DNA from: Minisyncoccia bacterium
Lineage (GTDB): Bacteria; Patescibacteriota; Minisyncoccia; SW-4-49-11
Length of the DNA: 64,000 nucleotides
Assembly: GCA_044356325.1 (NCBI GenBank)
Contig: JBIKWJ010000002.1
Span: 94,327-158,326 of the forward strand
Reading direction: 5' to 3'
In this document: positions 1 through 64,000 of the stretch, one piece after another
Layout of the letters: every line of letters begins with the position of its first letter
How positions within the stretch are numbered: position 1 is the first letter of the stretch
Position numbers and translations under genes: made by a program
Notes under the pieces: model-generated
The model's database searches: none
Seen by the model: only the letters and a program-made list of their open reading frames with translations
Told to the model about the DNA's origin: nothing

Positions 1-58
1 AGGATATTCAGTAAATATTCCCCGTAAAAATATATAGGAAAATAGAATTACCCACAAC

Positions 59-67
59 TTATCCACA
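59..67. promoter_or_regulatory. Perfect DnaA box TTATCCACA
   Basis: Exact 9-mer consensus read in sequence. A second copy lies at 397-405. Confidence 0.4.
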
Positions 68-396
68 ATATTACCATAACTAAATGGGAGTTTTTTGGTT
101 ATAAACATCAAACACCCCCATATCAAAAAAAGTAATATATCGAGACTATACAAATATATTGTAAGATAGGGTGAATTAACTCCTTGTAGGGGGTAACTCA
201 CAAGAGTTGTGCGTATTAAAAAGGGAATACTAATTCCTATTAATCCCAATACTATTGGTATACTTGCCTTTTTCATCTCTTTTCTTTATCGATATTCAGT
301 GTTTCTGTGTTCAAGAGCAATATAGTATGCTATTATAATCATATCATATACAAACTATATGGATAATTTGCATATAATCCTATACTTATACCCAGG

Positions 397-405
397 TTAT
401 CCACA
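397..405. promoter_or_regulatory. Perfect DnaA box TTATCCACA
   Basis: Exact 9-mer, about 20 nt upstream of the yvcK start. Confidence 0.4.
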
Positions 406-426
406 ATTACCCCCTAGATAAAACTC

Positions 427-1413
427 ATGGCATTCAAAAATATTGTTGTTATTGGTGGAGGAACAGGAAGTTTTACCGTATTATCTGGACTTAAAGTTTT
501 TAACAATCTCAATCTTCAGGCCATTGTCACTATGGCGGACAATGGTGGTTCTACAGGGAAATTGAGAGACGAGTTAGGAGTCCTACCCCCGGGAGATGCT
601 CGGCAATGCCTGGTAGCCTTAGCTGAATCTCCTGAAACTCTAAGAGAATTATTCAATTATCGATTTGACTCTGGGGAATTATCTGGACATAATTTTGGAA
701 ATTTATTTTTGTCAGCTCTTGAAAAGGTTACGGGAAATTTTGAGGAAGCTATCAAAACCGCAAGTAATATCCTGTCAATTAGAGGCCAAGTTATACCTGT
801 TACTACCGAAAATATACATCTTGCACTTACTCTTGGCAATGGAGATATTTTATTAGGAGAAGATTGTATTTCCTCATCTGAAATCCTCTCCCAACATAGC
901 GTAAAACATATTGAATTAACTCCTGAGACAGAAATCAATCCCAAAGCCTATGATGCCATTATGAAAGCTGATAGCGTCATTATTGGGCCGGGAAATTTTT
1001 ATTGTAGTTTAGCTCCCAATATGATTGTACCTGGTATGAAAGAAGCTTTGAGCAAAACTTCCGCCCAGATTATTTATAATGTGAATTTAATGTCTAAAGT
1101 TGGACATTCCAATAATTGGTCAGTAGAAAAACATATTGATGAATTACATCGATTTATTGGAGCAGAGGTCATAGATATTGCATTATACAATACCACACAA
1201 CCAGATAAAGAATTAGTAGAGAAATATAAAGAAGAAGGAGAACCTGTTGTCCGGGGCACTAAATCATCTAAAAGAGGCAAAACCGCCCTTATTGGAGGAG
1301 ATCTTATTGCAGACACTATATTTATCAATTCCAATAAAAAAGACCCTATACGCCGCACTTTAATCCGTCATGATCCTTTAAAATTAGCTGAGGCTTTGTA
1401 TCGACTGATTTAA
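427..1413 (+). CDS. yvcK: YvcK/CofD-like (UPF0052) gluconeogenesis factor family protein
   Basis: N-terminal VVIGGGTGSFTVLSGLK and MADNGGSTGKLR motifs typical of the YvcK/CofD family. Full-length 328 aa ORF. Confidence 0.8.
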   Translation: MAFKNIVVIGGGTGSFTVLSGLKVFNNLNLQAIVTMADNGGSTGKLRDELGVLPPGDARQCLVALAESPETLRELFNYRFDSGELSGHNFGNLFLSALEKVTGNFEEAIKTASNILSIRGQVIPVTTENIHLALTLGNGDILLGEDCISSSEILSQHSVKHIELTPETEINPKAYDAIMKADSVIIGPGNFYCSLAPNMIVPGMKEALSKTSAQIIYNVNLMSKVGHSNNWSVEKHIDELHRFIGAEVIDIALYNTTQPDKELVEKYKEEGEPVVRGTKSSKRGKTALIGGDLIADTIFINSNKKDPIRRTLIRHDPLKLAEALYRLI

Positions 1414-1435
1414 TTATAAATTATTTTATTGTCGC

Positions 1436-1700
1436 CTTAAATTCCCCTCGTTGAGGAGTACCCGAGATGAGGTTGTCGTCGACAAAAGGGATTATATACA
1501 TTAATATCCTAATAGTAGTAAATTGCTATAGTATTTGTCCTCCTTTGGAGGAGGTGGTCACTGTCGTATTTATACGGGAGTGGCCGGAGGTGGATAGAGT
1601 TCTAGTTTGTGTTCTATCCACCCCCGCCTTTTAGGCACCCCCTCCAAAGGGGGACAAAAAATATTCCCATTTAAGCTAGCGATCTTGCAGTCGCCCGTAG
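1436..1700. repeat. Mosaic array of GC-rich hairpin modules (families A, D, E, F and C)
   Basis: Contains aaattcccctcgttgagg, gtcctcctttggaggaggtg, the ccggaggtggatag ... ctatccaccc inverted pair, ccccctccaaagggggac and gcagtcgcccgtag. The same modules recur in more than 15 other intergenic sites. Confidence 0.8.
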
Positions 1701-2245
1701 CATTCATACGTTCAAAACCAAAACAGATTGTATAAGAAAACCTCTGGGCATCGTTGCTCAGAGGTTGTTATTTATATGGTGGGAAGTATTGAGGAAGAGA
1801 TTTTTAATCTCTTTAGCTGTGTGAAATCCGCTAGAGAGTTGATTTGATACCCTATCATTGTCTTGGTAAGCCATCACCTCACCAACTAGCATAAGGACAA
1901 CCTCTAGATATAGGTGAAGAGGCTTAAGAGCCTCTGCACTGTGTGGATCACACTAGGAAACTGATACTTTTCCCGACCTTGGTAGGCCTAACCCCACCAA
2001 CTAACCGAGAAACACAAAGCAGTTCCTAACTTGATTTAATAGTAGCTACCACCAAACGGGGCAAAAACACTTCCCAATAAAATTATATCAGATTCAAAAC
2101 ACTTGTCAATATATTGTATGAGATGAGGAGATGGTGGTGGATTTTGTATCAAAGGTTTTATCCCTCCATATAAACTAACCTAAACAGAAACAGAAAACCC
2201 CCGCATAGTGGCGCGGGGGAGGGGTTGAGTTGAAATAGCATTGTA

Positions 2246-2560
2246 TTAAACTCGAATAATTTCATGTATTTTTAATGTCTCTCTACCATCTTCACTTAAA
2301 CCTGCTACACTCACGGCCCGACCTTCTTGTTTGGCTTGAAGAGCTTTCTGCAACAGGTTCATACCTCTTGTAAACAACTCCTCTACAGTGATACCTAGTA
2401 CCTGAGCAATTGTATAACTTAATTCCATAAATTGCTGTAATTGTTGGCGTTCCTGGTCACAGAATGGTTCAAGGAAAACTGTGTGGAGATTTGAGTCTAA
2501 GCTTGTATCCATGGAAGGCTGTTGATACAACACCTCTACTGTACTACATCTCCCTAGCAT
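2246..2560 (-). CDS. Hypothetical protein (104 aa)
   Basis: ORF followed on the minus strand by the hairpin cccccgcatagtggcgcggggg plus a T-run at 2198-2219. No family recognised. Confidence 0.4.
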   Translation of the reverse strand: MLGRCSTVEVLYQQPSMDTSLDSNLHTVFLEPFCDQERQQLQQFMELSYTIAQVLGITVEELFTRGMNLLQKALQAKQEGRAVSVAGLSEDGRETLKIHEIIRV

Positions 2561-2639
2561 TGTAAAGGGTTTATGAGACTATTTGATATTTTTAAAATAG
2601 ATATATACAAAGTCACTCATATCAAAAACATTCAAAAGC

Positions 2640-2680
2640 ACTTGCAATTTAAGTTATAATCTGTTATTTTAATGCTAATC
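2640..2680 (+). promoter_or_regulatory. Copy 1 of a 40-bp direct repeat cttgcaatttaagttataatctgttattttaatgct (promoter-like: TTGCAA N17 TATTTT)
   Basis: An identical 40-mer recurs at 3054-3092. Each copy is immediately followed by an ATG-initiated small ORF. Confidence 0.4.
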
Positions 2681-2884
2681 CATGCTGTTCTTTTTATGAC
2701 AAGTCTCTCAAAGTTAAGAGAAAATCTTTTGACAATTTACGGAGCAGGAAAAGAATTTTTAGATATAGTTTTTACACTATTTTATCTAATTATAAAATCA
2801 ATAATATGTCGTATAAGTCCAAAAACATATAATATATTAACTCCATTAAGAGCTAAGCTGAGTATACAAAGTCGCAGAAAATAA
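2672..2884 (+). CDS. Small hypothetical ORF (70 aa) downstream of the repeated promoter-like 40-mer
   Basis: ORF track. AT-rich with no family match, so it may be non-coding. Confidence 0.25.
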   Translation: MLIHAVLFMTSLSKLRENLLTIYGAGKEFLDIVFTLFYLIIKSIICRISPKTYNILTPLRAKLSIQSRRK

Positions 2885-2889
2885 TAAAA

Positions 2890-3045
2890 CAGAGGGGTAA
2901 ACCCTCTGCTACGAAAGTCCTCCTCCGTCACCTTACGGTGACACCTCCCCCAAGGGAGGACAACCTATTGTCCCTCGCTGGCGAGGGGGGTACCGCTTGC
3001 GGTGGGTGTGGACGGGCGACTGAAAGGTCGCCCCTACGAGAATAC
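2890..3045. repeat. Mosaic hairpin array (families D, G and C)
   Basis: Contains gtcctcctccgtcaccttacggtgacacctcc, cccaagggaggac, ccctcgctggcgaggg and gggcgactgaaaggtcgcccctac. Confidence 0.8.
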
Positions 3046-3053
3046 AGAGGGCT

Positions 3054-3092
3054 TGCAATTTAAGTTATAATCTGTTATTTTAATGCTGACAC
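3054..3092 (+). promoter_or_regulatory. Copy 2 of the 40-bp direct repeat (promoter-like)
   Basis: Exact repeat of 2640-2680. Confidence 0.4.
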
Positions 3093-3093
3093 A

Positions 3094-3285
3094 TTGATCC
3101 TTTCCCATCCTATGACCATGTCTCAAATACTGAAGTCTGGTTTAGCAGAGATGGGAATAACCCCTCTCATAGTACTAGCCTATGAAGCATCAAAAGCAGT
3201 TCTCTATTTGATAAGCCCACCCCTCTATCACAGACTAGCCCCTATGAGGAGCGTCTTAAGTAGATTACGTAATAAGAAGAAATAA
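3094..3285 (+). CDS. Small hypothetical ORF (63 aa)
   Basis: ORF track. Follows the repeated 40-mer and precedes a bidirectional terminator. Confidence 0.25.
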   Translation: MILSHPMTMSQILKSGLAEMGITPLIVLAYEASKAVLYLISPPLYHRLAPMRSVLSRLRNKKK

Positions 3286-3302
3286 CCCCCACCAAATCAA
3301 AA

Positions 3303-3335
3303 GGAGAGCTGATATCAGCCCTCCCTTTTTATTTT
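3303..3335. terminator. Bidirectional hairpin terminator between the small ORF and typA
   Basis: ggagagctgatatcagccctcc stem flanked by A and T runs. Confidence 0.5.
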
Positions 3336-3337
3336 CC

Positions 3338-5143
3338 TTATCGATTAGATCTCTTTCGCTCATTGGAATCTAATACTCTTTTGCGAATTCGAAGACTCAT
3401 TGGAGTTACCTCGAGGAGTTCATCATCAGCCAAATATTCAATACTAGCTTCTAGAGACATATCTTTAGGAGGAGCAATAAATACCCCATCATCAGATCCA
3501 GAAGCTCGCATATTGGTAAGTTTCTTTGCCTTTACTGGATTAATTTCTACATCTTGCTCACGATTAGACTCTCCAAGCACCATACCTGGATATACTTCTG
3601 TTCCATCAGTTACAAAGAATACCCCTCTATCTGAAGCTCCATCGAGAGCATATTTGGTAATTTTCCCAAGTTCCAGAGAGACAATAGATCCGGTTAAACG
3701 ACCCTTACCACTAGATACTCGAGGTCCATATTCTAGAAAAGAACTATTCATAATCACAGTTCCTTTAGACAGGGTAAGAAGAATACTTCTAAGTCCAATC
3801 AAATTCTGTGTAGTAATCTTATATTCAATATGAGACTCATTATGATCATTGATTTCCATATTCACAAGCTCACCCTGTCGTTTATTGACAGCTTCAATGA
3901 TTTTACCGCTATATTCTTCTGGTACATCTAAACTTAATAGCTCATAAGGCTCTTCGGTAGCTCCATTATTGTCTCGAAGGATTACCTGAGGTCGCCCCAC
4001 TGAGAATTCATATCCTTCTCGTCGCATAGTTTCAATCAATACCGCTAAATGAAGCTCTCCGCGTCCCGCTACCAAAAATCTATCAGGACTTGCAGTATCT
4101 TCAATATTCAAGCTAATATTGGTCTCTTGCTCCTTATACAATCTATCTCGAATCATACGAGAAGTAGAATATTTTCCTTCTTTGCCTGAGAAAGGACTAT
4201 CATTAATCGCAAACATCATTTGAAGAGTTGGGCTTTCCACCTCAATAGGAGCTATTTGTACCGGATTTTGAGAGTCCGCAATAGTATCTCCAATTTCAAT
4301 ACCTCCTATTCCTGCAATAACCGCAATATCTCCCGCAATTAATTCATCAGTATCAATAAGTTCCATACCACTATATCGGAGTAGACTGGTAATAGTATTT
4401 TTGGTCTGATTACCTGCCTTATCAATACGCACTACTGACATACCTTTTACAATTTTCCCAGCATCAATTCTACCTACAGCCATAGTCCCTTTGAATTTAT
4501 CAAATTGAAGATTCAAGGTAAGCATTCTAAATGAATCTACAATAGGAGATGTTGGAGCTGGGATTTCATTGACAATCACATCAAATAATTCAGTCAAATC
4601 CTTATCTGTTTGATCGATTTCAAGAGATGCTGAGCCATTAATAGCAGAAGCATATACAATAGGGAAGTCTAATTGTTTATCATTAGCATTAAGCGTTACG
4701 AATAAATCAAAAGTCTTATCCACTACAGAGTCTGGATTAGCATCAGGCCGGTCAATTTTATTAATTACCACAACTACTCTAAGCCCCAAAGCTAAAGCCT
4801 TTTTGAGTACAAATTTGGTTTGAGGCATTGGACCTTCTTTAGAATCCACCAAAAGCAAAGCTCCATCAGCCATTTTAAGTACTCGCTCTACTTCTCCTCC
4901 AAAATCAGCATGACCAGGAGTATCAATCAAATTAATAGTATAATCTTTATAGCTAACTGAGGCATTCTTGGCTCTAATAGTAATACCTTTTTCCCGCTCC
5001 AAATCCATAGAATCCATCACACGCTCTTGCACAGCCTGATTTTCTCGAAAAATCTGAGTTTGATGCAAAATAGCATCCATCAAAGTAGTTTTACCATGAT
5101 CAACATGGGCAATAATGGCAAGATTACGGATATGGGAATTCAT
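3338..5143 (-). CDS. typA: Translational GTPase TypA/BipA
   Basis: IRNLAIIAHVDHGKTTL G1 motif, DTPGHADF and NKIDR. Length and domain order match BipA. The track start is a TTG, so the ATG at 5143 was chosen. Confidence 0.9.
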   Translation of the reverse strand: MNSHIRNLAIIAHVDHGKTTLMDAILHQTQIFRENQAVQERVMDSMDLEREKGITIRAKNASVSYKDYTINLIDTPGHADFGGEVERVLKMADGALLLVDSKEGPMPQTKFVLKKALALGLRVVVVINKIDRPDANPDSVVDKTFDLFVTLNANDKQLDFPIVYASAINGSASLEIDQTDKDLTELFDVIVNEIPAPTSPIVDSFRMLTLNLQFDKFKGTMAVGRIDAGKIVKGMSVVRIDKAGNQTKNTITSLLRYSGMELIDTDELIAGDIAVIAGIGGIEIGDTIADSQNPVQIAPIEVESPTLQMMFAINDSPFSGKEGKYSTSRMIRDRLYKEQETNISLNIEDTASPDRFLVAGRGELHLAVLIETMRREGYEFSVGRPQVILRDNNGATEEPYELLSLDVPEEYSGKIIEAVNKRQGELVNMEINDHNESHIEYKITTQNLIGLRSILLTLSKGTVIMNSSFLEYGPRVSSGKGRLTGSIVSLELGKITKYALDGASDRGVFFVTDGTEVYPGMVLGESNREQDVEINPVKAKKLTNMRASGSDDGVFIAPPKDMSLEASIEYLADDELLEVTPMSLRIRKRVLDSNERKRSNR

Positions 5144-5398
5144 AAACAATACAAAAATAAGTAATATATGTGCTCTTTTTGTTTATTGTACCTAAATATC
5201 AATAAAAATGCAAATGTATGACTTCACATCATCCACACTTTACTATAAATGTCACCTCTTGACATTTATGATAGGTGGGTGTATACTAGAATTCTGCTTA
5301 AGCAAAAGCAATACAAGTCAATATTATATGTACATATCAAGAGGAGCGTTGAGCTCCTCTTGTCGTATAGAAACTGTTCCATGTGGAACAATTTCATA

Positions 5399-5470
5399 GG
5401 GGCGACCTCGCAGTCGCCTGTATTCTCCGCCTTATAAAAAACCAGCCCTCCGAAAGGATCGGGGGCTGGG
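5399..5470 (-). terminator. Family-C hairpin remnant plus minus-strand terminator (ccagccctccgaaaggatcgggggctgg then a T-run)
   Basis: Inverted repeat with a T-run on the minus strand immediately 3' of CDS 5491-5799. Confidence 0.55.
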
Positions 5471-5490
5471 ACTAGGAGGAGGGAGGAGCC

Positions 5491-5799
5491 TCAGAGGTAG
5501 GAAAAATCAAGCCTTGAAACCGCGCGATAACCATCCTTACAGGAAGTGCCTTCAGGCAAGCTAAAGCGAATTCCCCAGAATCCTTGATTGTAGCCTGAGC
5601 GAGCTACCACAACCACCTCAATATCATTGTCCGTAAGGCACGGGAAGTCACGTTTGGCCTCAACAGCTAACTCATTCAAAAACGCGATACTGTGTTGATA
5701 GGTGTTGGCAGATAGAATAAATCCATTGGGGGATGTAAACTCATCGCGAGTTGGGTTGGTTGAGCTGTATGCGGTTACAATACGTTTGTCGTAACTCAT
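5491..5799 (-). CDS. Cassette ORF, hypothetical protein (102 aa), GC-rich relative to flanks
   Basis: Bounded by the conserved promoter at 5830-5857 and the terminator at 5436-5470. Composition is visibly richer in G and C than neighbouring genes. Confidence 0.5.
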   Translation of the reverse strand: MSYDKRIVTAYSSTNPTRDEFTSPNGFILSANTYQHSIAFLNELAVEAKRDFPCLTDNDIEVVVVARSGYNQGFWGIRFSLPEGTSCKDGYRAVSRLDFSYL

Positions 5800-5829
5800 T
5801 TTCCGTGTTGGCGTTGGACGGAAACAAAT

Positions 5830-5857
5830 TTACCACATTTTCCTCTTTTTGTCAATA
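5830..5857 (-). promoter_or_regulatory. Conserved cassette promoter (minus strand reads TTGACAAAAAGAGGAAAATGTGGTAAATT)
   Basis: TTGACA, 17 nt, then an extended -10. The same about 30-bp element occurs at more than 10 sites in the window. Confidence 0.6.
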
Positions 5858-5889
5858 TTATATATCGCATTATCTATTAAACTAGACCT

Positions 5890-5985
5890 AAGATTACGCT
5901 TTATCCACCCCCGCCTTTCAGTTTTTTTCAAAGGGGGGCAAAAAACCCCCGAACAAGTCGGGGGCTGGGGTTAGGATTAGTGTAG
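5890..5985. repeat. Hairpin modules (E and F) plus the terminator for 5987-6193
   Basis: Contains ctttatccacccccgcc, caaaggggggcaaaaaaccccc and ccccgaacaagtcgggggctgggg. Confidence 0.6.
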
Positions 5986-5986
5986 G

Positions 5987-6193
5987 TTAATCTACCCATC
6001 GGTTGAGGTGTTTTTTTTCATTATCGTGGTCGTGGCCTAGAATTATTGACATTAGGGTTAAGTACTCGAGTATTCTCGATATTTCGTTAGATTTGAGGCC
6101 AGAGATTACTACAACCACTATTTTCTTCGGTATGTTCGGTATGGGAGAATCGGGGGAGATGTTGGGATTGAGATTGCGGTCAAGACTATCCAT
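5987..6193 (-). CDS. Small hypothetical protein (68 aa)
   Basis: TAGGAG lies 9 nt upstream of the ATG and a terminator hairpin lies downstream. No family recognised. Confidence 0.35.
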   Translation of the reverse strand: MDSLDRNLNPNISPDSPIPNIPKKIVVVVISGLKSNEISRILEYLTLMSIILGHDHDNEKKHLNRWVD

Positions 6194-6262
6194 TAAAAGA
6201 ACTCCTATTCTAAGGGTGGGTTAACAAATAAAACATACCATATGTTTTTATGATTGTCTATG

Positions 6263-6427
6263 GTATATCTCATCTTATTCAGAATTCCACCCTGTCAGGC
6301 AAGCCTGCCACCCCTCAAGAGGGGAATATATAAAAATGTACTGTACGAAAAATTCCCCTCTTGAGGGGTGCCCGTAGGGTGGGGTGGAATAACGGGCGAC
6401 TGAAAGGTCGCCCCTACACTACATAAT
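6263..6427. repeat. Mosaic hairpin array (families L, B, A and C)
   Basis: Contains gtatatctcatcttattcaga, ccaccctgtcaggcaagcctgccacccctcaagaggggaat, aattcccctcttgaggggtgcccgtagggtggggtgg and gggcgactgaaaggtcgcccctac. Confidence 0.8.
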
Positions 6428-6498
6428 TATATTCATATTCCCTTCGACAAAGGCATCAAAGTGTTCTATACTAAAACTAATCTTATAATCACAAATCT

Positions 6499-7086
6499 AT
6501 GAAATATTTTCACAAAACCATTATCTGGTTCACCTATATCAGTCCTATTGTATTCATCCCTTTAGCTATACTTACTCCTGCGTTAAGATCAGATTATGGG
6601 AAAAAGTTTGGGACTATAGCTTTATTATTATTCGTAATAACCCTTATCCCCAGCATTATTCAACGCTTTGGCCTGTCAAAACAATTCAGCCTTATTATTA
6701 AATTAATACTACCAGTACGCAGGCAATTCGGAATTTTGATGTTTATGGCAGCTTTTACCCATTATCTTGCAATGAAAGTAATACCGGTAATTCAATACAA
6801 ATTACCGGTATATTTACCCCTATACCAAGCATTTGGAGTATTGGCAATGATTCTCACCCTTCTGATGTTCCTCACCTCTAATAACTGGGCTACACGCAAA
6901 CTTAAAGGAGATTGGAAGCGACTACATAGAGCAACATATCTTATCGGATGGTTGATATTTGGACATGTGTTATTGGGTGGACTTAATTCAGAAGGAGAAA
7001 TATCTCTACAAGCCATTCTTATTGGTACTGTGATGGTATTAGAAGTTGCTTCTCTTATCAAGGCTAAAGTTAATGTGTTAGCGTAA
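6499..7086 (+). CDS. Ferric-reductase-like transmembrane protein (MsrQ/YedZ-like heme-binding membrane subunit)
   Basis: Polytopic membrane protein with conserved His in FTHYLAM and LIGWLIFGHVLLGG, as in the MsrQ family. Confidence 0.5.
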   Translation: MKYFHKTIIWFTYISPIVFIPLAILTPALRSDYGKKFGTIALLLFVITLIPSIIQRFGLSKQFSLIIKLILPVRRQFGILMFMAAFTHYLAMKVIPVIQYKLPVYLPLYQAFGVLAMILTLLMFLTSNNWATRKLKGDWKRLHRATYLIGWLIFGHVLLGGLNSEGEISLQAILIGTVMVLEVASLIKAKVNVLA

Positions 7087-7090
7087 AATA

Positions 7091-7720
7091 TTATCCCAAA
7101 TGGGCATGATCATTCCAGGTAATAATATTCCAGTCTTTTTGATCTTCATCAAATTGCATCCAAACTATTCCCGTATTACTCATAACTAAGTTATTAGTAA
7201 CCACTTTGGCTTCTTTTGCTGTCACATGAGACCCAAATAAACGATACCAGACCAAACAATGTAGGAAATTCTTATGGGTTACGATAATAATATTATCTTC
7301 TTCCCTAGACTCAATAAATTCAAAGGCTTTTTGAGCTCTTAATTTTAAATCTTCAAAATTTTCCTCATCAGAATGTCTATAATCTGATATTTCCCAATTA
7401 TCTGCAATTTCTTTATCTATAGCTTTTAATTCTTCCAGCTCTTTACTCTTTTCTTCTTGAATAGATGGTCTTTTTTTCTCAACAAATAATTCGTTTTCTT
7501 CAATAGGCAAATTAACAATTTTAGATATATATTTAGCAGTATCATAAGCCCTTGCATAGGGACTTGTTATAAGTAAATCCGCTGAGATATTATTAAACCG
7601 ACTAGCTATTTGCTGAGCTTGCTCATGACCTAATTCAGATAATGGGATACTAGCTGATTGATATATCCGCAATGCATTTCCCTCTGATTGTCCATGGCGC
7701 ACAAAATATATATTTTTCAT
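7091..7720 (-). CDS. Histidine phosphatase family protein (phosphoglycerate mutase-like)
   Basis: FVRHGQSEGN catalytic motif near the N-terminus. The track start (7822) runs through the tRNA trailer element and is trimmed to the ATG before MKNIYFVRHG. Confidence 0.75.
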   Translation of the reverse strand: MKNIYFVRHGQSEGNALRIYQSASIPLSELGHEQAQQIASRFNNISADLLITSPYARAYDTAKYISKIVNLPIEENELFVEKKRPSIQEEKSKELEELKAIDKEIADNWEISDYRHSDEENFEDLKLRAQKAFEFIESREEDNIIIVTHKNFLHCLVWYRLFGSHVTAKEAKVVTNNLVMSNTGIVWMQFDEDQKDWNIITWNDHAHLG

Positions 7721-7852
7721 ATGTGGATCTGACTGGGATACAAACCAGACTCTCGTCTTAGGAAACCCACGTTTTCCCAACCTTCCTAGACAGGAAACTG
7801 CCGTTTCCCGACCCCTTCCCAACTGGTTCGCTCCTATATTATTAATTTACTG
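7721..7852 (-). other. tRNA-associated trailer element: two GC hairpins plus a degenerate duplicate of the tRNA-Ala 3' end
   Basis: 7724-7757 tggatctgactgggatacaaaccagac resembles the tRNA 3' end tggacctgactgggatcgaaccagcc (about 80 percent). Between them lie ggaaacccacgttttcc and ggaaactgccgtttcccgacccc, the same element found 3' of tRNA-Arg. Confidence 0.6.
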
Positions 7853-7925
7853 TGGACCTGACTGGGATCGAACCAGCCACCTCCTCGGTGCAAGCGAGGC
7901 GCTCTACCAAATGAGCTACAGGCCC
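7853..7925 (-). tRNA. tRNA-Ala (anticodon TGC)
   Basis: Manual fold of GGGCCTGTAGCTCATTTGGTAGAGCGCCTCGCTTGCACCGAGGAGGTGGCTGGTTCGATCCCAGTCAGGTCCA. It has the G3:U70 pair, anticodon loop CTTGCAC and T-loop GGTTCGATCC. Confidence 0.85.
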
Positions 7926-8040
7926 TAATTACAGATTAGAGTATATCAGATTGTCATTATCTATGCAAGAGGAGCGAATAGAGAACTATTAGCTCTATAC
8001 CAATAATATAATACTCCTATAGGAATATTATATTATAATA

Positions 8041-8075
8041 AAAAATCTCGGTCGCTGAGGCGGCCGAGATTTGGG
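8041..8075. terminator. Bidirectional terminator hairpin (atctcggtcgctgaggcggccgagat)
   Basis: Inverted repeat with A and T runs on both sides. It lies 3' of minus-strand CDS 8101-8673. Confidence 0.5.
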
Positions 8076-8100
8076 GTGTATTCACATTAAATGTTATTGG

Positions 8101-8673
8101 TCATACACTTAATTGCTGTGATAATTGAGTGTAATCACAAATCAATTGTCTTATCTGTTCTGAAACCCATTTAAGCGCTATTTCTTTAACAGCTTCTAAA
8201 TCTTTAGTAACTTCTAAGCTTGGAGCCTTGTCAATTACCTTTGTGATTGAATTATGCTTTTCACTCCGTATATATGTATATACTTCTAACCACCAAGTAT
8301 CTATATTTGGTATACTCCGTCGAAGATGTAACCTCACAATATTCGGTGGTATTGTGATTGATACTGTATCTGAAATATTACTCCAAAGAATAGTTTTATT
8401 ATACATTTGAGTGTGCTCACGGGTTAATTGTATCACCTCTTCTAAAAGCCATTTACATGCTTGTGCTCTAGCAGACTCTAAACTGGTAGCACTCTCTAGA
8501 TAGGCATGGAATGTGGTACTAAAGAATTTATTGTATACAAACAAATACCATTTGGAGTCTACTTTTTCGATTCTTAAATCTGTATCATTCTCCTGAAATG
8601 TTAATGAGCCTTGCATTGAGCTATGGGCACCTTGATCTATAGGAGCTTGGCCAGTTAAAGTGTGTGAGGTCAT
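8101..8673 (-). CDS. Hypothetical protein (about 190 aa)
   Basis: ORF track. The start is uncertain and MTSHTLTG was chosen. No family recognised. Confidence 0.4.
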   Translation of the reverse strand: MTSHTLTGQAPIDQGAHSSMQGSLTFQENDTDLRIEKVDSKWYLFVYNKFFSTTFHAYLESATSLESARAQACKWLLEEVIQLTREHTQMYNKTILWSNISDTVSITIPPNIVRLHLRRSIPNIDTWWLEVYTYIRSEKHNSITKVIDKAPSLEVTKDLEAVKEIALKWVSEQIRQLICDYTQLSQQLSV

Positions 8674-8714
8674 GATAAAAACAACATACCTCTTAAAACA
8701 TATCATATTATGTC

Positions 8715-8985
8715 ACTTTTGTCTACGATGTATCTCATCTTATTCAGAGATAGGAAGAATAATAGATTGGGAGTGATGTTTTCGTAGCGGAGGGTTTATC
8801 CCTCCACTTCGTAGAGGGGGGTAACTTAACTGTCCTCCTTTGGAGGAGGTGACCCCTCCCATACTTCAGTTTGGGAGGGGTCGGAGGTGGATAATAAGTA
8901 GTCTATATTTTAACTAAAAATTAAAACTCTATCCACCCTCCCCCTGCGGGTACTCCCTCCGAAGGGAGACAAGTATCTGTGGCTA
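8715..8985. repeat. Mosaic hairpin array (families L, K, D, J, E and F)
   Basis: Contains tgtctacgatgtatctcatcttattcaga, cgtagcggagggtttatccctccac, gtcctcctttggaggaggtg, cccatacttcagtttgggaggg, ggaggtggataa ... ctatccaccc and ctccctccgaagggagac. Confidence 0.8.
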
Positions 8986-9039
8986 TCGGCCAAACCCCTT
9001 TTACCAACAAAAAAAACAGGATAAACCTGTTTTCTTCAT

Positions 9040-9116
9040 TGGCGGGGACGGCCGGGCTCGAACCGGTGACCTTCTGCGTGACAGGCAGACGCTCTAACCA
9101 ACTGAGCTACGCCCCC
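9040..9116 (-). tRNA. tRNA-Asp (anticodon GTC), CCA encoded
   Basis: Manual fold of GGGGGCGTAGCTCAGTTGGTTAGAGCGTCTGCCTGTCACGCAGAAGGTCACCGGTTCGAGCCCGGCCGTCCCCGCCA. Anticodon loop is CTGTCAC, and a terminator hairpin follows. Confidence 0.8.
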
Positions 9117-9167
9117 ATAATTGTTGTAGTATAGCAATAATACTGTATTTGTACAAGAGCAATACTA

Positions 9168-9242
9168 TGGGGTGGCCAACGGGAATTGAACCCGTAATGT
9201 CGGAACCACAACCCGAAGTTTTACCATTAAACTATGGCCACC
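9168..9242 (-). tRNA. tRNA-His (anticodon GTG) with encoded G-1 and C73
   Basis: GGTGGCCATAGTTTAATGGTAAAACTTCGGGTTGTGGTTCCGACATTACGGGTTCAATTCCCGTTGGCCACCCCA. The acceptor pairs 7 bp, and the extra 5' G opposite C73 is the His identity element. Confidence 0.8.
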
Positions 9243-9307
9243 ACATAATATTTCTCCTTTTGACAAGAAGTCTAGAATATTCTATCAAAAATAAGCTTGA
9301 TTTGCAA

Positions 9308-10648
9308 CTACACCCCCTGCTTATTTTGCAATATTACTTTTAACACCTCTTCTTTACTAGTAGTGACTGTGAATAAACATAAGTCTTTATTATTAATAGT
9401 TCGCTCCTCTTTATCCAAAACTTCTCTCATATATTTTACCAGTGGTGCCCAAAATTCATCATCATAAAGAATTAAAGAAATAGGATCTGCTTTATGAGTC
9501 TGGACGAGGGTTAAAACTTCGAATAACTGATGCAATGTACCCAAACCTCCTGGGCAGAATAGATATTGATTAGTAGGTCCTGTTAAGATAAATTGCCTTG
9601 TAAAGGGGAATCTAAAGTGAATAGAATCACTTACATAATTGTTCATTGTTTTTCCTGCTTGATGCAAAAGAGTTGCAAAAGCTGGTTTTCCGGCTTCAGC
9701 AGAGGCTTTATTAGCTGCCTCAGCGATTCCAAAACCTCCTCCTGTGAGAATACTAAAGTCATATTTGATTAATTCCTGTGCAATGACATAGGTATCCTGA
9801 TAATAATGACTATCTTGTGATACTTTATTACTTCCGAGTATTGTCACATTTTTAGGTAAAGATTCCAAGAATTCAAGCCCTTCTACTAATTCCGCCATAA
9901 TCCGGAATATTCTCCAGTTTATACTAGAGATAGCATTAGTATTAGTCATATTATCTAGAAAATTAGGATGATCCTCTGTGTGTTTGATAATCTCATAAGC
10001 CTCTTCGGCAGTTTCTACTATATGTAGCATTTCTAAATCCTCAGGCTTAATGGCTCCAAAAATTTGATGACAGGTGTCTTTTAAGAAGCTTACCAAAGGA
10101 GTCCAAAACTCCACTCCCACCAAAATCACTGGCACTTTTTGAGTAAATCCCAGAGCCATTTCATTTAAAACTTGGAATAATTCATCCAATGTCCCATAAC
10201 CTCCTTGGAAATATACAAAAGCCTGCGAAGGGGTGGTAAGCATTACTTTACGAGTAAAGAAATAACTAAATTCTACTGAATCTGTCACATAAGGGTTAAT
10301 TTTTTGTTCTATTGGAAGCTCAATCCCGAGCCCAATAGAATCACCTTTTACTTGAAAAGCCCCACGATTAGCAGCCTCCATAATACCAGGTCCTCCTCCT
10401 GTAATCACAGTATAATTATTGAGTCCTAATAATTCCCCTAATTTACGTGCTTTTATATAATATTGATCATCTTCATGAGTACGGGCTGAGCCAAATATCG
10501 TAACTTCATTTTTGTATTTTGCCATCAAATCATAACCCTCTACAAATTCCGCCATTACCTTGAATAATTTCCAAGAATCTGTTTGGGCGAGCTGATAGGG
10601 AGCTCCTATGGCGTCTTGAAGAGTTTTGAGTTTTTCGGTATATGCCAT
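9308..10648 (-). CDS. Tandem-duplicated LOG-family protein (two TIGR00730-like cytokinin-riboside-5'-phosphate phosphoribohydrolase-type domains)
   Basis: Two copies of the GGGxGxMEAANxGA ... PGGxGTLxELFE pattern: TGGGPGIMEAANRGA and GGYGTLDELFQ, then TGGGFGIAEAANKA and PGGLGTLHQLFE. Start trimmed to MAYTEK. Confidence 0.8.
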   Translation of the reverse strand: MAYTEKLKTLQDAIGAPYQLAQTDSWKLFKVMAEFVEGYDLMAKYKNEVTIFGSARTHEDDQYYIKARKLGELLGLNNYTVITGGGPGIMEAANRGAFQVKGDSIGLGIELPIEQKINPYVTDSVEFSYFFTRKVMLTTPSQAFVYFQGGYGTLDELFQVLNEMALGFTQKVPVILVGVEFWTPLVSFLKDTCHQIFGAIKPEDLEMLHIVETAEEAYEIIKHTEDHPNFLDNMTNTNAISSINWRIFRIMAELVEGLEFLESLPKNVTILGSNKVSQDSHYYQDTYVIAQELIKYDFSILTGGGFGIAEAANKASAEAGKPAFATLLHQAGKTMNNYVSDSIHFRFPFTRQFILTGPTNQYLFCPGGLGTLHQLFEVLTLVQTHKADPISLILYDDEFWAPLVKYMREVLDKEERTINNKDLCLFTVTTSKEEVLKVILQNKQGV

Positions 10649-10674
10649 AATTTTGTTTTGAATAATTGAGTGGG

Positions 10675-10944
10675 TGTCTCCGACCCCTTTCAGGTTCAAT
10701 CGTTTAATTCTTTGCTTTTAATTTCTCATCCGATATCTGATTGCATCCTATTCCGCAGTGTCTCCGATTGGGATCTCAGTCGCTATCGCTCTTTGGAAAC
10801 CCACGGTTTCCAACACTCGGAGTAAACTCCTCGCTGCCTTCCTTCACGGGGAACTCCCGTTCCCCGACCCCCTCCCAGTTCGATCCTTTAAGTATTTGCT
10901 TTTAATTAATATTTCGATTTCTGGTTTTTTACTCGTTTGCGGGG
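10675..10944 (-). other. tRNA-Arg trailer complex: exact 18-nt duplicate of the tRNA 3' end, an extra junction copy, and hairpin elements ggaaacccacggtttcc and ggggaactcccgttccccgacccc
   Basis: gtgtctccgattgggatc occurs at 10758-10775 and again as the true tRNA 3' end at 10945-10962. gggtgtctccga joined to cccctttcaggttcaatcg at 10672-10700 looks like a tRNA/element junction. About 100 bp upstream of the tRNA end is also duplicated. Confidence 0.65.
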
Positions 10945-11019
10945 GTGTCTCCGATTGGGATCGAACCAATAACCTACAGCTTAGAAGGCTGTTGCTCTAT
11001 CCGATTGAGCTACAGAGAC
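10945..11019 (-). tRNA. tRNA-Arg (anticodon TCT)
   Basis: GTCTCTGTAGCTCAATCGGATAGAGCAACAGCCTTCTAAGCTGTAGGTTATTGGTTCGATCCCAATCGGAGACA. Anticodon stem is ACAGC/GCTGT with loop CTTCTAA. Confidence 0.8.
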
Positions 11020-11084
11020 GATATCACAAGATATTATATCAATTTTTAGAATTTTTAGCAAGAAAAGGTGTTACGCTTAAATTT

Positions 11085-11215
11085 GTCGTAGGGGCGACCT
11101 TTCAGTCGCCAGTCCACACCCGTCACTTCGTGACACCCTCGCCAGCGAGGGACAGTTATTTTGTCCTCCCTTGGGGGAGGTGGCACGAAGTGACGGAGGA
11201 GGACATTCCTCACAA
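11085..11215. repeat. Mosaic hairpin array (families C, M, G and D)
   Basis: Contains gtaggggcgacctttcagtcgcc, gtcacttcgtgac, ccctcgccagcgaggg and gtcctcccttgggggaggtggcacgaagtgacggaggaggac. Confidence 0.8.
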
Positions 11216-11230
11216 TTTATAATCAATCCA

Positions 11231-13234
11231 CTACCATTCAGGATCATAGTCAGTATAAGTGAGAGATAATTGCTCTAAGAGATGATCTGGTATCTCGGTA
11301 ATAAATCGTGAAGAGGGATTGGATTGAATTTGCCCAAATATACGCCTGAGTTGAGTATATGTCATATATAGCTTATCCTTGGCTCTGGTAATACCAACAT
11401 AACATAGTCGACGCTCTTCCTCTAATTCTTTATGGGAGATAAGACTTCGAGAGTGGGGGAGTATACCTTCTTCCATACCAATCATAAATACCACCGGGAA
11501 TTCAAGCCCCTTAGCAGCATGATATGTCATCAAAGTGACCGCTTGAGTAGCCTGCATTCCATCAATATCAGATAATAAGGCGGTTTCTTGCAAGAATTCA
11601 TATAAAGCCTCCTCCACAGGGAGATTATCAAATTTCTGTGTTACCGTGAACAATTCTTCAATATATTCCATTCTAGCTTCATTTTCTTTGCTTTTTTCCC
11701 AATGGCTAGTATATTGGGTGATTTTCAAGATATCTGCTACCAATTGAGATAGGGTATACTTATCTCTCTCAAAAGCCCCCTTAAGCTCAAAAATTTGCTC
11801 ACAGAAGACCATTATTCCTCTTCGGGCTCCTCCAGTAATCTTGAGAGAATATTTGTCCGTATGGGTCAATAATTCGAGCAAGTCGATATTTTGCTCATTT
11901 TCATTACTTTCAGAATAGGCGTGTAGGATTTTGTCTATACTAGCCTTACCGACTGATCGCTTTGGCACATTGATAATACGCCGAAAAGAAGCCGTGTCAT
12001 TGGTATTATATAAGAATTTGAGATAGGCAAGGAGATCTTTGATTTCGGCTCTCTCATAGAATTTAGTACCTCCCACAATTTGATAGGGGATTCTCAGCTG
12101 CAAAAAGGCTTCTTCCAAAGCTCGAGATTGAGCATTAGTGCGATACAAACAAGCAAATCCTGACAAAGTATATTTACCTTTACCCACCAAGTCTTTGATG
12201 GTACGAGCCACAAATAAACTTTCTTGATATTCGTTTTCCGCCTCCACCAAATGAATTAATTCTCCCGATTCTTTATCTGTCCAAAGATTTTTATCTTTTT
12301 TCTGGGTATTTTTATCAATTACCTGATTGGCAGCATCCAGAATAATTTGGGTAGAGCGATAATTCTGCTCTAATAATACCACCTTGGTATCTTTATAATC
12401 TTTTTCAAAATTCAAGATATTCTTGTAGTCCGCCCCTCTCCAAGAATAAATAGCCTGAAAATCATCTCCCACCACACAAAGATTCTTATATTTATGTGCC
12501 AATAATTTTACCAATTCATATTGAGCCTGATTGGTATCCTGATACTCATCAATCATAATATAACGGTATCTATCCTGATAACGCGCCAAGACATCTGCAA
12601 ATTCTTTGAATAATATTACCGTATTCATAATAATATCATCAAAATCCATGGCATTATTCTTGCGTAATTGCTTCTGATATTCCTGATATAATTCAATAGC
12701 TAATTCCTCGAGGGGAGTAGTGGGATTATAGTCAGCAAATTGACTAGCAGTAATGAGATTGTTTTTAGCCTTAGAGATAATATATTGTATAGAAGCTGGT
12801 TTAACCTGATCTTTTGGAATATCTCGTTTTTTGAGCAAATCCTTGATAATATTCTGGCTATCTGTAGTGTCATAAATCAAAAATGACTTATCATAACCCA
12901 AAGCCTCAGCCTCACGGTGAAGAATATTCAGACAAACGGAGTGAAAGGTCCCTACCATAGGCATAGCAGGCACATTATCTCCAAAAGAGGTCTCAAGCAA
13001 ATGTTTTACTCGCTCCTTCATCTCTTTTGCCGCCTTATTAGTAAAGGTTACCGCTAAAATACTATAGGGAGATATTCCCTGAGCAATCATATAGGCAATA
13101 CGCTTAGTAAGCGTAGAAGTCTTCCCTGAACCCGCTCCAGCTAATACCAAAACAGGACCTTCTATGGTCTGGGCTGCTTCTAATTGTTTATCATTAAGTC
13201 CTTGGAGAATAGGATGAATTTTGTCTTTTGGCAT
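11231..13234 (-). CDS. pcrA: ATP-dependent DNA helicase PcrA/UvrD
   Basis: Q-motif and Walker A AGAGSGKT, plus TFTNKAA, DEYQDT and the C-terminal helicase motifs in UvrD order. 667 aa. Confidence 0.9.
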   Translation of the reverse strand: MPKDKIHPILQGLNDKQLEAAQTIEGPVLVLAGAGSGKTSTLTKRIAYMIAQGISPYSILAVTFTNKAAKEMKERVKHLLETSFGDNVPAMPMVGTFHSVCLNILHREAEALGYDKSFLIYDTTDSQNIIKDLLKKRDIPKDQVKPASIQYIISKAKNNLITASQFADYNPTTPLEELAIELYQEYQKQLRKNNAMDFDDIIMNTVILFKEFADVLARYQDRYRYIMIDEYQDTNQAQYELVKLLAHKYKNLCVVGDDFQAIYSWRGADYKNILNFEKDYKDTKVVLLEQNYRSTQIILDAANQVIDKNTQKKDKNLWTDKESGELIHLVEAENEYQESLFVARTIKDLVGKGKYTLSGFACLYRTNAQSRALEEAFLQLRIPYQIVGGTKFYERAEIKDLLAYLKFLYNTNDTASFRRIINVPKRSVGKASIDKILHAYSESNENEQNIDLLELLTHTDKYSLKITGGARRGIMVFCEQIFELKGAFERDKYTLSQLVADILKITQYTSHWEKSKENEARMEYIEELFTVTQKFDNLPVEEALYEFLQETALLSDIDGMQATQAVTLMTYHAAKGLEFPVVFMIGMEEGILPHSRSLISHKELEEERRLCYVGITRAKDKLYMTYTQLRRIFGQIQSNPSSRFITEIPDHLLEQLSLTYTDYDPEW

Positions 13235-13471
13235 TATATATCAATATTATATTTTTTCTTTGGTACAAGGTAATTATGGAGACTCCAAGCAGACTCGCAC
13301 TGCTGTAGAGGGTTTTGCAGACCCTTGCCTAACTTCTCGGCCATGGAGCCAATTACGGCTTTTAGTATAGCATAGATTCAGTTTTTAGGGAAATAGTAAG
13401 GAAAGAAAAAAGCCCACCGTCCGAAAACGGGGGTTGGGGGGGGCTTGGCATGGTATCCAGCGGAGGTAAGA

Positions 13472-13702
13472 CTAAAATACATTACCTCTTGTGAAGAGGT
13501 TGTATACCCAGCCCCCTCTCAAAGGGCCCCACCAATTACCATTATTTGGAAATGCCGGCAGTGTCCGTACAAAACCCCATCTATCTTGGGGGTAATAATA
13601 TCCTGCTTCACCCGTGTTACACCATGCTATATTCCCAATGTAGCCACCTTTCGCTGAAATGTAGCAAAAATCGTTTGGTAGGGTGTTTTGGGCATTAGTC
13701 AT
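13472..13702 (-). CDS. Cassette ORF, hypothetical W/G/Y-rich small protein (about 76 aa)
   Basis: Bounded by the conserved promoter at 13736-13766 and a terminator near 13405-13445. The track N-terminus MWYSF is the promoter -10 read as codons, so the ATG MTNAQ was chosen. Visibly GC-richer than flanks. Confidence 0.4.
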   Translation of the reverse strand: MTNAQNTLPNDFCYISAKGGYIGNIAWCNTGEAGYYYPQDRWGFVRTLPAFPNNGNWWGPLRGGWVYNLFTRGNVF

Positions 13703-13735
13703 AGTGACCAATCTCTTTGATAAAGGGTCGATAAA

Positions 13736-13766
13736 ACTATACCACACTCCTCTTATTTTGTCAAGA
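13736..13766 (-). promoter_or_regulatory. Conserved cassette promoter (TTGACAAAATAAGAGGAGTGTGGTATAGT on the minus strand)
   Basis: TTGACA, 17 nt, TGnTATAGT. Upstream is a conserved AT-rich about 100-bp leader shared with the 15340-15420 copy. Confidence 0.6.
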
Positions 13767-13904
13767 TGCGTTGTAATTTATTTATAATAATTATATCTAT
13801 TTTATCATTATTATAGCTTATTTGCTTATCTTTATACAATATTATATTTTGTTATAATTTTATGTTTTATTATTATACATTTTAACTTTCGTAGTGCTTT
13901 TGTC

Positions 13905-14110
13905 CTAAAATTCCCCTCGTTGAGGGGTGGACAGCTTCGCTGGACGGGGTGGAGTACTTTTATATTCGTAGGGTTTTTGTCCCTCCTATATTTATTTAGA
14001 AAAAACGACCTCTCAGTCGCCCGAAACCTAACCCCAAAACTTGACAAAAAAACACTACTATTATAAAATATATTTACATTTGGCGTTAGCCACGTCCCTC
14101 GTTTGCGAGG
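13905..14110. repeat. Mosaic hairpin array (families A, H, C and G)
   Basis: Contains aaaattcccctcgttgaggggtggacagcttcgctggacggggtggag, cgacctctcagtcgcccg and gtccctcgtttgcgagggc. Confidence 0.75.
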
Positions 14111-14426
14111 GCTCATTGATAAAGATTTATAAACCCTTCTTTTACTTTAGCAAAATCTATTTCATTCAAAGACCCCATTTTGTTATGTAGTCTCCTATAA
14201 TCAATTGTTCTGACCTGCTGTAAACAAGCTGTTATTCTCTTACCTTGATATTCATAGGCCACATACCAAGTACCTGTTTTATTTTTGGTAGTTGTAGGAA
14301 TAACCAAATATGTCCATTTATCTACCGTAGGTAGAAAGGAGGACATTAAAACGCTCCACCCCGTCAGGTAAGCCTGCCCAAAAAAAAACTCTATGCTATA
14401 ATATGGCTATATGCTAAATATTCTCT

Positions 14427-15017
14427 ATGCCCAAGCTAAAATCATCATCCTATACCTTCTCCCCCTCACAGGAGGGGACTTTACCGTTTGACGCTAATGC
14501 TAAGCGCAATGTCACTGATCAATTGGCCTGGGCGAAGCGAGAGGATATACTAGAGACTATTAATGAGAACAAAATCCCTATATCACTCTTACTTGTGAAT
14601 ATTGAGCGGGATAATAATATTGGCAATATTATTAGATCAGCCAATACCTTTGGGGTAGAGGAGGTGTTGATTTATGGGCGTAAGAAATTTGACCGCCGTA
14701 CTAGTGTGGGAGCGGAATTTTTTATGAAATTCCGGCATATTCGGTTTATTGAGGAATTAAAGCCTCTACGACAAGAATTTGATATTATATTAGGTCTAGA
14801 GCAAACTCCTGATTCAGTAGAATTACATAATTATCAGTGGCCACAAAATGCTAAAATACTGATTGCTATTGGTCATGAGGGTACAGGTATCCCCCCAGAA
14901 GTGTTGAGTTTATGTGATCAAACCCTTGAGATAGAACAATACGGCACGACTAGATCCCTGAATGTATCAGTTGCCACGGGTATTGTGATGTATGATTATC
15001 GGGTGAAAAATCTTTAG
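14427..15017 (+). CDS. SpoU/TrmH-family RNA 2'-O-methyltransferase
   Basis: SPOUT motifs NIGNIIRSANTFGV, AIGHEGTGIP and SLNVSVATGIVMY. The N-terminal 50 aa may be extension. Confidence 0.75.
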   Translation: MPKLKSSSYTFSPSQEGTLPFDANAKRNVTDQLAWAKREDILETINENKIPISLLLVNIERDNNIGNIIRSANTFGVEEVLIYGRKKFDRRTSVGAEFFMKFRHIRFIEELKPLRQEFDIILGLEQTPDSVELHNYQWPQNAKILIAIGHEGTGIPPEVLSLCDQTLEIEQYGTTRSLNVSVATGIVMYDYRVKNL

Positions 15018-15075
15018 TTATAAAACTTGATACCCACTATTAAAACTGGGGTTTTTATTATATTTCAAATTAATA

Positions 15076-15102
15076 AAAACCGACTGCAAAGCAGTCGGTG
15101 AT
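15076..15102. terminator. Bidirectional terminator (accgactgcaaagcagtcggt)
   Basis: Perfect 9-bp stem with A and T runs. Sits between the convergent trmH-like gene and the cassette ORF. Confidence 0.6.
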
Positions 15103-15112
15103 GAAAAAGTAA

Positions 15113-15277
15113 TTAGAAAGAGGGGGGAGGGATAGGCATACCCCACTGAAGCATAAGTTGCTCATGACTAACAAGAGCATATCTAGCTTCTTCACTGTCG
15201 GGTGAAGTATTGTATCTTTGTCTCAAAATATTTAACCAATAAACAAAATGTTGAACAACAGGATGATTAACATCCAT
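15113..15277 (-). CDS. Cassette ORF, small hypothetical protein (about 54 aa)
   Basis: GGAGG lies 5 nt before the ATG (MDVNHPVV), with a TTGATA/TGnTATAGT promoter upstream. The track N-terminus MWYSF is a promoter artefact. Confidence 0.35.
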   Translation of the reverse strand: MDVNHPVVQHFVYWLNILRQRYNTSPDSEEARYALVSHEQLMLQWGMPIPPPSF

Positions 15278-15309
15278 AACATCCTCCAAAGAGCAAATTG
15301 TAAAAAAAC

Positions 15310-15337
15310 TATACCACAAATCTTAAATTTTATCAAA
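15310..15337 (-). promoter_or_regulatory. Conserved cassette promoter variant (TTGATA N17 TATAGT)
   Basis: Homologous to the 13736-13766 promoter and AT-rich leader block. Confidence 0.5.
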
Positions 15338-15439
15338 AATTATTAGCTTTTTTAGTTATCTTTACATAATATTATATTTTGTCATTATTTTTTGTTTTAT
15401 TATTATACATTTTAACTTTCGTAAGAGCACCTTGCTCTA

Positions 15440-15575
15440 AAGATTCCCCTCTCCACCTACGGTCGATAAATTGAGGGCTTTCGTCCCTCCCATACTTTAG
15501 TTTGGGAGGGGGTCGACAGCTTCGCTGGACGGGGTGGAGTGCTTTTGTATTCGTAGGGGCAACCTTTCAGGCTCC
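15440..15575. repeat. Mosaic hairpin array (families A-like, J, H and C)
   Basis: Contains cccctctccacctacggtcgataaattgagggc (inverted copy at 41790), cctcccatactttagtttgggaggg, gctggacggggtggag and cgtaggggcaacctttcaggctcc. Confidence 0.75.
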
Positions 15576-15768
15576 TATATATTATGGTATTAGAGATATT
15601 CTTATTATTAAAACCTTAGGAGATAGTAATCTCTCTTATCTACAATCTCCTCATCTCATACAAGCTATTGACAAAATAAAAATTAGTCATATACTTATAT
15701 ATGATGTTTCACATTTAAAAAGCCATGTTTTTCACAACTCTAGCAGTACTTTTAGGAGGTCCACTCCT

Positions 15769-15816
15769 ATGGGTCATGTGGGGAATACTAGCCATGTGGA
15801 AAGAAATCCCAAATGA
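15769..15816 (+). CDS. Putative 15-aa peptide (MGHVGNTSHVERNPK) with a perfect Shine-Dalgarno sequence
   Basis: AGGAGG lies 9 nt upstream of the ATG. A strong terminator at 15867-15900 follows. Highly speculative. Confidence 0.2.
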   Translation: MGHVGNTSHVERNPK

Positions 15817-15866
15817 TCCTATCGTATAGCGATACGATAAATTTATTCTTATTATTTATAAATTAA

Positions 15867-15900
15867 AGACCAGATGCCCTCGCGTATCTGGTCTTTTTAT
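15867..15900 (+). terminator. Rho-independent terminator (agaccagat..atctggtct followed by TTTTT)
   Basis: 9-bp stem plus a T-run on the plus strand. Confidence 0.6.
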
Positions 15901-15964
15901 ATCTCCATTTACAAAGATATCTCAATATATTATACTATATGAGCTCCTTCAATACCCCTCCTCA

Positions 15965-16231
15965 ATGGAAAGATTAGAACTTAGACTACCCCAAAGACTA
16001 GTAGATAGATTTCATGGTCATTCTAAAACAGCTGAGCGTACTGTTAGTGATGCTGGACGAGATGCTTTAAGTTTGTATTTGAGCATAGTATCTCTTCTAG
16101 AACGAAGGGGTGAACCTATCGTAATAGAGATAAATCCCTCCCTAAGCTACTTCACAGTACTACATGATCAAGCTGACAAAGATAAACCAGAGTATACACC
16201 TCTCTTTCCCTTCCTCAAACCCATCTCTTGA
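15965..16231 (+). CDS. Ribbon-helix-helix (CopG/Arc-like) DNA-binding protein
   Basis: N-terminal MERLELRLPQRLVDRF..SKTAERTVSDAGRDAL fits the RHH beta-strand/helix pattern. TTTACA N17 TATACT lies upstream. Confidence 0.4.
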   Translation: MERLELRLPQRLVDRFHGHSKTAERTVSDAGRDALSLYLSIVSLLERRGEPIVIEINPSLSYFTVLHDQADKDKPEYTPLFPFLKPIS

Positions 16232-16239
16232 TGGGTTTT

Positions 16240-16584
16240 TTATTTTTCTTCCTCTAATTCATCTAATAGCTTATCTAGCTCATAAGCTTCGAGAGCCTCG
16301 CTATCAATTTCAAATCTCAGTTCCGGAGAGCGACCTCTTGAGAGTATATCGGCCAGGAAATATTCATATTCTTTATGCGTCTTACGAAGCTTTTGTAATA
16401 CAGTACCTTGTTTGTCATTCGGGAAAACTGTCACCTTGATATCTGCTACTTGCAAATCCGCACTCACAATCACTCTTGATACGGTAACCAGAATTCCAGG
16501 GTCCACATCTAATTCTCGGAGTAGCAATAGGGATAATTGCTCCTGTATAAGTTGTTGATAACGAATTAAATGTCTGTCTGCCAT
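16240..16584 (-). CDS. rbfA: Ribosome-binding factor A
   Basis: Position immediately downstream of infB. 114 aa KH-like RbfA with acidic C-tail. Confidence 0.8.
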   Translation of the reverse strand: MADRHLIRYQQLIQEQLSLLLLRELDVDPGILVTVSRVIVSADLQVADIKVTVFPNDKQGTVLQKLRKTHKEYEYFLADILSRGRSPELRFEIDSEALEAYELDKLLDELEEEK

Positions 16585-16587
16585 TAT

Positions 16588-18084
16588 TTATTTTTTAATC
16601 TGTTCATAGACATAGAGTATATCTCCCTCTATTGGAGTGGTTTTCTTAAAAGAACAAGAAATTACCATTCCACATTCATTTCCGTCTGAGACATCAGATA
16701 CATCTTGTTTATCTTGTTGAAGATTAGTCAATTTACCCTGTACAATAACCTTGCCTTCGGAATTCTCTATTTCAATCAGACCATTACGTACCATACGCCC
16801 TGTGCGTACAATTCCTCCCAAAATAAGACTTTTTTTATCTTCCTTGAATACTTTCAATACTTTGAGTTCCCCGAGATCGGTTCTGGTCACTTTTGGACCT
16901 TCTAATTGAATGATTTGGTCTCGAATTTCATCGATTAATTCATATATCAGTCGATAATATTTAATAGCCACATCCTTGAGGTCTGCTAATTCTTTTATTT
17001 TCTTATCCTGTTTGATTCCAAATCCAAGTATTACAGCTTGCTGTACTTTTGCTTGAGCAATATCATTAGCGGTAATATCTCCTACTTCTCGTCCCACAAT
17101 GGTAATTTTGATATCTAATTGCACAATTTGCCCAAGAGCATATTCTATAGCATCTAGAGACCCGATAGAATCGGCTTTAATAATAAGGTTAAGAGTTTTC
17201 TCTTTTTCGAGTAGAGATTGAATAACTGGATTATTAGCTGGAGGTATTTTGGCCGCTTCAATCAAAGCCATAGCATCATTTTCTGAGGCTACTACACGAA
17301 ATTCATCTCCGGCTGAGGCCACATTTTTTAGCCCCAATATTCGAGCAGGCTCAGCGGGTAAAGCCTCTTTTATCATAGTTCCTGAATCATTGGTCATACG
17401 GCGAATTTTACCATATACCGTATTCCCGACTAATAGCACATCCCCTAATTTTAATTTTCCATTTAATACCACAATATCAGATAAAGGTCCTGCCTTAGAG
17501 TCAAGGAATGACTCCAAAACAAATCCATCAGTTGCGGATGGGTCATAATTAGCTTTAAGCTCTTCTACTTCAGCTACCAGAGCTATCATTTCGAGAAGTT
17601 CTGGGATACCCTCCCCGCTAACAGAAGATACATTTTGTACAATAGTTTGCCCTCCCCATTCCTCAGGAGTTAAGTCTAATTCTGCCAAATCAGCTTTTAT
17701 CTTATCGAGTACGAGATTTGGCTTATCAATTTTGGTAATAGCTACAATAATAGGTAATTGAGTACTTTTGGCAAGTTCAATAGCCTCAAGAGTTTGTGGT
17801 TTCACACCTTCGTCTCCTGCAATAACAATAATAATAATATCTGCCGTTCTAATCCCACGACTTCGAATAGATTTAAAGGCTTCATGACCAGGAGTATCAA
17901 TAAATGTTATAGTAGCATCTTTGTGAGATACCTGATAAGACCCAATATGTTGGGTAATACCTCCAGCTTCACCCGCAGTCACATTAGCCTTACGAATATA
18001 ATCGAGAAGACTGGTTTTCCCATGATCAATATGTCCCATAATGGTGACAATTGGAGGGCGAGGCTGAATAGTGGAATCTGACAT
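16588..18084 (-). CDS. infB: Translation initiation factor IF-2 (short form)
   Basis: G-domain IMGHIDHGKTSLLD, DTPGHEAF and TKIDK, followed by beta-barrel domains. 498 aa. Confidence 0.9.
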   Translation of the reverse strand: MSDSTIQPRPPIVTIMGHIDHGKTSLLDYIRKANVTAGEAGGITQHIGSYQVSHKDATITFIDTPGHEAFKSIRSRGIRTADIIIIVIAGDEGVKPQTLEAIELAKSTQLPIIVAITKIDKPNLVLDKIKADLAELDLTPEEWGGQTIVQNVSSVSGEGIPELLEMIALVAEVEELKANYDPSATDGFVLESFLDSKAGPLSDIVVLNGKLKLGDVLLVGNTVYGKIRRMTNDSGTMIKEALPAEPARILGLKNVASAGDEFRVVASENDAMALIEAAKIPPANNPVIQSLLEKEKTLNLIIKADSIGSLDAIEYALGQIVQLDIKITIVGREVGDITANDIAQAKVQQAVILGFGIKQDKKIKELADLKDVAIKYYRLIYELIDEIRDQIIQLEGPKVTRTDLGELKVLKVFKEDKKSLILGGIVRTGRMVRNGLIEIENSEGKVIVQGKLTNLQQDKQDVSDVSDGNECGMVISCSFKKTTPIEGDILYVYEQIKK

Positions 18085-18089
18085 AATAT

Positions 18090-18611
18090 CTAAAGTTTAT
18101 TGATGAGTGGGGTATTAATAGCTGAGGCTAGTACCGCCGTTTCCTCTTCGCTGAGAGTTTGAGCTGAGCGACCTTTTTCTATTGCCTTAGCATAGGAGCG
18201 ACCTCCTTGCTCTCGAGTCGCAATATAAGTGAGTAATATACCTGAGTTTTCATTATTCAAGAGGGCAGTAGTAAAACTCGTATCACCACCCATATCCGCA
18301 AAGGGATTAAATCGTTTAATCGCAACTTTATGCACAGTATAATTAAGAATTGTACTATGGGATTGTAATTCTGTAAAGATTTTATCAAGTTTTTTATCAA
18401 TAGTTTGGAATTTTTGGGAATATGATTCCAATAATTGATCCACATTATCTATAGTCTCAGATTGGAATACTCCCTTAATTTTATTCTGTAAAAATCGAAC
18501 TCTCCACAAGCTATACCCAGCTAAGGCAAGAGAGGCAATGCTCAGAATAATGAAAAAGATATCCAATACCATATCACCTTGATAAATACTATTAATACCT
18601 TTATAATACAA
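18090..18611 (-). CDS. DUF4446-like protein with N-terminal membrane anchor
   Basis: TM helix then FNPFADMGGDTSFTTALLNNENSGILLT..REQGGRSYAKAI resembles DUF4446. The start may be the internal MVLDIFF. Confidence 0.45.
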   Translation of the reverse strand: MYYKGINSIYQGDMVLDIFFIILSIASLALAGYSLWRVRFLQNKIKGVFQSETIDNVDQLLESYSQKFQTIDKKLDKIFTELQSHSTILNYTVHKVAIKRFNPFADMGGDTSFTTALLNNENSGILLTYIATREQGGRSYAKAIEKGRSAQTLSEEETAVLASAINTPLINKL

Positions 18612-18639
18612 CTATTCAAGCCTTTTGACAAGTGAAGCA

Positions 18640-18850
18640 TACTATTAATGTCCTCCTTTCTACCTACGGCAGATAAATGGAGGAGGTGGCACGGAGTGCC
18701 GGAGGTGGATTGAGCTAAAATTCCCCTCTTGAGGGGTGACAGGCTTGCCTGGCGGGGTGGAAAAACAAAATATTAATAATAACAAAACCCTTCCACCCCG
18801 TCTCCCTACTATGTAAACATAGCAGGAATCCACCCCTCAAGAGGGGAATT
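18640..18850. repeat. Mosaic hairpin array (families D/I, E, A and B)
   Basis: Contains gtcctcctttctacctacggcagataaatggaggaggtggcacggagtgccggaggtggat, aaattcccctcttgaggggtgacaggcttgcctggcggggtgg and ccacccctcaagaggggaattt. Confidence 0.8.
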
Positions 18851-18862
18851 TAATACCACCCT

Positions 18863-19663
18863 ATGACACAATCCCAAATTATATCCTTATTAAAAGAATA
18901 TCAGATAAAGCCCCTAGAGTCTTTATCCCAGAATTTTTTTATTGAAAAAGATTTGCTTATCAAAATTATTAACAAAATCAATATAGCCCCCAACTCCACT
19001 TTATTAGAAATAGGTCCAGGACTTGGCTCCCTCACCGAATTACTAGTACAGCAAAAAGTCCCCGTAATCGCGGTGGAACTGGATAAAACTTTTGCTTCTA
19101 TACTCCCTAGCATACTCGAGAATCCAGATAATCTCACCGTATATCATCAAGATATACTCAAATCCCAAGAGCTAATAGACACTATACAGACCCCTTATAC
19201 CGTAATAGCTAATATTCCTTATCATATTACGGGAGCTATAATTCGGCTACTGGTAGATAGAGATAATCCTGCCGATAGTATTAATCTCCTTATTCAAAAA
19301 GAGGTAGCCAATAATCTCTTATCTCATGAGAAATCCTTATTCCAACTTAGTGTCAATATATATGCCGATGTCAAACTTTTGTCCCATATAGCCAAGGAAT
19401 GCTTTTACCCCAAACCTAAGGTAGACTCTAGTTTTATACAACTCATACCCCATAATCGCTATGCCGAGTATAATCGAGAAGATATTATACAACTTGCCAA
19501 ATTAGCCTTTCAACAAAAGCGAAAGAAAATATCCTCTTCACTCAAACCCAAACTCACTCGACCGATAGGGGAGTATAGCTCCGAGATCCAAGCCCTCCTC
19601 TCACTCCGCCCCGAGAATCTAACTATAGATAATTGGATAGAGCTGTATCAGGGGTTGAAGTAA
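18863..19663 (+). CDS. rsmA: 16S rRNA (adenine1518/1519-N6)-dimethyltransferase RsmA/KsgA
   Basis: QNFF..D.., SAM site LEIGPGLGSLT, and NIPY catalytic motif. Confidence 0.9.
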   Translation: MTQSQIISLLKEYQIKPLESLSQNFFIEKDLLIKIINKINIAPNSTLLEIGPGLGSLTELLVQQKVPVIAVELDKTFASILPSILENPDNLTVYHQDILKSQELIDTIQTPYTVIANIPYHITGAIIRLLVDRDNPADSINLLIQKEVANNLLSHEKSLFQLSVNIYADVKLLSHIAKECFYPKPKVDSSFIQLIPHNRYAEYNREDIIQLAKLAFQQKRKKISSSLKPKLTRPIGEYSSEIQALLSLRPENLTIDNWIELYQGLK

Positions 19664-19669
19664 AAAAAG

Positions 19670-19710
19670 ACCCCGAACGCAGTTGCGAACGGGGCTTATT
19701 TTTTGGGGGA
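19670..19710. terminator. Bidirectional terminator (ccccgaacgcagttgcgaacgggg)
   Basis: Inverted repeat flanked by A and T runs. Sits between convergent rsmA and the cassette ORF. Confidence 0.55.
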
Positions 19711-19728
19711 GTCTACTGAACCTAATGG

Positions 19729-20199
19729 TCAGTCGATAGGCTCTTCTGCCATAGGGATCTCTTCGATCCCGGAAAGAGTGAGAACAAACCTCTGCCAAGG
19801 ACGTTTGTAGTTGTAAGACTCGAAGACGAATCCTGGTACTGCTACCACCAATAGTCCCCCTTCACACCTCGCTTCCGAGGTGTGCCACACCTTAGGGGTG
19901 TGGCCAGTTACCTGGCGGAAACTGGCAGCCTTTATGAGAGCAACAACCCTATCATCACCTAGTGTGGTAACCTCAACCACACATTTGTTACCTGAACTTT
20001 GGAGCTTCGCTCCAGAAGGAGCAAAGGAGCTAAGAAAAATATCCTTTCCGTACTGGTAAAGGTACTTAATACCCTCTCCTTTAATACCAAGTGTTTTCCG
20101 GGTTGCTCCGGCTGAGTATATTTGTTCGGTCAGAGGCTCTGACCGAACATAGCCGGAACCGTAGTTTTGGAATCCCATAAGTCTGTTGCTAATGAACAT
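19729..20199 (-). CDS. Cassette ORF, hypothetical protein (156 aa), GC-enriched
   Basis: ATG lies about 12-25 nt downstream of the conserved promoter at 20211-20241 with no SD. Contains GHTPKVWHTSEARCEGG. No family assigned. Composition is richer in G and C than the backbone. Confidence 0.5.
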   Translation of the reverse strand: MFISNRLMGFQNYGSGYVRSEPLTEQIYSAGATRKTLGIKGEGIKYLYQYGKDIFLSSFAPSGAKLQSSGNKCVVEVTTLGDDRVVALIKAASFRQVTGHTPKVWHTSEARCEGGLLVVAVPGFVFESYNYKRPWQRFVLTLSGIEEIPMAEEPID

Positions 20200-20210
20200 T
20201 TACAAAAACA

Positions 20211-20241
20211 ACCATATCACATTTTCCTCATTTTGTCAATG
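20211..20241 (-). promoter_or_regulatory. Conserved cassette promoter (TTGACAAAATGAGGAAAATGTGATATGGT)
   Basis: Same about 30-bp element as at 5830, 21427, 40654 and 41296. Confidence 0.6.
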
Positions 20242-20394
20242 ATTTTTGTCTAAAAGTTTTATAATATTTCTACGCAAAGTTTTTGTTTATTTTAAAATAT
20301 ATTCTTATATATAATTATGTGTTTTATATTTATGTCAAAACATAGAGTTTTCATTGTAATAATATAAAGTTAATAAAATGTAAACCCCGGAGAT

Positions 20395-20460
20395 CACGAT
20401 GGATTCCGGGGTTCTATTCAGTTGTAGTTACGTATATTTACCAGACCTCGCCAGGTCTAG
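20395..20460 (-). terminator. Tandem terminator hairpins (ccccggagatcacgatggattccgggg; agacctcgccaggtct)
   Basis: Two GC stems 3' of CDS 20465-21391 on the minus strand. Confidence 0.5.
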
Positions 20461-20464
20461 GAGC

Positions 20465-21391
20465 TCATGAGAGGAGATGTTTCTCCACCACGGCCACAAC
20501 CTCGTCGATAGTGAGCTTCGAGCTCACACCCTGTGGCGAGCCACCGATGGTCGGGGAACCACCCCAACCAGCCTCGAGAGTGTCGAGCTCCGCAAGCGCC
20601 GACTTGATGTCCGCGAACCCGCCAGAGAACTGGCAGATCGTAAACTTCTTGCAAGGCTCGCTCGGCCCCTGCCTGAAACTCGGGTTGAGCGCGACTACTA
20701 CTGGAGCAAGGGCATACCCAATGCTGAGAGCAGCACGATGCGTACTCTCTACCACCGCAATGAGGCCAAAGGAGACCATCTCGTACCTGATAGTTCCGCT
20801 TTCGAGAGCGGTGATCATGTCGATCCGCTCCCTCTCGACCTGTGTGCGATACTGTTCGGGTTCCTCACCCGCGAGCAGCCACAACTCCATCGTGGCAACA
20901 CGGTCAGCCAGCGGAACCCTGAAGTCCATGACTGCTGCCGCGATCGCCGCGAGATGGCGGGAAGACTCGGCCGTCGCCGTCTCCTCTATCCACGGGTTGT
21001 CCCGGGTCGGGAGGGGCTTCGGGCCAGAGTAGCCGCCACGCGCGAACTTGTCCGAGGTGGCGACCATCGTGACTCGCTCCATCGCGGGCTCGAGGCTTTC
21101 GCCATTCGCCCGGAGATTGAAGAGCGCCATCGCTCCGACCGCGTCGAGATCGGCGCGAACCGTCGCGAGAGTCGAGCCCTCGGGCGGAAGCTCCGCCGTC
21201 AGCGCGTCCTCGATGGCCGCACGATTGGCGTCACCGCCCGTGTGCTGGGGGTCGATGTTGAAGGTGCAACGCTCTGCGAGCGAGGGCACTGTCACTTCGA
21301 TCCCATAGACGGGGTTAGCGAACACCTTGTCGTTGGCCTCCGTGGCAGCCGAAATGTTGCGGGGGTCGAGAGTTGCGAAGCTGTAAACCAT
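20465..21391 (-). CDS. Cassette ORF, hypothetical protein (about 308 aa) of strikingly high GC (foreign-looking)
   Basis: Minus strand chosen because the conserved promoter at 21427-21457, GGAG 9 nt before ATG (MVYSFATLD) and the terminators at 20395-20460 are all minus-oriented. All six frames are open, as expected in high-GC DNA. Confidence 0.5.
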   Translation of the reverse strand: MVYSFATLDPRNISAATEANDKVFANPVYGIEVTVPSLAERCTFNIDPQHTGGDANRAAIEDALTAELPPEGSTLATVRADLDAVGAMALFNLRANGESLEPAMERVTMVATSDKFARGGYSGPKPLPTRDNPWIEETATAESSRHLAAIAAAVMDFRVPLADRVATMELWLLAGEEPEQYRTQVERERIDMITALESGTIRYEMVSFGLIAVVESTHRAALSIGYALAPVVVALNPSFRQGPSEPCKKFTICQFSGGFADIKSALAELDTLEAGWGGSPTIGGSPQGVSSKLTIDEVVAVVEKHLLS

Positions 21392-21426
21392 GATAATGAA
21401 CTCCAAATGATTGGATTACGAAAACA

Positions 21427-21457
21427 ACTATATCACATTTTCCTATTTTTGTCAATA
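21427..21457 (-). promoter_or_regulatory. Conserved cassette promoter (TTGACAAAAATAGGAAAATGTGATATAGT)
   Basis: TTGACA, 17 nt, TGnTATAGT. An AT-rich leader lies upstream. Confidence 0.6.
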
Positions 21458-21589
21458 GGTGTTGTGTGTATTGTGTTTTATTCACTTTAAACACACCTAT
21501 TTATTACCTTTATTGCTTGACTTTATTGATATTTTTATTTTGTTATAGTTTTTTGTTTTTATTGGAGTTTATATAGTGAGTGAGGTGAA

Positions 21590-22040
21590 TAATACTTGTA
21601 TTTCGTAGGGGCGACCTTTCAGTCGCCTATTTGTTCTAAAAATTCCCCTCTTGAGGGGTGCCCGTAGGGCGGGGTGGATAAAATATATTACTGAATTTTA
21701 CTCAAACACCATAGTATAGTTTTAATAACTATCCACCTCCGCCGTCGCAAATGGGATTTGCTCCTGTGAAACCTCACAGATTTGGCCAACCTTCCTCCAC
21801 GGGAAAACTCCCGTTTTCCCGACCCCTTTCCCGTGCCACCTCCTCCATTTATCTACCGTAGGTAGAAAGGAGGACAGTATATTTTTCCACCCCGTCCAGC
21901 GAAGCTGTACACCCCTCAAGAGGGGAATTTAGCTCAGTCCACCTCCGGTCACTCCTAGTGTGAACAAAATACCCCAATCCCTTCACAACAAAAACACGGG
22001 CAACTGCAAGATTGCCCCTACGGGTGTATTTGATAATTTT
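21590..22040. repeat. Large mosaic hairpin array (families C, A, E, tRNA-trailer-like, D/I and H)
   Basis: Contains cgtaggggcgacctttcagtcgcc, aaaaattcccctcttgaggggtgcccgtagggcggggtggat, ctatccacctccgcc, ccaaccttcctccacgggaaaactcccgttttcccgacccc (the same element as 3' of the tRNAs), gtgccacctcctccatttatctaccgtaggtagaaaggaggac and ccaccccgtccagcgaagctgt. Confidence 0.8.
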
Positions 22041-22049
22041 GTGAGAAAT

Positions 22050-22080
22050 GAAAAAACCCGTCTGGTGAGAGACGGGTTCA
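22050..22080 (-). terminator. Terminator (cccgtctctcaccagacggg followed by TTTTTT on the minus strand)
   Basis: Read directly from sequence. Confidence 0.55.
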
Positions 22081-22109
22081 ACTGATTACTCAACTGATTA
22101 CTCAATCAT

Positions 22110-22343
22110 TTAGATCGGTATTATTTGTACTGCAACTATTTTTCTAAACCTCCGAATAGGACGAACTACAGCTATTGTTGACAGATTTTGACATATAGTC
22201 TTTATAACTCTTTCAACTTCTTCAAAATCAACTTTATAATTTATAAATTGAATTACTTCAACCATTCCACTTATTATACAATTTCTTATTTGAGTCATTA
22301 AAGATATACAAGCAACATCTTGAACTGTTGAGGTGTAGGCCAT
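22110..22343 (-). CDS. Cassette ORF, small hypothetical protein (about 77 aa)
   Basis: TTGACC N17 TATATA promoter at 22372-22400 and terminator at 22050-22080. Start set to MAYTSTVQD. Confidence 0.35.
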   Translation of the reverse strand: MAYTSTVQDVACISLMTQIRNCIISGMVEVIQFINYKVDFEEVERVIKTICQNLSTIAVVRPIRRFRKIVAVQIIPI

Positions 22344-22371
22344 GGTGTCAGTGAAAATGAACACAAAATAA

Positions 22372-22400
22372 TATATACCATATTTGAGTTTATAGGTCAA
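22372..22400 (-). promoter_or_regulatory. Promoter (TTGACC N17 TATATA)
   Basis: Read on the minus strand. Confidence 0.45.
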
Positions 22401-22434
22401 GCATATATATGATATAGGTGTTAATAAAAAATAA

Positions 22435-22520
22435 GCCGACACATAGTGTCGGCTGAGGGTGTGAGATGGGGTTTTTTACCCCCAATGCGGGACGAATGTC
22501 CCGAAATTTATTTAGTTGTG
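22435..22520 (-). terminator. Triple-hairpin terminator (cgggacattcgtcccg; ggggtaaaaaacccc; gccgacactatgtgtcggc followed by TTATTTTTT)
   Basis: Three consecutive inverted repeats 3' of the acidic mini-protein gene. Confidence 0.55.
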
Positions 22521-22526
22521 TGTGGA

Positions 22527-22703
22527 TCAATCGTCGCCATCAAGGCTTTCTCCGGAGTCAGGGTCAGTGGTGCCGTCGGAGTCAGGGTCAGTGGTGCCGT
22601 CGGAGTCAGGGTCGCTAGGTTCTTCGCTTCCTTGCTGGGGTTGCTGTTGGAGCTGTTCTTGTGCGGTGGCGGTGGGGTCGAGAACTGCGATTGCTGCGGA
22701 CAT
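22527..22703 (-). CDS. High-GC acidic tandem-repeat mini-protein (58 aa: MSAAIAVLDPTATAQEQLQQQPQQGSEEPSDPDSDGTTDPDSDGTTDPDSGESLDGDD)
   Basis: Own translation of the minus strand. The DNA contains a 24-bp tandem repeat (ggagtcagggtcagtggtgccgtc, about 2.5 copies). The terminator is minus-oriented. Plus-strand track ORFs in the same block were rejected. Confidence 0.4.
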   Translation of the reverse strand: MSAAIAVLDPTATAQEQLQQQPQQGSEEPSDPDSDGTTDPDSDGTTDPDSGESLDGDD

Positions 22704-22854
22704 TGTACTCCATATGAGAAGTGATGCCCAGATCTAGATCAAAAAGATCTTAGCTGGACATGTATAAATATATTATAATCTGTAATTCTTGTCAAGAGTA
22801 AATTTTACTCTTATTTACTCTTACAAAAAATATATTTTATGTTATACTTTTTAT

Positions 22855-23532
22855 ATGGCTAATAAAAAATCAAATATCAAAAATTCGCCGGAGACTAGTA
22901 CGCAAAAGTACTTATCTATCGACACTATTCAAGACAGCGTAGTAATTCTCAAAGATGGGGGATTGAGGGCTGTTTTGATGACGTCTTCCATTAATTTTGA
23001 CCTCAAATCTTCTGATGAGCAAGATGCTATTATTTATGCCTATCAGAATTTTATTAATTCTCTTGACTTCCCTCTTCAAATACAGGTGAGCTCCAGGGTT
23101 TTGAATATTAATGGTTATGTCAATTATCTTTCTGAATTTCAACAAACTCAGCAAAATGATTTGTTACGTCTTCAGATTGGAGAATACTCTCAATTTATTC
23201 AAGAATTAGTTACAGATGCTAATATTGTAAATAAAACTTTTTATGTAATAATTCCTTTTGATCCTGTTGAGACAAAAGAGGGTCTTTTTGATAAGCTTAG
23301 CAATGCGCTTAATCCAAAAATTGCAGTCCGTTATAAAAAAGAAGAGTTTGAAAAGTACAAAACTCAGCTTTGGCAAAGAGTAAATGGGGTTATGTATGGA
23401 CTTAAAAGAGCCGGAATCTATATGACTCCTCTTAATACGCAAGAATTAATTGAATTATATTATTCTTTTTATAATCCTGATTCCAGACCCACCGAGTCCC
23501 TTCATGATTTGGCTGAATTAGATATTACCTAA
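22855..23532 (+). CDS. virB4: VirB4/TrbE-family type IV secretion ATPase, N-terminal portion (split gene)
   Basis: Pattern of a VirB4 N-domain. Stop TAA, then ATG 5 nt later opening the ATPase ORF. Start set to MANKK. Confidence 0.55.
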   Translation: MANKKSNIKNSPETSTQKYLSIDTIQDSVVILKDGGLRAVLMTSSINFDLKSSDEQDAIIYAYQNFINSLDFPLQIQVSSRVLNINGYVNYLSEFQQTQQNDLLRLQIGEYSQFIQELVTDANIVNKTFYVIIPFDPVETKEGLFDKLSNALNPKIAVRYKKEEFEKYKTQLWQRVNGVMYGLKRAGIYMTPLNTQELIELYYSFYNPDSRPTESLHDLAELDIT

Positions 23533-23536
23533 TACT

Positions 23537-25366
23537 ATGGCATCCAAGCAAGCACAAACTAATCCAGAAATTGCTGATTTCCTCAAGGGCCAAAATACTC
23601 TTCGAGATCTTTTGGCACCCGCGAGTATTTTGGTAGATCCCAAATATATTCAAATTGGATCTCAATTTGCTCGTACTATTTTTGTGATGACATATCCTCG
23701 ATTTCTCGTCACAGGATGGTTTAGCCCACTTATTACTCTTGATTATGTCTTGGATATTTCTATGTTCCTCTATCCTATGGATAGTGGGGTTATATTAAAG
23801 AATCTGAGAACTCAAGTAACCCGTTTTCAAGCTCAAATTAGTATTGCACAAGAAAAAGGTCTCGTGCGAGATCCCATGGTGGAAACCGCTTATCAGGATG
23901 CGGAGAATCTCAGAGACCAATTACAACAGGGTACTGAGAGATTTTTCCGCTTTGGGCTCTATATTACGGTTTATGCAGATAGTCTTCCTCAATTAGAGAA
24001 GAATATTTCTCAGATAGATAGTATGCTTCAAACCAAAATGGTATATTCTAAACCTTGTTTATTCCAAACTGAACAGGGTTTTCAATCGACTATTCCTCTT
24101 CTCAAAGATGATTTAGCCATTGCTAATAATCTTAATACTTCACCCCTATCTACTACATTTCCTTTTATTTCAGCTAGTATTTCCTCTAATAAAGGGATTT
24201 TGTATGGAATTAATCGCCATAATAATAGCCTTATTCTCTTTGATAGATTTTCTATGGAAAATGCCAATGAGGTTATTTTTGCCAAATCAGGAGCGGGGAA
24301 AAGTTATCTTGCTAAGCTTGAAATATTGAGGCATCTGATGCTCAATATTGATGTTCTGGTTATTGATCCTGAAAATGAATATTCTTATCTTACTGAGGCA
24401 GTTGGTGGAACATTTATCAAAATATCTCTCAATTCTAATCAACATATTAATCCTTTTGATTTACCAAATCCTCGTGATGATGAGAATCCTGCCGATTTAC
24501 TCAAATCTAATATTGCGGACTTATTAAGTATGCTCAAATTAATGCTTGAGGGGAGAAATGATGAGGACAAATTCCACGCTGAAGAAGAGGCTATACTAGA
24601 CCGAGCTCTTTATGAGACATATGCCAGCAAAGATATTAGCATTGAATCTCCTAATTATGAAAATAAAGAAATTCCAACTCTTTCTGATTTAGAAAACATT
24701 CTCAATAATATGGAGGGGGGAGAAAGCCTTGCTATTCGTCTTTCCAAATATACTACTGGGAGTTTTAGCGGGTTTATCAATGAGCCTACCAATATTAATT
24801 TTGCCAATCAGCTCGTAGTATTCAATACTCGAGATATGGAGGACGAATTACAGCCATTAGCTATGTTTATCGTAACTCAATATATTTGGAAAGAGGTAAG
24901 AAGAACTCTCAAAAAGCGTATTCTAGTAGTAGATGAAGCTTGGGTGATGATGAAGGATAAATCAGTAGCTTCATTCCTATTCTCACTCGCCAAAAGAGCT
25001 CGTAAATATTATCTTGGACTTACCACTATTACTCAGGATATTGCTGATTTTCTCGCCTCAGAATACGGAAAAGCAATTTTGACCAACTCTTCTATACAAA
25101 TTCTCCTCAAACAATCTCCTGCCTCTATAGATATTATTAAAGATACTTTTTATCTTACTGAAGAGGAAAAATTCCTTCTTCTCGAGTCAGATGTGGGAGA
25201 AGGAATATTTTTTGCGGGACTAAAACATGCTGCTATCAAAGTAGTAGCCTCATATGGAGAGGATCAGATAATCACCTCAGATCCGGAACAATTACTCAGA
25301 ATCCAGGCTGCCAAAGCTCAAATCACTGAGGAAGGAAATTCCGACCCATTCTCATTAAATTTATAA
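23537..25366 (+). CDS. virB4: VirB4/TrbE/CagE-family type IV secretion ATPase, C-terminal ATPase portion
   Basis: Walker A AKSGAGKS and Walker B VVDEAW, with the surrounding VirB4-type sequence. 609 aa. Confidence 0.8.
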   Translation: MASKQAQTNPEIADFLKGQNTLRDLLAPASILVDPKYIQIGSQFARTIFVMTYPRFLVTGWFSPLITLDYVLDISMFLYPMDSGVILKNLRTQVTRFQAQISIAQEKGLVRDPMVETAYQDAENLRDQLQQGTERFFRFGLYITVYADSLPQLEKNISQIDSMLQTKMVYSKPCLFQTEQGFQSTIPLLKDDLAIANNLNTSPLSTTFPFISASISSNKGILYGINRHNNSLILFDRFSMENANEVIFAKSGAGKSYLAKLEILRHLMLNIDVLVIDPENEYSYLTEAVGGTFIKISLNSNQHINPFDLPNPRDDENPADLLKSNIADLLSMLKLMLEGRNDEDKFHAEEEAILDRALYETYASKDISIESPNYENKEIPTLSDLENILNNMEGGESLAIRLSKYTTGSFSGFINEPTNINFANQLVVFNTRDMEDELQPLAMFIVTQYIWKEVRRTLKKRILVVDEAWVMMKDKSVASFLFSLAKRARKYYLGLTTITQDIADFLASEYGKAILTNSSIQILLKQSPASIDIIKDTFYLTEEEKFLLLESDVGEGIFFAGLKHAAIKVVASYGEDQIITSDPEQLLRIQAAKAQITEEGNSDPFSLNL

Positions 25367-25372
25367 CATAAT

Positions 25373-26491
25373 ATGAAATTCTTCAAAAACAAAATAGTAC
25401 TTATAATCACCATTGGAGTTATACCACTTATTATTATCGGTATACTTATTTTTGGATATATTGGTAATCGTAATACCGAAAAAGCAACTGATACCGCTAA
25501 GACTGAGAATAAGCCAGCAGATACTACTCGTCCTGCTACCAAAGTTTCAGATAAAGCCATTGTTAATGCTACTATTGATGCTAGTAATAGTATAAAATAT
25601 TATTCTCTTGATAAAGGACAAACTTTTCAAATTCCTGCCAGTGGAGGGGATGCCAAAATATTAGATGAGACCAGTTTAGCTGGTATAACTTCAGTTGAGT
25701 GGGCACCCACAGCCCCCTATGTATTGACCCAAATCAAAGATAGAGTATATGCCTTTAATTATAGCACTCGCAAATCTTTTGCATTTCCTATTGATGTGAT
25801 ATCAGGGCAATTCCTCTCAGATAATCGAGTTTTTTATACCTTTAAAAATAATGCTGTGGGAGGAGATGCTGCTGTTGAGCTATCAGTAAGTAATCCTGAT
25901 GGGACAGATTGGAAAAAAATTATTACTCTTACTTCTAGCGCGGTATATCTCAAAGGAATTCCCTTTCAGAATAGTATAAGTCAAACTCTTATTCCTAGTA
26001 GCTATAGAGCTTCTGCTTTAAGGATTATCGATATCAATACTGGGGAAGCAAAATCTGTATTAGAAGAAAAAAATGGACTGAATGTATCTTGGTCTCCAGA
26101 TGGAGAAAAAGGAATTATCTCCTATACCACTGAGCGCGGAGGATCTACATTAGGTCTTTCTGTAATCAATAAAACAGGTATTGAAGTTGCTAAAATTGAA
26201 AATGTAGGCACAATAGCTGAAAAAATTGCTTGGAGCCCAGATAGTAAAACAGCCTATTTTACCAAAGCAGAAGTTGCTAATACCAAAATTCTTCCTGATG
26301 ATTATTATAGTTCTAATCTTGGAGACTTTAATGAAAGTTTATACAAAGTAGATATTGCAACCGCCACCGCTTCACAATTATCCACCAATATTGGAAATGT
26401 TGATTCTAAAGATTTATTCCTCAATGCCGCGGGAACAGAATTATTCTTTACCAATCGCAAAGATAATAATTTGTATAAAGTATCTTTGTAG
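25373..26491 (+). CDS. Membrane-anchored TolB-like/PD40 beta-propeller protein
   Basis: N-terminal TM helix. Repeated WSPDG/WSPDS PD40-type blades (VSWSPDGEKGIISY and IAWSPDSKTAYFT). Confidence 0.5.
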   Translation: MKFFKNKIVLIITIGVIPLIIIGILIFGYIGNRNTEKATDTAKTENKPADTTRPATKVSDKAIVNATIDASNSIKYYSLDKGQTFQIPASGGDAKILDETSLAGITSVEWAPTAPYVLTQIKDRVYAFNYSTRKSFAFPIDVISGQFLSDNRVFYTFKNNAVGGDAAVELSVSNPDGTDWKKIITLTSSAVYLKGIPFQNSISQTLIPSSYRASALRIIDINTGEAKSVLEEKNGLNVSWSPDGEKGIISYTTERGGSTLGLSVINKTGIEVAKIENVGTIAEKIAWSPDSKTAYFTKAEVANTKILPDDYYSSNLGDFNESLYKVDIATATASQLSTNIGNVDSKDLFLNAAGTELFFTNRKDNNLYKVSL

Positions 26492-26515
26492 TATAGAATT
26501 ATAAAGCTCCCCCCA

Positions 26516-26547
26516 AACCTAGCCCATCAGCTAGGCTTTTTTATTTT
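26516..26547 (+). terminator. Terminator (cctagcccatcagctagg followed by CTTTTTT)
   Basis: Read from sequence. Confidence 0.55.
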
Positions 26548-26654
26548 GAAGTATCTTTAAGATCATATCCATGACAAGATATATTGTCTATTACTATTGA
26601 CATTTTGTAATTTTTGTGATATAGTCTTTTTTGTACCTTGCAATTGGAGCCGTT

Positions 26655-27038
26655 ATGGCTATCCATATCATCAAAAACCTTCTTGCTAAAATCAATGGGC
26701 AAGAAAGAAGGCAAAGAGAGGTGACGATAATCCGCTTCCGTGATCATAAAGTCACTGCCAGACTATTGGCAATTGCCCTAGAAAAAGGTATGGAATTAGT
26801 TCCAAATTTTCTAGACCTCACTGATTATATCACATATTTAACTTTGACTTTTAAAGACAACACTACTCTCAGTATCTTTCTCCTACCTGAATTAAGAAAA
26901 TTTGGTTTTGAGAAACAAGCAGACTCATTAGGGGCTGTAACGGATAATTGGTATCTACCATTATCTAAAAATGAGTCCGCTATGAAAGAATATATCAAAC
27001 TATTATGGGATCTTTTCCACACACCAGATCCCCAATGA
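26655..27038 (+). CDS. Hypothetical protein (about 127 aa)
   Basis: GGAG lies 6 nt before the ATG (MAIHIIKNL), and the terminator at 27061-27090 follows. Confidence 0.45.
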   Translation: MAIHIIKNLLAKINGQERRQREVTIIRFRDHKVTARLLAIALEKGMELVPNFLDLTDYITYLTLTFKDNTTLSIFLLPELRKFGFEKQADSLGAVTDNWYLPLSKNESAMKEYIKLLWDLFHTPDPQ

Positions 27039-27060
27039 GCTAGCCTTGGCTCAATCCACA

Positions 27061-27090
27061 AAAGCCGTAGTATCACTACGGCTTTTTTCT
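27061..27090 (+). terminator. Terminator (aaagccgtagtatcactacggcttttttc)
   Basis: 10-bp stem plus a T-run. Confidence 0.6.
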
Positions 27091-27172
27091 TTTCACTACA
27101 CCAAAAACTTTACAAAAATTATTTTATATGCTATTTTTTGATAGTACTAAAAAGTCAAGGAGGGTTTAGGCT

Positions 27173-27646
27173 ATGTCTGTGACAATCACAGGTGTAAGTT
27201 TCACAACATTAGATACACATACAAGACAACCTACAGCATATCCTGCTCAAGGTTCTGATGAAATCTACCTTCTACCAAGTGGAGCTGAATTTAGGGTAAC
27301 AGGAAATAATGACTTTATTGCATATCCTACCGTTTCCCAATTCATAACCTTATTTCCAAAATTAATTGGTATTAAAAGATTATGGCCATGGCAAGGTTTG
27401 GGTTGTATTCTTAATACTTGGTTTAACATTAGTATAAGTAATAAAAACCCTGAAATTCATTGTGAATTTCGTGTTGATACTTTGGGCAATATATTTGCAT
27501 ACTATGCTTCTCCTTTAATGATAGTTAGACTTTGGAAATATGAGGGTATTTATTACATTGAAATTGTAGTTCCCCGTGATAGTAGAGATGGGTACTATTA
27601 CAATATTATAAGAAATGCTATCGGATTGCATAAAGTATTGAGGTAA
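27173..27646 (+). CDS. Hypothetical protein (157 aa)
   Basis: AGGAGG lies 8 nt upstream of the ATG. No family recognised. Confidence 0.5.
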   Translation: MSVTITGVSFTTLDTHTRQPTAYPAQGSDEIYLLPSGAEFRVTGNNDFIAYPTVSQFITLFPKLIGIKRLWPWQGLGCILNTWFNISISNKNPEIHCEFRVDTLGNIFAYYASPLMIVRLWKYEGIYYIEIVVPRDSRDGYYYNIIRNAIGLHKVLR

Positions 27647-27697
27647 TTAAGAGAATAGAGCCACTTACCACCTAAAAACCAAGTAACTCTTACTGAG

Positions 27698-28918
27698 TTA
27701 CTTTTTCCTTTTCCCCACAACTCCATACAAAATCACGAGGAATACTAGAGACAAATCATTTTTCCAGAAAGGCGTATCCAATATCCCATACAAGAATATA
27801 GAGATAAGGCTGAGGCTTAGCCAATACAAATCCCATTTACCATCGCGAATTGCCCCAATAAGTCGAGATATAGTAAATCTCAATACAGCAATAAGCCAGA
27901 TAATTCCTCCCATACCCAGATGTAACCAAAAAGCAAAATAGAGATTATGAGGTTCAGGAACTAGCCATTCATAAGGGGGGAAATATTTCTGAGGAATAAT
28001 CTCTGTGTATACTCGCTGAAAATCAGCAAGCCCAATGCCGAGAATAGGGGACTGAACTATCATAGTGGTTGCGGTATCCCAAATTTGAGCCCTGGTAGTA
28101 ATAGAATTACGATTATCCATATCGAGTAAGGTTTTGAATTTAGGCGTATTCATTTGCCAAATTCCAAAGAGTAATATTCCTAATATTCCCAAAGCTACAA
28201 TACTCGGTTTTATTAATGGTTTGGATATTTTTCCATTATTCTTGCGTCTCAATACTAATCGAGTGATTCCCCATATAGCAAACACCCCTGCGAGGGCAAA
28301 TATTCCCGCGTATGATTGAGTTATAATAATTCCAGTAAATAATATCGTACCGATGGTATATCTGAGTTCCACAGGCAAATTCTTGCGAGATAGAGTAAGT
28401 ACAAATATTGGAACCAGATACATCGCAATATAATTGGAAAATCCCCCCTGAGCCACGGCAGAATCAAGTCCCAGAGCATAGAGAGCAGTAGGTCGGAAGC
28501 TTGAATTAAAGCCCATTACCACCACTTGTACTATAGATATAATAGCGACGACCACCCCAGAGCCAATAATTCCTCTCAACAATACCCGATAGGCATCTCT
28601 CTTAAGTTGTGAGACTATCCAAATCAATAGTATTGGTAATACAAAATAAGCCTTCCAAACACCTAAACTTCCTCGCAAATCCTGACTAACAATAACCCCA
28701 ATAGTAGCTAATAGGAGGAGACTCCCAAACACCACAAATTCTCGACTTTGATAAGTCTCTAATTTGACAAGAGAAGACCAGTTTTTGTATTGTAATAAGA
28801 ATATTAAAGCCACAAAAGCAATAGCAACTTCTAATATATTCGTCGGTATTCCCAAAATAGGAAATCGTATAATATAAAGTGGAATAATAAGCCCAAGTAT
28901 AAAAAGTAATTTGTTCAT
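27698..28918 (-). CDS. O-antigen ligase/polymerase family membrane protein (Wzy_C-like)
   Basis: Polytopic membrane protein with a central periplasmic loop and Wzy_C-type motifs. Paralog of the upstream gene. Confidence 0.5.
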   Translation of the reverse strand: MNKLLFILGLIIPLYIIRFPILGIPTNILEVAIAFVALIFLLQYKNWSSLVKLETYQSREFVVFGSLLLLATIGVIVSQDLRGSLGVWKAYFVLPILLIWIVSQLKRDAYRVLLRGIIGSGVVVAIISIVQVVVMGFNSSFRPTALYALGLDSAVAQGGFSNYIAMYLVPIFVLTLSRKNLPVELRYTIGTILFTGIIITQSYAGIFALAGVFAIWGITRLVLRRKNNGKISKPLIKPSIVALGILGILLFGIWQMNTPKFKTLLDMDNRNSITTRAQIWDTATTMIVQSPILGIGLADFQRVYTEIIPQKYFPPYEWLVPEPHNLYFAFWLHLGMGGIIWLIAVLRFTISRLIGAIRDGKWDLYWLSLSLISIFLYGILDTPFWKNDLSLVFLVILYGVVGKRKK

Positions 28919-30093
28919 ACTAATAAGAATAATATAAAGATTAATATATGCGGGAAGAATATACTATTCACAAACATAGAATGAGCTAAAATCAATCCCC
29001 AAGAACCAATAATAGCCACGCCCCAAGTTCTATCCAATCCACCTAAAGAGAGCCTCTTCCAAGCCCGAACTAGAGAAGCCGCCACTAATCCCAAGAATAA
29101 TCCCAGTCCAATAATACCACCGGTAAGCCAAAGAGTAAGTATGCTACTATCCCTGCCCGAAGCGGAATTAAGCTCAGATGGAACGGTATTCTGGTATTTA
29201 ATCGTATTATACCCAATGCCAAATAGGGGGTTACGGTCTATATCATCTAGAGTCTCTCGCCAAGACTGGAGACGCAAAGAAGCTGTCACATCGAGATTAA
29301 TAGCTCCCTGAATACGAGTTTGTAAACGAGGACTATTCATCACAATCAGAGATAATATAATCACAATAATGATAAATGTTTTGCGAGAAATCAATAAAGT
29401 CACCAGAGTAATACCAATAAGGAAAGCCAGAAGCGCACTACGAGAATAGGTCAGAACCAAAGCTCCGAGTACAATTCCAAGTCCCGCAATCCATATAATT
29501 AATTGCCCAATAATAGCCTTATTCCATTTTTTTGTCTCCTGCAATACTACCAATATACGAGATAATATAATAACGAGAGCCAGCCCCAAGAATCCTCCGA
29601 GAAAATTAGGATCATACCAAGTAGATAATAGTCGTCCCTGATGTGGATCCCAACCAAATTGAGCCATAAAAGAAAAGTCTGGAAATAAAATCAGCTGTAT
29701 AAATCCTAATATAGACAACACCACACTGGAGACAAAAACCATATACCATAGCTGATTATCTACTCGCTCCGCATTATCTTTACGATAATCTGTAAGGGGT
29801 AATATCAGCGCCATATAAGCTGCCAGTCTCACCCAATATAACAGAGAACCAATTTCCCCACCAACAGCTGGGATAAAGCTCAAATGTAGGAATAGTGAAC
29901 CGAGGAGATACAAAAGCCAAATCGCAATCAAAACAATAGGTACCGAGAAAGGGAAATCCTTGCGCTTATCCCGAGAAACCCACCAATATACGAGATAAAT
30001 TGGTATAAGAATATCCGTCAAAACCCCCAAATCACCAATACGGGTAATTTGTCCGGTAATAACACTAGCTATTAATATCCAATATCCTATCAT
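28915..30093 (-). CDS. O-antigen ligase/polymerase family membrane protein (Wzy_C-like), paralog
   Basis: LTYSRSALLAFLIGITL, typical Wzy_C motif. Overlaps the downstream paralog by 4 nt. Confidence 0.55.
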   Translation of the reverse strand: MIGYWILIASVITGQITRIGDLGVLTDILIPIYLVYWWVSRDKRKDFPFSVPIVLIAIWLLYLLGSLFLHLSFIPAVGGEIGSLLYWVRLAAYMALILPLTDYRKDNAERVDNQLWYMVFVSSVVLSILGFIQLILFPDFSFMAQFGWDPHQGRLLSTWYDPNFLGGFLGLALVIILSRILVVLQETKKWNKAIIGQLIIWIAGLGIVLGALVLTYSRSALLAFLIGITLVTLLISRKTFIIIVIILSLIVMNSPRLQTRIQGAINLDVTASLRLQSWRETLDDIDRNPLFGIGYNTIKYQNTVPSELNSASGRDSSILTLWLTGGIIGLGLFLGLVAASLVRAWKRLSLGGLDRTWGVAIIGSWGLILAHSMFVNSIFFPHILIFILFLLV

Positions 30094-30139
30094 ATATTCA
30101 GACTATATAGCCCTATTATACTCTTTTCTAAATAAATAA

Positions 30140-30375
30140 TCTATTATTTGTATGAGATGATAAGATCGTAGATAAGTTATGCTTTCGTAGCGGAGGGTTT
30201 ATCCCTCCACTATTGTTCTTATGTAGGGGCGACCTTTCAGTCGCCCGTAGTGTTTTTGTACCTAACTGGCGAGTCTTTAAGTCCATCCCATACATTTTTT
30301 GGGATGGGGTGTCGATGAAATCGACGGATGTGGACAGGCGACTGCAAGGTCTCCCCTACAGAAAGAAAAAACCCT
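30140..30375. repeat. Mosaic hairpin array with an inverted pair of family-C hairpins flanking nested palindromes
   Basis: tgtatgagatgataagatcgtagataag (L), cgtagcggagggtttatccctccac (K), tgtaggggcgacctttcagtcgcccgtag at 30223-30250 and its inverted partner gacaggcgactgcaaggtctcccctaca at 30333-30360. These enclose tcccatacattttttgggatgggg and gtcgatgaaatcgac. Confidence 0.8.
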
Positions 30376-30378
30376 CGC

Positions 30379-30840
30379 TCAGCGAGGGGTGTGGGGTTGA
30401 TGAATTCTCCTTCGGAGAAAGTTCACCATAAAAATGAGTATATCAATTGAATATAAGCACAACAGTGCCAATAACATAGGAGGTAAAAAAGCCTCAATTA
30501 AGGGTATAGTTATAGACTTTTTAGTCATTATAAAAATTATATTCGCTGCATCAATAAACAGTGCAAGCCAAATAAATGCAACGAGTCCCGTCAGGGCAAC
30601 TTTTACCCAAGAATTCTTCATTGAAAGAAGCATTCCAAACATTATAATATATAATGCTGTAATTGTGATAAAATCTAAATTAAAGTACTCTTGATATAAC
30701 TGTACTGCTACTGATGTATTTAGATTTAGTACCTTTATGGTTGAGTTATAAAGTGCTGAACCCGCCAATATAGGTAATATTACGATATTCTTCACAGTTA
30801 TGAAAAATACTTGAAGAAGATTAGCTTTTGAAAGAGCCAT
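30379..30840 (-). CDS. Hypothetical polytopic membrane protein (153 aa)
   Basis: Four or five predicted TM helices. Stop is followed by ccctcgctcagcgaggg then TTTTTT. Confidence 0.5.
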   Translation of the reverse strand: MALSKANLLQVFFITVKNIVILPILAGSALYNSTIKVLNLNTSVAVQLYQEYFNLDFITITALYIIMFGMLLSMKNSWVKVALTGLVAFIWLALFIDAANIIFIMTKKSITIPLIEAFLPPMLLALLCLYSIDILIFMVNFLRRRIHQPHTPR

Positions 30841-30899
30841 GATAGCCTCCGAGGGCTGGTGAGACTTTCAAAAAATAGCATATTTATATATTTTTGTAA

Positions 30900-31190
30900 A
30901 GGGTTGATAAGTTTTTAGTAGGGGCGACCTATGTTTTAAAAATTCCCCTCTTGAGGGGTGGCTTCCTGCTATGTTTAAATAGCGGGGAGACGGGGTGGAG
31001 TGTCTTTATCTTATTTATTTTTATTTTCTTTCCACCCCGGCCAGCAGAACTGTCCACCCCTCAAGAGGGGAATTTAAGCTCAGTACAAACCTACCTCTAC
31101 ACAGTCCACCCTCCTAAATAAATATAGGAGGAACTTAAAGCTCACCCACTCGTCTACCGTAGGTAGAAGGGAGGGCAGTAAATATGCCGA
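30900..31190. repeat. Mosaic hairpin array (families C, A, H and I)
   Basis: Contains agtaggggcgacct, aaaaattcccctcttgaggggtgg, ggggagacggggtggagtg, ccaccccggccagc, ccacccctcaagaggggaattt and cgtctaccgtaggtagaagggagg. Confidence 0.8.
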
Positions 31191-31269
31191 TATCTTTTAA
31201 ACTACTAAAGAAAACCCTTACTAGCTTAGGTCAGTAAAAAGAAAAAGAGCTCGCACATAGTACGAGCTC

Positions 31270-31800
31270 TCAACAGCTTTTATGAAAAAGGATTATAGCA
31301 CCCGCAACAGCGAGTACCAACCCAACCCAATAGGGTCTGCCCAACAAAAACATTATCCCTATTACTACAAAGATTGTCCCTAATACAACCTTGGTGAAGA
31401 AATAGCCCAGAATTATTAATATAATTACTCCTATCAATACCAGAAATGGTGGGTGTTTTATTAGCATAAATATAAAAACGGCTATGACCAAAAGAGATAC
31501 GCATATAATCCACAATACCCCTACCCAGAGCATAATTAGTCCGGAGGTTTCCGGAAATATATCTATTAATTTCATTATTCCCGCAAGTACCAGGAGTGCT
31601 AAAATTATAGCAAAGAGATCTGATCCATACCACCTACCCCTACCATCTTTTTTTACAATAACCTCGCTTTTCCTTGCATCTCCGTCTTGCTTTAATCGAG
31701 CTAAGCGAAAGTCACATTCTTGACTTAGCATGGATAGAGCTAGGCGAGAGTCACATTTTTCTTGGTTACCAATTAATGGTTCTGATTGAGATTGATGCAC
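31270..31800 (-). CDS. Hypothetical membrane protein (176 aa) with an internally repeated N-terminus
   Basis: GTG start 9 nt after AGGAGG. Conserved promoter at 31858-31889. About 26-bp near-direct repeat in the coding 5' end (gctaagcgaaagtcacattcttgact / gctaggcgagagtcacatttttcttgg). Four TM helices. Confidence 0.5.
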   Translation of the reverse strand: MHQSQSEPLIGNQEKCDSRLALSMLSQECDFRLARLKQDGDARKSEVIVKKDGRGRWYGSDLFAIILALLVLAGIMKLIDIFPETSGLIMLWVGVLWIICVSLLVIAVFIFMLIKHPPFLVLIGVIILIILGYFFTKVVLGTIFVVIGIMFLLGRPYWVGLVLAVAGAIILFHKSC

Positions 31801-31857
31801 TGGATGGAACCTCCTTTTGTAAAAGTTCTAATGAGCGGAATAGCTCATCACACGAAG

Positions 31858-31889
31858 ACTATAGCATATTTTATCAATTTTGTCAATAG
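31858..31889 (-). promoter_or_regulatory. Conserved cassette promoter (TTGACAAAATTGATAAAATATGCTATAGT)
   Basis: TTGACA, 17 nt, TGnTATAGT. Confidence 0.6.
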
Positions 31890-31937
31890 TAATTATCTTA
31901 TTTTTATAGCTTATTATATATCATTTGATTTTTCCAA

Positions 31938-32135
31938 TACTTCCGAGGTCTATCTGTTTCTGCTAGAATAGCAATCACATCGATAATAGAAAAATACCAT
32001 TTTTCTTGATCAACATACCAAATACTACGAACCTGTTTTTTTCAAATAGTTTGATTGCTATATCTTTTTTCATAGAATTAGCTTAGATATATTTATTATA
32101 TCTCTTTTGTCGAGAATTGTGCTATATGCACTCAA
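31938..32135 (-). pseudogene. Truncated duplicate of the dinD-like gene's promoter and first about 50 codons
   Basis: About 200 bp nearly identical to 32818-33020. Own translation gives MKKDIAIKLFEKKQVRSIWYVDQEKWYFSIIDVIAILAETDRPRKYW then stop. Confidence 0.6.
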
Positions 32136-32142
32136 TATAATT

Positions 32143-32964
32143 TTAGTTCTTATCAATGAGCTTTTTTGCTGATATGGAACTAACAACCTTTTTTCCCGTT
32201 TTCTCCTCTATTTCCCTTCGAGTATTGCCCGCAATAGTACCACCTTGATTTGCTATGACTTTATTCTGGTCAAAGTTCTTAGGCTTTTTCTCTTTACTAA
32301 TTTCGGTAGTTGTTGCTTCTGCAAGCATATTAAGAACTAGCTCTAAGTTAGTCATATTATCTCGTAAATTCTCTTTTTTTAGATTTTTGTATTGTTTATA
32401 TGCTTTGACCGATAAACCGCTCCAAGCTCTTGTAATTTCATCCGTTAATATAGCATATTCTTGTCCCTTTTTTACTCCTCTTATATCCCACTCATCAGTA
32501 AGTTCTTTTCTTACCTCTATACTTTTAAGTCTTTGATTTACCCATTCTTTAGAATATCCCTTTTTGAGATATATCTCCATCAATCTATCTATTCCAAGCT
32601 CTGGATCTTCAATTTCATCGAGACGCTCCCGCGCAACCTGTGCTATCCATATTTTAAAAGGTTCAGCTTTAGGAGAAGGGATAGATTGAATAAGTCTAAA
32701 TAATTGCTCCGTATCAGCAACATCAGTAAGTCTTAATTTTCCATCCGAAGCTTTTATTTTCAACTGTCCGATATTTTCGGACAGTTCACTTCCTTCATTA
32801 CCAAGTTTTGTTTTGAGATCATTCCAATACTTCCGAGGTCTATCTGTTTCTGCTAGGATAGCAATCACATCAATAATAGAAAAATACCATTTTTCTTGAT
32901 CAACATCCCAAATACTACGAACCTGTTTTTTCTCAAATAATTTGATTGCTATATCTTTTTTCAT
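32143..32964 (-). CDS. dinD: DinD-like protein with N-terminal Bro-N domain (DNA-damage-inducible protein D / phage antirepressor family)
   Basis: N-terminal LFEKKQVRSIWDVDQEKWYFSIIDVIAILAETDRPRKYWNDL matches the Bro-N pattern. Length and organisation match E. coli DinD (274 aa). Confidence 0.6.
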   Translation of the reverse strand: MKKDIAIKLFEKKQVRSIWDVDQEKWYFSIIDVIAILAETDRPRKYWNDLKTKLGNEGSELSENIGQLKIKASDGKLRLTDVADTEQLFRLIQSIPSPKAEPFKIWIAQVARERLDEIEDPELGIDRLMEIYLKKGYSKEWVNQRLKSIEVRKELTDEWDIRGVKKGQEYAILTDEITRAWSGLSVKAYKQYKNLKKENLRDNMTNLELVLNMLAEATTTEISKEKKPKNFDQNKVIANQGGTIAGNTRREIEEKTGKKVVSSISAKKLIDKN

Positions 32965-33094
32965 AGAATTAGCTTAGATGTATTTATTATACTCTTTTGT
33001 CCAGAATTGTGCTATATGGATAGTATATTTTTGTAAAGGTCTTATTATTGATAATTCTCATCTTATTGAAATCTATATTATGTGTTGTTATGTA

Positions 33095-33123
33095 TTGACA
33101 AAATAACATATTTATGGTATAGT
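33095..33123 (+). promoter_or_regulatory. Conserved cassette promoter, plus orientation (TTGACAAAATAACATATTTATGGTATAGT)
   Basis: TTGACA, 17 nt, TGnTATAGT. Confidence 0.6.
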
Positions 33124-33146
33124 TATATTATATTTGATCCTTATTT

Positions 33147-33473
33147 ATGCCTAAAAAAGCCTCTCCTCTCACCATTCAGGGTGAGGAGATTCAAGTTGGT
33201 TGGAAGTTTCAAGCGGGGTCTCCACTGAAGAATTATAAGGTTATTGGGATAACCTTTAGTTCAGTATGCTTCGAGACTCTCGATGGGAGAGTGGAGCCAG
33301 CCATGCCACATGCTCAGTTCAGAGCTTGGTTAGAGCCTCCCACTCCAAAAGACCCCACAGAGTCCAGGCGGCCTAATTGTCCTGTAAGGAGACTCCATCC
33401 ATCCACCAAGAACGACATCCCTACTTATGGGGGATCCCCAGGTCAAATATTCAAACGCCCCCAAAGTCCCTAG
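33147..33473 (+). CDS. Cassette ORF, hypothetical protein (108 aa), GC-rich
   Basis: Between the conserved promoter and the conserved terminator. No SD. Start uncertain. Confidence 0.4.
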   Translation: MPKKASPLTIQGEEIQVGWKFQAGSPLKNYKVIGITFSSVCFETLDGRVEPAMPHAQFRAWLEPPTPKDPTESRRPNCPVRRLHPSTKNDIPTYGGSPGQIFKRPQSP

Positions 33474-33510
33474 CCCCACGGCAACACGCGGGGCTTTTTT
33501 GTTTACCTTA
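33474..33510 (+). terminator. Cassette terminator (ccccacggcaacacgcggggcttttttgttt)
   Basis: Shares cgcggggcttttttgttt with the terminator at 33850-33900. Confidence 0.6.
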
Positions 33511-33537
33511 AGCACAGTTTTTGTGTGTTGATAATTA

Positions 33538-33566
33538 TTGACAAAGTCAAGAAAATATGTTATAGT
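33538..33566 (+). promoter_or_regulatory. Conserved cassette promoter (TTGACAAAGTCAAGAAAATATGTTATAGT)
   Basis: TTGACA, 17 nt, TGnTATAGT. Confidence 0.6.
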
Positions 33567-33591
33567 GTTCCTGTTTTGATTCTTTAGTCAA

Positions 33592-33849
33592 ATGTCAACC
33601 CTTCACGGCTTCTTTCATCAGTCCGATGCAAATCTTTTTGGGTATTGTGAGTACACAACACCCACTCCTGGGAAAAATGTATTCGTAACTGAGGTATTAC
33701 CGGGAGAGGGAGATGCAATTCCTTCAACACAACGTAATCCTCTTTCTGATTATGTGGGTATTGTACTCACAATGGTGAGGAGAATAGACCCCGAAAATTT
33801 TTGTGAGGAAGAAGAGCTTGAAGAAGGCCGCGGAGAAGAAGACGGCTAA
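33592..33849 (+). CDS. Cassette ORF, hypothetical protein (85 aa) with an acidic C-terminus
   Basis: Between the conserved promoter and the conserved terminator. Ends EEEELEEGRGEEDG. Confidence 0.4.
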   Translation: MSTLHGFFHQSDANLFGYCEYTTPTPGKNVFVTEVLPGEGDAIPSTQRNPLSDYVGIVLTMVRRIDPENFCEEEELEEGRGEEDG

Positions 33850-33900
33850 TCCCAGCCCTCACAACATACCCAGCCCTGCGCATCGCGGGGCTTTTTTGTT
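33850..33900 (+). terminator. Cassette terminator (cagccctgcgcatcgcggggcttttttgttt)
   Basis: Second copy of the conserved terminator tail. Confidence 0.6.
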
Positions 33901-33962
33901 TGATAAAAAAAACTCCTACTTTCATGTAGGAGGGTTGGGTTTAGATAAGGATGAATAAGTTT

Positions 33963-34274
33963 TTAGATGGGTTCTTTAATGAGTTGCTCGATTGTTTTGA
34001 GACTCTCATCTATTTTTTTAAGTTCCGTCACTATCCTTGATATTACTATAGTATCTTGTAGATTTATTAATACATCTTCTTCTTCTGTTCTACCACGTAT
34101 GCACTGAATGGTGTCGCTAATAAAAGTAATGATACGGATACGGTGTTTATGTCTAGTATCTTGGGAAAGATATTCCTCGATTTCTCTAAGCATACTAGGT
34201 ATAGTCTCTTCTTTTATTCCCCTCGCATCTTGAAGCGGGGGCAGGGTCGGACTTTGAATTGCTGAAAGAGACAT
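33963..34274 (-). CDS. Small hypothetical protein (103 aa)
   Basis: AGGAG lies 6 nt before the ATG. Terminator ctcctacatgaaagtaggag followed by TTTTTTTT is downstream. Confidence 0.45.
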   Translation of the reverse strand: MSLSAIQSPTLPPLQDARGIKEETIPSMLREIEEYLSQDTRHKHRIRIITFISDTIQCIRGRTEEEDVLINLQDTIVISRIVTELKKIDESLKTIEQLIKEPI

Positions 34275-34387
34275 CAGGTTCTCCTGAAGTTTGGATGAAC
34301 TTAATTACCCTATCATACATTAGTAATATAGTCAATATTTATGATATTTTTTATAGTCTAGTATACGAGGAATTTATACCTATTTTT

Positions 34388-35176
34388 TTACCCCCAACAA
34401 TATAATAACCTTAAATGTATAGGCATTAGGAGAAGATTCCAAAACCAACCATACCATTTGGCGATATATTTTCTCTGGGCGGTATAATATCGCTCTTTGG
34501 TTTTACGAATATTGCTCTCTGAGCCTCCTTCTTGATGCCAGACGGTGATTTGTTGAGTCCACTCTATATCTCTCCCTATTTGTTTAGCTCGATAGCATAA
34601 ATCTATATCTTCATAATACATAAAATATCTCTCATCAAAGCCTCCAAGTTTACGGAATAAGGCGGTCTCGATACAGAGTGAGCCTCCACTTACCCAATCG
34701 GTGGATATAGTCTGTTCTGTAGGCATTTGCCAAGTCTTTTTAGCTGTATTCCTGATTATACTCTGAGGTGTGGGGAAAACTCCATACTGATACTCTTGTA
34801 TTCTCGTATTATTATCCACCAGAGCCAGTCCCATTATCCCTGTATTTTCACCAATTGTGGATAATGTGTGGATATCTCCTTGTATCTTGGTGTCGGGGTT
34901 AATAATACATAGCCAGTAACCTGTCGCAATAGTCACTCCTATATTCACTCCAGCGCCAAATCCAGCATTTTTATCTGAATACACAATATGTATTCTTTCT
35001 GTGGATAAGTCTTTGAGACTATCGAGATTCTCTCCCGAATTATTCTCGACTACTATTATCTCATATTCTCCTGTGGTGGATGAGATAATAGCTTTTATAC
35101 AGTCTTCTAGATAATGCTTAGTCTTATATGAGACTATAATAAAGGATATGGTTTTATTCTTGAATATTGATGGCAT
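34388..35176 (-). CDS. Family 2 glycosyltransferase
   Basis: ISFIIVSYKT..IIVVENNS..DKNAGFGAGVN..D, the GT-A fold DXD-type pattern of GT2. Confidence 0.75.
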   Translation of the reverse strand: MPSIFKNKTISFIIVSYKTKHYLEDCIKAIISSTTGEYEIIVVENNSGENLDSLKDLSTERIHIVYSDKNAGFGAGVNIGVTIATGYWLCIINPDTKIQGDIHTLSTIGENTGIMGLALVDNNTRIQEYQYGVFPTPQSIIRNTAKKTWQMPTEQTISTDWVSGGSLCIETALFRKLGGFDERYFMYYEDIDLCYRAKQIGRDIEWTQQITVWHQEGGSESNIRKTKERYYTAQRKYIAKWYGWFWNLLLMPIHLRLLYCWG

Positions 35177-36584
35177 AATACTGTTTTAGTCGATTAATTC
35201 CAAGGGGTAGAAGAGTAAGCCCAAATACTAATACTGCTATTATACTTTGGAAGAAAATATTCCAGTCTCTGATAAAGTATAATACCACTCCCATTATTGT
35301 GGTGGCGATGATAATCAGTATATGTATCCATTGGAAGCGTGGGAACCATTTTACATATCGCCTGACAAGATAAATATAGCTAATGAGTACTAATCCTTCT
35401 GTGATAGCGGTGGCAATAGCGGCTCCCAGATACGAGTAGCGAGGGATAAGATAAAGATTAAGTCCTACATTAAAGAATGCTCCAATTATTGCAATATACA
35501 TACTTTTATTCTGGAACTGGGCTCCTATCAGAATATGTCCCATAAGGTTACCAAGGAATATAAAGCCTATTCCCACAAATAATACTTGTAATGTGGTGGT
35601 AGCTGGGAGGAATTCTGATCCTGCGATAAGGCTTAACATATTACTAGATAATAATATCCCTCCTATACTTAATGGTATGGCGATGGTGATAAGTATATTA
35701 AAGGCTTGCTGGAATATATGTTTAAATCTCTCTTTGTCCTGTTTATAATATTTAGCAAAGAGGGGGAGTAATAATCCCATAAACATTCCTGGGATGGCTA
35801 TTGATATTTCTAAAACTTTATATGAAGCCCCATATAGTCCTACGGCTGTTTGATCCTTCATCACAGATAGCATTATAGTATCTATTCGATAATAAATAAG
35901 ATTAAAGGTAATAATAATAAAAAGGGGAAAGGCTTTTTTGAATATGTATTTCCAATAAGGCCAATCTATAGCGAGTTTGAGAGGATAATATTTGTAGGTA
36001 GCGGTGATAACAAAAATAGCCTGAGCTATTCCTGCTATGCTATATATCACCATTACCCAGAATAAATTCACCGTACCAAGTAAAGCGAGGAGAATAACTC
36101 CTACTGTTAATGTTATTCGAGAAATAAAATCTCCTATGGTAATTTTGTCTGTGCGGAGATTGGTCTGAAAGACTCCTACCAAAACTTGAGATAATGATGA
36201 TCCTATTGTTCCTATTGACCCGAGAGCCACTAGCCATTTCACTTCAGTAGAATAGGATGGGATAAGCCATACTGCTAAAGAGGCAAATATCCCAATTATG
36301 GATATTGCCATTACGAGGCGGGCGGTGAATAAATTATTGACAATATGTCCGGCTTCTTCCTCATCTTTACCAGCGATTTCGGTGGTAAGAAGTGCATTAA
36401 ATCCATATTCAGCGATTACGCTCGCTATAATGAGATAACTCGTAATAGTAATATAAGCTCCAAATCCTTCTACTCCCAATGTAGTGGTGAGTATTCGTAT
36501 AGAAATAAACCCAACCACTATCATCACAAATTTACCTAAAATCTGGATAATACTATTCAGGGCTAATTTCTTATTTAATGTCAT
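35154..36584 (-). CDS. Polysaccharide biosynthesis/MOP-family flippase (Wzx-like)
   Basis: 476 aa with about 12-14 TM helices. Lies next to GT2. The Wzx assignment rests on topology and context only. Confidence 0.55.
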   Translation of the reverse strand: MTLNKKLALNSIIQILGKFVMIVVGFISIRILTTTLGVEGFGAYITITSYLIIASVIAEYGFNALLTTEIAGKDEEEAGHIVNNLFTARLVMAISIIGIFASLAVWLIPSYSTEVKWLVALGSIGTIGSSLSQVLVGVFQTNLRTDKITIGDFISRITLTVGVILLALLGTVNLFWVMVIYSIAGIAQAIFVITATYKYYPLKLAIDWPYWKYIFKKAFPLFIIITFNLIYYRIDTIMLSVMKDQTAVGLYGASYKVLEISIAIPGMFMGLLLPLFAKYYKQDKERFKHIFQQAFNILITIAIPLSIGGILLSSNMLSLIAGSEFLPATTTLQVLFVGIGFIFLGNLMGHILIGAQFQNKSMYIAIIGAFFNVGLNLYLIPRYSYLGAAIATAITEGLVLISYIYLVRRYVKWFPRFQWIHILIIIATTIMGVVLYFIRDWNIFFQSIIAVLVFGLTLLPLGINRLKQYYAINIQE

Positions 36585-36593
36585 AGATGAGTA

Positions 36594-37352
36594 TTATTTT
36601 AGCCCCTCTGCTTTGTCAACTTGTTTTATAAGGAAAAATTCTTGTACTATTGTGAATACGGTTGTAGTAATCCAATATAGACTCATAGATGCTGGGAGTG
36701 AATAAGCAAATACTGTTACGAGAATTGGCATCAAGAATAGCATTTGTTTATTGAGTATTGTTGCAAAATCTGGCTCTTCTGGCTTATCTGATTTTTTCTT
36801 TTTCTTATCTTCAACTTTTTTCGGTTGAGTTCTCTTCATAATAAGTTTAATTTGATAATATTGAGATATACCAACGAGAAGAGCCAATATAATATTCTTT
36901 GTGTCAGCTATATTCAAAACACCAAATATTAAGGTATTAAACCCATTTTCTGGTAAAGTAACAAAAGAATAAAGGGCTGGATAGGTTTCAGGCTTGAATA
37001 AATTAAGAGATACCTGATAAATAGCAATAAGTATAGGTAATTGTACTAATAATAATACTATTCCGGCAAATGGATTAACATTATGCTCTTTATAAGCTTT
37101 CATTAATTCCTCTGAGAGCTTTTGCTTATCATCTTTATATTTTACCTGTAATTCTTTGATTATAGGTTGTATAATAGTGATTTCCCGCTGACTTTTTATA
37201 CTAGCTCGATACAAAGGTATCATCAATATTCGGACAATGAGAGTAGTGAGTATAATCGCCAAACCAAGATTAGCTCCTGGTATAATATCATAAAAGAATA
37301 CCATTGAGTTGAATAATGGTCTATATAATAATTCATTGAATAACCATCCCAT
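36594..37352 (-). CDS. yidC: Membrane protein insertase YidC (short Oxa1-type)
   Basis: Five-TM core with a lysine-rich C-tail. Adjacent to rnpA-rpmH, the conserved context. Confidence 0.7.
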   Translation of the reverse strand: MGWLFNELLYRPLFNSMVFFYDIIPGANLGLAIILTTLIVRILMIPLYRASIKSQREITIIQPIIKELQVKYKDDKQKLSEELMKAYKEHNVNPFAGIVLLLVQLPILIAIYQVSLNLFKPETYPALYSFVTLPENGFNTLIFGVLNIADTKNIILALLVGISQYYQIKLIMKRTQPKKVEDKKKKKSDKPEEPDFATILNKQMLFLMPILVTVFAYSLPASMSLYWITTTVFTIVQEFFLIKQVDKAEGLK

Positions 37353-37360
37353 ACTGATTT

Positions 37361-37681
37361 TTAAGTTAAGGTATTAATATATTGTGTTAATTGCTCCAAT
37401 ACTTGAGTTTTATTCTCTTGTTTTGGGCGAGTACGAACTAGTACAAGTATATCATAATGTGATGTTTTTGTAATAATTTGCTTGCGAAATAATTCTCGAA
37501 TTTGCCTTTTGAATGTATTACGATTCACGGCAAGAGGTATATGTTTTTTGGATATAATAATACCAAATCGAGTAATATTCGTATTACTTTTGCGAGTATA
37601 TATCTGGAATATGCCAAGATATTGAGGCTTAATTTCAGCAAATATAGAGGCTATATCTGATGATTCATGCAGCCGCTCCAT
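37361..37681 (-). CDS. rnpA: Ribonuclease P protein component
   Basis: Basic 106 aa protein with the RNR-like motif region FGIIISKKHIPLAVNRNTFKRQIRE. Lies between rpmH and yidC. Confidence 0.8.
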   Translation of the reverse strand: MERLHESSDIASIFAEIKPQYLGIFQIYTRKSNTNITRFGIIISKKHIPLAVNRNTFKRQIRELFRKQIITKTSHYDILVLVRTRPKQENKTQVLEQLTQYINTLT

Positions 37682-37704
37682 TGTGTGTTTTTATATAAAA
37701 TAAA

Positions 37705-37839
37705 TTAGACGGATAATTTTGCTCGTCCTCTTGCTCGGCGTCGATTAATAAGAGCTCGTCCTGACTTTGTAGCCATACGAGACAAAAAACCATGTCGGCG
37801 ATTTCTTTTACGATTCTTACTTGCTGCTCCTTTGATCAT
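37705..37839 (-). CDS. rpmH: 50S ribosomal protein L34
   Basis: Own translation of the minus strand: [44 protein letters not shown] (44 aa). Matches the L34 consensus. Not in the ORF track because it is under 60 aa. Confidence 0.85.
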
Positions 37840-37913
37840 ATATATAACGATAGACTTGATGAGTATTATAGCCTATTATTAAGAGAAAGTCAAGGTTTGG
37901 TATTGTTCAAAAT

Positions 37914-38450
37914 TTAATTATCAAAATCTTTTGCTTTTAAATTAAAGATTTTTTGATTTATACTATAAATTCCTATATTAAAAATATTATTATCATCATG
38001 AAGAGTAATAACATCTACCCTATTAAAAATAAAGGTGGGGAAGTTACTATTATCAGTTGTAGCAATAAATAACTCATTTCTTTTTGAGTTATATTTAATC
38101 ATTTGTGCTGCAATTAAACAATCTCCAAATGAAATTTGTTTAGCATACTTAATATTTTTTCTAGAGTATATATTGGAAATTAAACGGGCTTTTTCAAATA
38201 CACTTTTATCTACTGGAAGCTCCATCCTATTAGATCCTAATAATAAATCAAGATATTCTTGCTTTGCTTGTAAATCTTCTTGAGTTGTACACCCTCTCAA
38301 AAATTCAAATTTAATCGTCTGATCTATAACTGATTTTACATTTAAGTCAAATATTCTTTCGAAGAATAGAGTGAATATCTCTTCGTTTTTTACATTATAT
38401 ATTAATAAGTTTGTATCTAAAAGAAGATGTTTACCCCTAATTTCTTCCAT
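37914..38450 (-). CDS. PIN-domain protein (VapC-like toxin)
   Basis: LLLDTNLLIY N-terminal PIN signature. Start MEEIRGK overlaps the stop of the upstream small ORF by 14 nt. Confidence 0.5.
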   Translation of the reverse strand: MEEIRGKHLLLDTNLLIYNVKNEEIFTLFFERIFDLNVKSVIDQTIKFEFLRGCTTQEDLQAKQEYLDLLLGSNRMELPVDKSVFEKARLISNIYSRKNIKYAKQISFGDCLIAAQMIKYNSKRNELFIATTDNSNFPTFIFNRVDVITLHDDNNIFNIGIYSINQKIFNLKAKDFDN

Positions 38451-38601
38451 AAGATATACCTTCTTTATTTTGTTCTCTCTCTTCTCTTTCAATAATTTCT
38501 TTCACTTTTTTTATACTTGCCTTAAGAGCATCATCAAAAAGGTAAGCTGGTCTATTGACTAAAGTTGATTGATTATTTATTGGTTTAACTTTTTTATCCA
38601 T
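38437..38601 (-). CDS. Putative antitoxin partner of the PIN protein (54 aa)
   Basis: Own translation: MDKKVKPINNQSTLVNRPAYLFDDALKASIKKVKEIIEREEREQNKEGISYGRN. Its stop overlaps the PIN start, the classic type II TA arrangement. Confidence 0.4.
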   Translation of the reverse strand: MDKKVKPINNQSTLVNRPAYLFDDALKASIKKVKEIIEREEREQNKEGISYGRN

Positions 38602-38753
38602 ATTTTTAGATTATATATCTTTATAATATCATATGATAGAGGTTGTTTCTAGATTTAAATACCATAATATTTAAATACAATTTAGCTTTATTATTAATAA
38701 TGAATTTCCTAAAGTGAATTCAAGGTGAATTATAGCTCATATACAATCTTTAT

Positions 38754-38810
38754 TGTGGATATCTTTGCAAAAATCCTGCAATAGCGTATAATAAAATCAA
38801 CTTATCCACA
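38754..38810. promoter_or_regulatory. DnaA boxes upstream of dnaA (tgtggatat at 38754-38762, near-consensus reverse; ttatccaca at 38802-38810, perfect)
   Basis: Read directly. TTGCAA N16 TATAAT promoter lies between them. Confidence 0.55.
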
Positions 38811-38842
38811 GATTATCAACATCATCAATTTAGACGATTGCA

Positions 38843-40285
38843 ATGGACGAGAAACAAAGAGTTTGGAACTCCGTATTAGGTGAGATAGAGCTCAATATTA
38901 GTAAACCTCAGTTTAATACCTGGATCAAAAATACTTATCCTATAAGTATGGATGAGAAAGAAATTGTAATTTGCGTGCCAAGCGCTTTTACACGGGATTG
39001 GCTTGAGAATAAATTTAATGTTACTATTCTAAACTCTATTCAAAAGATTACTGGCTCTATAAAGCGGGTAAAATATGTCGTTCAGAATACGCAAAAACAA
39101 TCCCCAAAAGCTATTCAATCTGTTATTAATCTCAAAAATAAAGAATTAAAGGAGAAAAAGTCTAAAATTGAGGAGAAAGAGAAAACCCCATCTACGAATC
39201 CCCATTATCAATATGCTGAGCCTACTATTATCCCAGACAGACCAAGTGGAACGGCTCTCTTAAAAGATAATTATACCTTTGAGAATTTTATTGTGGGCTC
39301 CTCCAATGAACTTGCTCATGCTGCGGCTCAATCAGTTGCTAATGAACCTGGAACTCGATATAATCCTTTATTCATTTATGGTGGTGTGGGCCTTGGTAAA
39401 ACGCATCTTATTCAAGCTATTGCTAATAGTCTCAATAAAAAGAATAAGAATATTCTGTATGTTACCTCGGATGTATTCATCTCAGATTTGATGAATTCTC
39501 TCAAAAATGGGCGTATGGAAGATTTTAAAGCTCGGCATAGAGCTGTTGATCTCTTGATTATTGATGACATTCAATTTATCGGGGGTAAAGAAGCTACTCA
39601 ATATGAGGTTTTCAATACCTTTAATGATTTATATGCTCATAATAAGCAAATTGTGTTTACGAGTGATAGACCACCGAGTGCAATAAAGACCTTAAATGAT
39701 AGATTAAAATCTCGATTCGAAGGGGGTATGATTGTGGATGTTGCTATTCCAGAATTTGAAACTCGTGTGGCTATTCTCAAAAGTAAATGTATTCAAAAGA
39801 ATTTTCATCTTGATGATGCTATTATTTATGTTATTGCGGAGCGTATTCGAAGCAATGTGAGAGAATTAGAGGGAGCTCTCAATAAAATTATTGGGCGAGT
39901 ACAGCTGCTCGGTACTAAAGTTACTCCTGAATTAGTAGATAAACTGATTGAGGGAGGACAAATTCATTCTCAGCGTATTGTCAATAGTGATATGATTCTG
40001 GATATAGTAGCTAATCATTTTCATATTAACAAAGCTGATATATTATCTAAAAGCCGTAAAAAAGATATTGCGATACCGCGTCAAATTGCAATGTATCTCA
40101 TTCGAGAAGAATTAAAACTCACTTTCCCAAATATTGGAGAATTATTAGGGGGAAAAGATCATAGTACAGTTATGCATGCTTGGAATAAGGTAAAAAAGGA
40201 TATTGTAACTAATTATAGCCTTGAGCAAGATATTACTCTTATTAAGAATAAACTGTATAATGAAGAAAACCCTGTAAATTCTTAG
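38843..40285 (+). CDS. dnaA: Chromosomal replication initiator DnaA
   Basis: AAA+ Walker A GGVGLGKTHL, Walker B LLIIDDIQF, sensor motifs, and the C-terminal DNA-binding domain. Confidence 0.9.
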   Translation: MDEKQRVWNSVLGEIELNISKPQFNTWIKNTYPISMDEKEIVICVPSAFTRDWLENKFNVTILNSIQKITGSIKRVKYVVQNTQKQSPKAIQSVINLKNKELKEKKSKIEEKEKTPSTNPHYQYAEPTIIPDRPSGTALLKDNYTFENFIVGSSNELAHAAAQSVANEPGTRYNPLFIYGGVGLGKTHLIQAIANSLNKKNKNILYVTSDVFISDLMNSLKNGRMEDFKARHRAVDLLIIDDIQFIGGKEATQYEVFNTFNDLYAHNKQIVFTSDRPPSAIKTLNDRLKSRFEGGMIVDVAIPEFETRVAILKSKCIQKNFHLDDAIIYVIAERIRSNVRELEGALNKIIGRVQLLGTKVTPELVDKLIEGGQIHSQRIVNSDMILDIVANHFHINKADILSKSRKKDIAIPRQIAMYLIREELKLTFPNIGELLGGKDHSTVMHAWNKVKKDIVTNYSLEQDITLIKNKLYNEENPVNS

Positions 40286-40346
40286 AAATTAGTAGTGTTA
40301 TACTTGGATAAAACTACTAATTGACTTAATATAGTAAACAAAAAAA

Positions 40347-40371
40347 CACTCCAACCACGATGGAAGGAGTG
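40347..40371 (-). terminator. Cassette terminator (cactccaaccacgatggaaggagtg followed by a T-run on the minus strand)
   Basis: Duplicate at 41109-41133. Confidence 0.6.
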
Positions 40372-40412
40372 CGGGGGAGAGTTTAAAATATGGATTTAAA
40401 TGAATGAATTGT

Positions 40413-40628
40413 TTATACCTCAACAATTTTTGCATTTATTACTCTCATTATAGACTCGCCTCGTTGTTTTACCAAAACAGATGACCCTGTGCTTAAATCT
40501 ATCCTGGTCCTGTTGTTCGAATCGGCGACATATGATGCTGAAACAGCCACTATCAGATCTGGTCGAATGTAGACAGGCCCGTCATGGCTGGTCAGTGAAA
40601 GAAATTCAGTTTCGGTTGATTCGTCCAT
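40413..40628 (-). CDS. Cassette ORF, hypothetical protein (71 aa), GC-enriched
   Basis: Track start is the TTG of the -35 hexamer; trimmed to the ATG (MDESTETEF). Bounded by conserved promoter and terminator. Confidence 0.4.
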   Translation of the reverse strand: MDESTETEFLSLTSHDGPVYIRPDLIVAVSASYVADSNNRTRIDLSTGSSVLVKQRGESIMRVINAKIVEV

Positions 40629-40653
40629 GGAAAAATCGGCGATGTTTACAAAA

Positions 40654-40688
40654 CTATATATACCACATTTTCCTAATTTTGTCAATAG
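40654..40688 (-). promoter_or_regulatory. Conserved cassette promoter (TTGACAAAATTAGGAAAATGTGGTATATA)
   Basis: Start of an about 420-bp block (promoter, AT leader, hairpin array) repeated at 41296. Confidence 0.6.
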
Positions 40689-40799
40689 TTGTTGTTATTT
40701 ATTTTTAACATTTACTATTGTCTATAGCATTATTAATTAATTTATTATTATATTTTGTTATGATTTTATATTTTTTATAGTTATGACATTATGTTTTTG

Positions 40800-41075
40800 T
40801 CCCCCTTTGCCTGCCTGCGGTAGGCAGGGAGGGGGAAGCATGAAAGGCGGGGGTGGATAAAAGTAAGTCCATATTCTAAATTTAATATTATTAGAAAATA
40901 TAAATAACTTTTATCTCTATCCACCTCCGGCACTTCGTGCCACCTCCTCCTAAGGAGGACAGAAGCTCAAATTACATACACACCCGCCGACTCTAAGAAT
41001 TTACCAATAATACTATAGTAAAATCCACCCACCCCGTCAGGCAACCCTGCCGATAGTACTTTCATATATAGAGAT
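40800..41075. repeat. Hairpin array, copy 1 of tandem block
   Basis: gtccccctttgcctgcctgcggtaggcagggagggggaagc, ggcgggggtggataaa..70 bp AT..ctctatccacctccggcacttcgtgccacctcctcctaaggaggac, ccaccccgtcaggcaaccctgcc. A near-identical array lies at 41440-41640. Confidence 0.8.
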
Positions 41076-41108
41076 ATTATATAGTTAATTGATATAGTAA
41101 ACTAAAAG

Positions 41109-41133
41109 CACTCCAACCAAGATGGAAGGAGTG
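41109..41133 (-). terminator. Cassette terminator, copy 2
   Basis: cactccaaccaagatggaaggagtg. Duplicate of 40347-40371. Confidence 0.6.
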
Positions 41134-41153
41134 CGGGGGAGTGTTTGTGAAAC

Positions 41154-41273
41154 TCAATTCACGACTTTGTCTGCCTTGTCTTGCCTGAAAAACAAGATAT
41201 GAATCAGAGCAAGGGGGGTTGCAATGATCATAGCAACTGTGACCATAACTCTGGTCGAAGAAGGAAGTTTCAT
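41154..41273 (-). CDS. Hok-like mini-ORF (39 aa: MKLPSSTRVMVTVAMIIATPLALIHILFFRQDKADKVVN), candidate type I toxin-like membrane peptide
   Basis: Own translation. The ATG lies 17 nt after the conserved -10 and the stop precedes the terminator. The alternative track frame reads through the terminator and was rejected. Resembles the Hok N-terminus MKLP..S followed by a TM segment. Confidence 0.3.
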   Translation of the reverse strand: MKLPSSTRVMVTVAMIIATPLALIHILFFRQDKADKVVN

Positions 41274-41295
41274 GACAGTAAAATGAACATACATT

Positions 41296-41328
41296 ATATA
41301 TACCACATTTATCCGTTTTTGTCAATAG
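41296..41328 (-). promoter_or_regulatory. Conserved cassette promoter, copy 2 of tandem block
   Basis: TTGACAAAAACGGATAAATGTGGTATATA. Confidence 0.6.
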
Positions 41329-41439
41329 TTATTGTTATTTATTTTTAACATTTACTATTGTCTATAGCATTATTAATTAATTTATTATTATATTTTGTTA
41401 TGATTTTGTATTTTTTATATAGGTGTGACATTATGTTTT

Positions 41440-41810
41440 TTTGTCCCCCTTTGCCTGCCTGCGGTAGGCAGGGAGGGGGAAGCATGAAAGGCGGGGGTGG
41501 ATAAAAGTAAGTCCATATTCTAAAATTTAATATTATTAGAAAATATAAATAACTTTTATCTCTATCCACCTCCGGCACTTCGTGCCACCTCCTCCTAAGG
41601 AGGACAGAAGCTCAAATGACATACACACCCGCCGACTCTAAGAATTTACCAATCATACCATAGTAAAAGCGGGCGACTGAAAGGTCGCCCCTACGAGTAC
41701 AGAAATCTCCACCCCGTCAGGCAAGCCTACCACCCCCTCCCAATATCTCTTCTCAAGAGCTAATGGGAGGGACTTAAAGCCCTCAATTTATCGACCGTAG
41801 GTGGAGAGGG
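41440..41810. repeat. Hairpin array, copy 2, plus additional modules
   Basis: Same modules as 40800-41075. It continues with gcgggcgactgaaaggtcgcccctacg, ccaccccgtcaggcaagcctacc and ccctcaatttatcgaccgtaggtggagagggg. Confidence 0.8.
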
Positions 41811-41819
41811 GAATTAAAT

Positions 41820-42150
41820 ACACAATTCCCTACCTATTGTGTATAACCTGTGTATAACTTATACAAAATCCCTAAATTTCTGTGAATAATATTGTGTATA
41901 AATAGGACTTAATCCACAGAGTATTTTTAACCCTTACTTTATCCCCAAAGTTTCACAAGACTTATCCCAAATGATATCCCCACTTGACATACACTATTTA
42001 TGCGGGTAAAAACCAGTTTTCAGCTTTTCCACACAGACTACTATCTACTATTATACTTTATATAAATAAAGGACAAAAAGACAAATAACCTAGAAAAAAG
42101 AAATTATTCAAGGTATAATACATATATAGAAATAGAATAAGATAGAGAAG
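41820..42150. promoter_or_regulatory. oriC-like region between the cassettes and dnaN: clustered DnaA-box-like 9-mers plus a very AT-rich stretch
   Basis: Three copies of tgtgtataa (one mismatch from TGTGGATAA), ttaatccaca, and ttatcccca-type boxes. About 150 bp of AT-rich sequence lies before dnaN. Confidence 0.45.
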
Positions 42151-42152
42151 AT

Positions 42153-43262
42153 ATGAAATTTACCTGTTTGCAAGAAAATCTTTTAAAGGGATTAAGTATA
42201 GCTCGCCAGAGTTCTTCTCGGGCTACAACATTACCTGTTTTACAAACCTTTTTATTACAAGGAGATAAGGGATCTCTTACTATTAGCTCCACCAATTTAG
42301 AAATTGGAATACGAGTACATATTAGAGGTAAAGAAGAAGCTGAAGGTGCTATTTGTATTCCTCAAGATACATTGCTTGCCTATATTCGAAATTTGCCTCA
42401 AGATAAATTAGATTTAACAGTAGTAGATGATAAACTCACTATAGAACAAGGAAAGGATATTACAGCTGAATTCAAAGGTATTATTGCAGATGAATTTCCA
42501 CAACTTCCTCAAATAGAAGCAGATAAGCAATTGGTAGTAGGAAGTACGGAACTCAAACAAGCTCTCAAAACAGTATATGGGGCTTTGCCTAAAAATGATT
42601 TCCGCCCAGAAATATCGGGAGTATATATTGCAAAAAAAGATCAGCAATTAATTTTTGTGGGAACTGATGGATTTCGCCTTAGTGAAAAAAGAATTACTCT
42701 TTCAAGTCCCGCTGAAGAGAATTTCTCTCTGATTATTCCAAGTAAAACAGTAGCAGAAATTATTCGAGTATTAGATTCTCTAGAAGAAATAGAAGTTACC
42801 CTTCAATTTGGAGCTTCTCAAATACATATTATTGCCGATACCGTTGAGATTATATCAAAATTAATTGAGGGAAATTTTCCTCAATATGAGGGACTTATTC
42901 CTCAAACATTTCAAACTGTTGTGGATGTGGACAGTCAAGAATTAGTACAGGCTATAAAATTAGCTTCGGTATTTTCTCAGAATACGGTTCATGATGTCAA
43001 ATTAACCATACAAGATGATAGTACTTTGAGTATTAGTTCTTCTGATTCTCAAGTTGGAGCTAATACCACCAAATTACCGGTGCATAGTACGGGAGAGACG
43101 GGACTTGCCGTTGCCTTTAATTATAATTATCTTTTAGATGGGATACAATTATTCGGTGATAAGCCCATACAATTCAATGTTAATGATACTGATTCTCCTG
43201 TTATTATCAAAAGTCCAGATATTCCTGATTTCTTTTATCTTATAATGCCAATTCGAGACTAA
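42153..43262 (+). CDS. dnaN: DNA polymerase III beta sliding clamp
   Basis: 369 aa with a three-domain beta-clamp. Conserved position next to dnaA. Confidence 0.85.
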   Translation: MKFTCLQENLLKGLSIARQSSSRATTLPVLQTFLLQGDKGSLTISSTNLEIGIRVHIRGKEEAEGAICIPQDTLLAYIRNLPQDKLDLTVVDDKLTIEQGKDITAEFKGIIADEFPQLPQIEADKQLVVGSTELKQALKTVYGALPKNDFRPEISGVYIAKKDQQLIFVGTDGFRLSEKRITLSSPAEENFSLIIPSKTVAEIIRVLDSLEEIEVTLQFGASQIHIIADTVEIISKLIEGNFPQYEGLIPQTFQTVVDVDSQELVQAIKLASVFSQNTVHDVKLTIQDDSTLSISSSDSQVGANTTKLPVHSTGETGLAVAFNYNYLLDGIQLFGDKPIQFNVNDTDSPVIIKSPDIPDFFYLIMPIRD

Positions 43263-43266
43263 ATAT

Positions 43267-44787
43267 ATGCTATCCCGAGTACAATCAGCTGCAACTCTAG
43301 GATTAAATGGGCAAAGAATAGAGATTGAAGTTGATATGACTCAGGGTTTACCTGGTATTACTATTGTGGGATTACCCGATACTGCTGTCAATGAGTCAAA
43401 AGAGCGTATTCGCCTAGGGCTTAAAAATAGTGGAATTATTCTTCCCCAAAAACGATTTGTCCTAAATTTAGCTCCAGCCGAGGTTAAAAAAATTGGAACA
43501 GCTTATGATTTACCTATGGCGGTTGCTATTCTTAAAGCTTTAGAATTAATTCAATTTCCAGAACAGGATTATATTATTCTTGGGGAAATGGGATTAGATG
43601 GTTCAATACGGGGGATACAGGGTATATTACCTATTGCGATATATGCCAAACAACAACATATACCATTTATTATTGTTCCTGCTGATAATGCGAAAGAAGC
43701 CTCCCTTGTAGAAGGTATTACTATTTTAGCAATTAATCATATACAAGAATTAATTGATCATTTTGATATTAAAGTAAATACCCAAATTCAAGCTACTCCT
43801 ACCTATAATTTTGTTCCTAAGCCACATATTTCAGATATAGATATGTCTTATATACGGGGACAAAAGCTTGCCAAGAGAGCCTTAGAAATTGCGGCCGCGG
43901 GAGCTCATAATATATTAATGACAGGTCCTCCAGGAGCTGGAAAAACATTATTATCTCGTACTATACCAACTATATTACCGATAATGGATCGTGAGGAAGT
44001 ATTAGAAGTTTCACAATTATATAGTATTGCAGGAAATCTTAATTCAGATAATCCACTCATAATTAGTAGGCCATTTCGAGCACCACATCATACCGCATCG
44101 TCCATTTCTTTAATCGGAGGCGGGAGTTTTCCTAAACCAGGCGAAATTAGTCTTGCTCATCGTGGAGTGCTCTATATGGATGAATTTCCGGAGTTTCCCC
44201 GATTAGTATTAGAAAGTTTACGACAACCATTAGAAGATAGAATTGTAACAATATCCAGGGCACAAGGATCTCTCACTTTTCCTGCCGACTTTATGCTGAT
44301 TGCCAGCCAAAACCCTTGCCCTTGTGGCTATCTTACCGATAATGATAGAGAATGTATTTGTTCTCAAGCTCAAATTGTACGGTATCAGCAAAAAATATCT
44401 GGTCCATTACTCGACAGAATAGATATGATTATTCAGGTAGAAAAAGTCAAAACAGAAGAGTTAATTAAGCCAACCGAAGTATTAGAAGAATCATCCGAAT
44501 CAATTCGTAATAGAGTAGAAAAAGCTCGCGCAATACAAAGACAACGATTTCAAGATATGGGAATTAAAACCAATAGTGAGATGAATATAAAACAAATTCA
44601 AGAAATTTGTATATTAGATAAAGCTTCACAACATCTTCTTACACAAGCGGTTAGTAAAATGAATTTATCCGCTCGAGCCTATAATAGAATTCTCAAATTA
44701 TCCCGTACTATTGCCGATATCGCTAACTCCGATAATATTCAAATCACTCATATTGCAGAAGCGCTACAATATCGTGAAAAAGTATAA
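43267..44787 (+). CDS. comM: Mg-chelatase-like AAA+ protein YifB/ComM
   Basis: N-terminal Lon-like domain, then AAA+ Walker A GPPGAGKT, plus the Cys-rich C4 motif CPCGY..C.C, typical of ComM. Confidence 0.9.
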   Translation: MLSRVQSAATLGLNGQRIEIEVDMTQGLPGITIVGLPDTAVNESKERIRLGLKNSGIILPQKRFVLNLAPAEVKKIGTAYDLPMAVAILKALELIQFPEQDYIILGEMGLDGSIRGIQGILPIAIYAKQQHIPFIIVPADNAKEASLVEGITILAINHIQELIDHFDIKVNTQIQATPTYNFVPKPHISDIDMSYIRGQKLAKRALEIAAAGAHNILMTGPPGAGKTLLSRTIPTILPIMDREEVLEVSQLYSIAGNLNSDNPLIISRPFRAPHHTASSISLIGGGSFPKPGEISLAHRGVLYMDEFPEFPRLVLESLRQPLEDRIVTISRAQGSLTFPADFMLIASQNPCPCGYLTDNDRECICSQAQIVRYQQKISGPLLDRIDMIIQVEKVKTEELIKPTEVLEESSESIRNRVEKARAIQRQRFQDMGIKTNSEMNIKQIQEICILDKASQHLLTQAVSKMNLSARAYNRILKLSRTIADIANSDNIQITHIAEALQYREKV

Positions 44788-44988
44788 TTAAAGACTAAAA
44801 TTTTCAGCGTATTTACCAATAAGAGGAAGTTCTTTTTCTTCTCCAGATAAGGCATTAATAATTCCAATAATAAATAAAATAAGAGAAAGTATACTACCAA
44901 AAAATGCAATTAACCAACCTAATAGAGGAATAATACCAATAATACTAATAGCAACAGTAAAAACTAATAAAGTAAGAGATTGTTTCAT
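44788..44988 (-). CDS. Small membrane protein, possibly the 3' part of a frameshifted gene
   Basis: Two TM helices. A 37-aa ORF (MSEEKKTSEKIIVVPTNRQKNIAAISYIF..) lies just upstream in another frame, and a single frameshift near 45050 would fuse them. Confidence 0.35.
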   Translation of the reverse strand: MKQSLTLLVFTVAISIIGIIPLLGWLIAFFGSILSLILFIIGIINALSGEEKELPLIGKYAENFSL

Positions 44989-45266
44989 ATGAAACTTTAC
45001 AAAAGGAGAGTCTTTTTCTACGGTAAAATATCCAATAATAAAGAGAATATATAGCTAATAGCAGCAATATTCTTTTGTCTATTTGTTGGGACTACTATTA
45101 TTTTTTCAGAGGTCTTTTTTTCTTCACTCATAATAATAGTATTAATATATTTTTAGTATACTCCTAATATATTATTATGTATATAGAGTGTATGAGATGA
45201 TGAGATTGTAGACAAAAGATATCACTATGTATTATTAGGCTACCAAATGTAGCTTGGTACAAAAAT

Positions 45267-45395
45267 TGTCCTCCTTTGCCTGCCTGCGGTAGGCAGGGAG
45301 GAGGTGGCCGCCAGGCCGGAGGTGGATAGAGTTTAAGTTTTTACCTTATCCACCCCCACCTTTCAGGCTCCCCCTCCGAAGGGGGACAATATATG
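45267..45395. repeat. Mosaic hairpin array (families D/I-like, E and F)
   Basis: gtcctcctttgcctgcctgcggtaggcagggaggaggtggccgccaggccggaggtggatagagtttaagtttttaccttatccacccccacc, ccccctccgaagggggac. Confidence 0.8.
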
Positions 45396-45468
45396 AGAAA
45401 CTATAAGGTAACCCCAATAAATCACAACTCGTCTACGATATAGCTCATCCTATATATAGGAAAAAATA

Positions 45469-46605
45469 TTATCTAGCTAAAGGATTGCGAGCTCCTCTTA
45501 CTTCAAAGTGAAGATGACATCCTGTTGAGTTACCAGTTGTTCCCATAGCTCCAATATATTGACCTTTGTTTACAGAATCTCCAACTTGTAAATCTCTACT
45601 ACTAAGATGGCCATAAAGGGTTATAACTCCATTAGGATGAGTGATTTTGATATGATTTCCATATCCACCATTCCATCCATTTTGAGAAGTAGTGACTACA
45701 CCTTCAGCTGAAGCATAAATAGGTGTTCCACAAGAATTACTAATATCTACACCATTATTTGAGTGAATTCTTCCATAATTGGTTCCTGTTGTGGGAAAAG
45801 CAAAATATCCATCATTACTAGAAAGATCTGCTGTTTTAGGTGCAGCAATAGGAGTTGTTTTTTTTGTAGCTACTTTTTTAGGTTGAACTGGAGCTTCGGT
45901 TGGGAAAGGTTTTTCCTCATTAGGGACTACAGCATTGGGAATAATAATAGTATTTCCAAGAGCCAAATTATCTCCAATATTATTATAATTTCTTATATTT
46001 TGCTCTGAAACACTATATTTTGAAGCTAAATCAGCTAAAGATTGTCCTTCTTTTAAAGTGATTTCAATACCATCTTCTGGAAGTATATCTAAATTAGTAT
46101 TAATAGCAGGAGTTTTCTTTAAGTCTTTAATATCATTTGCAATAGCAACTGTTTCTGATGAAATACCAAATTTTTGAGCAATACTATCAATGGTATCACC
46201 TGGTTGCACAATATATTCTCGTGTTACAGGAGTAGCAGATTCTTTGGTATATCCTTCAGGTGCATTGAGGGCATTAATAATATTAGAGTTTACAACTGGA
46301 ATATCAGGATTAGACTCTTCGTCACTAGGAAGTCCAAGTACTCCATTACCTTGGAGTACTCCAACGGATCCAAGAGATGCATCAAGAGGTCCTCCTAAAT
46401 TGGTATTAGAAAGAAGAGTTGACCCAAGAGGAAGTTTTCCTGCATAGGCTATATTACTAAATACGACTAATCCTACTACAAGAGTAAGAATAATCCAACT
46501 AATTTTATCTTGGCTATGCCTTGTGGCATTTTTTATGAATCGTGTCACCTGGTTTTTGGATAATTGAAAAACAGACGTACTAATAGGATTCTTAACTAAA
46601 TACAA
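45469..46605 (-). CDS. LysM-domain M23 family metallopeptidase
   Basis: Signal/TM at the N-terminus, two LysM repeats (YIVQPGDTIDSIAQKFG and ITLKEGQSLADLASKYS), and C-terminal M23 motifs HxxxD and HLHFEV. Confidence 0.8.
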   Translation of the reverse strand: MYLVKNPISTSVFQLSKNQVTRFIKNATRHSQDKISWIILTLVVGLVVFSNIAYAGKLPLGSTLLSNTNLGGPLDASLGSVGVLQGNGVLGLPSDEESNPDIPVVNSNIINALNAPEGYTKESATPVTREYIVQPGDTIDSIAQKFGISSETVAIANDIKDLKKTPAINTNLDILPEDGIEITLKEGQSLADLASKYSVSEQNIRNYNNIGDNLALGNTIIIPNAVVPNEEKPFPTEAPVQPKKVATKKTTPIAAPKTADLSSNDGYFAFPTTGTNYGRIHSNNGVDISNSCGTPIYASAEGVVTTSQNGWNGGYGNHIKITHPNGVITLYGHLSSRDLQVGDSVNKGQYIGAMGTTGNSTGCHLHFEVRGARNPLAR

Positions 46606-46806
46606 GGAATTCGAACTTCAAAACGGAATAAACAGACGAATGTTTTGATTCAAAATCAACCTTGTCTAATGATTTTAGATTCAAAAATAGTATACAATAA
46701 TTGGTTTAATTTGTCAATAAAAAAGCTATAATTTGGCTTATATATGGCATTTTTAATAATATAAAATCATATATATGATACAATAAACAGGAGAATATAT
46801 AATACT

Positions 46807-47688
46807 ATGTTACAAAAAGAAAATAATCAGCAAAAAAAGTTCTTTCAGGACAAGTCAATAGCAGTAAAATCTAAACAAAGGACTGCTACTTTATGGCATA
46901 AATATAATAAAATATTTGCCATTAGTATCATATTTTTGACCTTATCTTGTATATATATTTTTTTAGATAAAAATATATATACAGAACAAAATATAATTGT
47001 GAATCACAATTATGATACGGGAGATAACACAGAGGCTCAAGATATAAATCAAACCATAAAAGCCAATAAAGAGATTATAAATAATGATAATAACACCAAG
47101 TATACCAAATTATTAAAAGTCATTGCAGTAATAGATGGTGATACGATTAAAGTAAGTGATTTAGGAACAATACGATTAATTGGAATAGATACTTCAGAAA
47201 CGAGAGATCCACGTAAGCTAATACAATGTTATGGTGAGGAGGCGAGTAATAAGGCAAAAGAATTATTAGATAATCAAGAAGTATATTTAGAATTTGATCC
47301 AGCAAATAGAATAGATAAATATGGAAGAACACTCGCTTATATATATCGAAAAGATGGATTATTCTATAATGCTGAGATGATAAAACAGGGTTATGCCAAT
47401 TCTTATACCAAATTTCCTCATCCCAAACTTGAAGAGTTTAATGAGTATCAAAAAGAGGCTAGGGATAATAATAGAGGATTATGGTCCCCAAATACCTGTA
47501 ATGGGGATACAAGTAAGGCTGTAGCTGAAAGGTTAAAAGCAGAACTAAATATACAGAGTAGTCAGTATATTCTCGGAGATTGTGATGTACTTAATGCAAA
47601 GGGGATGGGTAATTTTACTCAAAAAAACCCCAATTATCGGCTCAGTCGCGATAAAGATAAAGATGGTATTGCTTGTGAAATGAATTGA
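46807..47688 (+). CDS. Thermonuclease (SNase-like) with C-terminal Excalibur calcium-binding motif
   Basis: N-terminal TM, SNase core (VIDGDTIKV..RLIGIDTSE..GRTLAYIY), and C-terminal DKDKDGIACE. Confidence 0.75.
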   Translation: MLQKENNQQKKFFQDKSIAVKSKQRTATLWHKYNKIFAISIIFLTLSCIYIFLDKNIYTEQNIIVNHNYDTGDNTEAQDINQTIKANKEIINNDNNTKYTKLLKVIAVIDGDTIKVSDLGTIRLIGIDTSETRDPRKLIQCYGEEASNKAKELLDNQEVYLEFDPANRIDKYGRTLAYIYRKDGLFYNAEMIKQGYANSYTKFPHPKLEEFNEYQKEARDNNRGLWSPNTCNGDTSKAVAERLKAELNIQSSQYILGDCDVLNAKGMGNFTQKNPNYRLSRDKDKDGIACEMN

Positions 47689-47693
47689 TTTTA

Positions 47694-47969
47694 TTAAAGA
47701 TTATCAATAGTTTTTGCTAAGACTATATCTTTGTCTGTAATACCTCCAATATCATGAGTACTAAGATAAATTTCTACATAACCCCAACCGAGATTAATAT
47801 CTGGATGATGCCCTTGTTCTTCTGCAATTTTCCCAATTTTATTTACTAAATCTAAAGCTTCTGCAAAAGTATTGAGTTCAAAACGACGAGATAATAAATC
47901 TTGATTCTCGGATAATCTCCAATTAGAGTTTAACTCGGATAAAACCTCATTTATATTGATATTAGACAT
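47694..47969 (-). CDS. Pterin-4a-carbinolamine dehydratase (PCD/DCoH)
   Basis: EEQGHHPDI signature. 91 aa. Confidence 0.85.
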   Translation of the reverse strand: MSNININEVLSELNSNWRLSENQDLLSRRFELNTFAEALDLVNKIGKIAEEQGHHPDINLGWGYVEIYLSTHDIGGITDKDIVLAKTIDNL

Positions 47970-48307
47970 AAGAGTAATAATTATTATATATAGTATATCA
48001 AAGTATTATCTCTTTACAAAGAGGGAGAAATAGTGTATTGTGTTTAAGGTCTTTTTTGAACATTCAAATGCTCAGTCTATCCAATCAACCAGGTAGTAGA
48101 GTCTCTTTTACAAGAGCAGAAGTTCTGAGAATCCTTCAATCATTGCCAAGACAATTCGCCCTCACCGGGAATGGTTGGAATCTGAAAGGGTCTTTTCCGT
48201 CATTGGAACTCAATCCTGAATTCATATTACAAAGGTTGGAGAAAGACTTGCCTCGTGTTTAGATCGCATGTTCTTAAATAGCCTCTCGTTTAGAGAGGTT
48301 ATTTCTT

Positions 48308-49498
48308 TTAATAAGATGCTTCTAACCTAAAAATCTGGTCACTTTTATCAGTGGGATTACCTCTCCCATCTTGATTGGAGGTGCTAAAATAAATATAGTC
48401 ATCAGGTGAGACGGCTATCTCTCGAATTCTCCCCTCATTAATATTAAGTTTCTCATAAGATATTACTTTTTGGCGAGCTTCATCTAAATAGATCACAAAT
48501 ATCCCTTCTCCTCTTAAACCTCCAAAAAGAAAAGCATTTTTAAGTGTTGTGTATCTATCTCCAGTATAGAATACTCCTGAGGCTGGAGCTACTGCCGGGG
48601 TAAATACGAGTAAGGGGTCAACGGCTTCAGGGGTAGAGGCTGTATGAGAGACTTTAGGCCACCCATAGTCTTTACCAGGGAGAATGCGATTAAATTCATC
48701 TCCTCCAGCTGCTCCATCGAATAATGAAGGTCCATGCTCAGTAGAGAATAAAACTCCAGAAATTGGGTCAAAATCTATACCTTGCGGATTGCGATGCCCA
48801 TAAGAATAAATATAAGAATTACTAAAAGGATTATCCTCCGGAACACTTCCATCTTTATTCATCCTTAGAATTTTACCACCTAGTGAATTAAGATCTTGAG
48901 CAATTTCTTTTTTGGTGGAATCTCCAGTGGTCACATATAGTTTTTGGTCTGGACCAAATCGAAGCCTTGAACCCGCATGGAATTTGGCGGCTGGAATTTT
49001 GTCTAGGAGTATCTTAACCTCTTTAGCTTGATTATTGACATCTGTCAATCTTGCTACTTTTACAAACATCTGATTATTCTCTTCATAAGCAAGAGAAGTG
49101 TAAATATAGGGTGAATTGGGATAATCAGGATCCAGTACCATACCCATCAAACCTTCTTCATTAGTCGCACTAATTTCAGAAAATTTATAAAAATTAGGTT
49201 GAGGTTGAGAGTTTTTGTAATATAATATCTCACCCGATCTCTGAGCAATATACATACTATTCTCAGTCGGAAAAACAATACTCCAAGGCACATACAGATT
49301 AGAGGCTACCGCAGTATATTTATAATCTATACTTTTAGAAATAGTATTACTGTCAACTTCTAATTTAGCGCCAGTTTTAATTTGAGGAGATTGTAGAATA
49401 GCAGTATAATTAATCAAAAAAATTGCTAGAATAATTATAATAATCCCCAAAACTGAGAAAATAATTAGCTTTTTGGGTTTTATTTTGGATTTTTGCAT
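48308..49498 (-). CDS. PQQ-dependent sugar (glucose/sorbosone) dehydrogenase-family beta-propeller protein
   Basis: N-terminal TM anchor. Repeated propeller motifs of the SGDH family (GLMGMVLDPDY, HRNPQGIDFDP). Confidence 0.6.
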   Translation of the reverse strand: MQKSKIKPKKLIIFSVLGIIIIILAIFLINYTAILQSPQIKTGAKLEVDSNTISKSIDYKYTAVASNLYVPWSIVFPTENSMYIAQRSGEILYYKNSQPQPNFYKFSEISATNEEGLMGMVLDPDYPNSPYIYTSLAYEENNQMFVKVARLTDVNNQAKEVKILLDKIPAAKFHAGSRLRFGPDQKLYVTTGDSTKKEIAQDLNSLGGKILRMNKDGSVPEDNPFSNSYIYSYGHRNPQGIDFDPISGVLFSTEHGPSLFDGAAGGDEFNRILPGKDYGWPKVSHTASTPEAVDPLLVFTPAVAPASGVFYTGDRYTTLKNAFLFGGLRGEGIFVIYLDEARQKVISYEKLNINEGRIREIAVSPDDYIYFSTSNQDGRGNPTDKSDQIFRLEASY

Positions 49499-49572
49499 AT
49501 TTTTATTAATTTACAACTATTCATATTATAGCATATAAATAGGGAAATTATAAAAAGTTGTATTACTAAAAG

Positions 49573-50625
49573 CTAAGCCTCTAAAACAGTATAAACTAAT
49601 TCCAAAGGATAATGTTTTTCTTGAATCTTGTTTATGATAGTTTGGATTTTGGACAGAATCTCGGTGTTTTCTTTCGGTATGGTGAATAATAATATAAATG
49701 GATTATCTTGATTGATATATTCACAACTAAATCCTTCAGAGCTAGAAGCTATATCTATTGCTAATTCAATATTTTGCATAATTTGGTTAGCAGTTTGTCC
49801 ACCGGCATAAATATTAAACATTGGAACTTCCAAATTTTCTTCTAATTCAGCGCCATTGAGTAGTGGGTTGAAGTTTACAATTGCTCCAAAAGCATGATGT
49901 AGATTTTTGGAATGTAATTCTTGAAAATGGAAGTGATGGGTTCTCACAGAGACTGGAGAATTTTGCTCTTGTAGTCTAGTGGTCAGAATACTAGCAAAAC
50001 CAGAAGCATATCGCTCACTGGCTGAATCTAGGACTTTATCTTGATTTTGGAATTTATCTAAAATTTTACTCAAAACTTGCTTAGAACTTTTGTTAGCTAG
50101 AGTATGAGCTACAGCTCCACAGTTGGAGTGAGATGAGACTACAATTTCCTCAATAGTAGAGTTTTCTTCACAAATAGCTAATAAATTATCTACCATTTGT
50201 AATTTTTCCTCAGTTGACATTAGGCATTCACAACCAGGAACTCCAAGAGATAAAGCATGATGAGAAGCGGTCAAATATTGAATTCGCTCATCAATACAGG
50301 GGAGCCAAATCATTTTAGGCCTCTTAACTAGACTATCATTTAGAATTTTATTTAAATGTAATTTGTATGTATATTCTGACTTATACTTTGTCCCATCAAG
50401 ATGTAGGAAACCCTTTACCCCTAAAATTTCAGATACGGGATTGCTATAAAGTAAATTATGATAAGTTTGAGCATATTTTGCCCACTCTACACTACGATAA
50501 GAATCACAGGAATTATCGATAGAATCTGCTGAAGATATAATTTGGGCTGGCAAACGAAGAAGTGTGCCAAGAGAAGATATTCTAGACATAAATAAAAACA
50601 AATAATAGGACAAAGCCCAATACAA
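49573..50625 (-). CDS. Hypothetical protein with beta-carbonic-anhydrase-like CxDxR...HxxCG residues (tentative)
   Basis: LPCIDERI and SSHSNCGAV are spaced like the beta-CA zinc ligands. Weak evidence, and the start is uncertain. Confidence 0.3.
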   Translation of the reverse strand: MYWALSYYLFLFMSRISSLGTLLRLPAQIISSADSIDNSCDSYRSVEWAKYAQTYHNLLYSNPVSEILGVKGFLHLDGTKYKSEYTYKLHLNKILNDSLVKRPKMIWLPCIDERIQYLTASHHALSLGVPGCECLMSTEEKLQMVDNLLAICEENSTIEEIVVSSHSNCGAVAHTLANKSSKQVLSKILDKFQNQDKVLDSASERYASGFASILTTRLQEQNSPVSVRTHHFHFQELHSKNLHHAFGAIVNFNPLLNGAELEENLEVPMFNIYAGGQTANQIMQNIELAIDIASSSEGFSCEYINQDNPFILLFTIPKENTEILSKIQTIINKIQEKHYPLELVYTVLEA

Positions 50626-50743
50626 ATAACAATTATTTTAAGACTTGTCTATTATAAACCTAAGAGGGGGTTTTTGTAAAGGGTATATATCAAAAAAATA
50701 ACAATATATATAAATAATGAAATATACGATATAATAAAGTCAT

Positions 50744-51376
50744 ATGAAGTATTTACTTATACATGGATACGGTATTGGTTTACAATACTCTTTTTTTAAA
50801 TCAGCAGAAGGAGAAAATGCTGGGTTTGGAGCTTTTGATGATTTGATTATAGCAGGTGAGGCGAAAGTTTTTCGTTGGGAAATAGCCCGTAAATTAAGTT
50901 TTAGGGAGTCAATAAACCTGAAACTCAATATAAAACAATATGATATTGAAATGTTAAAGACGGAGAATCAAGAAGTATATGATAGCTTACAAAAAGAATT
51001 AGAGTCAACAAAACCAGAAATAATAGTTTGTCATTCAGCAGGAAGTTCTTTGTTATTAAACTATCTTACCAATCATGTATTACCCTCTTGTGTGAAAAAA
51101 ATTGTATTTATTCAAAGTAATATTTCACGGAATAGGTTGTTCCCAGAATATTTACAAGCAAAGTTACAACAAAAAGAGATAAAATTGATAAATATGTACT
51201 GTTATTGGGATCAGGCTTTATGGTCTCTCATTTTGATTGGAAGACATATATCTATTGGATTACTCGGGAGTAAAAATACATATGTAAAAAACATATTCTT
51301 CCCCCTATACAAAACGTTAAATTTACATACATCATCAATTAATGATACAAAAATATTCCCGTTTATTGAGGAGTGA
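50744..51376 (+). CDS. Alpha/beta hydrolase fold protein (serine esterase-like)
   Basis: LLIHGYG oxyanion region and the nucleophile elbow VCHSAGS. Confidence 0.5.
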   Translation: MKYLLIHGYGIGLQYSFFKSAEGENAGFGAFDDLIIAGEAKVFRWEIARKLSFRESINLKLNIKQYDIEMLKTENQEVYDSLQKELESTKPEIIVCHSAGSSLLLNYLTNHVLPSCVKKIVFIQSNISRNRLFPEYLQAKLQQKEIKLINMYCYWDQALWSLILIGRHISIGLLGSKNTYVKNIFFPLYKTLNLHTSSINDTKIFPFIEE

Positions 51377-51433
51377 AATGCTTTACAGGAGACAATATAT
51401 AGCATATAATAGACAATATTTACTATATAAGAT

Positions 51434-52444
51434 ATGAGGGTATATCAATTTCTAGAGAAATTATTTGGTATGGTGGGGAATATAAAAATTCATCCAGTAG
51501 ATTTTAATTTACCTTGGTATAATATTTATAAGAGATATTGGTTGAGATTGGGGATATCTTTAATGGCAGAAGTTATAGTATGGGTATTTTTTACTACCCT
51601 ACCTTTGATTATAAATTATGCAATTAAAACTCAAAATATAACATTAGTGATATCTTTAGGAATTCTTTTTATAATGTTATCTATAATAGTTCAGACACAT
51701 ATGAGAAGCTATGTTTTGGCAGAAGCTGGTATTATGGGTAGTGTCTCAAATTCAGCTTATATATTCTTTGTCAAAGTTGACCCAATTCACCATAGTACTA
51801 GAGAGTCTGGTAAAGTTATTTCTAAAATCAATAGAGCCGTAGGTGCTTATGAAAACACCACTGATATACTAACCTTTAATTTACTACGATTTATAATTCA
51901 AATTATTGTAATTCTAGTCTCATTTATATATTATAACTTAACAATTGGTGTTATAGCTGCTGGAAGCTTAATAATAATGTTAACTATATCCACAATAAGT
52001 CAAATTTTTATAGCTAAAAAGGTAATCCCTAAAGATAATGATCAAGCAGATATACAATCTCAAGTTGAGGTAGAAAGTTTGCAACAAGTAGCTTTAATCA
52101 GGTCTAGCTTTGCTACTCCAGAACATATCGAGAAAATTAAAAATACTAATATTAGAACCGGAGAAGTACAAACAACAGTTTGGATGAGTTTTATCTCAAC
52201 AGCTTTTATTCCAAGAGTTTTATACGGGATATTCTTTATGGGCATATCTCTACTTATTTTAAATCTGGTTAAGATAGGAGACTTAGATGTAATTACAGCT
52301 ATTGCTTTAATTACTATGTATATCTCAACTTATAGTATTGTATTGGCGGGTAGAGATGTTGAAAGGTTGGTTTCTAATATAGAAAAAATCAAAAACCTAT
52401 ACACCTATATTCGAGAATATGGAGATTCTAGTTATCCAGTTTAA
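51434..52444 (+). CDS. ABC exporter transmembrane subunit
   Basis: Six-TM hydrophobic protein immediately upstream of the ABC ATPase. Confidence 0.5.
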   Translation: MRVYQFLEKLFGMVGNIKIHPVDFNLPWYNIYKRYWLRLGISLMAEVIVWVFFTTLPLIINYAIKTQNITLVISLGILFIMLSIIVQTHMRSYVLAEAGIMGSVSNSAYIFFVKVDPIHHSTRESGKVISKINRAVGAYENTTDILTFNLLRFIIQIIVILVSFIYYNLTIGVIAAGSLIIMLTISTISQIFIAKKVIPKDNDQADIQSQVEVESLQQVALIRSSFATPEHIEKIKNTNIRTGEVQTTVWMSFISTAFIPRVLYGIFFMGISLLILNLVKIGDLDVITAIALITMYISTYSIVLAGRDVERLVSNIEKIKNLYTYIREYGDSSYPV

Positions 52445-52453
52445 GATAAAAAT

Positions 52454-53230
52454 ATGCATTCAATTCACGTAAAAAAATTATATTATTCCTATGAGAAGAC
52501 AAAAGTATTTCAAAATAATACTCTTGTTTTAGAAGTGACTCAAAGTCAGAAAAATAAATTATATGGAATTATTGGACCCTCTGGAACAGGTAAAACTACA
52601 TTATTATCCATATTAGGGGGGCAATTAAAGCCACAAAAAGGAGCGGTATATATTGATGATATTAATATATATAAAGTAGGGGATAAAGAAAGGCGCAATA
52701 TCATAGCCGTCCAAATGCAAACAGCTACCGCTCTTCGGGGTACTTTGCGAGAGAATTTAGTTTTTGGAATTCAAGAAGATGAGGTCTTAAATAAAGATGA
52801 GTATTTGATTGATGTCTTGAGGCGAGTGGGCTTATGGAGCCTTTTTGAGAATAAAGATGGTCTTGCCACACTTATTGGAGAGGGTGGTGTTAATTTGTCT
52901 GGAGGTCAAAGACAAAGATTAAATTTTGCAGGATTATATTTGAGAGCAAAACATTATAAACCAAGTTTAATCCTAATAGATGAGCCAACTTCCTCGCTAG
53001 ATGAAATTAGCGAGCAGGCAATTACTCAAATGATAGATGAATTATCTCAATCTTCTATTACTTTTGTAGTAGCTCATAGACTCAAAACTCTAGACCAAGC
53101 TGTGGGAATATTAGATACATCGCTAATCTCATCTTATCCAGAATTAAAATTTCATATCAAAGATGAATTGATGACAGTCTCCCAATATTACAGGGACCTA
53201 AAGGCTGGTAAAGCCCAGCTGGAGGAGTAA
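52454..53230 (+). CDS. ABC transporter ATP-binding protein
   Basis: Walker A GPSGTGKTT, signature LSGGQRQR, Walker B LILIDEPTS, H-loop VAHR. Confidence 0.85.
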   Translation: MHSIHVKKLYYSYEKTKVFQNNTLVLEVTQSQKNKLYGIIGPSGTGKTTLLSILGGQLKPQKGAVYIDDINIYKVGDKERRNIIAVQMQTATALRGTLRENLVFGIQEDEVLNKDEYLIDVLRRVGLWSLFENKDGLATLIGEGGVNLSGGQRQRLNFAGLYLRAKHYKPSLILIDEPTSSLDEISEQAITQMIDELSQSSITFVVAHRLKTLDQAVGILDTSLISSYPELKFHIKDELMTVSQYYRDLKAGKAQLEE

Positions 53231-56200
53231 TTATTCCTGATTATTGAGAATATATTTTATTCTCGATATAAGCTCTTCAGAATACTGGACACTAAAATTA
53301 GTGGATTTTATTTGTATATTGGGGGTATTATAATTAGCAACCAGATATACTGGGCAATTACCTCGAGGTTCTCGATTTAATATGTCTCTTGCTTTTTCCA
53401 AGGAATCTTTAGAGGTATGTGGGGGGATAATAATATTAACACCTACAATTTCCTGTCCTTCAGGAGTTGTGGGGATAGTATTTGGTATACTCTCATCAGG
53501 CTCGGGTATACTAGCTCCAATATCCTCAACCGAATTACCATTATCTTTCTTTTCTTTTGTGGTAATCCAAGTATTTATATCAGTATCAGAGAGAGATTTG
53601 ACCTCTGATACAATAAACTGAGAACTTCCATCTTTATCTTGGCGCTTTCCTTTGAGAGCAAAACCTTTACCTGGAGTAATGGCATCAGATATAGGTCCAT
53701 AAATACTTGGGAATATAATAGCCTCAATACTATCATTATAATCTTCTAGTGTTACAAATGCCATTTTGGAGCCACTTTTCGTCATAATAATTTTATTTTC
53801 TTTGATGATACCAGCTAAAATCATCCCAGTTTTTCTCTTGGACTCTTTAAGTTCTTTTATACTTGGAAATGCTAAATCCTCAATAATGGTTTTATACTCA
53901 TCGATTGGATGAGCTGAAATCCATAAACCAAGATAATGATTTTCTAATTCCAAAATTTGATTTAATTGTTCTGTTGGAGAAATCGGGCTATCTACTAAAT
54001 CTAATACAGGTGAAGTAGGGGTAGTATTTCCAAATAAAGAATTGGTTGGGACTATGGTATTAATATCAGAAAGTTTTTTGATATATAAACTAATAGTATC
54101 GATATTTGTGATAAGTATATGTCTTTTCTCTAATTCATCTAAAGCCCCTCCTTTGATTAAGGCTTCTAAATTTTTCTTATTTAATTCTTTTGCTGGTATT
54201 CTTTTGAAAAAATCTTCTAAAGAGCTAAAGGGCCCATTATTTATTCGCTCAGTTTCAATATATTCTGCCAAATGTGAACTCATATTCTTGATACTACCAA
54301 GACCATAGAAAATTGTAGAGTCACTTCCAGAAAATTGAGCTCTACTCTTATTGATATGAGGAGCTTGAATCTTAAGACCTAATTGTCGAGATTCTGTAAT
54401 ATCAATAGCAATACGTGTCATATCCTTGGCATCACTATTGAGGAGAGCTACCATAAATTGTAGAGGATAATGTGCTTTGAGATAGGCGGTCTGATAGGCG
54501 ATAAAGGCATAACAAGCGGCATGAGACTTGTTAAATCCATAATCTCCAAAAGGTTCAATTAATTCCCATAACTTTTCTCCAACTTGTCTCTCTATACCTT
54601 GTTTAACAGTACCTTCAATAATATTGGTTTTTTGCTCATCCATTAACTCTTTAATCTTTTTTCCCACAGCTTTACGCAAAGTATCGGCTTCTGGTAGCGA
54701 AAATCCTGCTACTGCTTGGGAGGCTTGCATCAGCTGCTCTTGGTAAATCATAATTCCATAAGTTGGTTTCAAAATAGGCTCCAGATTAGGGTGTAAATAA
54801 GAAACCTCCTCCTTTCCATGTTTACGAGCTATATAGGTAGGAATAAGCTCCATAGGACCAGGTCTATATAGAGAAACCATAGCAATAAGATCATTAAAGT
54901 CTGATGGTTTTAATCCAATAAGAGCTTTTTTCATTCCCTGAGATTCGAATTGGAATACCCCAGTGGTTTGTCCTTTTTGGAATAATTTATAGGTTAGTGT
55001 ATCTTTGATGGGAAGATTATTGATATCAATAATAGTTCCTGTTTGAGATTGTATTAACTCAAGAGTAGATTCAATAATGGAGAGATTAGATAATCCCAAA
55101 AAATCCATTTTAAGAAGTCCTAAATCTTCAATAGCATGCATTTCATATTGAGTAGTAATAGATGTTTTTCCTCCAGATTCAGAAATTTGTAGGGGAGTAT
55201 AGGATGTTAGTTTTTTGGGAGATATCACCACAGCACAAGCATGTGTAGAAGTATGCCTCACCGACCCTTCTAATTCTTGAGCAGCATCAATAAGAGTTGT
55301 TACCTTTTCTTCTTGCTCATAGCGAGCTTTGAGTTCTCGAGAATTAGCTATAGATTTAGCAATAGTTTTTTGTTCGATAAGCTTTGCAATAGAATCACAT
55401 AATCCATAAGAATACCCGAGAGCCCTCCCTGTATCTCGAATCGCGGCTTTGGCTGCCATTGTCCCAAAAGTACAAATTTGAGCCACATGATCTTGCCCAT
55501 ATTTTTGAGCTACATATTGCAATACTAATTCTCTCTTATTATCCTGAAAGTCAATATCGATATCGGGCATAGATACACGGGCAGGATTCAAAAATCGCTC
55601 AAACAAAAGCTGATATTCTAGAGGGTCAAGATCGGTTATAGCAAGTAAATAAGCAACCAAACTTCCAGCCGCAGAACCTCTACCCGGCCCTACCAATATG
55701 TTATTACTTTTAGCCCAATTAATAAAATCAGATACAATAAGAAAATAATCAATATATCCAGCAGTTTTTATAACACCAAATTCATATTCGAGACGCTCTC
55801 GTATAGGTGTCTGATCTTTTCCAGGATATCGTTTTACTATTCCATCTTCACAAAGATGCCGAAGATAATTTTCATTTGACAATTTTTCTCCTGACTCAAG
55901 GGCGGGCACTTCAAAGGCAGGAAGTTGAATTTGATACAGAGGAATTTCTACATTACATATATCAGCAATAGTTCTGGTATTATGAATAGCCTCTTCTGGA
56001 ATATTAAGTTCTTGAGCTAAAGTATATATTTCCTCGGCTGATTTGAAAGAATAATCTTCATAGGCAAAGCTAATACGATCAGGATTTTGAATATTTGTTT
56101 TATACTTAATGGCAAGCATAATATCATGAGCTGTTTTTTGCTCAGGAGTGAGATACATACTTTGAGCTGTTAGAACAAGAGGAATTTGAGCAGATACCCC

Positions 56201-56749
56201 GAGCTCAGTTAATAGGGTATTTGCTTTTAATTGGTCAAGGGTATTGATAAATGGTAAAATTTCAAAATAAAGGTTTTCTTTAAAAATATCTTTATAAGAT
56301 TTTACCCAAGCTGAAACTTTGGAAGGGGTATGAATAAGATAAGAGGCGATTTCCCCAGTATAATTACCAGTAAGACAAATAATATCACCAGAATATTGGG
56401 ATAATTCCTCAAAAGAAACATATTTATGAGTATTAAGACGAACCAGAGAGGCAAGCTCAATTAAATTCATATATCCAATATAGGATTTAGCAAGTAGGGT
56501 TAGGGAATAGCTTTTATTATCTCCTGCATCAAAACTTCCAACAGATAGACATATTCCTAATATTGGTTTTATATTAGCTTTTTTTGCTTTTTCATAAAAC
56601 TCAATAGCCCCAAACATATTATCCTTATCGGCAAGGGTTATGGTATTAAATTCCAATAATTGAGCCCTTGCAATAATAGCATCAATGGAACCAATGGCCT
56701 CGAGTATGCTGTAATGAGAGCGAGTATTGAGATGGACAAATTCTTGCAT
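53231..56749 (-). CDS. dnaE: DNA polymerase III alpha subunit DnaE
   Basis: N-terminal PHP domain (FVHLNTRSHYS), polymerase core (motifs around PDIDIDF), and OB domain. 1172 aa. Confidence 0.9.
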   Translation of the reverse strand: MQEFVHLNTRSHYSILEAIGSIDAIIARAQLLEFNTITLADKDNMFGAIEFYEKAKKANIKPILGICLSVGSFDAGDNKSYSLTLLAKSYIGYMNLIELASLVRLNTHKYVSFEELSQYSGDIICLTGNYTGEIASYLIHTPSKVSAWVKSYKDIFKENLYFEILPFINTLDQLKANTLLTELGVSAQIPLVLTAQSMYLTPEQKTAHDIMLAIKYKTNIQNPDRISFAYEDYSFKSAEEIYTLAQELNIPEEAIHNTRTIADICNVEIPLYQIQLPAFEVPALESGEKLSNENYLRHLCEDGIVKRYPGKDQTPIRERLEYEFGVIKTAGYIDYFLIVSDFINWAKSNNILVGPGRGSAAGSLVAYLLAITDLDPLEYQLLFERFLNPARVSMPDIDIDFQDNKRELVLQYVAQKYGQDHVAQICTFGTMAAKAAIRDTGRALGYSYGLCDSIAKLIEQKTIAKSIANSRELKARYEQEEKVTTLIDAAQELEGSVRHTSTHACAVVISPKKLTSYTPLQISESGGKTSITTQYEMHAIEDLGLLKMDFLGLSNLSIIESTLELIQSQTGTIIDINNLPIKDTLTYKLFQKGQTTGVFQFESQGMKKALIGLKPSDFNDLIAMVSLYRPGPMELIPTYIARKHGKEEVSYLHPNLEPILKPTYGIMIYQEQLMQASQAVAGFSLPEADTLRKAVGKKIKELMDEQKTNIIEGTVKQGIERQVGEKLWELIEPFGDYGFNKSHAACYAFIAYQTAYLKAHYPLQFMVALLNSDAKDMTRIAIDITESRQLGLKIQAPHINKSRAQFSGSDSTIFYGLGSIKNMSSHLAEYIETERINNGPFSSLEDFFKRIPAKELNKKNLEALIKGGALDELEKRHILITNIDTISLYIKKLSDINTIVPTNSLFGNTTPTSPVLDLVDSPISPTEQLNQILELENHYLGLWISAHPIDEYKTIIEDLAFPSIKELKESKRKTGMILAGIIKENKIIMTKSGSKMAFVTLEDYNDSIEAIIFPSIYGPISDAITPGKGFALKGKRQDKDGSSQFIVSEVKSLSDTDINTWITTKEKKDNGNSVEDIGASIPEPDESIPNTIPTTPEGQEIVGVNIIIPPHTSKDSLEKARDILNREPRGNCPVYLVANYNTPNIQIKSTNFSVQYSEELISRIKYILNNQE

Positions 56750-56812
56750 AGCGGAAATTTTCTTATTATGTATAGTATATCATAGAATAGAGTTTATGAG
56801 GTTTATGATATA

Positions 56813-57490
56813 ATGGTATATATGAATATACAAACATTTCGTACAGAAAAAGAATGGCTTAAGGCAAGTGTTAATTGGATTCAAGAAAATCTCAGCATTC
56901 GTATTCAAGAACATCAAATAACCTCTTTAGCTGTATCAGGAGGCACTACTCCATTTCCTATTTATGAAGCTTTAGCTCGACAAGCTATTCAATGGGATAA
57001 AGTAAATCTTGTGGAGGTAGATGAGAGATATGTACCGGAAAACACAGATGATTCAAATTGGAAAAGTATACAAAAAAGTTTTCAAACAATAAAGCCACAC
57101 CATATCATACGATTTCAATATCGGGATACTATTGAGCAATCATTAATTGAATTAGAACAGCAATTACCCACTCAATTGGGAGTAACAATATTAGGAATGG
57201 GATTAGATGGGCATTTTGCATCACTTTTTGCAGGAGGGGAATATTGGGATAATATATCCAATAATAAAGCTCTGATAACAGATGCTCCTGATAATTATAT
57301 AACTCAGGAGAGATTAAGTCTTAGTCCTGAATATATATTTAATTCGGAGTCTATAATTGTATTATTAAAAGGAGAAGACAAATATAATTATCTGATTAAT
57401 TCTCTCAATCAAAATCATATACCTAAAGAATTCCCTTTACAATATATTGTAGAACATCCTAATTTAGTCATATATTGCTATTTAGATTGA
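56813..57490 (+). CDS. pgl: 6-phosphogluconolactonase / NagB-family sugar-phosphate isomerase
   Basis: LAVSGGTTP and VDERYV motifs of the Pgl/NagB family. Confidence 0.65.
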   Translation: MVYMNIQTFRTEKEWLKASVNWIQENLSIRIQEHQITSLAVSGGTTPFPIYEALARQAIQWDKVNLVEVDERYVPENTDDSNWKSIQKSFQTIKPHHIIRFQYRDTIEQSLIELEQQLPTQLGVTILGMGLDGHFASLFAGGEYWDNISNNKALITDAPDNYITQERLSLSPEYIFNSESIIVLLKGEDKYNYLINSLNQNHIPKEFPLQYIVEHPNLVIYCYLD

Positions 57491-57522
57491 TATGTTATAC
57501 TAAAAACAGATAAAAAAATACA

Positions 57523-58665
57523 ATGACAAAAAACATAAAACAATATCAGTTTATTAGAGCTGTAGCAATATTATCGGGTACTATTATTGGTGCTGGAACC
57601 CTTGCTATTCCTTATACCATTTATTATGCTGGGTATTGGTTAGGAATATTATATTTAGTGATATTGGGAGTTGTAATGTTGACATTACATTTGATGTTGG
57701 GTGAAGTGAGTTTGAGAACAAAAGGAATTGTACAAGTACCAGAGCTTATAAAAAAATACCTTGGCAAAAAAGGATATTTATTAGCTGTGCTCTCAACAAT
57801 ATTTATCATATATGGCGCGATGACAGCTTATATTAGAGCTGCGGGAGATATAGTGAATGCTGTAATTCCATCGAATTCCTTTGCATGGTCAATTGTATTT
57901 TTTAGTATTGGAAGTTATTTGATTATAAAGGGCTTAAAAGTAGTAAGTAAATGGGAATTGGTATTTGGTATAGGTATGCTCCTTATTATTATGACTATAT
58001 GGCTAAAAGCTATGTATACGCAAAGTATTGATTGGTCTCAATTTTCTATTAATCCAAGTGTTTCATTTTCTCATGCCATTGCTCCCTATGGGATAATATT
58101 ATTTTCCTATTTTGGGCTTATTAGTGTACCACAGCTGAAAAAAATATTGGGAAAACAAAGTGTCAAAATGAAGTCGGCTATACAACTTGGGGTATTGATA
58201 CCAGTTTTAGTCTATAGTGTATTTGTAACCCTGGTAATAGGAGTGGCGGGATCAGATATTACGAAAGTTGCTACTATAGCCCTTGGAGCAAAAATGGGGC
58301 CACAGGTACTTGGCATTATTACGGTATTTGCATTATTAGCTATGATAACATCATATATCGCTATGGGTATAGCCCTTATAGATTCTTATATTTCTTTTGG
58401 AAATATATCGAGATTGACGGCTACTATTATTACAGTAATACCACCTATAGCTATACTTACTTTAGATTGGGTTGAATTTGATACTATTATTGGCTATGTA
58501 GGAGGAATAGGAATTGGTATATTATCTATTCTTATTGTATTAATGTTTTGGCGGTCAAAAGTTACCGGTAAAATAAACCCGGCTTATAGCTTGGGGCATT
58601 TGAAATGGGTTGGTATAGGTATGATTGTTATATTTAGTTTTGGAATACTTAGTTTATTCCTGTAA
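57523..58665 (+). CDS. Amino acid permease (aromatic amino acid / Trp-Tyr permease-like)
   Basis: 380 aa with about 11 TM helices. N-terminal GTIIGAGTLAIPY resembles amino-acid transporter family members. Confidence 0.5.
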   Translation: MTKNIKQYQFIRAVAILSGTIIGAGTLAIPYTIYYAGYWLGILYLVILGVVMLTLHLMLGEVSLRTKGIVQVPELIKKYLGKKGYLLAVLSTIFIIYGAMTAYIRAAGDIVNAVIPSNSFAWSIVFFSIGSYLIIKGLKVVSKWELVFGIGMLLIIMTIWLKAMYTQSIDWSQFSINPSVSFSHAIAPYGIILFSYFGLISVPQLKKILGKQSVKMKSAIQLGVLIPVLVYSVFVTLVIGVAGSDITKVATIALGAKMGPQVLGIITVFALLAMITSYIAMGIALIDSYISFGNISRLTATIITVIPPIAILTLDWVEFDTIIGYVGGIGIGILSILIVLMFWRSKVTGKINPAYSLGHLKWVGIGMIVIFSFGILSLFL

Positions 58666-60687
58666 ATTTTTAATTAAGGCTATTTCATCCCGCAAATCTT
58701 TTGCTTTCTCAAAATCTAATGCTTGAGCCGCTATATTCATTTGTTTGGTTAATTCTTCTATCATAAATTCTCGCTCCGATATATCGAGAGAAGATATTTT
58801 TTGCTGCAATAGCTCTTTTTTCTTATCTTTGATAATACTTGACCGTATATCTTTTTTAATTCCCTGAGGTTTAATATTATGAGCAGTATTATATGTTTCT
58901 TGAATATCTCGGCGACGATCAGTCTCAGCAATAGCTCTCTCAATAGATTTGGTCCTTTTATTGGCATACAGAATAACCTTTCCATTTTGATGTCGGGCAG
59001 CTCTTCCAATTGTTTGAATTAGGGAGGTTTCATTACGCAAAAACCCCTCTTTATCTGCATCCAAGATAGCAACCAAAGATACCTCAGGTAAATCCAATCC
59101 TTCTCGAAGCAAATTAATTCCAACCAAAACATCAAATTCCCCTTGCCGTAATTTGGTGAGAATTTCAGGTCTATCTAAGGTATCAATATCTGAGTGTAAA
59201 TATTCAGTTTTTATATCGCGCTCTTTGAGATAATCTGTGATATCCTCAGCCATTCTTTTGGTAAGAGTCAATATTAATACTCTTTCATCCTTGGCAATAA
59301 TAGTACCAATTTCCTGAATAATATCTTGAATTTGATTATCTGTGGGCCTGATTTCAATAACTGGCTCCAAAAGGCCTGTTGGGCGAATAATTTGCTCTGC
59401 AATACCATCTGGACTTTCTTTATATTGCTGTAATTCAATAATAGAATGAACCGTATCATTGGTAGAATGAGCTAATTCATATTCTCCAGGAGTAGCAGAA
59501 ACATACACAATATGAGGTATTTTAGCTTCAAATTCATAGAATTTTAAAGGTCTATTGTCTGCTGCAGAAGGTAATCTAAATCCAAAATCAATAAGGTTTT
59601 TTTTGCGAGCAGCGTCCCCATTATGCATACCCCTAACTTGGGGGAGAGTAATATGAGACTCATCAACTAAAGTAAGAAATTCATTATCAGACTCAAGAAA
59701 ATAATCAATGAGAGTATAAGGAGGTTCTCCCGGTGCACGACCAGTTAAATAGCGAGAATAATTCTCAATTCCTTTAGTGAAACCGACCTCAGATAACATT
59801 TCTGCATCATAATTAACCCTCTCTTCGATACGCTGAGCCTCTACTAATTTATTGTGTTTTTTAAAAAATGCCACTCTCTCAGACATCTCCTCCTTGATAA
59901 GGGGAATCATATTATCCACCTTGGTTCGAGTAGAAATCCAATGAGTAGCGGGGAATATTCGATAAGAATCAATATACTTAGCAGGAAGTTGTTCCAAAAT
60001 ACTGTCCTGATATTCATTATAGGAAATAGTTTCAATAGTATCTCCCCAAAAGCTAATTTTGACCAAGCGCTTTTCTCCAGGTTCATGAATTTCTACCACA
60101 TCCCCCTTAATACGAAAACATCCCGGCTTAAAATCAATATCATTACGGCTATACTGAATACTGATCAAAGAGCGTATAAAATCATCTCTTTGAATTTTTT
60201 GCCCAATTTCAATAATTACCGATAAATTCCCATAATCTTCAGGGGATCCAATACCATAAATACAAGATACTGATGAAATAATAATAGTATCAGGATTTGA
60301 TAATAAACTTTGAGTGGCTGCATGACGTAATCGCTCTACCTGATCATTGGTCATCGACTCCTTTTCAATATACGTATCAGAAGAGGGAAGATAGCTTTCA
60401 GGTTGATAATAGTCATAATAGGATACAAAATAATGAACATTGTTCTCCGGAAAAAAGTCACGAAACTCCTGATATAATTGGGCTGCAAGAGTTTTGTTAT
60501 GAGAAATAATAAGAGTTGGTTTTTGATACTTTTCAATCAAATGAGCCATAGTAAAGGTTTTTCCTGAACCAGTTACTCCCAGTAGGGTTTGATGAGCACG
60601 CCCCTCAGCCAACCCTCGACTTAATTTGTCGATGGCTTGAGGCTGATCACCTTTTGGCTCATAATGAGAGGAAATTTTAAACTTCAT
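58654..60687 (-). CDS. uvrB: Excinuclease ABC subunit B
   Basis: Walker A LLGVTGSGKTFT, helicase motifs, beta-hairpin region, and the C-terminal UVR domain (ALDFEKAKDLRDEI). Confidence 0.9.
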   Translation of the reverse strand: MKFKISSHYEPKGDQPQAIDKLSRGLAEGRAHQTLLGVTGSGKTFTMAHLIEKYQKPTLIISHNKTLAAQLYQEFRDFFPENNVHYFVSYYDYYQPESYLPSSDTYIEKESMTNDQVERLRHAATQSLLSNPDTIIISSVSCIYGIGSPEDYGNLSVIIEIGQKIQRDDFIRSLISIQYSRNDIDFKPGCFRIKGDVVEIHEPGEKRLVKISFWGDTIETISYNEYQDSILEQLPAKYIDSYRIFPATHWISTRTKVDNMIPLIKEEMSERVAFFKKHNKLVEAQRIEERVNYDAEMLSEVGFTKGIENYSRYLTGRAPGEPPYTLIDYFLESDNEFLTLVDESHITLPQVRGMHNGDAARKKNLIDFGFRLPSAADNRPLKFYEFEAKIPHIVYVSATPGEYELAHSTNDTVHSIIELQQYKESPDGIAEQIIRPTGLLEPVIEIRPTDNQIQDIIQEIGTIIAKDERVLILTLTKRMAEDITDYLKERDIKTEYLHSDIDTLDRPEILTKLRQGEFDVLVGINLLREGLDLPEVSLVAILDADKEGFLRNETSLIQTIGRAARHQNGKVILYANKRTKSIERAIAETDRRRDIQETYNTAHNIKPQGIKKDIRSSIIKDKKKELLQQKISSLDISEREFMIEELTKQMNIAAQALDFEKAKDLRDEIALIKNLQE

Positions 60688-60792
60688 ATCTATTAGTATA
60701 CCATTAAATATTGTGATAGCAATGCTTATAAAAATATATTCACCAAATGAAATATATATGATATAATAAAGTTAACATAAAATATACTCAAT

Positions 60793-61173
60793 ATGGCAGA
60801 AAATAAAAAAACAGTATTACTCGTAGAAGATGATATTTTTCTTAGAGAATTAGTTGGTATCAAATTACGTGAGTCCAAATATCAAGTAACTGAAGCCTCT
60901 AATGGTAAAGAGGGATTAGAAAAACTATTAGCTCAAGAATATGATATTGTTCTTTTGGATATTATGATTCCTATCAAGACAGGTTTTGAAGTGTTAGAAG
61001 AATATAAGAAAAAAAAGGCAGATACTATTAATTCCAAAATTGTAATAATGAGTAATCTTAATGAACAAAATTATATTACTAAAGCCTTAAAATTGGGTGC
61101 AATAGATTATGTTATTAAAGCACATTATTCCCCCACTGAAATAGTAGCAAAAATCAATCAATTATTACAATAA
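60793..61173 (+). CDS. Stand-alone response-regulator receiver domain (CheY-like)
   Basis: LLVEDD acidic pocket, phospho-acceptor D in VLLDIMIP, the conserved S/T in VIMSN, and K in YVIKA. Confidence 0.8.
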   Translation: MAENKKTVLLVEDDIFLRELVGIKLRESKYQVTEASNGKEGLEKLLAQEYDIVLLDIMIPIKTGFEVLEEYKKKKADTINSKIVIMSNLNEQNYITKALKLGAIDYVIKAHYSPTEIVAKINQLLQ

Positions 61174-61174
61174 T

Positions 61175-62314
61175 ATGAAAACTTTTCTTAAGCGTTGGAA
61201 TACATTAACCAGCAAACAAAAATATACAGTATATGGACTTTTCGTTTTTATAGTTGTGGGAGTTTTTGGCATAGGAATATATGCTTTTACACGTAGCTCA
61301 GACACTTCTTCCGATATAGTTGCTGGTACACAAGATAAAAAAACTGATGCGGCCGGAAATATATTAAACCCAAGTGAAGAGGAAGTTACAAATGCGAGTC
61401 CACTGAGTGGTATTCAATGTGATAATTATAAACAAAGACCAGTGGCTGTAATGATGGCGGGAGACGCTGTAGCAAGGCCATTATCTGGACTTAGTCAGGC
61501 AGATATTGTGGTAGAAATGCCCGTAATAACTGGTAGTGTAACGAGATTAATGGGAGTTTTTGTGTGTAATCTGCCACAAGAAGTTGGTTCAATTCGCAGT
61601 GCTAGACATGATTATATTAGTTTGGTAAGGGGTTGGAATGCTATTTATGTACATTGGGGAGGATCTCACTTTGCTCTTGATGAGCTCAAAACCGGGAAGA
61701 GATATACCGGTGAAAACCTAGGAAAAATATCAGATATTGATGCGATGTCATCAAGTGGACCATTTTTCCGTAAAAGTACAGCGCCAGCTCCTCATAATGG
61801 ATTTGCTTCCTTACCAAAAGTTCTAGATTTAGCAAAATCTCGAGGCTATTCTCTTACTACTGACTTTGAGGGATATAATTTTCAAAGTAATCAAAATATT
61901 GACTCTGAAAAAGTAAATGCAAAAAATGGAACTTTATACGTAGGGTTTGGAGGGGTGTTTGCAACTCGTTGGCAATATAATAAAGATACCAATAGTTATA
62001 CTCGATATTGGGCTGGACAAAAAGATACTGATAGAGGGAATAATAATGCAGATATTACCCCTAAAAATATTGTTGTTATCAGAGCCTCATCTCGTCAAAT
62101 TGAGGGACAATACAATGAGGTTAGTTTTTATGGTAAAGGAGAGGGAAAACTATATCAAAATGGTCAAGAAAAAACTATCACTTGGAAAAAAGAAGGGTTT
62201 AAAGATACTTTGAGATTTTACAATGAAGTGGGAGAGGAAATTGCACTTGTTCCGGGATCAACTTTTATTCAAGTTCTCGAACCAAATCAAAGTTTGAAAT
62301 GGGAGCTTAATTAG
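61175..62314 (+). CDS. DUF3048-domain protein (YerB-like) with N-terminal membrane anchor
   Basis: RPVAVMMAGDAVARPLSGLSQADIVVEMPV matches the DUF3048 N-domain pattern. Confidence 0.55.
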   Translation: MKTFLKRWNTLTSKQKYTVYGLFVFIVVGVFGIGIYAFTRSSDTSSDIVAGTQDKKTDAAGNILNPSEEEVTNASPLSGIQCDNYKQRPVAVMMAGDAVARPLSGLSQADIVVEMPVITGSVTRLMGVFVCNLPQEVGSIRSARHDYISLVRGWNAIYVHWGGSHFALDELKTGKRYTGENLGKISDIDAMSSSGPFFRKSTAPAPHNGFASLPKVLDLAKSRGYSLTTDFEGYNFQSNQNIDSEKVNAKNGTLYVGFGGVFATRWQYNKDTNSYTRYWAGQKDTDRGNNNADITPKNIVVIRASSRQIEGQYNEVSFYGKGEGKLYQNGQEKTITWKKEGFKDTLRFYNEVGEEIALVPGSTFIQVLEPNQSLKWELN

Positions 62315-62333
62315 TGATTAGCTTGCGACAATC

Positions 62334-63356
62334 GTGATTATATCAATTTCTGGATCAGATACGTATCGTTCAAGAGAAAAACTTTATTCTATACAAGAAT
62401 TAGGAATTCAGAAACAGGCAAAACAAGAGGTCTTTGATTTTACTGAAATTGTATTACCAGACACTCCTGAAATAGTATTATCTCGATTAAAACAAAGTCT
62501 CAATACGAGTTCTTTATTTACTGAAAAAAGATTACTTATTATTAGAGGATTAGCTTCCCTGCCTAAAGCCTTATATACTACAATCAAAAAAAGTTTATCT
62601 ATTCTCAAAGATAATGCCGATATTATTGTATTATTTTATGATACAGTAAGTATACTCAAAACCCATCCACTAACAAAAACTCTAGATCAAGTAAAAGCAA
62701 AAAACACGGAATATACTTTTTTATCAGAACCAAAAGTAATAGCCTATATTCATCAAATGAGCTTAGAGCAGGGTATAGATATCAAAAGAGATGGTATTAT
62801 ATATCTTATTTCTTATCAAAAAGCGCAGTATACATTAGCTCAAGAAAAATCAGACAATAGATCAAAATCAAAAGCTAATGCCTTTCAAATAGATTTATAT
62901 GCAATAGAATTGCTCTTAAATACATTATATAACTATTATGAAAATAAACCTATTACGGTTGAAATGCTCAAAATAATACTCCCGCAAGAACAATCATATA
63001 GTATATTTTCTTTAGCTGAATCAATATATGCAAGGAATTATGGCAAATATATTGCAACATTAAACTTTCTTCAAAAACAAGGTATAGAAGGGATAAAAGT
63101 ATATGGACTATTATTATCCCAAATCAAGACAGCACTTATTATCAAAATGTCTCAAGAAAGCCAAAAACAATATATTGATTATGTAAAAGGTCATCCCTAT
63201 ATACTCAAAATAACTGCTCAGAATATTCAATCTTGGAATTCTAAAGACCTCAAAAAAATATATTTAAATCTAATACAAGGAGATTATGAAATCAAATTTC
63301 AAGGTAAGAACCCCTATGATAAGCTAAAAGAATTGGGGCTAGAGGGGGTAACCTAA
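62334..63356 (+). CDS. holA: DNA polymerase III delta subunit-like (HolA), tentative
   Basis: Size and N-terminal pattern resemble the delta subunit. Weak sequence evidence. Confidence 0.35.
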   Translation: MIISISGSDTYRSREKLYSIQELGIQKQAKQEVFDFTEIVLPDTPEIVLSRLKQSLNTSSLFTEKRLLIIRGLASLPKALYTTIKKSLSILKDNADIIVLFYDTVSILKTHPLTKTLDQVKAKNTEYTFLSEPKVIAYIHQMSLEQGIDIKRDGIIYLISYQKAQYTLAQEKSDNRSKSKANAFQIDLYAIELLLNTLYNYYENKPITVEMLKIILPQEQSYSIFSLAESIYARNYGKYIATLNFLQKQGIEGIKVYGLLLSQIKTALIIKMSQESQKQYIDYVKGHPYILKITAQNIQSWNSKDLKKIYLNLIQGDYEIKFQGKNPYDKLKELGLEGVT

Positions 63357-63396
63357 AAAGCTCCCAAATAAATCAGGAGCTTTTTAGGTTTAGGGC

Positions 63397-63666
63397 TTAT
63401 TTGGCAGTTAATGCTTGATTAAGCTTTGATGCGAGGCGTGATTTTTTGCGCGCTGCAGAATTCTTTTTCAAAATTCCTCGCTTAGCAGTCTTATCAATTG
63501 CCTTATAAACATTAGGCATAAATTCCTGAGCTTTTGTAATATCAGTTGAAAGATATCCTATAAACTCCTTTACAGAGTTTTTTAGTCTTTTCTTTACGAT
63601 ATTATTCTCAGCATTTTTCTTGAGAGATTGTCGATGTGCTTTAATAGCAGATTGTGTAATAGGCAT
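63397..63666 (-). CDS. rpsT: 30S ribosomal protein S20
   Basis: N-terminal SAIKAHRQSLKKN and an overall basic, helical 89 aa protein. Confidence 0.8.
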   Translation of the reverse strand: MPITQSAIKAHRQSLKKNAENNIVKKRLKNSVKEFIGYLSTDITKAQEFMPNVYKAIDKTAKRGILKKNSAARKKSRLASKLNQALTAK

Positions 63667-63670
63667 AGAT

Positions 63671-63895
63671 TTATCTGGTTACATAAGGAATAATTGATAA
63701 AAACCGAGCTCTTTTCATAGCCTTGGACAGATTTCTCTGATGATTTGCTCGAGTTCCTGTTCGGCGTGATGCTACGATTTTAGCTTGAGGAGTTAAAAAC
63801 ATCTTCAAAGTAACTGCATCCTTATAGTCTATTGCAACATTATTAGTGCTAAAATAGCATACCTTAGGGACTTTCTTCTTATTGTTCGTTCTCAT
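63671..63895 (-). CDS. rpsR: 30S ribosomal protein S18
   Basis: IDYKD..LK.F....KI...R.TG....HQR.L..A.KRAR.L core. Confidence 0.85.
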
Positions 63896-63900
63896 ACGTG

Positions 63901-64000
63901 GTAAATTAATTAAAATGGAATTTCTTCTAAATCGATTTCATCCTCATCTAGATTGACAGTAGGAAGTTCTTCCTGAATGTCAGTTACTGGTTTTGAGGCA
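63901..64000 (-). CDS. ssb: Single-stranded DNA-binding protein, C-terminal end (partial, runs off window)
   Basis: Own translation of the minus strand ends ...[12 protein letters not shown] then stop, the acidic SSB tail. Conserved ssb-rpsR order. Confidence 0.6.

Follow-up and report, generated by a model that had tools for sequence, protein, structure and literature searches.

A short element that encodes no protein adjoins two tRNA genes in the 64,000-nucleotide stretch of DNA analyzed here (the window), and its layout recurs at dozens of different genes, with the element present in some relatives and absent from others. Judging from sequence comparison, we consider it probable, if only slightly so, that this is a protein-less, non-autonomous integrative element that spreads horizontally and carries a replacement gene end.

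All five tRNA genes in the window are on the minus strand. An initial annotation of the region had singled out tRNA-Arg, whose 3′ end was noted to be exactly duplicated over 18 nt. This duplication is real, as the window contains exactly two occurrences of GTGTCTCCGATTGGGATC, one at 10758-10775 and the other at 10945-10962, for a chance expectation of 0.03. The features of this locus are as follows, beginning with the tRNA gene.

10944-11019, minus strand: tRNA-Arg(UCU), the intact target (ARAGORN; Rfam tRNA model, 71 bits)
10945-10962, minus strand: X, the proximal gene-end copy, equal to the last 18 nt of tRNA-Arg
10887-10943, minus strand: spacer S1 of the proximal element copy, 57 nt, AT-rich, directly 3′ of tRNA-Arg (sequence)
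10878-10886, minus strand: inverted arm X′ of the proximal copy, GGATCGAAC (sequence)
10776-10877, minus strand: conserved core of the proximal copy, GC-rich, with three hairpins (covariance-model matches at 10817-10876 and 10793-10813; fold)
10758-10775, minus strand: X*, which repeats the 18 nt of the tRNA-Arg 3′ end exactly
10702-10757, minus strand: spacer S2 of a second, older tandem copy (repeat family D2)
10680-10701, minus strand: inverted arm of the second copy, GATTGAAC, and the first 14 nt of its core, CTGAAAGGGGTCGG (aligns to 10864-10886)
10672-10683, minus strand: remnant of the original tRNA-Arg 3′ end, TCGGAGACACCC (sequence; empty allele of the related genome L011)
10672-10679, minus strand: AGACACCC, the part of the tRNA end that follows the truncated core

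The component that had escaped the initial annotation is the inverted gene-end copy located just 5′ of the core. At tRNA-Arg this arm, GGATCGAAC, is the reverse complement of the T-loop segment GTTCGATCC. The proximal core begins with hairpin 1 (CGGGGAAC-GGGA-GTTCCCCG), which is followed by the linker GTGAAGGAAGG and an optional middle hairpin, and then by hairpin 2 (TTGGAAACC-GTG-GGTTTCCAA) and the tail AGAGCGATAGCGACTGA. In a circle or tandem junction, the core tail (...GCGACTGA) would adjoin GATCCCAATCGGAGACAC followed by S1. The second gene-end copy starts with the last bases of the T-loop and includes one base beyond the discriminator.

The initial annotation also described a tandemly duplicated upstream segment and a tRNA/element junction copy. 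The duplication is borne out by a 66-nt repeat with 76% identity (10677-10742 versus 10861-10926, repeat family D2); the coordinates originally assigned to it (10700-10757 and 10865-10944) are approximate, and we reread the segment as the spacer plus inverted arm of two tandem element copies. The 3′ half of S2 is homologous to S1, and its first 14 nt, TGCGGAATAGGATG, are kept in the related genome L010. Likewise, gggtgtctccga is indeed fused directly to cccctttcaggttcaatcg at 10672-10700. This fusion had been taken for a recombination junction with a crossover core, and is better read as an internal deletion between TCGG repeats of the older copy. The tetranucleotide TCGG in 10672-10683 is common to the truncated core and the tRNA-end remnant and marks the deletion joint. 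Most simply, the deletion would run from the TCGG at the core start (GGGGTCGG/GGAAC) to that of the tRNA-end copy (AATCGG/AGACAC), because a deletion between two such repeats would leave the junction of GGGGTCGG with AGACACCC. By the same reasoning, 10672-10943 would most simply comprise two tandem copies of the element, one complete and the other older and internally deleted.

The remnant TCGGAGACACCC is contiguous with the ancestral 5′ leader of a fused-LOG gene (two LOG domains). As the initial annotation remarked, the start of this gene is close to the scar: its start codon (10646-10648) and the last tRNA-end remnant are 23 nt apart. The window sequence TCGGAGACACCC followed by ACTCAATTATTC... 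aligns with the empty L011 allele, matching first its tRNA end and then its flank, and therefore everything from the remnant to the present tRNA end was inserted. An empty allele in the context of the window would join tRNA-Arg straight to ...TCAATTATTCAAAAC.

A second target is found at tRNA-Ala, and a third copy of the core is located elsewhere.

7852-7925, minus strand: tRNA-Ala(UGC), the second target in the window (ARAGORN; Rfam tRNA model)
7835-7851, minus strand: spacer, 17 nt
7823-7834, minus strand: inverted arm X′, GGAGCGAACCAG, complementary to the tRNA-Ala T-arm CTGGTTCGATCC
7749-7822, minus strand: core (covariance-model match at 7757-7820, 64.6 bits)
7722-7748, minus strand: X*, a 27-nt imperfect copy of the T-arm and acceptor 3′ strand, with the altered T-loop TTTGTATC
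21766-21831, minus strand: third core copy, in a mosaic of palindromic repeats, with no adjoining tRNA (covariance model, 50.1 bits; nhmmer match)

A covariance model of the core (R1) finds these three copies in the window, at 7757-7820, 10817-10876, and 21766-21831. That a single model matches both tRNA loci on the minus strand, with E values of about 1e-10 to 1e-13, substantiates the earlier proposal that tRNA-Arg and tRNA-Ala carry the same element. In the predicted fold of the Ala copy, a closing stem forms between X′ and X*, and the start codon (ATG) of a histidine-phosphatase gene lies 1 nt beyond X*. Orthologues of the Ala spacer and arm (7823-7851) are present in the related genomes L007 and L009.

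The third core (21766-21831, minus strand) sits in the loop of a palindromic module, GGTGGCAC...GTGCCGG, which can be compared with an uninterrupted module at 18679-18720. The core may also enter pre-existing hairpins. Such modules belong to dense GC-rich palindromic mosaics that are scattered through this AT-rich genome, at 3012-3037, 6285-6420, 8780-8890, 11086-11205, 13908-13975, 15443-15560, 18645-18855, 21600-21990, 30180-31180, and 40800-41740. Among them, GTAGGGGCGACCTTTCAGTCGCC occurs in 7 copies and AAATTCCCCTCTTGAGGGGTG in at least 7. The mosaics resemble REP/BIME arrays, are unusual for a reduced genome, and hint at a RAYT-type enzyme somewhere in the genome. Other irregularities were also observed in the window. 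Positions 20400-21500 have a GC content of 0.495, versus about 0.36 elsewhere, and hold overlapping ORFs on opposite strands (20477-21490, plus; 20465-21406, minus) with no Pfam or Rfam match; this region may represent either a gene of foreign origin or a large non-coding RNA. A 374-nt direct repeat with 95% identity (40655-41023 and 41295-41668) lies between dnaA (38843-40285) and dnaN (42153-43262) and is probably part of the replication origin region. Finally, 198-nt direct repeats with 96% identity (31932-32128 and 32822-33018) flank or overlap a BRO-N-domain ORF (32143-32964, minus).

The contig that contains the window has identical counterparts in several metagenomes (a freshwater Parcubacteria/Paceibacteria population), and five related genomes with 83-87% protein identity and conserved gene order (L007-L011) permit comparison of both sites.

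Window: Arg site with one complete and one deleted copy; Ala site filled
L007: Arg site with a complete element and 50-nt exact flanking repeats; Ala site filled
L008: Arg site reduced to spacer, arm, and the initial 14 nt of the core; Ala site empty, with the ATG 3 nt past the tRNA
L009: Arg site outside the contig; Ala site filled
L010: Arg site with a 24-nt remnant and a 12-nt tRNA-end copy; Ala flank rearranged
L011: Arg site empty, ...GGAGACACC GTTCAATTATTCAAAACAAAATT ATG; Ala flank rearranged

Presence or absence in relatives, to which the initial annotation had pointed, proves to be polymorphic, with empty sites in L011 (Arg) and L008 (Ala). In L011, the ATG of the fused-LOG gene is 23 nt after tRNA-Arg. 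Spacers homologous to S1 are present in L007 and L008, and the Arg-site copies of L008 and L010 are decayed, that of L008 being truncated in the same manner as 10680-10701 in the window. Among related species the spacers have diverged and the cores are about 90-97% identical. The element copies in this lineage look old, and the conserved cores set against diverged spacers could also mean that the core serves the host.

Two further observations concern these loci. A related element with arms matching tRNA-Asp is present on the 3′ side of that tRNA gene in four relatives (L008, 11811-11872; L009, 2189-2250; L010, 11654-11715; L011, 11663-11724), and the window has palindromic repeat modules in its place. 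Moreover, protein genes begin only 1-23 nt past a tRNA 3′ end, as seen for the histidine phosphatase after tRNA-Ala and the fused-LOG protein after tRNA-Arg (window, 7718-7722 and 10646-10671; L008, about 13041-13050; L011, 9977-10003). These short gaps suggest that the mRNAs have little or no leader and might be made by tRNA processing. The tRNA/gene-start junction is preserved by the tRNA-end copy of the element.

Scanning metagenome contigs with a 23-nt core motif, GGGGTCGKGRAACNNNAGTTYCC, recovered at least 120 loci. Among the matches listed, the core lies 27-126 nt 3′ of a same-strand tRNA gene at 73 of 120 loci (about 1.3% by chance), and these tRNA targets represent at least 18 amino-acid types and at least 31 isoacceptors. 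Several further loci have tRNA-like ends that were missed by ARAGORN or are at contig edges. About 20 of the listed loci are at the ends of protein genes. The 3′-end targets include rplL, a proton-pumping pyrophosphatase gene, and an L33-like gene, among others, and antisense copies are found at the 5′ ends of dnaK and of genes for a glycosyltransferase, RNase H, and a thioredoxin-reductase-like protein. The idea of a tRNA-targeting element thus holds insofar as insertions occur at tRNA 3′ ends and are flanked by tRNA-end copies; the element is not tRNA-specific, as the same core and layout are found at protein-gene ends.

On the sense strand, this layout consists of a gene end (Xa-Xb), a spacer, X′a (inverted Xa), the core, a second gene end (X*a-X*b), and the host flank. 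At tRNA loci, Xa corresponds to the segment from the T-loop to the 3′ end, and the spacers carry a terminator in about half of the cases (judged by eye, uncounted). The T-loop of X* is regularly altered at these loci, with GTTCGAAT changed to GTGAGAT. The family core starts with the motif GGGAA and hairpin 1 (CGGGRAAC-GNRA-GTTYCCCG), continues through the purine-rich linker GTGGAGGAAGG and optional hairpins to hairpin 2 (apex AACC-GNG-GGTT), and finishes with a tail ending in CGAC. The element is about 130-190 nt in size (inserts of 100-250 nt) and has no ORF. Gene-end repeats range from 12 to about 100 nt in length, and the junctions have no common flanking motif.

We evaluated the arms and gene-end copies at the 100 listed loci with enough flank. 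The inverted match between the 30 nt preceding the core and the upstream flank beats all 20 shuffles at 72 loci, the direct second copy does so at 75, and both do so at 61. We also observed stacked or nested elements, with two or three per gene end, at L018 (1104-1227), L104 (5146-5333), L085 (7018-7137), and L017/L098. L104 exemplifies a diverged subfamily in which hairpin 1 differs (GGAGGGGGCGG-CGAAA-CCGCCCTCTCC), and the family is therefore wider than the search motif.

The R1 model, built on the short form of the core, matches 107 copies in 100 loci, often with two or three per contig. In its alignment, 98.7% of the cells are paired and 13 of the 17 pairs exhibit compensatory changes. Cells changed on both sides number 140, versus 31 in shuffles, and none of 500 shuffles reaches the observed values. 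When the 3′ partners are slid by 1-3 columns, the paired fraction falls to 14-64%. Hairpin 2 also covaries in an alignment-free check anchored on its apex, and the window copies fold into the hairpins of the family core. These hairpins have been selected for pairing as a folded nucleic acid, either RNA or single-stranded DNA. The loop of hairpin 1 conforms to GNRA in 79% of loci and to GNNA in 93%, and a GNRA loop favors RNA. GCGAAGC mini-hairpins are known for their stability in DNA, and their frequent occurrence could point to single-stranded DNA. Hairpins 1 and 2 have GAAAC/GTTTC arms in common, one of the two has a bulged A, and no transposase is known for them.

The origin of the two gene-end copies is most readily examined at protein genes. 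There, the differences between X and X* amount to 87 nt in synonymous codons and 39 nt in non-synonymous ones. For the eight loci with recognizable proteins, the differences are 68 synonymous versus 10 non-synonymous, and at the pyrophosphatase locus (L129) 15 of the 19 differences in 96 nt are synonymous. A decaying dead duplicate would be expected to show about 40% synonymous changes. Because of this synonymous excess, both copies must have evolved as working genes, one of them imported, and an old target-site duplication that later diverged is ruled out. The gene-end copies at protein genes are two alleles of functional type. Therefore, of the target-site-like duplications described initially, the flanking copies are confirmed, and their interpretation as simple duplications is not, given that protein-gene copies differ mainly at synonymous sites.

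At tRNA genes, the bases after the discriminator are informative. Comparing X with X*, 24 pairs both lack CCA, 19 pairs both have it, and 8 are discordant, with CCA in the copy only in 6 of these and in the gene only in 2. The 43 concordant pairs argue against copying from mature tRNA, and the repetition of the gene's own post-discriminator bases argues that X* was copied at the DNA level. The inverted arm fits the proximal copy better at 60 of 67 tRNA loci, but at only 17 of 33 other loci by an automatic score, which counts against the integrative reading. Where a protein locus can be judged clearly by eye, the arm again fits the proximal copy. Since X′ matches the proximal gene end, these two parts belong together.

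Core identity is 0.84 for the same isoacceptor versus 0.82 for different ones, with no clustering by target. An identity of at least 95% is reached by 3 of 10 pairs that occupy different targets on the same contig, compared with 2.4% of between-contig pairs. One such pair (L016 at a Leu gene and L086 at an Ile gene, on one 413-kb contig) has near-identical cores (at least 95%) and a variable tail that is also common to both. Near-identical cores at different targets imply that one core lineage moves within a genome while its arms change.

These observations allow us to outline how an integrative element of this type might operate. The mobile unit would be Xa-Xb-X′a-core, entering at the 5′ edge of the host Xa through recombination within Xa (12-30 nt for tRNAs), such that the working gene would keep the complete element-supplied end and the old end of the host would be displaced downstream. 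Repeated entry would generate tandem arrays, and deletion between direct repeats would yield clean loss. More speculatively, the excised form might be single-stranded, with an X′a:Xa stem capped by the core, so that an enzyme encoded elsewhere might encounter the attachment sequence in duplex form. A folded single-stranded site of this kind would explain why an inverted arm exists. Target choice would depend on the arms, not on the core. In the window, the sense strand of the element is the lagging-strand template (dnaA and dnaN are at 38.8-43.3 kb, and GC skew fits). A Pfam scan of the window ORFs of at least 120 aa and of the genes called in L001 revealed no recombinase, transposase, or reverse transcriptase. 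We infer mobility only from comparison, since no excised form was seen. Counting against the integrative reading, it gives no account of how a new arm and gene-end copy are acquired for each target. A tentative extension, which we consider less likely than not, addresses the arms directly. The core of about 70 nt with its two hairpins would constitute, as single-stranded DNA or RNA and together with an enzyme encoded elsewhere, an arm-programmed integration module whose target is set only by matched arms that are rewritten on moving. The arms would be inverted and direct copies of 10-25 nt of the target, and the gene that is entered would always be repaired. A single core lineage could in this way spread to most tRNA genes of a genome and to several of its conserved protein genes.

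Other explanations must be weighed against an integrative element. Perhaps no dedicated recombinase is involved, and the element spreads by natural transformation coupled with ordinary or homology-facilitated recombination. The gene body would then serve as the left homology arm, the second gene-end copy carried by the element would serve as the right arm, and the core might function, for example, as an RNA or as a signal for DNA uptake or recombination. Natural competence is ascribed to Patescibacteria, a scan of the window ORFs located no mobilizing gene nearby, and the gene-end copies are of two origins, all of which suit this explanation. The window also encodes an ATPase (23537-25366) with a TraG P-loop domain and weak similarity to the VirB4 family. 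We nevertheless consider transformation unlikely, as it explains neither the first insertion at each of more than 31 tRNA targets nor the inverted arm that matches the target. It would also need a retargeting step to place near-identical cores at different targets in one genome, and at 12-18 nt the right arm is very short for RecA recombination. It also seems improbable, to a somewhat greater degree, that the element is a functional small RNA gene whose X′/X* closing helix imitates the minihelix formed by the acceptor and T stems of the adjoining tRNA. Such an RNA would be cut out by tRNA-processing enzymes, its core would have a cellular function, and spread would be secondary. The strong covariation, the conservation of the core relative to the spacers among related species, and the placement of the GNRA tetraloop of hairpin 1 on the tRNA-sense strand are all consistent with this proposal, as is the fact that the downstream gene in the window would be expressed only if the element were co-transcribed with the tRNA. 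However, the antisense copies at the 5′ ends of dnaK, glycosyltransferase, and RNase H genes have no tRNA-like helix and no sense relation to the gene, and the terminator seen by eye just upstream in about half of the tRNA-locus spacers leaves no room for a promoter. Furthermore, copies decay and vanish in relatives, and there is no Rfam match.

Two additional explanations appear very improbable. Insertion via RNA by a retroelement-type process could use mature tRNA as a primer or template, and the tRNA-end copies would then correspond to primer-binding sites or to the variable duplications of target-primed reverse transcription. The exact copy does start at about tRNA position 59-60 and spans 15-18 nt, like a retroviral primer-binding site, and the length of the duplication is variable. 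Yet X* carries the post-discriminator bases of the gene instead of a post-transcriptional CCA, X′ leaves the 3′ terminus of the tRNA uncovered, the protein-gene targets and the synonymous divergence between X and X* do not fit, and no reverse transcriptase was seen among the ORFs scanned. Equally hard to sustain is the notion that the repeats are attL/attR scars of prophage or island integration, or that slipped tandem duplication was joined by chance insertion of a palindrome. Integrase-mediated integration typically leaves direct repeats of tRNA 3′ ends, and the genome is full of palindromic repeats. These scenarios, however, do not anticipate that more than 100 uniformly small loci would have the same core of about 66-100 nt enclosed by the repeats, with no integrase, no phage DNA, and no match in 2.9 million viral contigs. 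Nor do they explain the inverted arm or the occurrence at protein genes.

The element family is apparently undescribed and common in Patescibacteria. Rfam searches of the window and 10 strong members, at gathering thresholds and at E values up to 1-5, matched only tRNAs. The core motif had no match in the same viral contigs, and BLAST searches with the core against plasmid and phage collections likewise gave none. Among the literature searched in full text, there was no paper with the motif or describing such an element in Patescibacteria. One paper that treats group I introns in the tRNA genes of Patescibacteria deals with the anticodon loop and has no bearing on the element. If our interpretation is true, then Patescibacteria carry an abundant, overlooked mobile element despite their very small and supposedly repeat-poor genomes, and essential genes are entered by an element with no gene of its own by means of a spare gene end and a matching inverted arm. 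The combination of one scaffold with numerous target-specific arms suggests that targets are recognized either through base pairing or through a structure folded to mimic the target, which would have practical value for programmable DNA insertion. For genome annotation, the element gives rise to pseudo gene ends, tRNA fragments, and false attachment sites, and it alters tRNA 3′ flanks as well as the leaders of genes whose starts directly follow a tRNA.

Several known classes can be set aside. As judged from the sequence, the homing guide RNA of Type V-K CRISPR-associated transposons and the guide RNAs of TnpB/IscB do not fit the layout and lack associated genes here, and the same is true for tmRNA, split or permuted tRNAs, and T-box leaders. 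A trans-splicing or RNA-repair ribozyme, with an antisense guide, a core, and a replacement 3′ exon, is attractive for tRNA genes and rplL, and is ruled out by the antisense 5′-end sites. A MITE moved by a DDE transposase is rejected on the basis of locus-specific arms, the lack of a fixed-length duplication (12 to about 100 nt), and non-identical protein-gene copies. An IS200/IS605-derived element is rejected given that there is no flanking tetra- or pentanucleotide and long duplications are present. Similarly, the core is not a REP/BIME, as it lacks GTAG and a palindrome unit of 20-40 nt; such units form a separate family elsewhere in the window.

Among established systems, elements that use a tyrosine integrase to enter the 3′ ends of tRNA and other genes (T-loop attB), and their integrase-less derivatives, also insert in the 3′ part of a gene. 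There too, a replacement end keeps the gene intact, the old end is left as a direct repeat, and tandem accretion at one site and clean loss between repeats occur. Unlike these, the element described here is gene-less and bears a target-matched inverted arm beside its core, and one structured core is associated with dozens of attachment sequences. It has the gene-end direct repeats and the restored gene of integrase elements, and scanned window ORFs included no integrase gene or remnant in or beside it. The attC sites of integrons and the attP hairpin of CTX-phi (XerCD) offer a parallel in that two inverted arms would present a duplex site, that such sites occur at gene ends, and that structure is conserved over sequence. 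Hairpin 2 has a bulged base and the closing stem an unpaired GA-rich patch, both reminiscent of these sites. The conserved part of our element is instead the cap, its arms copy the target gene, and its use as single-stranded DNA is our inference; the scanned window ORFs included no integron integrase, and a dif-like site is absent.

REP/BIME sequences, REPINs (RAYT), Rickettsia palindromic elements, and non-coding derivatives of IS200/IS605 resemble the element in being short, non-coding, hairpin-forming, multi-copy, and located at gene ends. The host genome is rich in GTAG-type palindromes, and the ends of IS200/IS605 have two similar hairpins in the same orientation. These differ from our element, whose core contains no GTAG, whose junctions have no conserved flanking target tetranucleotide, and whose flanks are long, locus-specific direct and inverted copies, one direct copy being foreign. 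Lastly, the exon-binding sites of group II introns, the internal guide of group I introns, and the bridge or seek RNAs of IS110/IS1111 elements are similar in that a target-complementary segment changes with the target beside a structured scaffold. Our element differs from these guide-directed systems in having no intron core, recombinase, reverse transcriptase, or Rfam match, and in that its arm of 10-25 nt pairs with a second copy carried by the element itself while the adjoining gene stays intact.

Follow-up and report, generated by a model that had tools for sequence, protein, structure and literature searches.

The locus described here raises the question of why a GC-poor genome should carry conspicuously GC-rich coding sequence next to ksgA: the sequence could have been acquired from another organism, could be an old resident of the site or could be an artefact of assembly. 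The window, i.e. the whole 64-kb stretch of DNA that was analysed, has an overall GC content of 0.361; in it the original prediction had placed a foreign block of roughly 60% GC carrying two minus-strand genes, ORF A and ORF B, each wired to a native promoter.

Composition and expression signals of the GC-rich region

Both minus-strand ORFs are present (Table 1), and the GC-rich island is real. ORF B deviates from its host in composition as well as in codon usage (GC 0.625 versus 0.361 for the window; GC3 0.75 versus 0.25 in the native gene for IF2 and 0.25-0.37 in neighbouring native genes); its first and second codon positions have GC of 0.63 and 0.49, and its peak value in 200-nt windows is 0.695. 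ORF A shows mild elevation only (GC 0.48, GC3 0.48), and in the AT-rich spacer at 20200-20400 GC falls to 0.215, so that ORF A and ORF B are two separate units, not a single block. Nor is GC-richness restricted to the two ORFs, as had been supposed: a patch at 22450-22720 reaches 0.58, while the value of ∼0.5 at 21600-22030 is explained by hairpin repeat modules, which are native intergenic repeats occurring all over the window.

The further claim that ORF B is open in all six frames did not survive inspection: two frames are open, the sense frame and one of the antisense frames, and the remaining four contain 3, 4, 8 and 17 stops. A dN/dS of ∼0.15-0.2 in the ORF B family indicates purifying selection and hence a real protein-coding gene. 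As this value fits the minus-strand protein, and as one open antisense frame is expected at such GC, an antisense or dual-coding gene within ORF B was rejected.

An island of this kind could appear if reads of a high-GC organism were misjoined to the contig. Many of the contigs that carry an ORF B homologue measure just 1-3 kb, as is usual for sequence that several genomes have in common and that can cause assemblies to break or misjoin. However, both junctions are 100% identical across four independent assemblies made from differing samples and with differing pipelines (JGI 3300037508, 3300044636 and 3300044608; Logan SRR27428684), the diverged relative L068 has the same order of promoter, ORF B, 3′ motif and ksgA, and each junction coincides precisely with functional signals, the ribosome binding site and ATG at one end and the stop codon and hairpin at the other. 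A chimera, ruled out at the assembly level, is scarcely conceivable, and we regard this explanation as effectively refuted.

The regulatory part of the original prediction was borne out. A conserved 35-nt promoter block precedes each of the two ORFs (no such match in 100 shuffles), and further related copies are found at ∼5824-5855, 13733-13764, 15305-15336, 31860-31890, 40654-40685 and 41299-41330. The ORF B copy is native to the lineage, occurring at the same position in the related genomes L138, L141, L139 and L068; the ORF A copy ends 5 nt upstream of the annotated ATG, so the ORF A mRNA leader should be very short or absent. The 5′UTR of ORF B, in which GGAG sits 10-13 nt upstream of the ATG, is homologous both to that of an unrelated gene in L138 and to that of ORF B in L068. 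Minus-strand hairpins lie 3′ of both ORFs (fold z-scores −3.6 and −2.6); a simple terminator scan gave no match at these two because their loops are long. The 22-nt boundary hairpin TAGACCTGGCGAGGTCTGGTAA has a single occurrence in the window, and its motif also follows unrelated genes in L139 and L141 as well as ORF B in L068. No known RNA was found with Rfam in the 18-24 kb part of the window.

Table 1. Features of the region between ksgA and the TraC/VirB4 genes, in window coordinates
Feature	Position	Strand	Basis or details
ksgA/rsmA, left backbone edge	18863..19663	+	Pfam RrnaAD; blastn against L138, L141 and L139
Hairpin terminator common to convergent ksgA and ORF A	19664..19700	.	Sequence; minus-strand fold z −2.63
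ORF A, 156 aa	19729..20199	-	GC 0.48; all-beta orphan protein; separate slot cassette
ORF A promoter	20205-20239	-	−35 TTGACA 20234-20239; 17-nt spacing; TG-extended −10 TATGGT 20211-20216
Terminator-like hairpin 3′ of ORF B, then U-rich tract	20382..20414	-	Fold
Conserved 3′ boundary hairpin TAGACCTGGCGAGGTCTGGTAA	20438..20459	-	5 nt past ORF B stop codon
ORF B, 308 aa	20465..21391	-	GC 0.625, GC3 0.75; putative phosphoesterase of DHH/DHHA1 fold; probably acquired coding sequence
Native 5′UTR of ORF B	21392..21420	-	Homology to L138 and L068 5′UTRs; GGAG at 21401-21404
ORF B promoter	21421-21455	-	−35 TTGACA 21450-21455; 17-nt spacing; TG-extended −10 TATAGT 21427-21432
GC-rich hairpin repeat modules	21596..22030	.	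Repeat families D8-D15, I2 and I3; GC profile
TraC-like and VirB4-like ATPase genes, right backbone edge	22789..25366	+	Pfam PF26593, DUF87, P-loop_TraG; synteny

The slot between ksgA and the TraC/VirB4 genes

The VirB4-like protein of the window falls into the same 90% cluster as Candidatus Elulimicrobium humile, and the host genome is a member of the Patescibacteria related to Candidatus Elulimicrobium. A backbone in which KsgA and TraC/VirB4 enclose a slot of variable content is common to the sister genomes L137/138, L141/142 and L139/140, with KsgA 79-94% identical; beyond 13 relatives, KsgA identity to other genomes is at most 56%. Slot content is unrelated among the sisters (one gene of 260 aa, one of 235 aa, or one of 134 aa accompanied by others), while the promoter and 5′UTR are common to them and the 3′ hairpin to some only. 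The closest sister, L138 (KsgA 94% identical at the amino acid level), is collinear with the window to 19675 and again from 21401; there the homologous promoter and 5′UTR precede the unrelated 260-aa gene. ORF B is absent from the slot in all of these sisters and present in L068, in the same slot and with the same promoter, 5′UTR and 3′ motif. For the other cassette proteins of the window, and for the genes that fill the slot in the sisters, no relatives were found in any locus examined.

ORF A had also been predicted to be foreign, which is not clearly so. Its homologues form 2 clusters only, and in L008/L009 a homologue of 70% amino acid identity is the sole occupant of this slot, again preceded by the same promoter. 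No significant family was retrieved for it from Pfam, NCBIfam, PHROGs or PADLOC, and the AF2 model (pLDDT 50.8) was too low in confidence for structure search. We characterized ORF A as an orphan cassette belonging to the pool of genes found in this slot.

The region between ksgA and the TraC/VirB4 cluster is best explained as a hypervariable slot holding single-gene expression units, in each of which a lineage-specific strong promoter copy and a short 5′UTR precede the coding sequence and hairpin terminators follow it. Two such units occupy it in the present genome, ORF A from the flexible pool of the lineage and ORF B as a probable import. That the sisters use the same frame of promoter, ribosome binding site and terminator for unrelated genes suggests a flexible genome of interchangeable single-gene expression units.

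Origin of the ORF B coding sequence

The nearest allele of ORF B, in L057, has nucleotide homology to the window only at ∼21370-20490, i.e. within the coding sequence. Together with the L138 promoter and 5′UTR in front of an unrelated gene, this upholds the prediction of an acquired coding sequence in the resident cassette framework. ORF B is thus likely to be a horizontally acquired and partly ameliorated coding sequence captured behind a native promoter. On this reading only the coding sequence is foreign; the transfer itself is of an ordinary kind, and what is unusual is how cleanly the swap is limited to that sequence.

As to the donor, the original prediction had named a high-GC host bacterium, such as an actinobacterium carrying the CPR cell. 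The composition of ORF B would agree with such a source, and distant homologues (40-45% amino acid identity) do occur in high-GC alphaproteobacterial MAGs, where this composition is native; these are, however, the nearest non-CPR relatives. Every homologue of at least 50% identity comes from a contig that has either neighbouring genes of CPR type or a CPR name, the close homologues that bear a name are without exception from Patescibacteria, and no actinobacterial homologue is among the named hits (most database proteins are unnamed, so this absence is not absolute). Among the best matches, which reach 83-85%, is one from a Liptonbacteria genome: the L050 allele (83% in amino acids) has GC3 of 0.89 and adjoins genes for SecD, SecF and sigma70 with GC3 of 0.76-0.82, which belong to 90% clusters named Candidatus Liptonbacteria, the genome having ∼60% GC. 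Another close allele is carried by a Candidatus Kaiserbacteria contig (L103). The native GC of the Liptonbacteria and Kaiserbacteria contigs is 0.58-0.64, and the idea that the GC of ORF B is above that of every host genome was rejected on this ground. No match to ORF B was found by tblastn in phage and plasmid collections. A transfer from a high-GC host bacterium is therefore very improbable. Given that the named close homologues are all from Patescibacteria and that the 83% allele is native in Liptonbacteria, the donor was most likely another CPR lineage and not an actinobacterial host. Best hits of similar GC within the lineage of the host, which were expected to speak against transfer, were not seen; the hits point to CPR-to-CPR transfer. 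In IMG/VR we found three distant relatives only (27-45%), one of which, L054, has neighbouring genes with matches to phage families, making a phage link of the ORF B family marginal.

A different history was suggested by comparison of L068 with the window. ORF B (dN 0.15, dS 0.84) has diverged about as much as the adjacent ksgA (dN 0.16, dS 1.38), which would allow a single old capture with later losses instead of a recent import, and five alleles, including the one in L068, have the junction signature MVYSF...KHLL[ST] in common. ORF B could accordingly be an old, vertically inherited resident of the slot, lost or replaced in several sisters, with a high GC content intrinsic to the family, due to GC-biased gene conversion from frequent recombination or to selection on mRNA, and carrying no trace of a foreign donor. 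Such an intrinsic cause would agree with the GC excess over flanking sequence (>0.10 in 47 of the 64 CPR loci), with recombination among the alleles (PHI test, p<0.001) and with GC3 values of 0.6-0.95 kept despite mostly saturated synonymous sites (median pS 0.77); a one-off transfer followed by passive amelioration may be insufficient for such persistence. The ORF B mRNA also folds slightly better than shuffled sequences, although this z-score of −2.67 is weak and comes from 20 shuffles only.

Still, long residence does not easily account for the lack of ORF B in the sister whose KsgA is 94% identical. In a neighbour-joining tree, built without support values, the alleles found in the slot are polyphyletic, each being closer to alleles of other contexts; the window ORF B is closer to alleles in ribozyme context (85%) than to the slot allele of L068 (78%), and ORF B is 78-85% identical across hosts with KsgA at most ∼56% identical. 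The Liptonbacteria and Kaiserbacteria alleles, with their native composition, are a sufficient source of GC. A subclade with fully host-like GC3 exists within the family, showing that the gene is able to ameliorate; this subclade, along with the correlation between the GC3 of the gene and the GC of its flanks (rho 0.55), agrees with what amelioration predicts. We thus consider old residence unlikely, albeit deserving of serious attention, and prefer horizontal acquisition.

In the Liptonbacteria-like genome an ORF B of native composition would be transcribed within hammerhead-punctuated arrays behind a structured leader. The coding sequence in the window would have come from such another CPR lineage, the closest alleles including this Liptonbacteria-like Parcubacteria one (∼60% GC), and it would have arrived alone or alone survived. 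The swap could have proceeded by recombination through conserved flanks, leaving the imported gene under the resident promoter and ribosome binding site, and the decay of GC3 would since have begun (from 0.89 to 0.75).

The ORF B family and its comparison with known systems

The ORF B family is large, with 668 homologues in a word-indexed search, 809 clusters at 50% identity and >50 homologues at 78-85% identity to ORF B. The AF2 model of ORF B (pLDDT 89.6) has the two-domain DHH plus DHHA1 fold; its closest known counterparts are NrnA nanoRNase/pAp phosphatase, TM1595, PggH, the GdpP catalytic domain, archaeal PAP phosphatase, CRISPR-associated NrN and the RecJ core. Asp/His clusters are situated at the ends of beta-strands (D9, E32, D47-P-Q-H50, D81-L-D83 and D114), and the Gly-rich C-terminal motif GWGGSPTIGGSPQG resembles GGGH. 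D81xD83, D47-P-Q-H50, D114 and G275-W-G-G...G-G-S-P-Q-G are invariant in the family, and H218 is nearly so. In one relative the protein carries a fused Csx3 domain, an arrangement that nucleases of nucleotide signals can also have. On the other hand, the N-terminal domain has only four strands, and the motifs differ in order and identity (DPQH, not DHH; GGS, not GGGH). At the sequence level ORF B gave no significant family in Pfam, NCBIfam, PHROGs or PADLOC, nothing relevant in phmmer and profile searches of PDB and, like 42 family members, no match to Pfam DHH (PF01368) or DHHA1 (PF02272) at E-values up to 1. We predict that ORF B encodes a metal-dependent DHH/DHHA1-superfamily phosphoesterase, with a nucleotide or short oligonucleotide as the putative substrate. 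This large family of DHH/DHHA1 fold has no Pfam model and appears to be undescribed in the libraries searched.

Type III hammerheads occur next to relatives of ORF B, on one flank or on both, 45 in 100 loci and all on the ORF B strand (Rfam RF00008, E-values 6.6e-8 to 1e-4), and a conserved structured leader of ∼135 nt that matches no known RNA in Rfam precedes these genes. Their regular association with type III hammerheads in CPR genomes and the leader RNA likewise appear to be undescribed in the libraries searched. In the window no hammerhead was found with Rfam gathering and E-value thresholds, a pattern search or a custom covariance model. Among neighbouring genes, TrmB adjoins ORF B in 20 of 43 loci; an ORF B-TrmB association was rejected, as pairwise identities are uncorrelated (rho 0.07). 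Separately, the identities of an 815-aa neighbour with a GNAT domain, absent from the window, correlate with those of ORF B (rho 0.66, 8 loci).

In the gene arrays of prophages and mobile elements of bacteria described by Perreault et al. (2011, PMC3088659), hammerheads flank single genes whose identity varies, ardA among them. The relatives of ORF B are alike in bearing type III hammerheads, with putative cleavage, on the coding strand. In contrast, their arrays are located in CPR chromosomes near TrmB, Pth or tmRNA genes with no recognisable prophage, and ORF B of the window, devoid of a hammerhead, has its own promoter and terminator.

The interest of the probable capture of ORF B is moderate and lies chiefly at the level of the family. 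Gene flow in CPR bacteria, which are ultra-small and host-dependent, is poorly understood, and the ORF B locus offers a concrete and checkable case of probable transfer between phyla; the DHH-fold family, the hammerhead association and the leader RNA bear on the long-debated function of hammerhead ribozymes in bacteria. One could speculate further that ORF B marks a so far undescribed pool of mobile single-gene cassettes circulating between CPR phyla, travelling in most lineages as arrays that hammerheads cut into single-gene mRNAs, with a new structured leader, and exchanged one coding sequence at a time between promoter/5′UTR and 3′-hairpin anchors in Elulimicrobium-like genomes. The DHH-like protein would then be a phosphodiesterase destroying nucleotide signals (anti-defence or signalling control), and GC-richness would owe its persistence to biased gene conversion driven by recombination instead of to the ancestry of a donor. 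This picture as a whole is a long shot.

In the model of Lawrence and Ochman, horizontally acquired genomic islets reportedly undergo amelioration. ORF B resembles such islets in being a compositional outlier, absent at the syntenic site of the closest relative and with donor-like composition elsewhere, and in the spread of GC3 across recipients from 0.92 down to a host-like 0.2. Acquired DNA is usually AT-richer than its host, whereas ORF B is GC-richer; moreover, it is trimmed to the coding sequence within a pre-existing frame of promoter, ribosome binding site and terminator, and no integrase, transposase or att-type repeat was seen within 10 kb on either side.

The slot may also be compared with integrons. 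No Pfam family of IntI-type integrases or recombinases is among the genes called within the same 10-kb flanks, and the hairpin of the slot is far shorter than attC. Integron cassettes are usually promoterless, whereas each unit of the slot has its own promoter. What the two systems have in common is that single-gene units are swapped at one locus and that a short conserved 3′ hairpin is found on different cassettes.

Two genes in a shared slot beside ksgA

In 200-nt windows, a sharp GC peak of 0.57-0.695 at 20.4-21.4 kb stands out from the window mean of 0.361 and coincides with ORF B, the gene for a putative DHH/DHHA1-fold phosphoesterase. GC at third codon positions (GC3) of ORF B is far above that of the adjacent native genes (IF2, 0.25; ksgA, 0.37; TraC-like, 0.26); therefore the anomaly lies in codon choice and not in amino-acid content alone. 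The original prediction, a single foreign block of ~60% GC at 19700-21470, fits ORF B but is overstated as one block, since the neighboring ORF A has a GC of only 0.48 and the spacer between the two genes one of 0.215. Also, ORF B is not open in all six frames as had been claimed: apart from the sense frame, just one of the antisense frames lacks stops, the remaining four having 3, 4, 8 and 17. A dN/dS of ~0.15-0.2 shows that it is a real protein-coding gene. A chimera was ruled out at the assembly level: four assemblies, of which three are JGI samples and one is a Logan run, have contigs that encode the exact ORF A protein, and all four match the window over both junctions at 100% identity with no mismatches.

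A KsgA search identified sister genomes, close relatives of the host with 94, 83 and 79% amino acid identity. Their contigs share the backbone UvrD, SpoU, RbfA, IF2, DUF4446, KsgA, slot, TraC-like, VirB4-like, a 366-372-aa gene and two Wzy genes, while the slot itself contains an unrelated 241/260-aa gene (L137/L138), an unrelated 235-aa gene (L141/L142) or a 134-aa gene with a 1404-aa DEAD-like protein, PemK and others (L139/L140). Homology to L138, the closest sister, ends at 19675, 12 nt past the ksgA stop codon, and restarts at 21401 with the promoter and 5′-UTR, which in L138 (...ttgacgaaattaggaaaatgtgatatatttgttttcgtaatccaatctatggag...ATG) precede the 260-aa gene. A 22-nt hairpin motif, TAGACCTGGCGAGGTCYGGTAA, is situated 5 nt past the ORF B stop and, in L139 and L141, also directly 3′ of the slot genes, which are unrelated. 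In a further relative, L068 (KsgA fragment 79% identical to that of the window and 93% to that of L139), we observed promoter, ORF B (78% aa), hairpin motif and ksgA, without ORF A; in L008 and L009 this promoter and ksgA enclose nothing but an ORF A homologue (70% aa). Differing genes within a shared promoter/hairpin frame thus mark a slot of interchangeable single-gene units in conserved regulatory flanks; the window carries two of these units in tandem.

The expected promoter copy ahead of each ORF was found as a 35-nt block, TTGACAAAA..AGGAAAATGTGATAT.GTTGTTTT, with an extended -10 TG in both copies and no match in 100 shuffles. The GGAG is indeed present, 10-13 nt upstream of the start codon of ORF B, and stable hairpins 3′ of both genes agree with the predicted minus-oriented terminators. 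The annotated ORF A start codon is just 12 nt past the -10 hexamer (20199-20216), a distance that would imply a leaderless or nearly leaderless mRNA. In its homologue P0122 the gene-caller start is at the position of Met8, with homology reaching further upstream, to residue 2.

Likely source of ORF B and timing of its proposed import

In an alignment to L057, whose allele is the nearest available (84% aa), nucleotide identity of 80-93% starts at about codon 8 and ends shortly before the stop, with none outside this span; ORF B thus appears to be a transplant of coding sequence only. A word-indexed search gave 668 homologues, and an exhaustive one 809 clusters at 50% identity. Those with a named source come from Patescibacteria (Paceibacterota, Minisyncoccales, Nomura-, Taylor-, Uhr-, Woese- and Moraniibacteria); alphaproteobacterial MAGs contain distant relatives only (40-45%). 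The family includes more than 50 homologues of 78-85% identity, whereas KsgA drops to ≤56% past the thirteenth relative; at the loci, ORF B averages 58-63% identity versus 33% for TrmB-like and 30% for 815-aa neighbors. Judged by these identities, its conservation across hosts is far above that of a housekeeping gene.

In 64 non-redundant CPR (Patescibacteria radiation) loci with flanks of at least 4 kb, median GC was 0.62 for the gene versus 0.45 for the flank (excess >0.10 in 47 of 64), and gene GC3 correlated with flank GC (rho 0.55); one subclade has host-like GC3 of 0.16-0.36. The idea that ORF B exceeds any host genome in GC was dropped, as L050 and L103 provide high-GC CPR contexts. The L050 allele (83% aa, GC3 0.89) adjoins SecD, SecF and sigma70 genes of GC 0.59-0.62 and GC3 0.76-0.82, which fall into 90% clusters named Candidatus Liptonbacteria (e.g. 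strain GWC1_60_9); L103 is Candidatus Kaiserbacteria, with flank GC of 0.54-0.64. Both groups are Parcubacteria, inside the Patescibacteria group. High-GC CPR genomes thus have close alleles as native genes and are a sufficient source of the ORF B composition. The donor was therefore most likely another CPR lineage. The suggested high-GC actinobacterial host finds no support, given the Patescibacterial sources of the named close homologues and the 40-45% identity of non-CPR relatives. Of the two foreign genes said to have been captured, ORF B stands, as GC-rich coding sequence in a cassette-like slot, wired to the native promoter; ORF A belongs, as an orphan, to the pool of the slot itself and is not demonstrably foreign.

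The main uncertainty is the timing. Import into the window genome could be recent, as suggested by the absence of ORF B from the closest sister and by the neighbor-joining allele tree (residues 8-300), where alleles bearing the junction signature of the slot, MVYSF...KHLL[ST], do not group together. By identity, the window allele is closer to alleles of other contexts (85%) than to that of L068 (78%). It is also possible that the capture is older and took place in the Elulimicrobium-like lineage, with later loss, replacement and recombination between alleles, as supported by L068, which carries ORF B in the same slot. The VirB4-like protein of the host falls into one 90% cluster with that of Candidatus Elulimicrobium humile (described in bioRxiv 10.1101/826941), so the two are related. 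For 18 close alleles the PHI statistic is 0.6235, below the permuted 0.698 ± 0.0056, a result that indicates recombination. Synonymous sites are saturated in most allele pairs (median pS 0.77), and dS between ORF B and its nearest relatives is 0.5-0.9. The GC3 spread in low-GC recipients, from 0.92 to ~0.2, fits differing residence times; biased gene conversion may contribute to the lasting GC-richness.

Predicted function and other variable units of the window

Residues D47-P-Q-H50, R79-x-D81-L-D83, D114 and G275-W-G-G-S-P..G-G-S-P-Q-G are invariant in the family, and E215-S-T-H218-R is conserved (E215 and H218 nearly invariant), in agreement with a putative metal-dependent phosphoesterase whose Gly-rich motif would bind substrate. 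No Pfam domain was detected in the homologues, and no sequence profile tied the family to DHH, so its membership is at fold level only. P0134 (800 aa) combines an AAA_22 ATPase with CRISPR-associated Csx3 and with a domain of the ORF B family that is 47% identical and retains every motif; the ORF B homologue P0208 is fused to a GNAT domain, which also ends the frequent 815-aa neighbor. These fusions are a weak hint that the substrate may be a nucleotide or oligonucleotide.

Looser promoter copies (near-consensus, similar spacer, TTGACAAAA..GGAAAATGTGGTATA) precede six other small ORFs, for which no relatives were found among any loci compared. Several lie in stretches not alignable to L138, e.g. 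13451-14391 and 15087-16235; therefore there seem to be many variable promoter-led single-gene slots. A third GC-rich unit encodes a highly acidic protein in which GTTDPDSD is repeated in tandem; L139/L140 have homologous DNA (52-aa gene), and L138 and L141 lack it. Every sister genome has the type-IV-secretion-like cluster as part of its conserved backbone; here the cluster is therefore no mobile-element marker. Intergenic regions are filled with GC-rich hairpin modules of a few recurring types (e.g. aattcccctcttgaggggtg, ggggcgacctttcagtcgcc, gtcctcctttctacctacggtagataaatggaggag), which flank variable cassettes and cause local GC bumps; these modules look like lineage-specific REP-type repeat families.

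Features of the window and of loci with ORF B relatives
Feature	Sequence	Coordinates	Strand	Remarks
ORF B	window	20465-21391	-	308 aa counted from ATG; GC 0.625; GC1/2/3 0.63/0.49/0.75
ORF A	window	19729-20199	-	156 aa; GC 0.48; GC3 0.48
Promoter block, ORF A	window	20205-20239		TTGACA-17-TATGGT
Promoter block, ORF B	window	21421-21455		TTGACA-17-TATAGT
Six small ORFs, each with its promoter	window	5491-5855, 13472-13764, 15113-15336, 31270-31890, 40413-40685, 41154-41330	-	46-176 aa; GC 0.39-0.46 in five, 0.38 in the 176-aa one
Acidic ORF	window	22527-22703	-	58 aa; GC 0.60
Promoter, acidic ORF	window	22767-22795		TTGACA-17-TATATT
Type-IV-secretion-like cluster	window	22789-27646		TraC-like gene, VirB4-like ATPase, three unannotated genes
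GC-rich hairpin modules	window	1580-1700, 2100-2225, 3004-3042, 5391-5423, 6283-6430, 8772-8972, 11083-11204, 13909-14383, 15443-15576, 18645-18852, 21596-22030, 30175-30362, 30932-31197, 40794-41056, 41438-41814, 45263-45394	both	
Tandem duplication, ~645 nt	window	40655-41668		two copies, 94-99% identical; promoter copy, small ORF, hairpin modules
Repeat pair, ~175 nt	window	31927-32100, 32817-32991		95-96% identical, 890 nt apart
Same-strand gene arrays with type III hammerheads between	CPR chromosomes	L037:9386-11571, L039:7753-9981, L103:1730-5587, L010:9852-11065, L026:4520-5781		
Leader RNA	ORF B relatives	L050:1318-1455, L051:5866-6003, L053:1737-1874, L057:4866-5003, others		alignment A3
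tmRNA gene	two CPR genomes	L001:9267-9615, L020:53-402		directly upstream of ORF B
GNAT-domain protein and TrmB-like pair	L003, L014, L015, L017, L026, L039, L042, L048			~1-5 kb upstream of ORF B

Ribozymes and leader RNA around ORF B relatives

Many ORF B homologues have CUGAUGA...GAAA cores down- and upstream, matching Rfam Hammerhead_3 with E-values from 6.6e-8 to 1e-4 (one above gathering threshold). Our covariance model, built from ten hammerheads, detected 45 across 100 loci, every one of them on the same strand as ORF B, and none in the window. L037, L039, L103, L010 and L026 carry arrays of types such as gene-hammerhead-ORF B-hammerhead-gene-hammerhead; pth closes those of L037 and L039, and in L010 both flanking ribozymes carry a 40-nt stem II insertion and form near-identical direct repeats. 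Most alleles 78-84% identical to that of the window have a hammerhead 166-188 nt upstream. In the closest ones the ~135-nt leader between hammerhead and start codon is conserved, with four helices and 8 base pairs showing compensatory changes; it has no Rfam match, is absent from the window and is a candidate new cis-regulatory RNA.

Upstream of ORF B arrays, a 700-970-aa protein with a terminal GNAT domain recurs together with a divergent TrmB-like regulator. The tmRNA gene, a classical island insertion site, directly precedes ORF B in two CPR genomes, with no integrase seen nearby.

Among the papers listed by our literature search on the ribozyme context, none links hammerheads with CPR. The arrays of ORF B relatives match what has been described for prophage regions, where the single genes bordered by hammerheads vary in identity (PMC3088659).

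Follow-up and report, generated by a model that had tools for sequence, protein, structure and literature searches.

The boundary between dnaA and the replication origin in an uncultivated member of the Parcubacteria is probably a variable islet, driven by recombination and akin to a "minimal mobile element", in which two leftward mini-genes stand in tandem among dispersed palindromes. The same moderately confident reading divides the dnaA-dnaN spacer into a conserved oriC core of about 320 bp, placed before dnaN, and a strain-specific part of about 1.5 kb that runs from the dnaA stop codon to the first DnaA box. The host has an AT-rich, reduced genome. A single metagenomic contig is the source, and a 64-kb stretch of it, here called the window, was analysed.

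The replication origin between dnaA and dnaN

Both flanking genes are identified by Pfam. The gap between them had been described as unusually long, and it measures 1867 bp. Pfam also identifies a PIN toxin module on the opposite side of dnaA. The genes and the elements of the origin are as follows.

38768-38821, plus strand: dnaA promoter (TTGCAA-16-TATAAT) and DnaA box TTATCCACA (38802-38810), with TTATCAACA adjacent
38843-40285, plus strand: dnaA coding sequence, 480 aa; Pfam Bac_DnaA, Bac_DnaA_C and DnaA_N
41831-42152, unstranded: oriC core, comprising DnaA-box cluster, trio-like repeat, AT-rich tract and dnaN promoter, in that order
42091-42119, within the oriC core: dnaN promoter (TAGAAA-17-TATAAT)
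42153-43262, plus strand: dnaN, encoding 369 aa; all three domains of Pfam DNA_pol3_beta

A preliminary description of this DNA had proposed an oriC-like cluster of DnaA boxes and an AT-rich tract just before dnaN, and both are confirmed and conserved in relatives. Seven boxes (TTATCCACA with at most one mismatch) fall within 41838-42033, where they are clustered more densely than anywhere else in the window. The window as a whole has 47 matches at that stringency against 22.8 expected. The box TTTTCCACA (42025-42033) is followed by the trio-like repeat CTACTATCTACTATTATAC (42038-42056), which we take to represent DnaA-trios, and this box, the repeat and the AT-rich tract are all conserved in relatives. 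Only 41831-42152 can be aligned across the 11 closer relatives, and in the alignment of 12 sequences the boxes are invariant whereas the spacers between them vary. Firmicute-type origins located between dnaA and dnaN consist of DnaA boxes, DnaA-trios and an AT-rich unwinding element. The core described here is similar in having a box cluster, then a CTA/TAG-type trinucleotide repeat and an AT tract directly before dnaN, but its boxes are mostly TGTGTATAA or TTATCCCCA variants. The cumulative GC skew is lowest over a broad region at about 33-46 kb, and the large ORFs lie on the minus strand over 27.7-38.5 kb and on the plus strand over 38.8-44.8 kb. Both signals are compatible with an origin at this location, although neither is precise because only 64 kb are available.

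The boxes upstream of dnaA had been taken to form, with this cluster, a bipartite oriC, an interpretation that the relatives do not bear out. Among the 15 compared upstream of dnaA, only the box at 38802-38810 and its degenerate neighbour are conserved, whereas the box at 38754 is lost in most. A bipartite origin of the Bacillus/Helicobacter type is not supported, since a second conserved box cluster upstream of dnaA is absent; the upstream half that marks those origins is not found here. The conserved box directly follows the -10 element of the conserved dnaA promoter, and since this is the classic autoregulatory position, the box is, judged from its placement, most likely an autoregulatory operator of dnaA rather than the second half of oriC.

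Two tandem cassettes beside the origin

The strain-specific part of the spacer is occupied by two cassettes, which do adjoin the origin as first proposed, with about 1.5 kb separating the dnaA stop codon from the oriC core. From left to right, the features are as follows.

40287-40339, minus strand: distal end of cassette 1, with an AT-rich inverted repeat (40287-40301 / 40308-40322) and the motif TATAGTAAAC
40340-40384, minus strand: intrinsic terminator of cassette 1, hairpin CACTCC...GGAGTG (40347-40371)
40413-40628, minus strand: ORF1, 71 codons from ATG, an orphan of uncertain coding status
40657-40685, minus strand: promoter of cassette 1, TTGACA, 17-nt spacer, TGgTATATA (extended -10), as read from the sequence
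40686-40794, unstranded: AT-rich block upstream of promoter 1, from sequence comparison
40795-41051, unstranded: hairpin array 1, MITE/REP-like, a mosaic built from GC-rich palindromes that also occur dispersed across the genome
41052-41103, minus strand: unique sequence that joins the two units and forms the distal end of cassette 2 (motif TATAGTAAAC)
41104-41146, minus strand: cassette 2 intrinsic terminator, whose hairpin (41109-41133) has CTTTTAGTTT after it on the minus strand
41154-41273, minus strand: ORF2, a credible 39-aa single-pass membrane peptide, MKLPSSTRVMVTVAMIIATPLALIHILFFRQDKADKVVN
41297-41325, minus strand: promoter of cassette 2, TTGACA, 17-nt spacer, TGgTATATA
41326-41439, unstranded: AT-rich block 2, a copy of 40686-40794
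41440-41830, unstranded: hairpin array 2, which duplicates array 1 and adds a REP-like unit, GGGCGACTGAAAGGTCGCCCCTAC (41671-41694)

Each cassette consists of a promoter (TTGACA-17-TGgTATATA), a short ORF and an intrinsic terminator, and both are read leftward, convergent with dnaA and pointing away from oriC. The promoters appear to be of a near-consensus sigma-70 type with an extended -10 element. The positions of the cassette features stand as they were first read, but their strand was wrongly assigned, and the order of promoter and then leader given for the repeated block falls with it. With promoter, ORF and terminator all on the minus strand, what is duplicated is the promoter together with its upstream region, and because transcription runs leftward, the hairpin array comes before the promoter rather than forming a leader. 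In cassette 1, seven consecutive Ts (40346-40340) come after the terminator hairpin on the minus strand, and 40340-40384 forms the terminal hairpin of the predicted transcript fold; the terminators are predicted to limit cassette transcription to about 200-300 nt. The AT-rich block at 40686-40794 holds a candidate divergent plus-strand extended -10 element, TGTTATGAT (40756-40764). The promoter module is present at seven minus-strand sites within the window, and the spacer of promoter 2 is similar to that of the allele in one relative, L007. Among Rfam covariance models, only tRNAs reach the gathering score in the window, and the best matches in 40200-42200 are miRNA models that all fall far below theirs.

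It had been recognised at the outset that a block is tandemly duplicated, that its two cargo ORFs differ and that the terminator is present twice, and alignment of the copies (93-99% identity) upholds this. The block of about 370-400 bp is present in two copies with a period of 640-645 bp and an identity of 94-99%. The matching segments are 40655-40779 and 41295-41419 (94%), 40794-40883 and 41438-41527 (99%), and 40878-41023 and 41523-41668 (98%). The second unit has an additional REP-like insertion of 40 nt (about 41668-41707), past which the homology picks up again (41029-41051 and 41709-41731). The terminator hairpin region is also duplicated (40342-40384 and 41104-41146, 93%). Three probes of 20 to 31 nt, one each for a palindrome of the array, the terminator hairpin and the promoter module, had no match in 100 shuffles of the window.

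Variation of the site among relatives

The window was compared with 18 related dnaA-dnaN spacers on 17 contigs (L017 being the same contig as L014). Only the last 320 bp or so of the spacer are conserved, and its left part is variable. The site is empty in five relatives (L001, L002, L008, L009 and L012), whose spacers span 323-363 bp and from which 40287-40339 is also missing. L001 is the closest relative, with 99% DnaA identity. Three spacers (L003, L005 and L006) contain hairpins only. Another eight carry one cassette, with ORF1 in L010, L013-L016, L018 and L019, the last two being short contigs with a single such cassette, and with a different 75-aa ORF encoding two membrane spans in L007. 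Two cassettes are found in one relative, L004, where a 50-aa membrane ORF is combined with ORF2; here too the ORF2 cassette is the one nearest oriC, and a duplicated 73-codon fragment of the dnaA 3' end lies between the cassettes. The spacer of L011 (69% DnaA identity, 508 bp) cannot be aligned with that of the window, and L011 was therefore placed in no class.

At least four different cargo ORFs thus occur at one site across the 18 spacers. Three of them are set in a common promoter/terminator frame, and the fourth, in the upstream cassette of L004, has the promoter block with a terminator of its own. Insertion is in every case immediately after the dnaA stop codon. The frame is found at the dnaA-dnaN locus only, as are all the ORF1 homologues found. 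This is the hallmark of a variable islet, namely alternative content at one syntenic site between conserved genes.

The divergence of the cassettes is discordant with that of their flanks. The ORF1 cassette is 93-96% identical to those of L010 and L014, and the AT block and hairpins are 98-99% identical, whereas dnaA and dnaN are only 76-80% identical between the window and each of these two relatives, with a sharp jump in identity at the dnaA stop codon. With the cassette at 93-99% and the genes at 76-80%, it follows that the cassette has been exchanged horizontally. The AT block and promoter are 99-100% identical in the ORF1 cassettes of four other assemblies (two species). This near-identity, set against the 4-7% divergence within ORF1, is not accounted for by a simple recent transfer and hints at selection on, or conversion of, the block.

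The palindromes that accompany the cassettes have a distribution of their own. Their sub-modules are found elsewhere in both orientations, the hairpin module is inverted in L004, and arrays exist without cassettes, as in L003 and L005. Array 2 also contains further dispersed palindromes (41731-41830). One REP-like family, (C/T)GTAG-GGGCGAC-CTTTCA-GTCGCCC, has eight copies in both orientations, including that at 41671-41694. In E. coli, REP elements are short, GC-rich, imperfect palindromes with a 5' GTAG, dispersed in intergenic DNA. The palindromes described here share these properties, being dispersed, intergenic and mosaic, with one family of the GTAG-plus-hairpin type. They differ in residing in an AT-rich, reduced Parcubacteria genome, in having no RAYT or IS200-like gene among the window ORFs scanned, and in that they appear, from a comparison of L005 with L006, to nest in each other's loops.

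A probable recombination-driven islet

In the islet interpretation, cassettes would pass between lineages by homologous or homology-facilitated illegitimate recombination of incoming DNA, for which dnaA, oriC and the common cassette frame could act as anchors, making a dedicated recombinase unnecessary. The tandem state would have arisen by addition of an ORF2-type allele beside an ORF1-type allele already in place, after which the common block would have been partly homogenised. Recombination fits three observations: the jump in identity at the dnaA stop codon, the discordant divergence of cassette and flanks, and the dnaA 3' fragment in L004.

A close parallel comes from Neisseria, whose minimal mobile elements are described by Saunders and Snyder (2002, as cited in PMC1797815) as alternative sets of one to three genes at one syntenic site with conserved flanks; these elements have no linked recombinase, and their movement is ascribed to uptake of DNA that recombines with the flanks by homology. 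The site described here likewise presents alternative small genes at one syntenic site between conserved flanks, with no recombinase, transposase or integrase among the 21 neighbouring ORFs of the window that were scanned. In contrast, the site lies between dnaA and the replication origin itself, the alternative cargos have a common promoter/terminator frame, the cassettes stack in tandem, and palindrome arrays accompany them. The host, moreover, belongs to uncultivated Parcubacteria, a lineage in which transformation is putative. A further parallel is Mycobacterium tuberculosis, in which the dnaA:dnaN region is described as a hotspot for IS6110 insertion (PMC3701491). In both cases the oriC-bearing spacer tolerates, and repeatedly gains, strain-specific insertions; the insert in M. 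tuberculosis, however, is an autonomous insertion sequence that encodes a transposase, whereas those seen here are promoter-ORF-terminator mini-genes without one.

The cargo ORFs and alternative explanations

ORF2 had been regarded as the less trustworthy coding sequence and ORF1 ranked above it, a judgement that the relatives do not sustain. ORF2 and the copy at the same site in L004 are 90% identical, with four conservative hydrophobic amino-acid swaps and two synonymous changes. ORF1 has a pN/pS of about 1.85 and is interrupted by an in-frame stop in L010; purifying selection was absent in all frames tested. The homologues of ORF1 form only seven clusters, every one at a dnaA 3' end. Its product is not hydrophobic, and an AF2 model (pLDDT 71.6) gave no significant fold match. 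ORF1 may represent either a fast-evolving small protein or a non-coding transcript.

ORF2, which has an alternative in-frame start at 41294 (giving a 46-aa form), reaches a Kyte-Doolittle maximum of 2.37 over 19 residues and is charged at its C-terminus. It has the size and topology generic to type I toxins, being shorter than 60 aa and hydrophobic with one transmembrane helix, and no homologue was found in protein databases. We infer a strongly expressed, origin-proximal membrane peptide that is toxin-like in composition. A resemblance to Hok had been suggested, but neither the 39-aa nor the 46-aa form has a Pfam or NCBIfam match even at E<=10, and BLASTP against a Hok query gave no alignment at E<=100. 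Membership of the Hok/Gef family is rejected on this basis, as the first four residues, MKLP, alone agree. The hok-type layout of mok leader ORF and sok antisense RNA is not recognisable either, the ORF2 leader being only about 20-25 nt long.

The loci hok/sok, ldr/rdl, ibs/sib, zor/orz and fst are tandemly repeated type I toxin-antitoxin systems. The cassettes resemble them in their short hydrophobic peptides, strong promoters, units of a few hundred bp, tandem intergenic duplication and possible 5'-3' fold-back of the mRNA. They differ in that similarity of sequence or profile is absent, an antitoxin RNA is not identifiable from the sequence, one of the two window cargos is not hydrophobic, and toxicity is putative. 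It is doubtful that the cassettes are type I modules in which ORF2 and the membrane ORFs of L004 and L007 would act as depolarising toxins under antisense or divergent sRNA control, amplified in the manner of ldr, ibs/sib and zor/orz. Three of the four cargo ORFs do encode membrane peptides (39, 50 and 75 aa; Kyte-Doolittle 19-residue maxima 2.4-2.8), tandem units with strong predicted promoters and terminators fit such modules, and the PIN toxin module lies on the far side of dnaA. In the predicted ORF2 mRNA, UGAAACU around the start codon pairs with AGUUUCA, which comes directly behind the stop codon; the pairing is kept in L004 as a G-U pair and recalls fold-back inhibition, but with 7 bp it is possibly due to chance. 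A candidate plus-strand promoter at 41069-41098 could serve an antisense RNA, but it is not kept in L004; by eye, no plus-strand promoter opposite the ORF2 leader is common to the window and L004. The scan gave no plus-strand terminator, no repeat complementary to the ORF2 mRNA exceeds 10 nt, and the divergent promoter does not overlap the mRNA. The lack of similarity to Hok or any toxin profile and the non-hydrophobic nature of ORF1 also count against toxin-antitoxin modules.

Rather unlikely, too, is a horizontally spreading "plug-in" cassette, in which a fixed frame of terminator, strong promoter and near-invariant AT block would carry swapped small ORFs, among them membrane peptides acting as type I-like toxins, and would maintain itself by taking advantage of an origin that is indispensable and present in high copy number.

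The constancy of the insertion point, always right after the dnaA stop codon, weighs against the islet interpretation in that it also fits a site-specific mechanism. A dedicated mobile system of this kind, either integron-like or non-autonomous and mobilised in trans, would target the boundary between the dnaA stop and oriC and use the hairpins or AT-rich ends as recombination sites. The sharp identity jump at the boundary, the conserved ends with swapped cargo, the tandem stacking in both the window and L004, and the REP-like GTAG-plus-hairpin family among the palindromes all agree with it. Such a system is nevertheless unlikely, as an integrase or transposase is absent among the 21 window ORFs scanned, target-site duplications are not definable, common attC-like cassette ends were not found by eye, and the frame is confined to one locus. 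Furthermore, general recombination is suggested by the dnaA fragment in L004, and hairpin arrays occur without cassettes (L003 and L005) and in either orientation. An integron gene cassette in the strict sense is rejected, since each cassette has its own promoter and terminator and there is no integrase in the 21 ORFs.

It is quite improbable that the promoter block is instead an accessory of the origin, with strong transcription away from oriC, as for gidA in E. coli, and perhaps divergently toward it, as for mioC, aiding unwinding while the ORFs are incidental. The promoters do lie 0.5-1.2 kb to the left of oriC and fire away from it, nothing in the cassette is better conserved than the non-coding promoter/AT block (99-100%) while ORF1 drifts, and ORF1 lacks a coding signature. 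However, L001 and four other relatives have the same oriC core without the block, which shows that it is dispensable; its near-identity is better explained by recent horizontal spread, and the terminators restrict transcription to a short distance.

An assembly artefact is an unlikely source of the tandem copies, and the joining of two strain alleles through their common repeat is highly improbable. In its favour, the source is one metagenomic contig, the repeat of about 400 bp exceeds typical k-mers and alleles with either cargo occur naturally; an identical ORF1 protein is encoded on just one contig, which agrees with the window in its dnaA-dnaN spacing of 1867 bp and in its neighbouring genes and is probably where the window comes from. 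Against it, the copies differ (94-99% identity, indels and the 40-nt insertion), the junction at 41052-41103 is unique sequence, neither repeat nor the dnaA 3' end that a chimaera of two alleles needs there, and the independent assembly of L004 likewise has two cassettes with ORF2 nearest oriC.

Significance for the Parcubacteria

The replication origin of an uncultivated Parcubacteria lineage is placed here in a conserved core of 320 bp, and an origin so defined is useful for estimates of replication rate from peak-to-trough ratios and for future genetic tools. Even in a very small genome, origin-adjacent DNA is plastic, with strain-specific mini-genes swapped across species. The near-invariant promoter/terminator frame represents a candidate natural expression cassette for bacteria of the candidate phyla radiation, and the plentiful REP/MITE-like palindromes, unexpected in a reduced genome, deserve separate study. 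If the small membrane peptides are toxic, type I-like toxins would be extended to the candidate phyla radiation. Finally, were the "plug-in" cassette to prove real, it would constitute a new kind of origin-targeted element without its own recombinase and, to our knowledge, the first toxin-like addiction or cargo-swapping system in candidate-phyla-radiation bacteria.

Organization of the dnaA-dnaN spacer

The genes dnaA and dnaN are separated by a spacer of 1867 bp, with rnpA and rpmH as the upstream neighbors and a ComM/Mg-chelatase-like gene downstream. The spacer harbors the tandem duplication claimed in the preliminary description, which was confirmed by both a repeat finder and global alignment, with a period between the copies of 640-645 bp. 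The features concerned are as follows.

Genes (Pfam), predicted cassette features and repeats (repeat finder)
38843-40285, plus strand, dnaA
42153-43262, plus strand, dnaN
40685 to 40657, minus strand, promoter 1
40628 to 40413, minus strand, ORF1, 71 codons from ATG
41325 to 41297, minus strand, promoter 2
41273 to 41154, minus strand, ORF2, 39 codons
40655-40779 vs 41295-41419, tandem repeat pair, 94%
40794-40883 vs 41438-41527, tandem repeat pair, 99%
40878-41023 vs 41523-41668, tandem repeat pair, 98%
40342-40384 vs 41104-41146, second repeat of 43 nt with a GC-rich hairpin, 93%

The minus strand of either unit reads as a complete mini-gene, or cassette. The promoter comprises TTGACA, a 17-nt spacer and the extended -10 TGgTATATA, and is followed by a leader of about 20-28 nt in both units, the short ORF, and a terminator consisting of a CACTCC...GGAGTG hairpin and a T-run, the latter found on the minus strand only. 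Upstream of the promoter lies an AT-rich block of about 110 nt, which holds a candidate divergent plus-strand extended -10 (TGTTATGAT, 40756-40764), and then a GC-rich hairpin array. As the cassettes are on the minus strand, the duplicated block represents the promoter and its upstream part, and the order of promoter, leader and hairpin array originally proposed is reversed relative to the likely direction of transcription. A simple promoter scan missed both promoters, since any -10 element it accepts must have T as its sixth base.

The two units are near-identical from the promoter -10 to around 41023/41668. Past 41668 there is a 40-nt insertion in unit 2, and the homology returns at 41029-41051 vs 41709-41731. 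Three probes were drawn from the repeated parts, one each for a hairpin palindrome, the promoter module and the terminator hairpin, and none of them matched in 100 shuffles. A chimera of two alleles or another assembly artifact is argued against by the non-identity of the copies, the unique junction at 41052-41103 and the independent two-cassette state of a related locus, L004. The identical ORF1 protein is encoded by one contig only, with the same 1867-bp spacing and the same neighboring genes; this contig is probably the window's own source, leaving the exact arrangement without an independent copy.

A near-identical promoter module, TTGACAAAAnnAGGAAAATGTGGTATA, occurs seven times in the window (5855, 13764, 15336, 20239, 21455, 40685 and 41325), always on the minus strand and left of the origin. 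Each copy precedes a short ORF of 39-308 aa, none of which has a Pfam, PHROG or PADLOC match, and a GC-rich terminator ends all five of the units that were read through. The 308-aa ORF (20465-21391, minus strand) has 63% GC in a genome of around 35% GC, and is adjoined by a 156-aa ORF (19729-20199, minus strand) of 48% GC with the same promoter type. The 308-aa protein contains no Pfam domain and belongs to a family of at least 668 matches, those listed being 60-85% identical, in which all source names that identify a taxon are Patescibacteria/Paceibacterota. The idea that the module captures foreign GC-rich genes was rejected, as the 63%-GC ORF belongs to this large conserved family.

The origin of replication

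The last 320 bp or so before dnaN align to 41831-42152 of the window in the 11 closer relatives aligned. This segment, the oriC core, has the following parts.

Parts of the oriC core, in order
Part 1: four TGTG(T/A)ATAA boxes
Part 2: TAATCCACA, TTATCCCCA, TTATCCCAA, TATCC(C/A)CAC and TTTTCCACA, in that order
Part 3: the repeat CTACTATCTACTATTATA
Part 4: an AT-rich tract
Part 5: the dnaN promoter, TTCAAGGTATAAT

Unlike the spacers between them, the boxes do not vary among the relatives, a pattern that, on alignment evidence, is a phylogenetic footprint of oriC. The core is also the densest DnaA-box cluster of the window, with 7 boxes in 200 bp; window-wide, 47 matches were observed vs 22.8 expected. 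Two other signals are compatible with an origin at the core: the GC skew, whose broad minimum spans 33-46 kb, and a switch of gene orientation where rpmH meets dnaA.

A second half of the origin had been proposed upstream of dnaA, and this is not supported. The conserved segment there is only about 130 bp, with a conserved promoter, TTGCAA-16-TATAAT, and most relatives lack the box at 38754. A single invariant box, TTATCCACA (38802-38810), lies with a degenerate neighbor directly downstream of the promoter -10, which is where sites for dnaA autoregulation classically lie. A tandem AAAGTGAA(N4-5)A(A/G)GTGAA motif at 38720-38740, some 40-50 bp upstream of the dnaA promoter, is kept in 14 of the 15 relatives examined, the exception being the most distant (L011), and may be a binding site for a regulator. 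Two more DnaA-box clusters are found far from dnaA, at 34812-35008 and 48-405, each with four boxes including two perfect copies of TTATCCACA; these are candidate titration sites or regulated promoters.

Occupancy of the site among relatives

A DnaA-based scan provided 12 related loci from Parcubacteria/Paceibacteria metagenome-assembled genomes, and six further contigs (L013-L016, L018 and L019) came from the look-up of ORF1 homologues; L017, which a metagenome scan returned, and L014 are one contig. The spacer comparison proposed in the preliminary description reveals a conserved core, and everything to the left of it varies, from an empty site to two cassettes.

States of the dnaA-dnaN spacer in related loci
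Empty site, spacer of 323-363 bp: L001 (99% DnaA identity), L002, L008, L009, L012
Hairpins without a cassette: L003, L005, L006
Single ORF1 cassette: L010, L014, L015, L016, and the short contigs L018 and L019
ORF1 cassette and an extra 252-aa ORF between oriC and dnaN: L013
Single cassette with a different ORF (75 aa, two membrane spans): L007
Two cassettes, a 50-aa membrane ORF and then ORF2 (90% identity), with a duplicated 73-codon dnaA 3' fragment between: L004

L011 (69% DnaA) was left unclassified, as its 508-bp spacer does not align to that of the window. In the close relative L013, the extra ORF (4941-5699, reverse-complemented) is AT-rich; its insertion separates dnaN from the AT-rich tract of oriC, and part of the dnaN promoter region is repeated on either side.

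Between rpmH/rnpA and dnaA (37914-38601, minus strand), a 54-aa ORF is followed by a 192-aa ORF with a PIN domain (VapC-like). The latter is strain-specific, being present in L016 and in the contig encoding the identical ORF1; its place is taken by a different gene of around 260 aa in L001 and by a 259-aa gene in L014. With variable genes upstream of dnaA too, both sides of dnaA are insertion hotspots.

Exchange of the cassettes

Relative to L010 and L014, dnaA and dnaN display 76-80% nucleotide identity. The identity climbs abruptly at the dnaA stop codon, to 93-96% in the terminator-to-promoter segment and 98-99% in the AT block and hairpins. In all ORF1 cassettes the promoter/AT block is 99-100% identical across lineages. 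That of unit 2 is 92% identical to that of unit 1, and the spacer in the unit 2 promoter is similar to the L007 allele, so unit 2 is not a simple in-situ copy; its sequence suggests a second allele, with partial homogenization of the block upstream.

All ORF1 homologues found sit at the same dnaA 3' site. In L004 the end of dnaA (codons 400-472 and the stop) is duplicated between the two cassettes (5309-5527), and this fragment looks like the footprint of a homology-facilitated illegitimate join. No recombinase was detected among the 21 neighboring ORFs scanned. Together, these three observations point to general homology-driven recombination and not a dedicated recombinase. The cassettes would be exchanged much as the minimal mobile elements of Neisseria are (PMC1797815). 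An origin spacer that tolerates insertions has a precedent in the IS6110 hotspot in dnaA:dnaN of M. tuberculosis (PMC3701491).

Hairpin arrays and dispersed palindromes

The hairpin arrays fold strongly on the plus strand (z = -6.0 and -7.5) and also on the minus strand (z = -3.1 and -5.1). At the Rfam gathering score only tRNAs were found in the window, and 40200-42200 gave sub-threshold matches to miRNA models alone. Palindromes of the arrays recur in the window: GCCTGCCTGCGGTAGGCAGG has another copy at 45278, GGGCGACTGAAAGGTCGCCCCTAC is present five times, and there are several occurrences of CCCCTCTTGAGGGG. Nearly all of the 52 perfect GC-rich hairpin matches lie left of 45.4 kb, and eight have a REP-like layout, (C/T)GTAG plus GGGCGAC-CTTTCA-GTCGCCC, in both orientations. 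In related contigs, hairpin sub-modules are present at unrelated positions and in both orientations, a module of about 210 bp (40828-41035) is inverted in L004, and a block nested within a GTCTCCCTTTGGAGG hairpin distinguishes L005 from L006.

A strand-specific RNA gene was rejected given the folding on both strands, and dispersal in both orientations and the inversion in L004 led us to treat the modules as DNA-level repeats. We conclude that the arrays are REP/MITE-like DNA elements accumulating in permissive intergenic DNA. TIGR-type guide arrays were considered after TIGR-Tas in Parcubacteria came up in the literature, and no regular repeat-spacer periodicity was seen.

Copies of GTAG plus GGGCGAC-CTTTCA-GTCGCCC are located at 3014, 5401, 6394, 11093, 21610, 21998, 30227 and 41671, and the GC-rich palindrome vocabulary forms mosaics in the intergenic DNA of 1-45400 and is almost absent from 46-64 kb. 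L001 lacks a 675-bp segment, 44793-45467, in which an AT-rich ORF on the minus strand, small, membrane-like and apparently disrupted, is accompanied by a nested-palindrome element (45263-45394) with relatives at 40794 and 1582-1662. A further tandem duplication (31927-32100 vs 32817-32991, 95-96%, period of about 890 bp) overlaps a BRO-N domain ORF (32143-32964).

The cassette ORFs

The ORF2 peptide, MKLPSSTRVMVTVAMIIATPLALIHILFFRQDKADKVVN, has one clear membrane span (Kyte-Doolittle maximum 2.37). The ORF2 of L004 differs by four conservative residue changes (K2R, M10I, V13I and I16V) and two synonymous changes. The suggested resemblance to Hok was not borne out, nor was membership of another toxin or defense family, with Pfam, NCBIfam, PHROGs, PADLOC and BLASTP to Hok all negative, and no small-protein homologue was found in 5.8 billion or 1.84 billion proteins. 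A word-indexed search gave nothing and an exhaustive search two long proteins, probably matched through their membrane segments. In the predicted minus-strand mRNA, UGAAACU at the start region (41270-41276) pairs over 7 bp with AGUUUCA after the stop (41148-41154), and the pairing is retained in L004 as a G-U pair; this modeled fold-back may mask the start codon. Neither a conserved antisense promoter nor a complementary RNA was found by sequence scan and comparison with L004. Overall, the predicted peptide appears toxin-like in composition only.

The ORF1 family comprises 7 clusters, all at least 83% identical, with a pN/pS of about 1.85 and 9/17/7 polymorphic sites at codon positions 1/2/3, a distribution not significantly different from uniform. 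There is an in-frame TAA in L010 and a 3-nt insertion in L016. The excess of changes at position 2 brought a plus-strand antisense ORF (40481-40708) into consideration, which is not convincing as a real gene, with a pN/pS of only 0.65-0.69 and a stop in L016. A structured RNA was also rejected, since RNAalifold on five homologues gave 1 compensatory pair of 82 and a positive covariation term, with substitutions that break pairs. AF2 predicted five strands and a helix, with mediocre confidence (pLDDT 71.6 at best and 39-59 in the remaining models), and Foldseek against the PDB returned nothing below E = 0.03 and a LytTR-like resemblance only. Taking the pN/pS, the L010 stop, the missing covariation and the model together, ORF1 is either a small protein that evolves quickly or a non-coding transcript.

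A probable variable islet at the dnaA/oriC boundary

It has been considered that the cassette is a horizontally spreading plug-in expression device at the dnaA-stop/oriC site, with swapped small ORFs that include type I-like toxins. The near-invariant promoter/AT block and the membrane-peptide cargo keep this reading alive. The AT block was sought elsewhere, with one match in a metagenome scan, an already known locus, and none in a viral scan. We regard such a device as improbable.

We favor, with some reservation, a variable islet that is driven by recombination and lies where dnaA borders on oriC. Of the interpretation given in the preliminary description, the pair of cassettes adjoining the origin stands, and the strand, the Hok likeness and the bipartite origin do not. 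The islet would consist of two predicted, strongly promoted mini-genes surrounded by REP/MITE-like palindromes. It extends known phenomena, namely variable islets, insertion hotspots in origin spacers and tandem small-peptide modules, and is not a new category.
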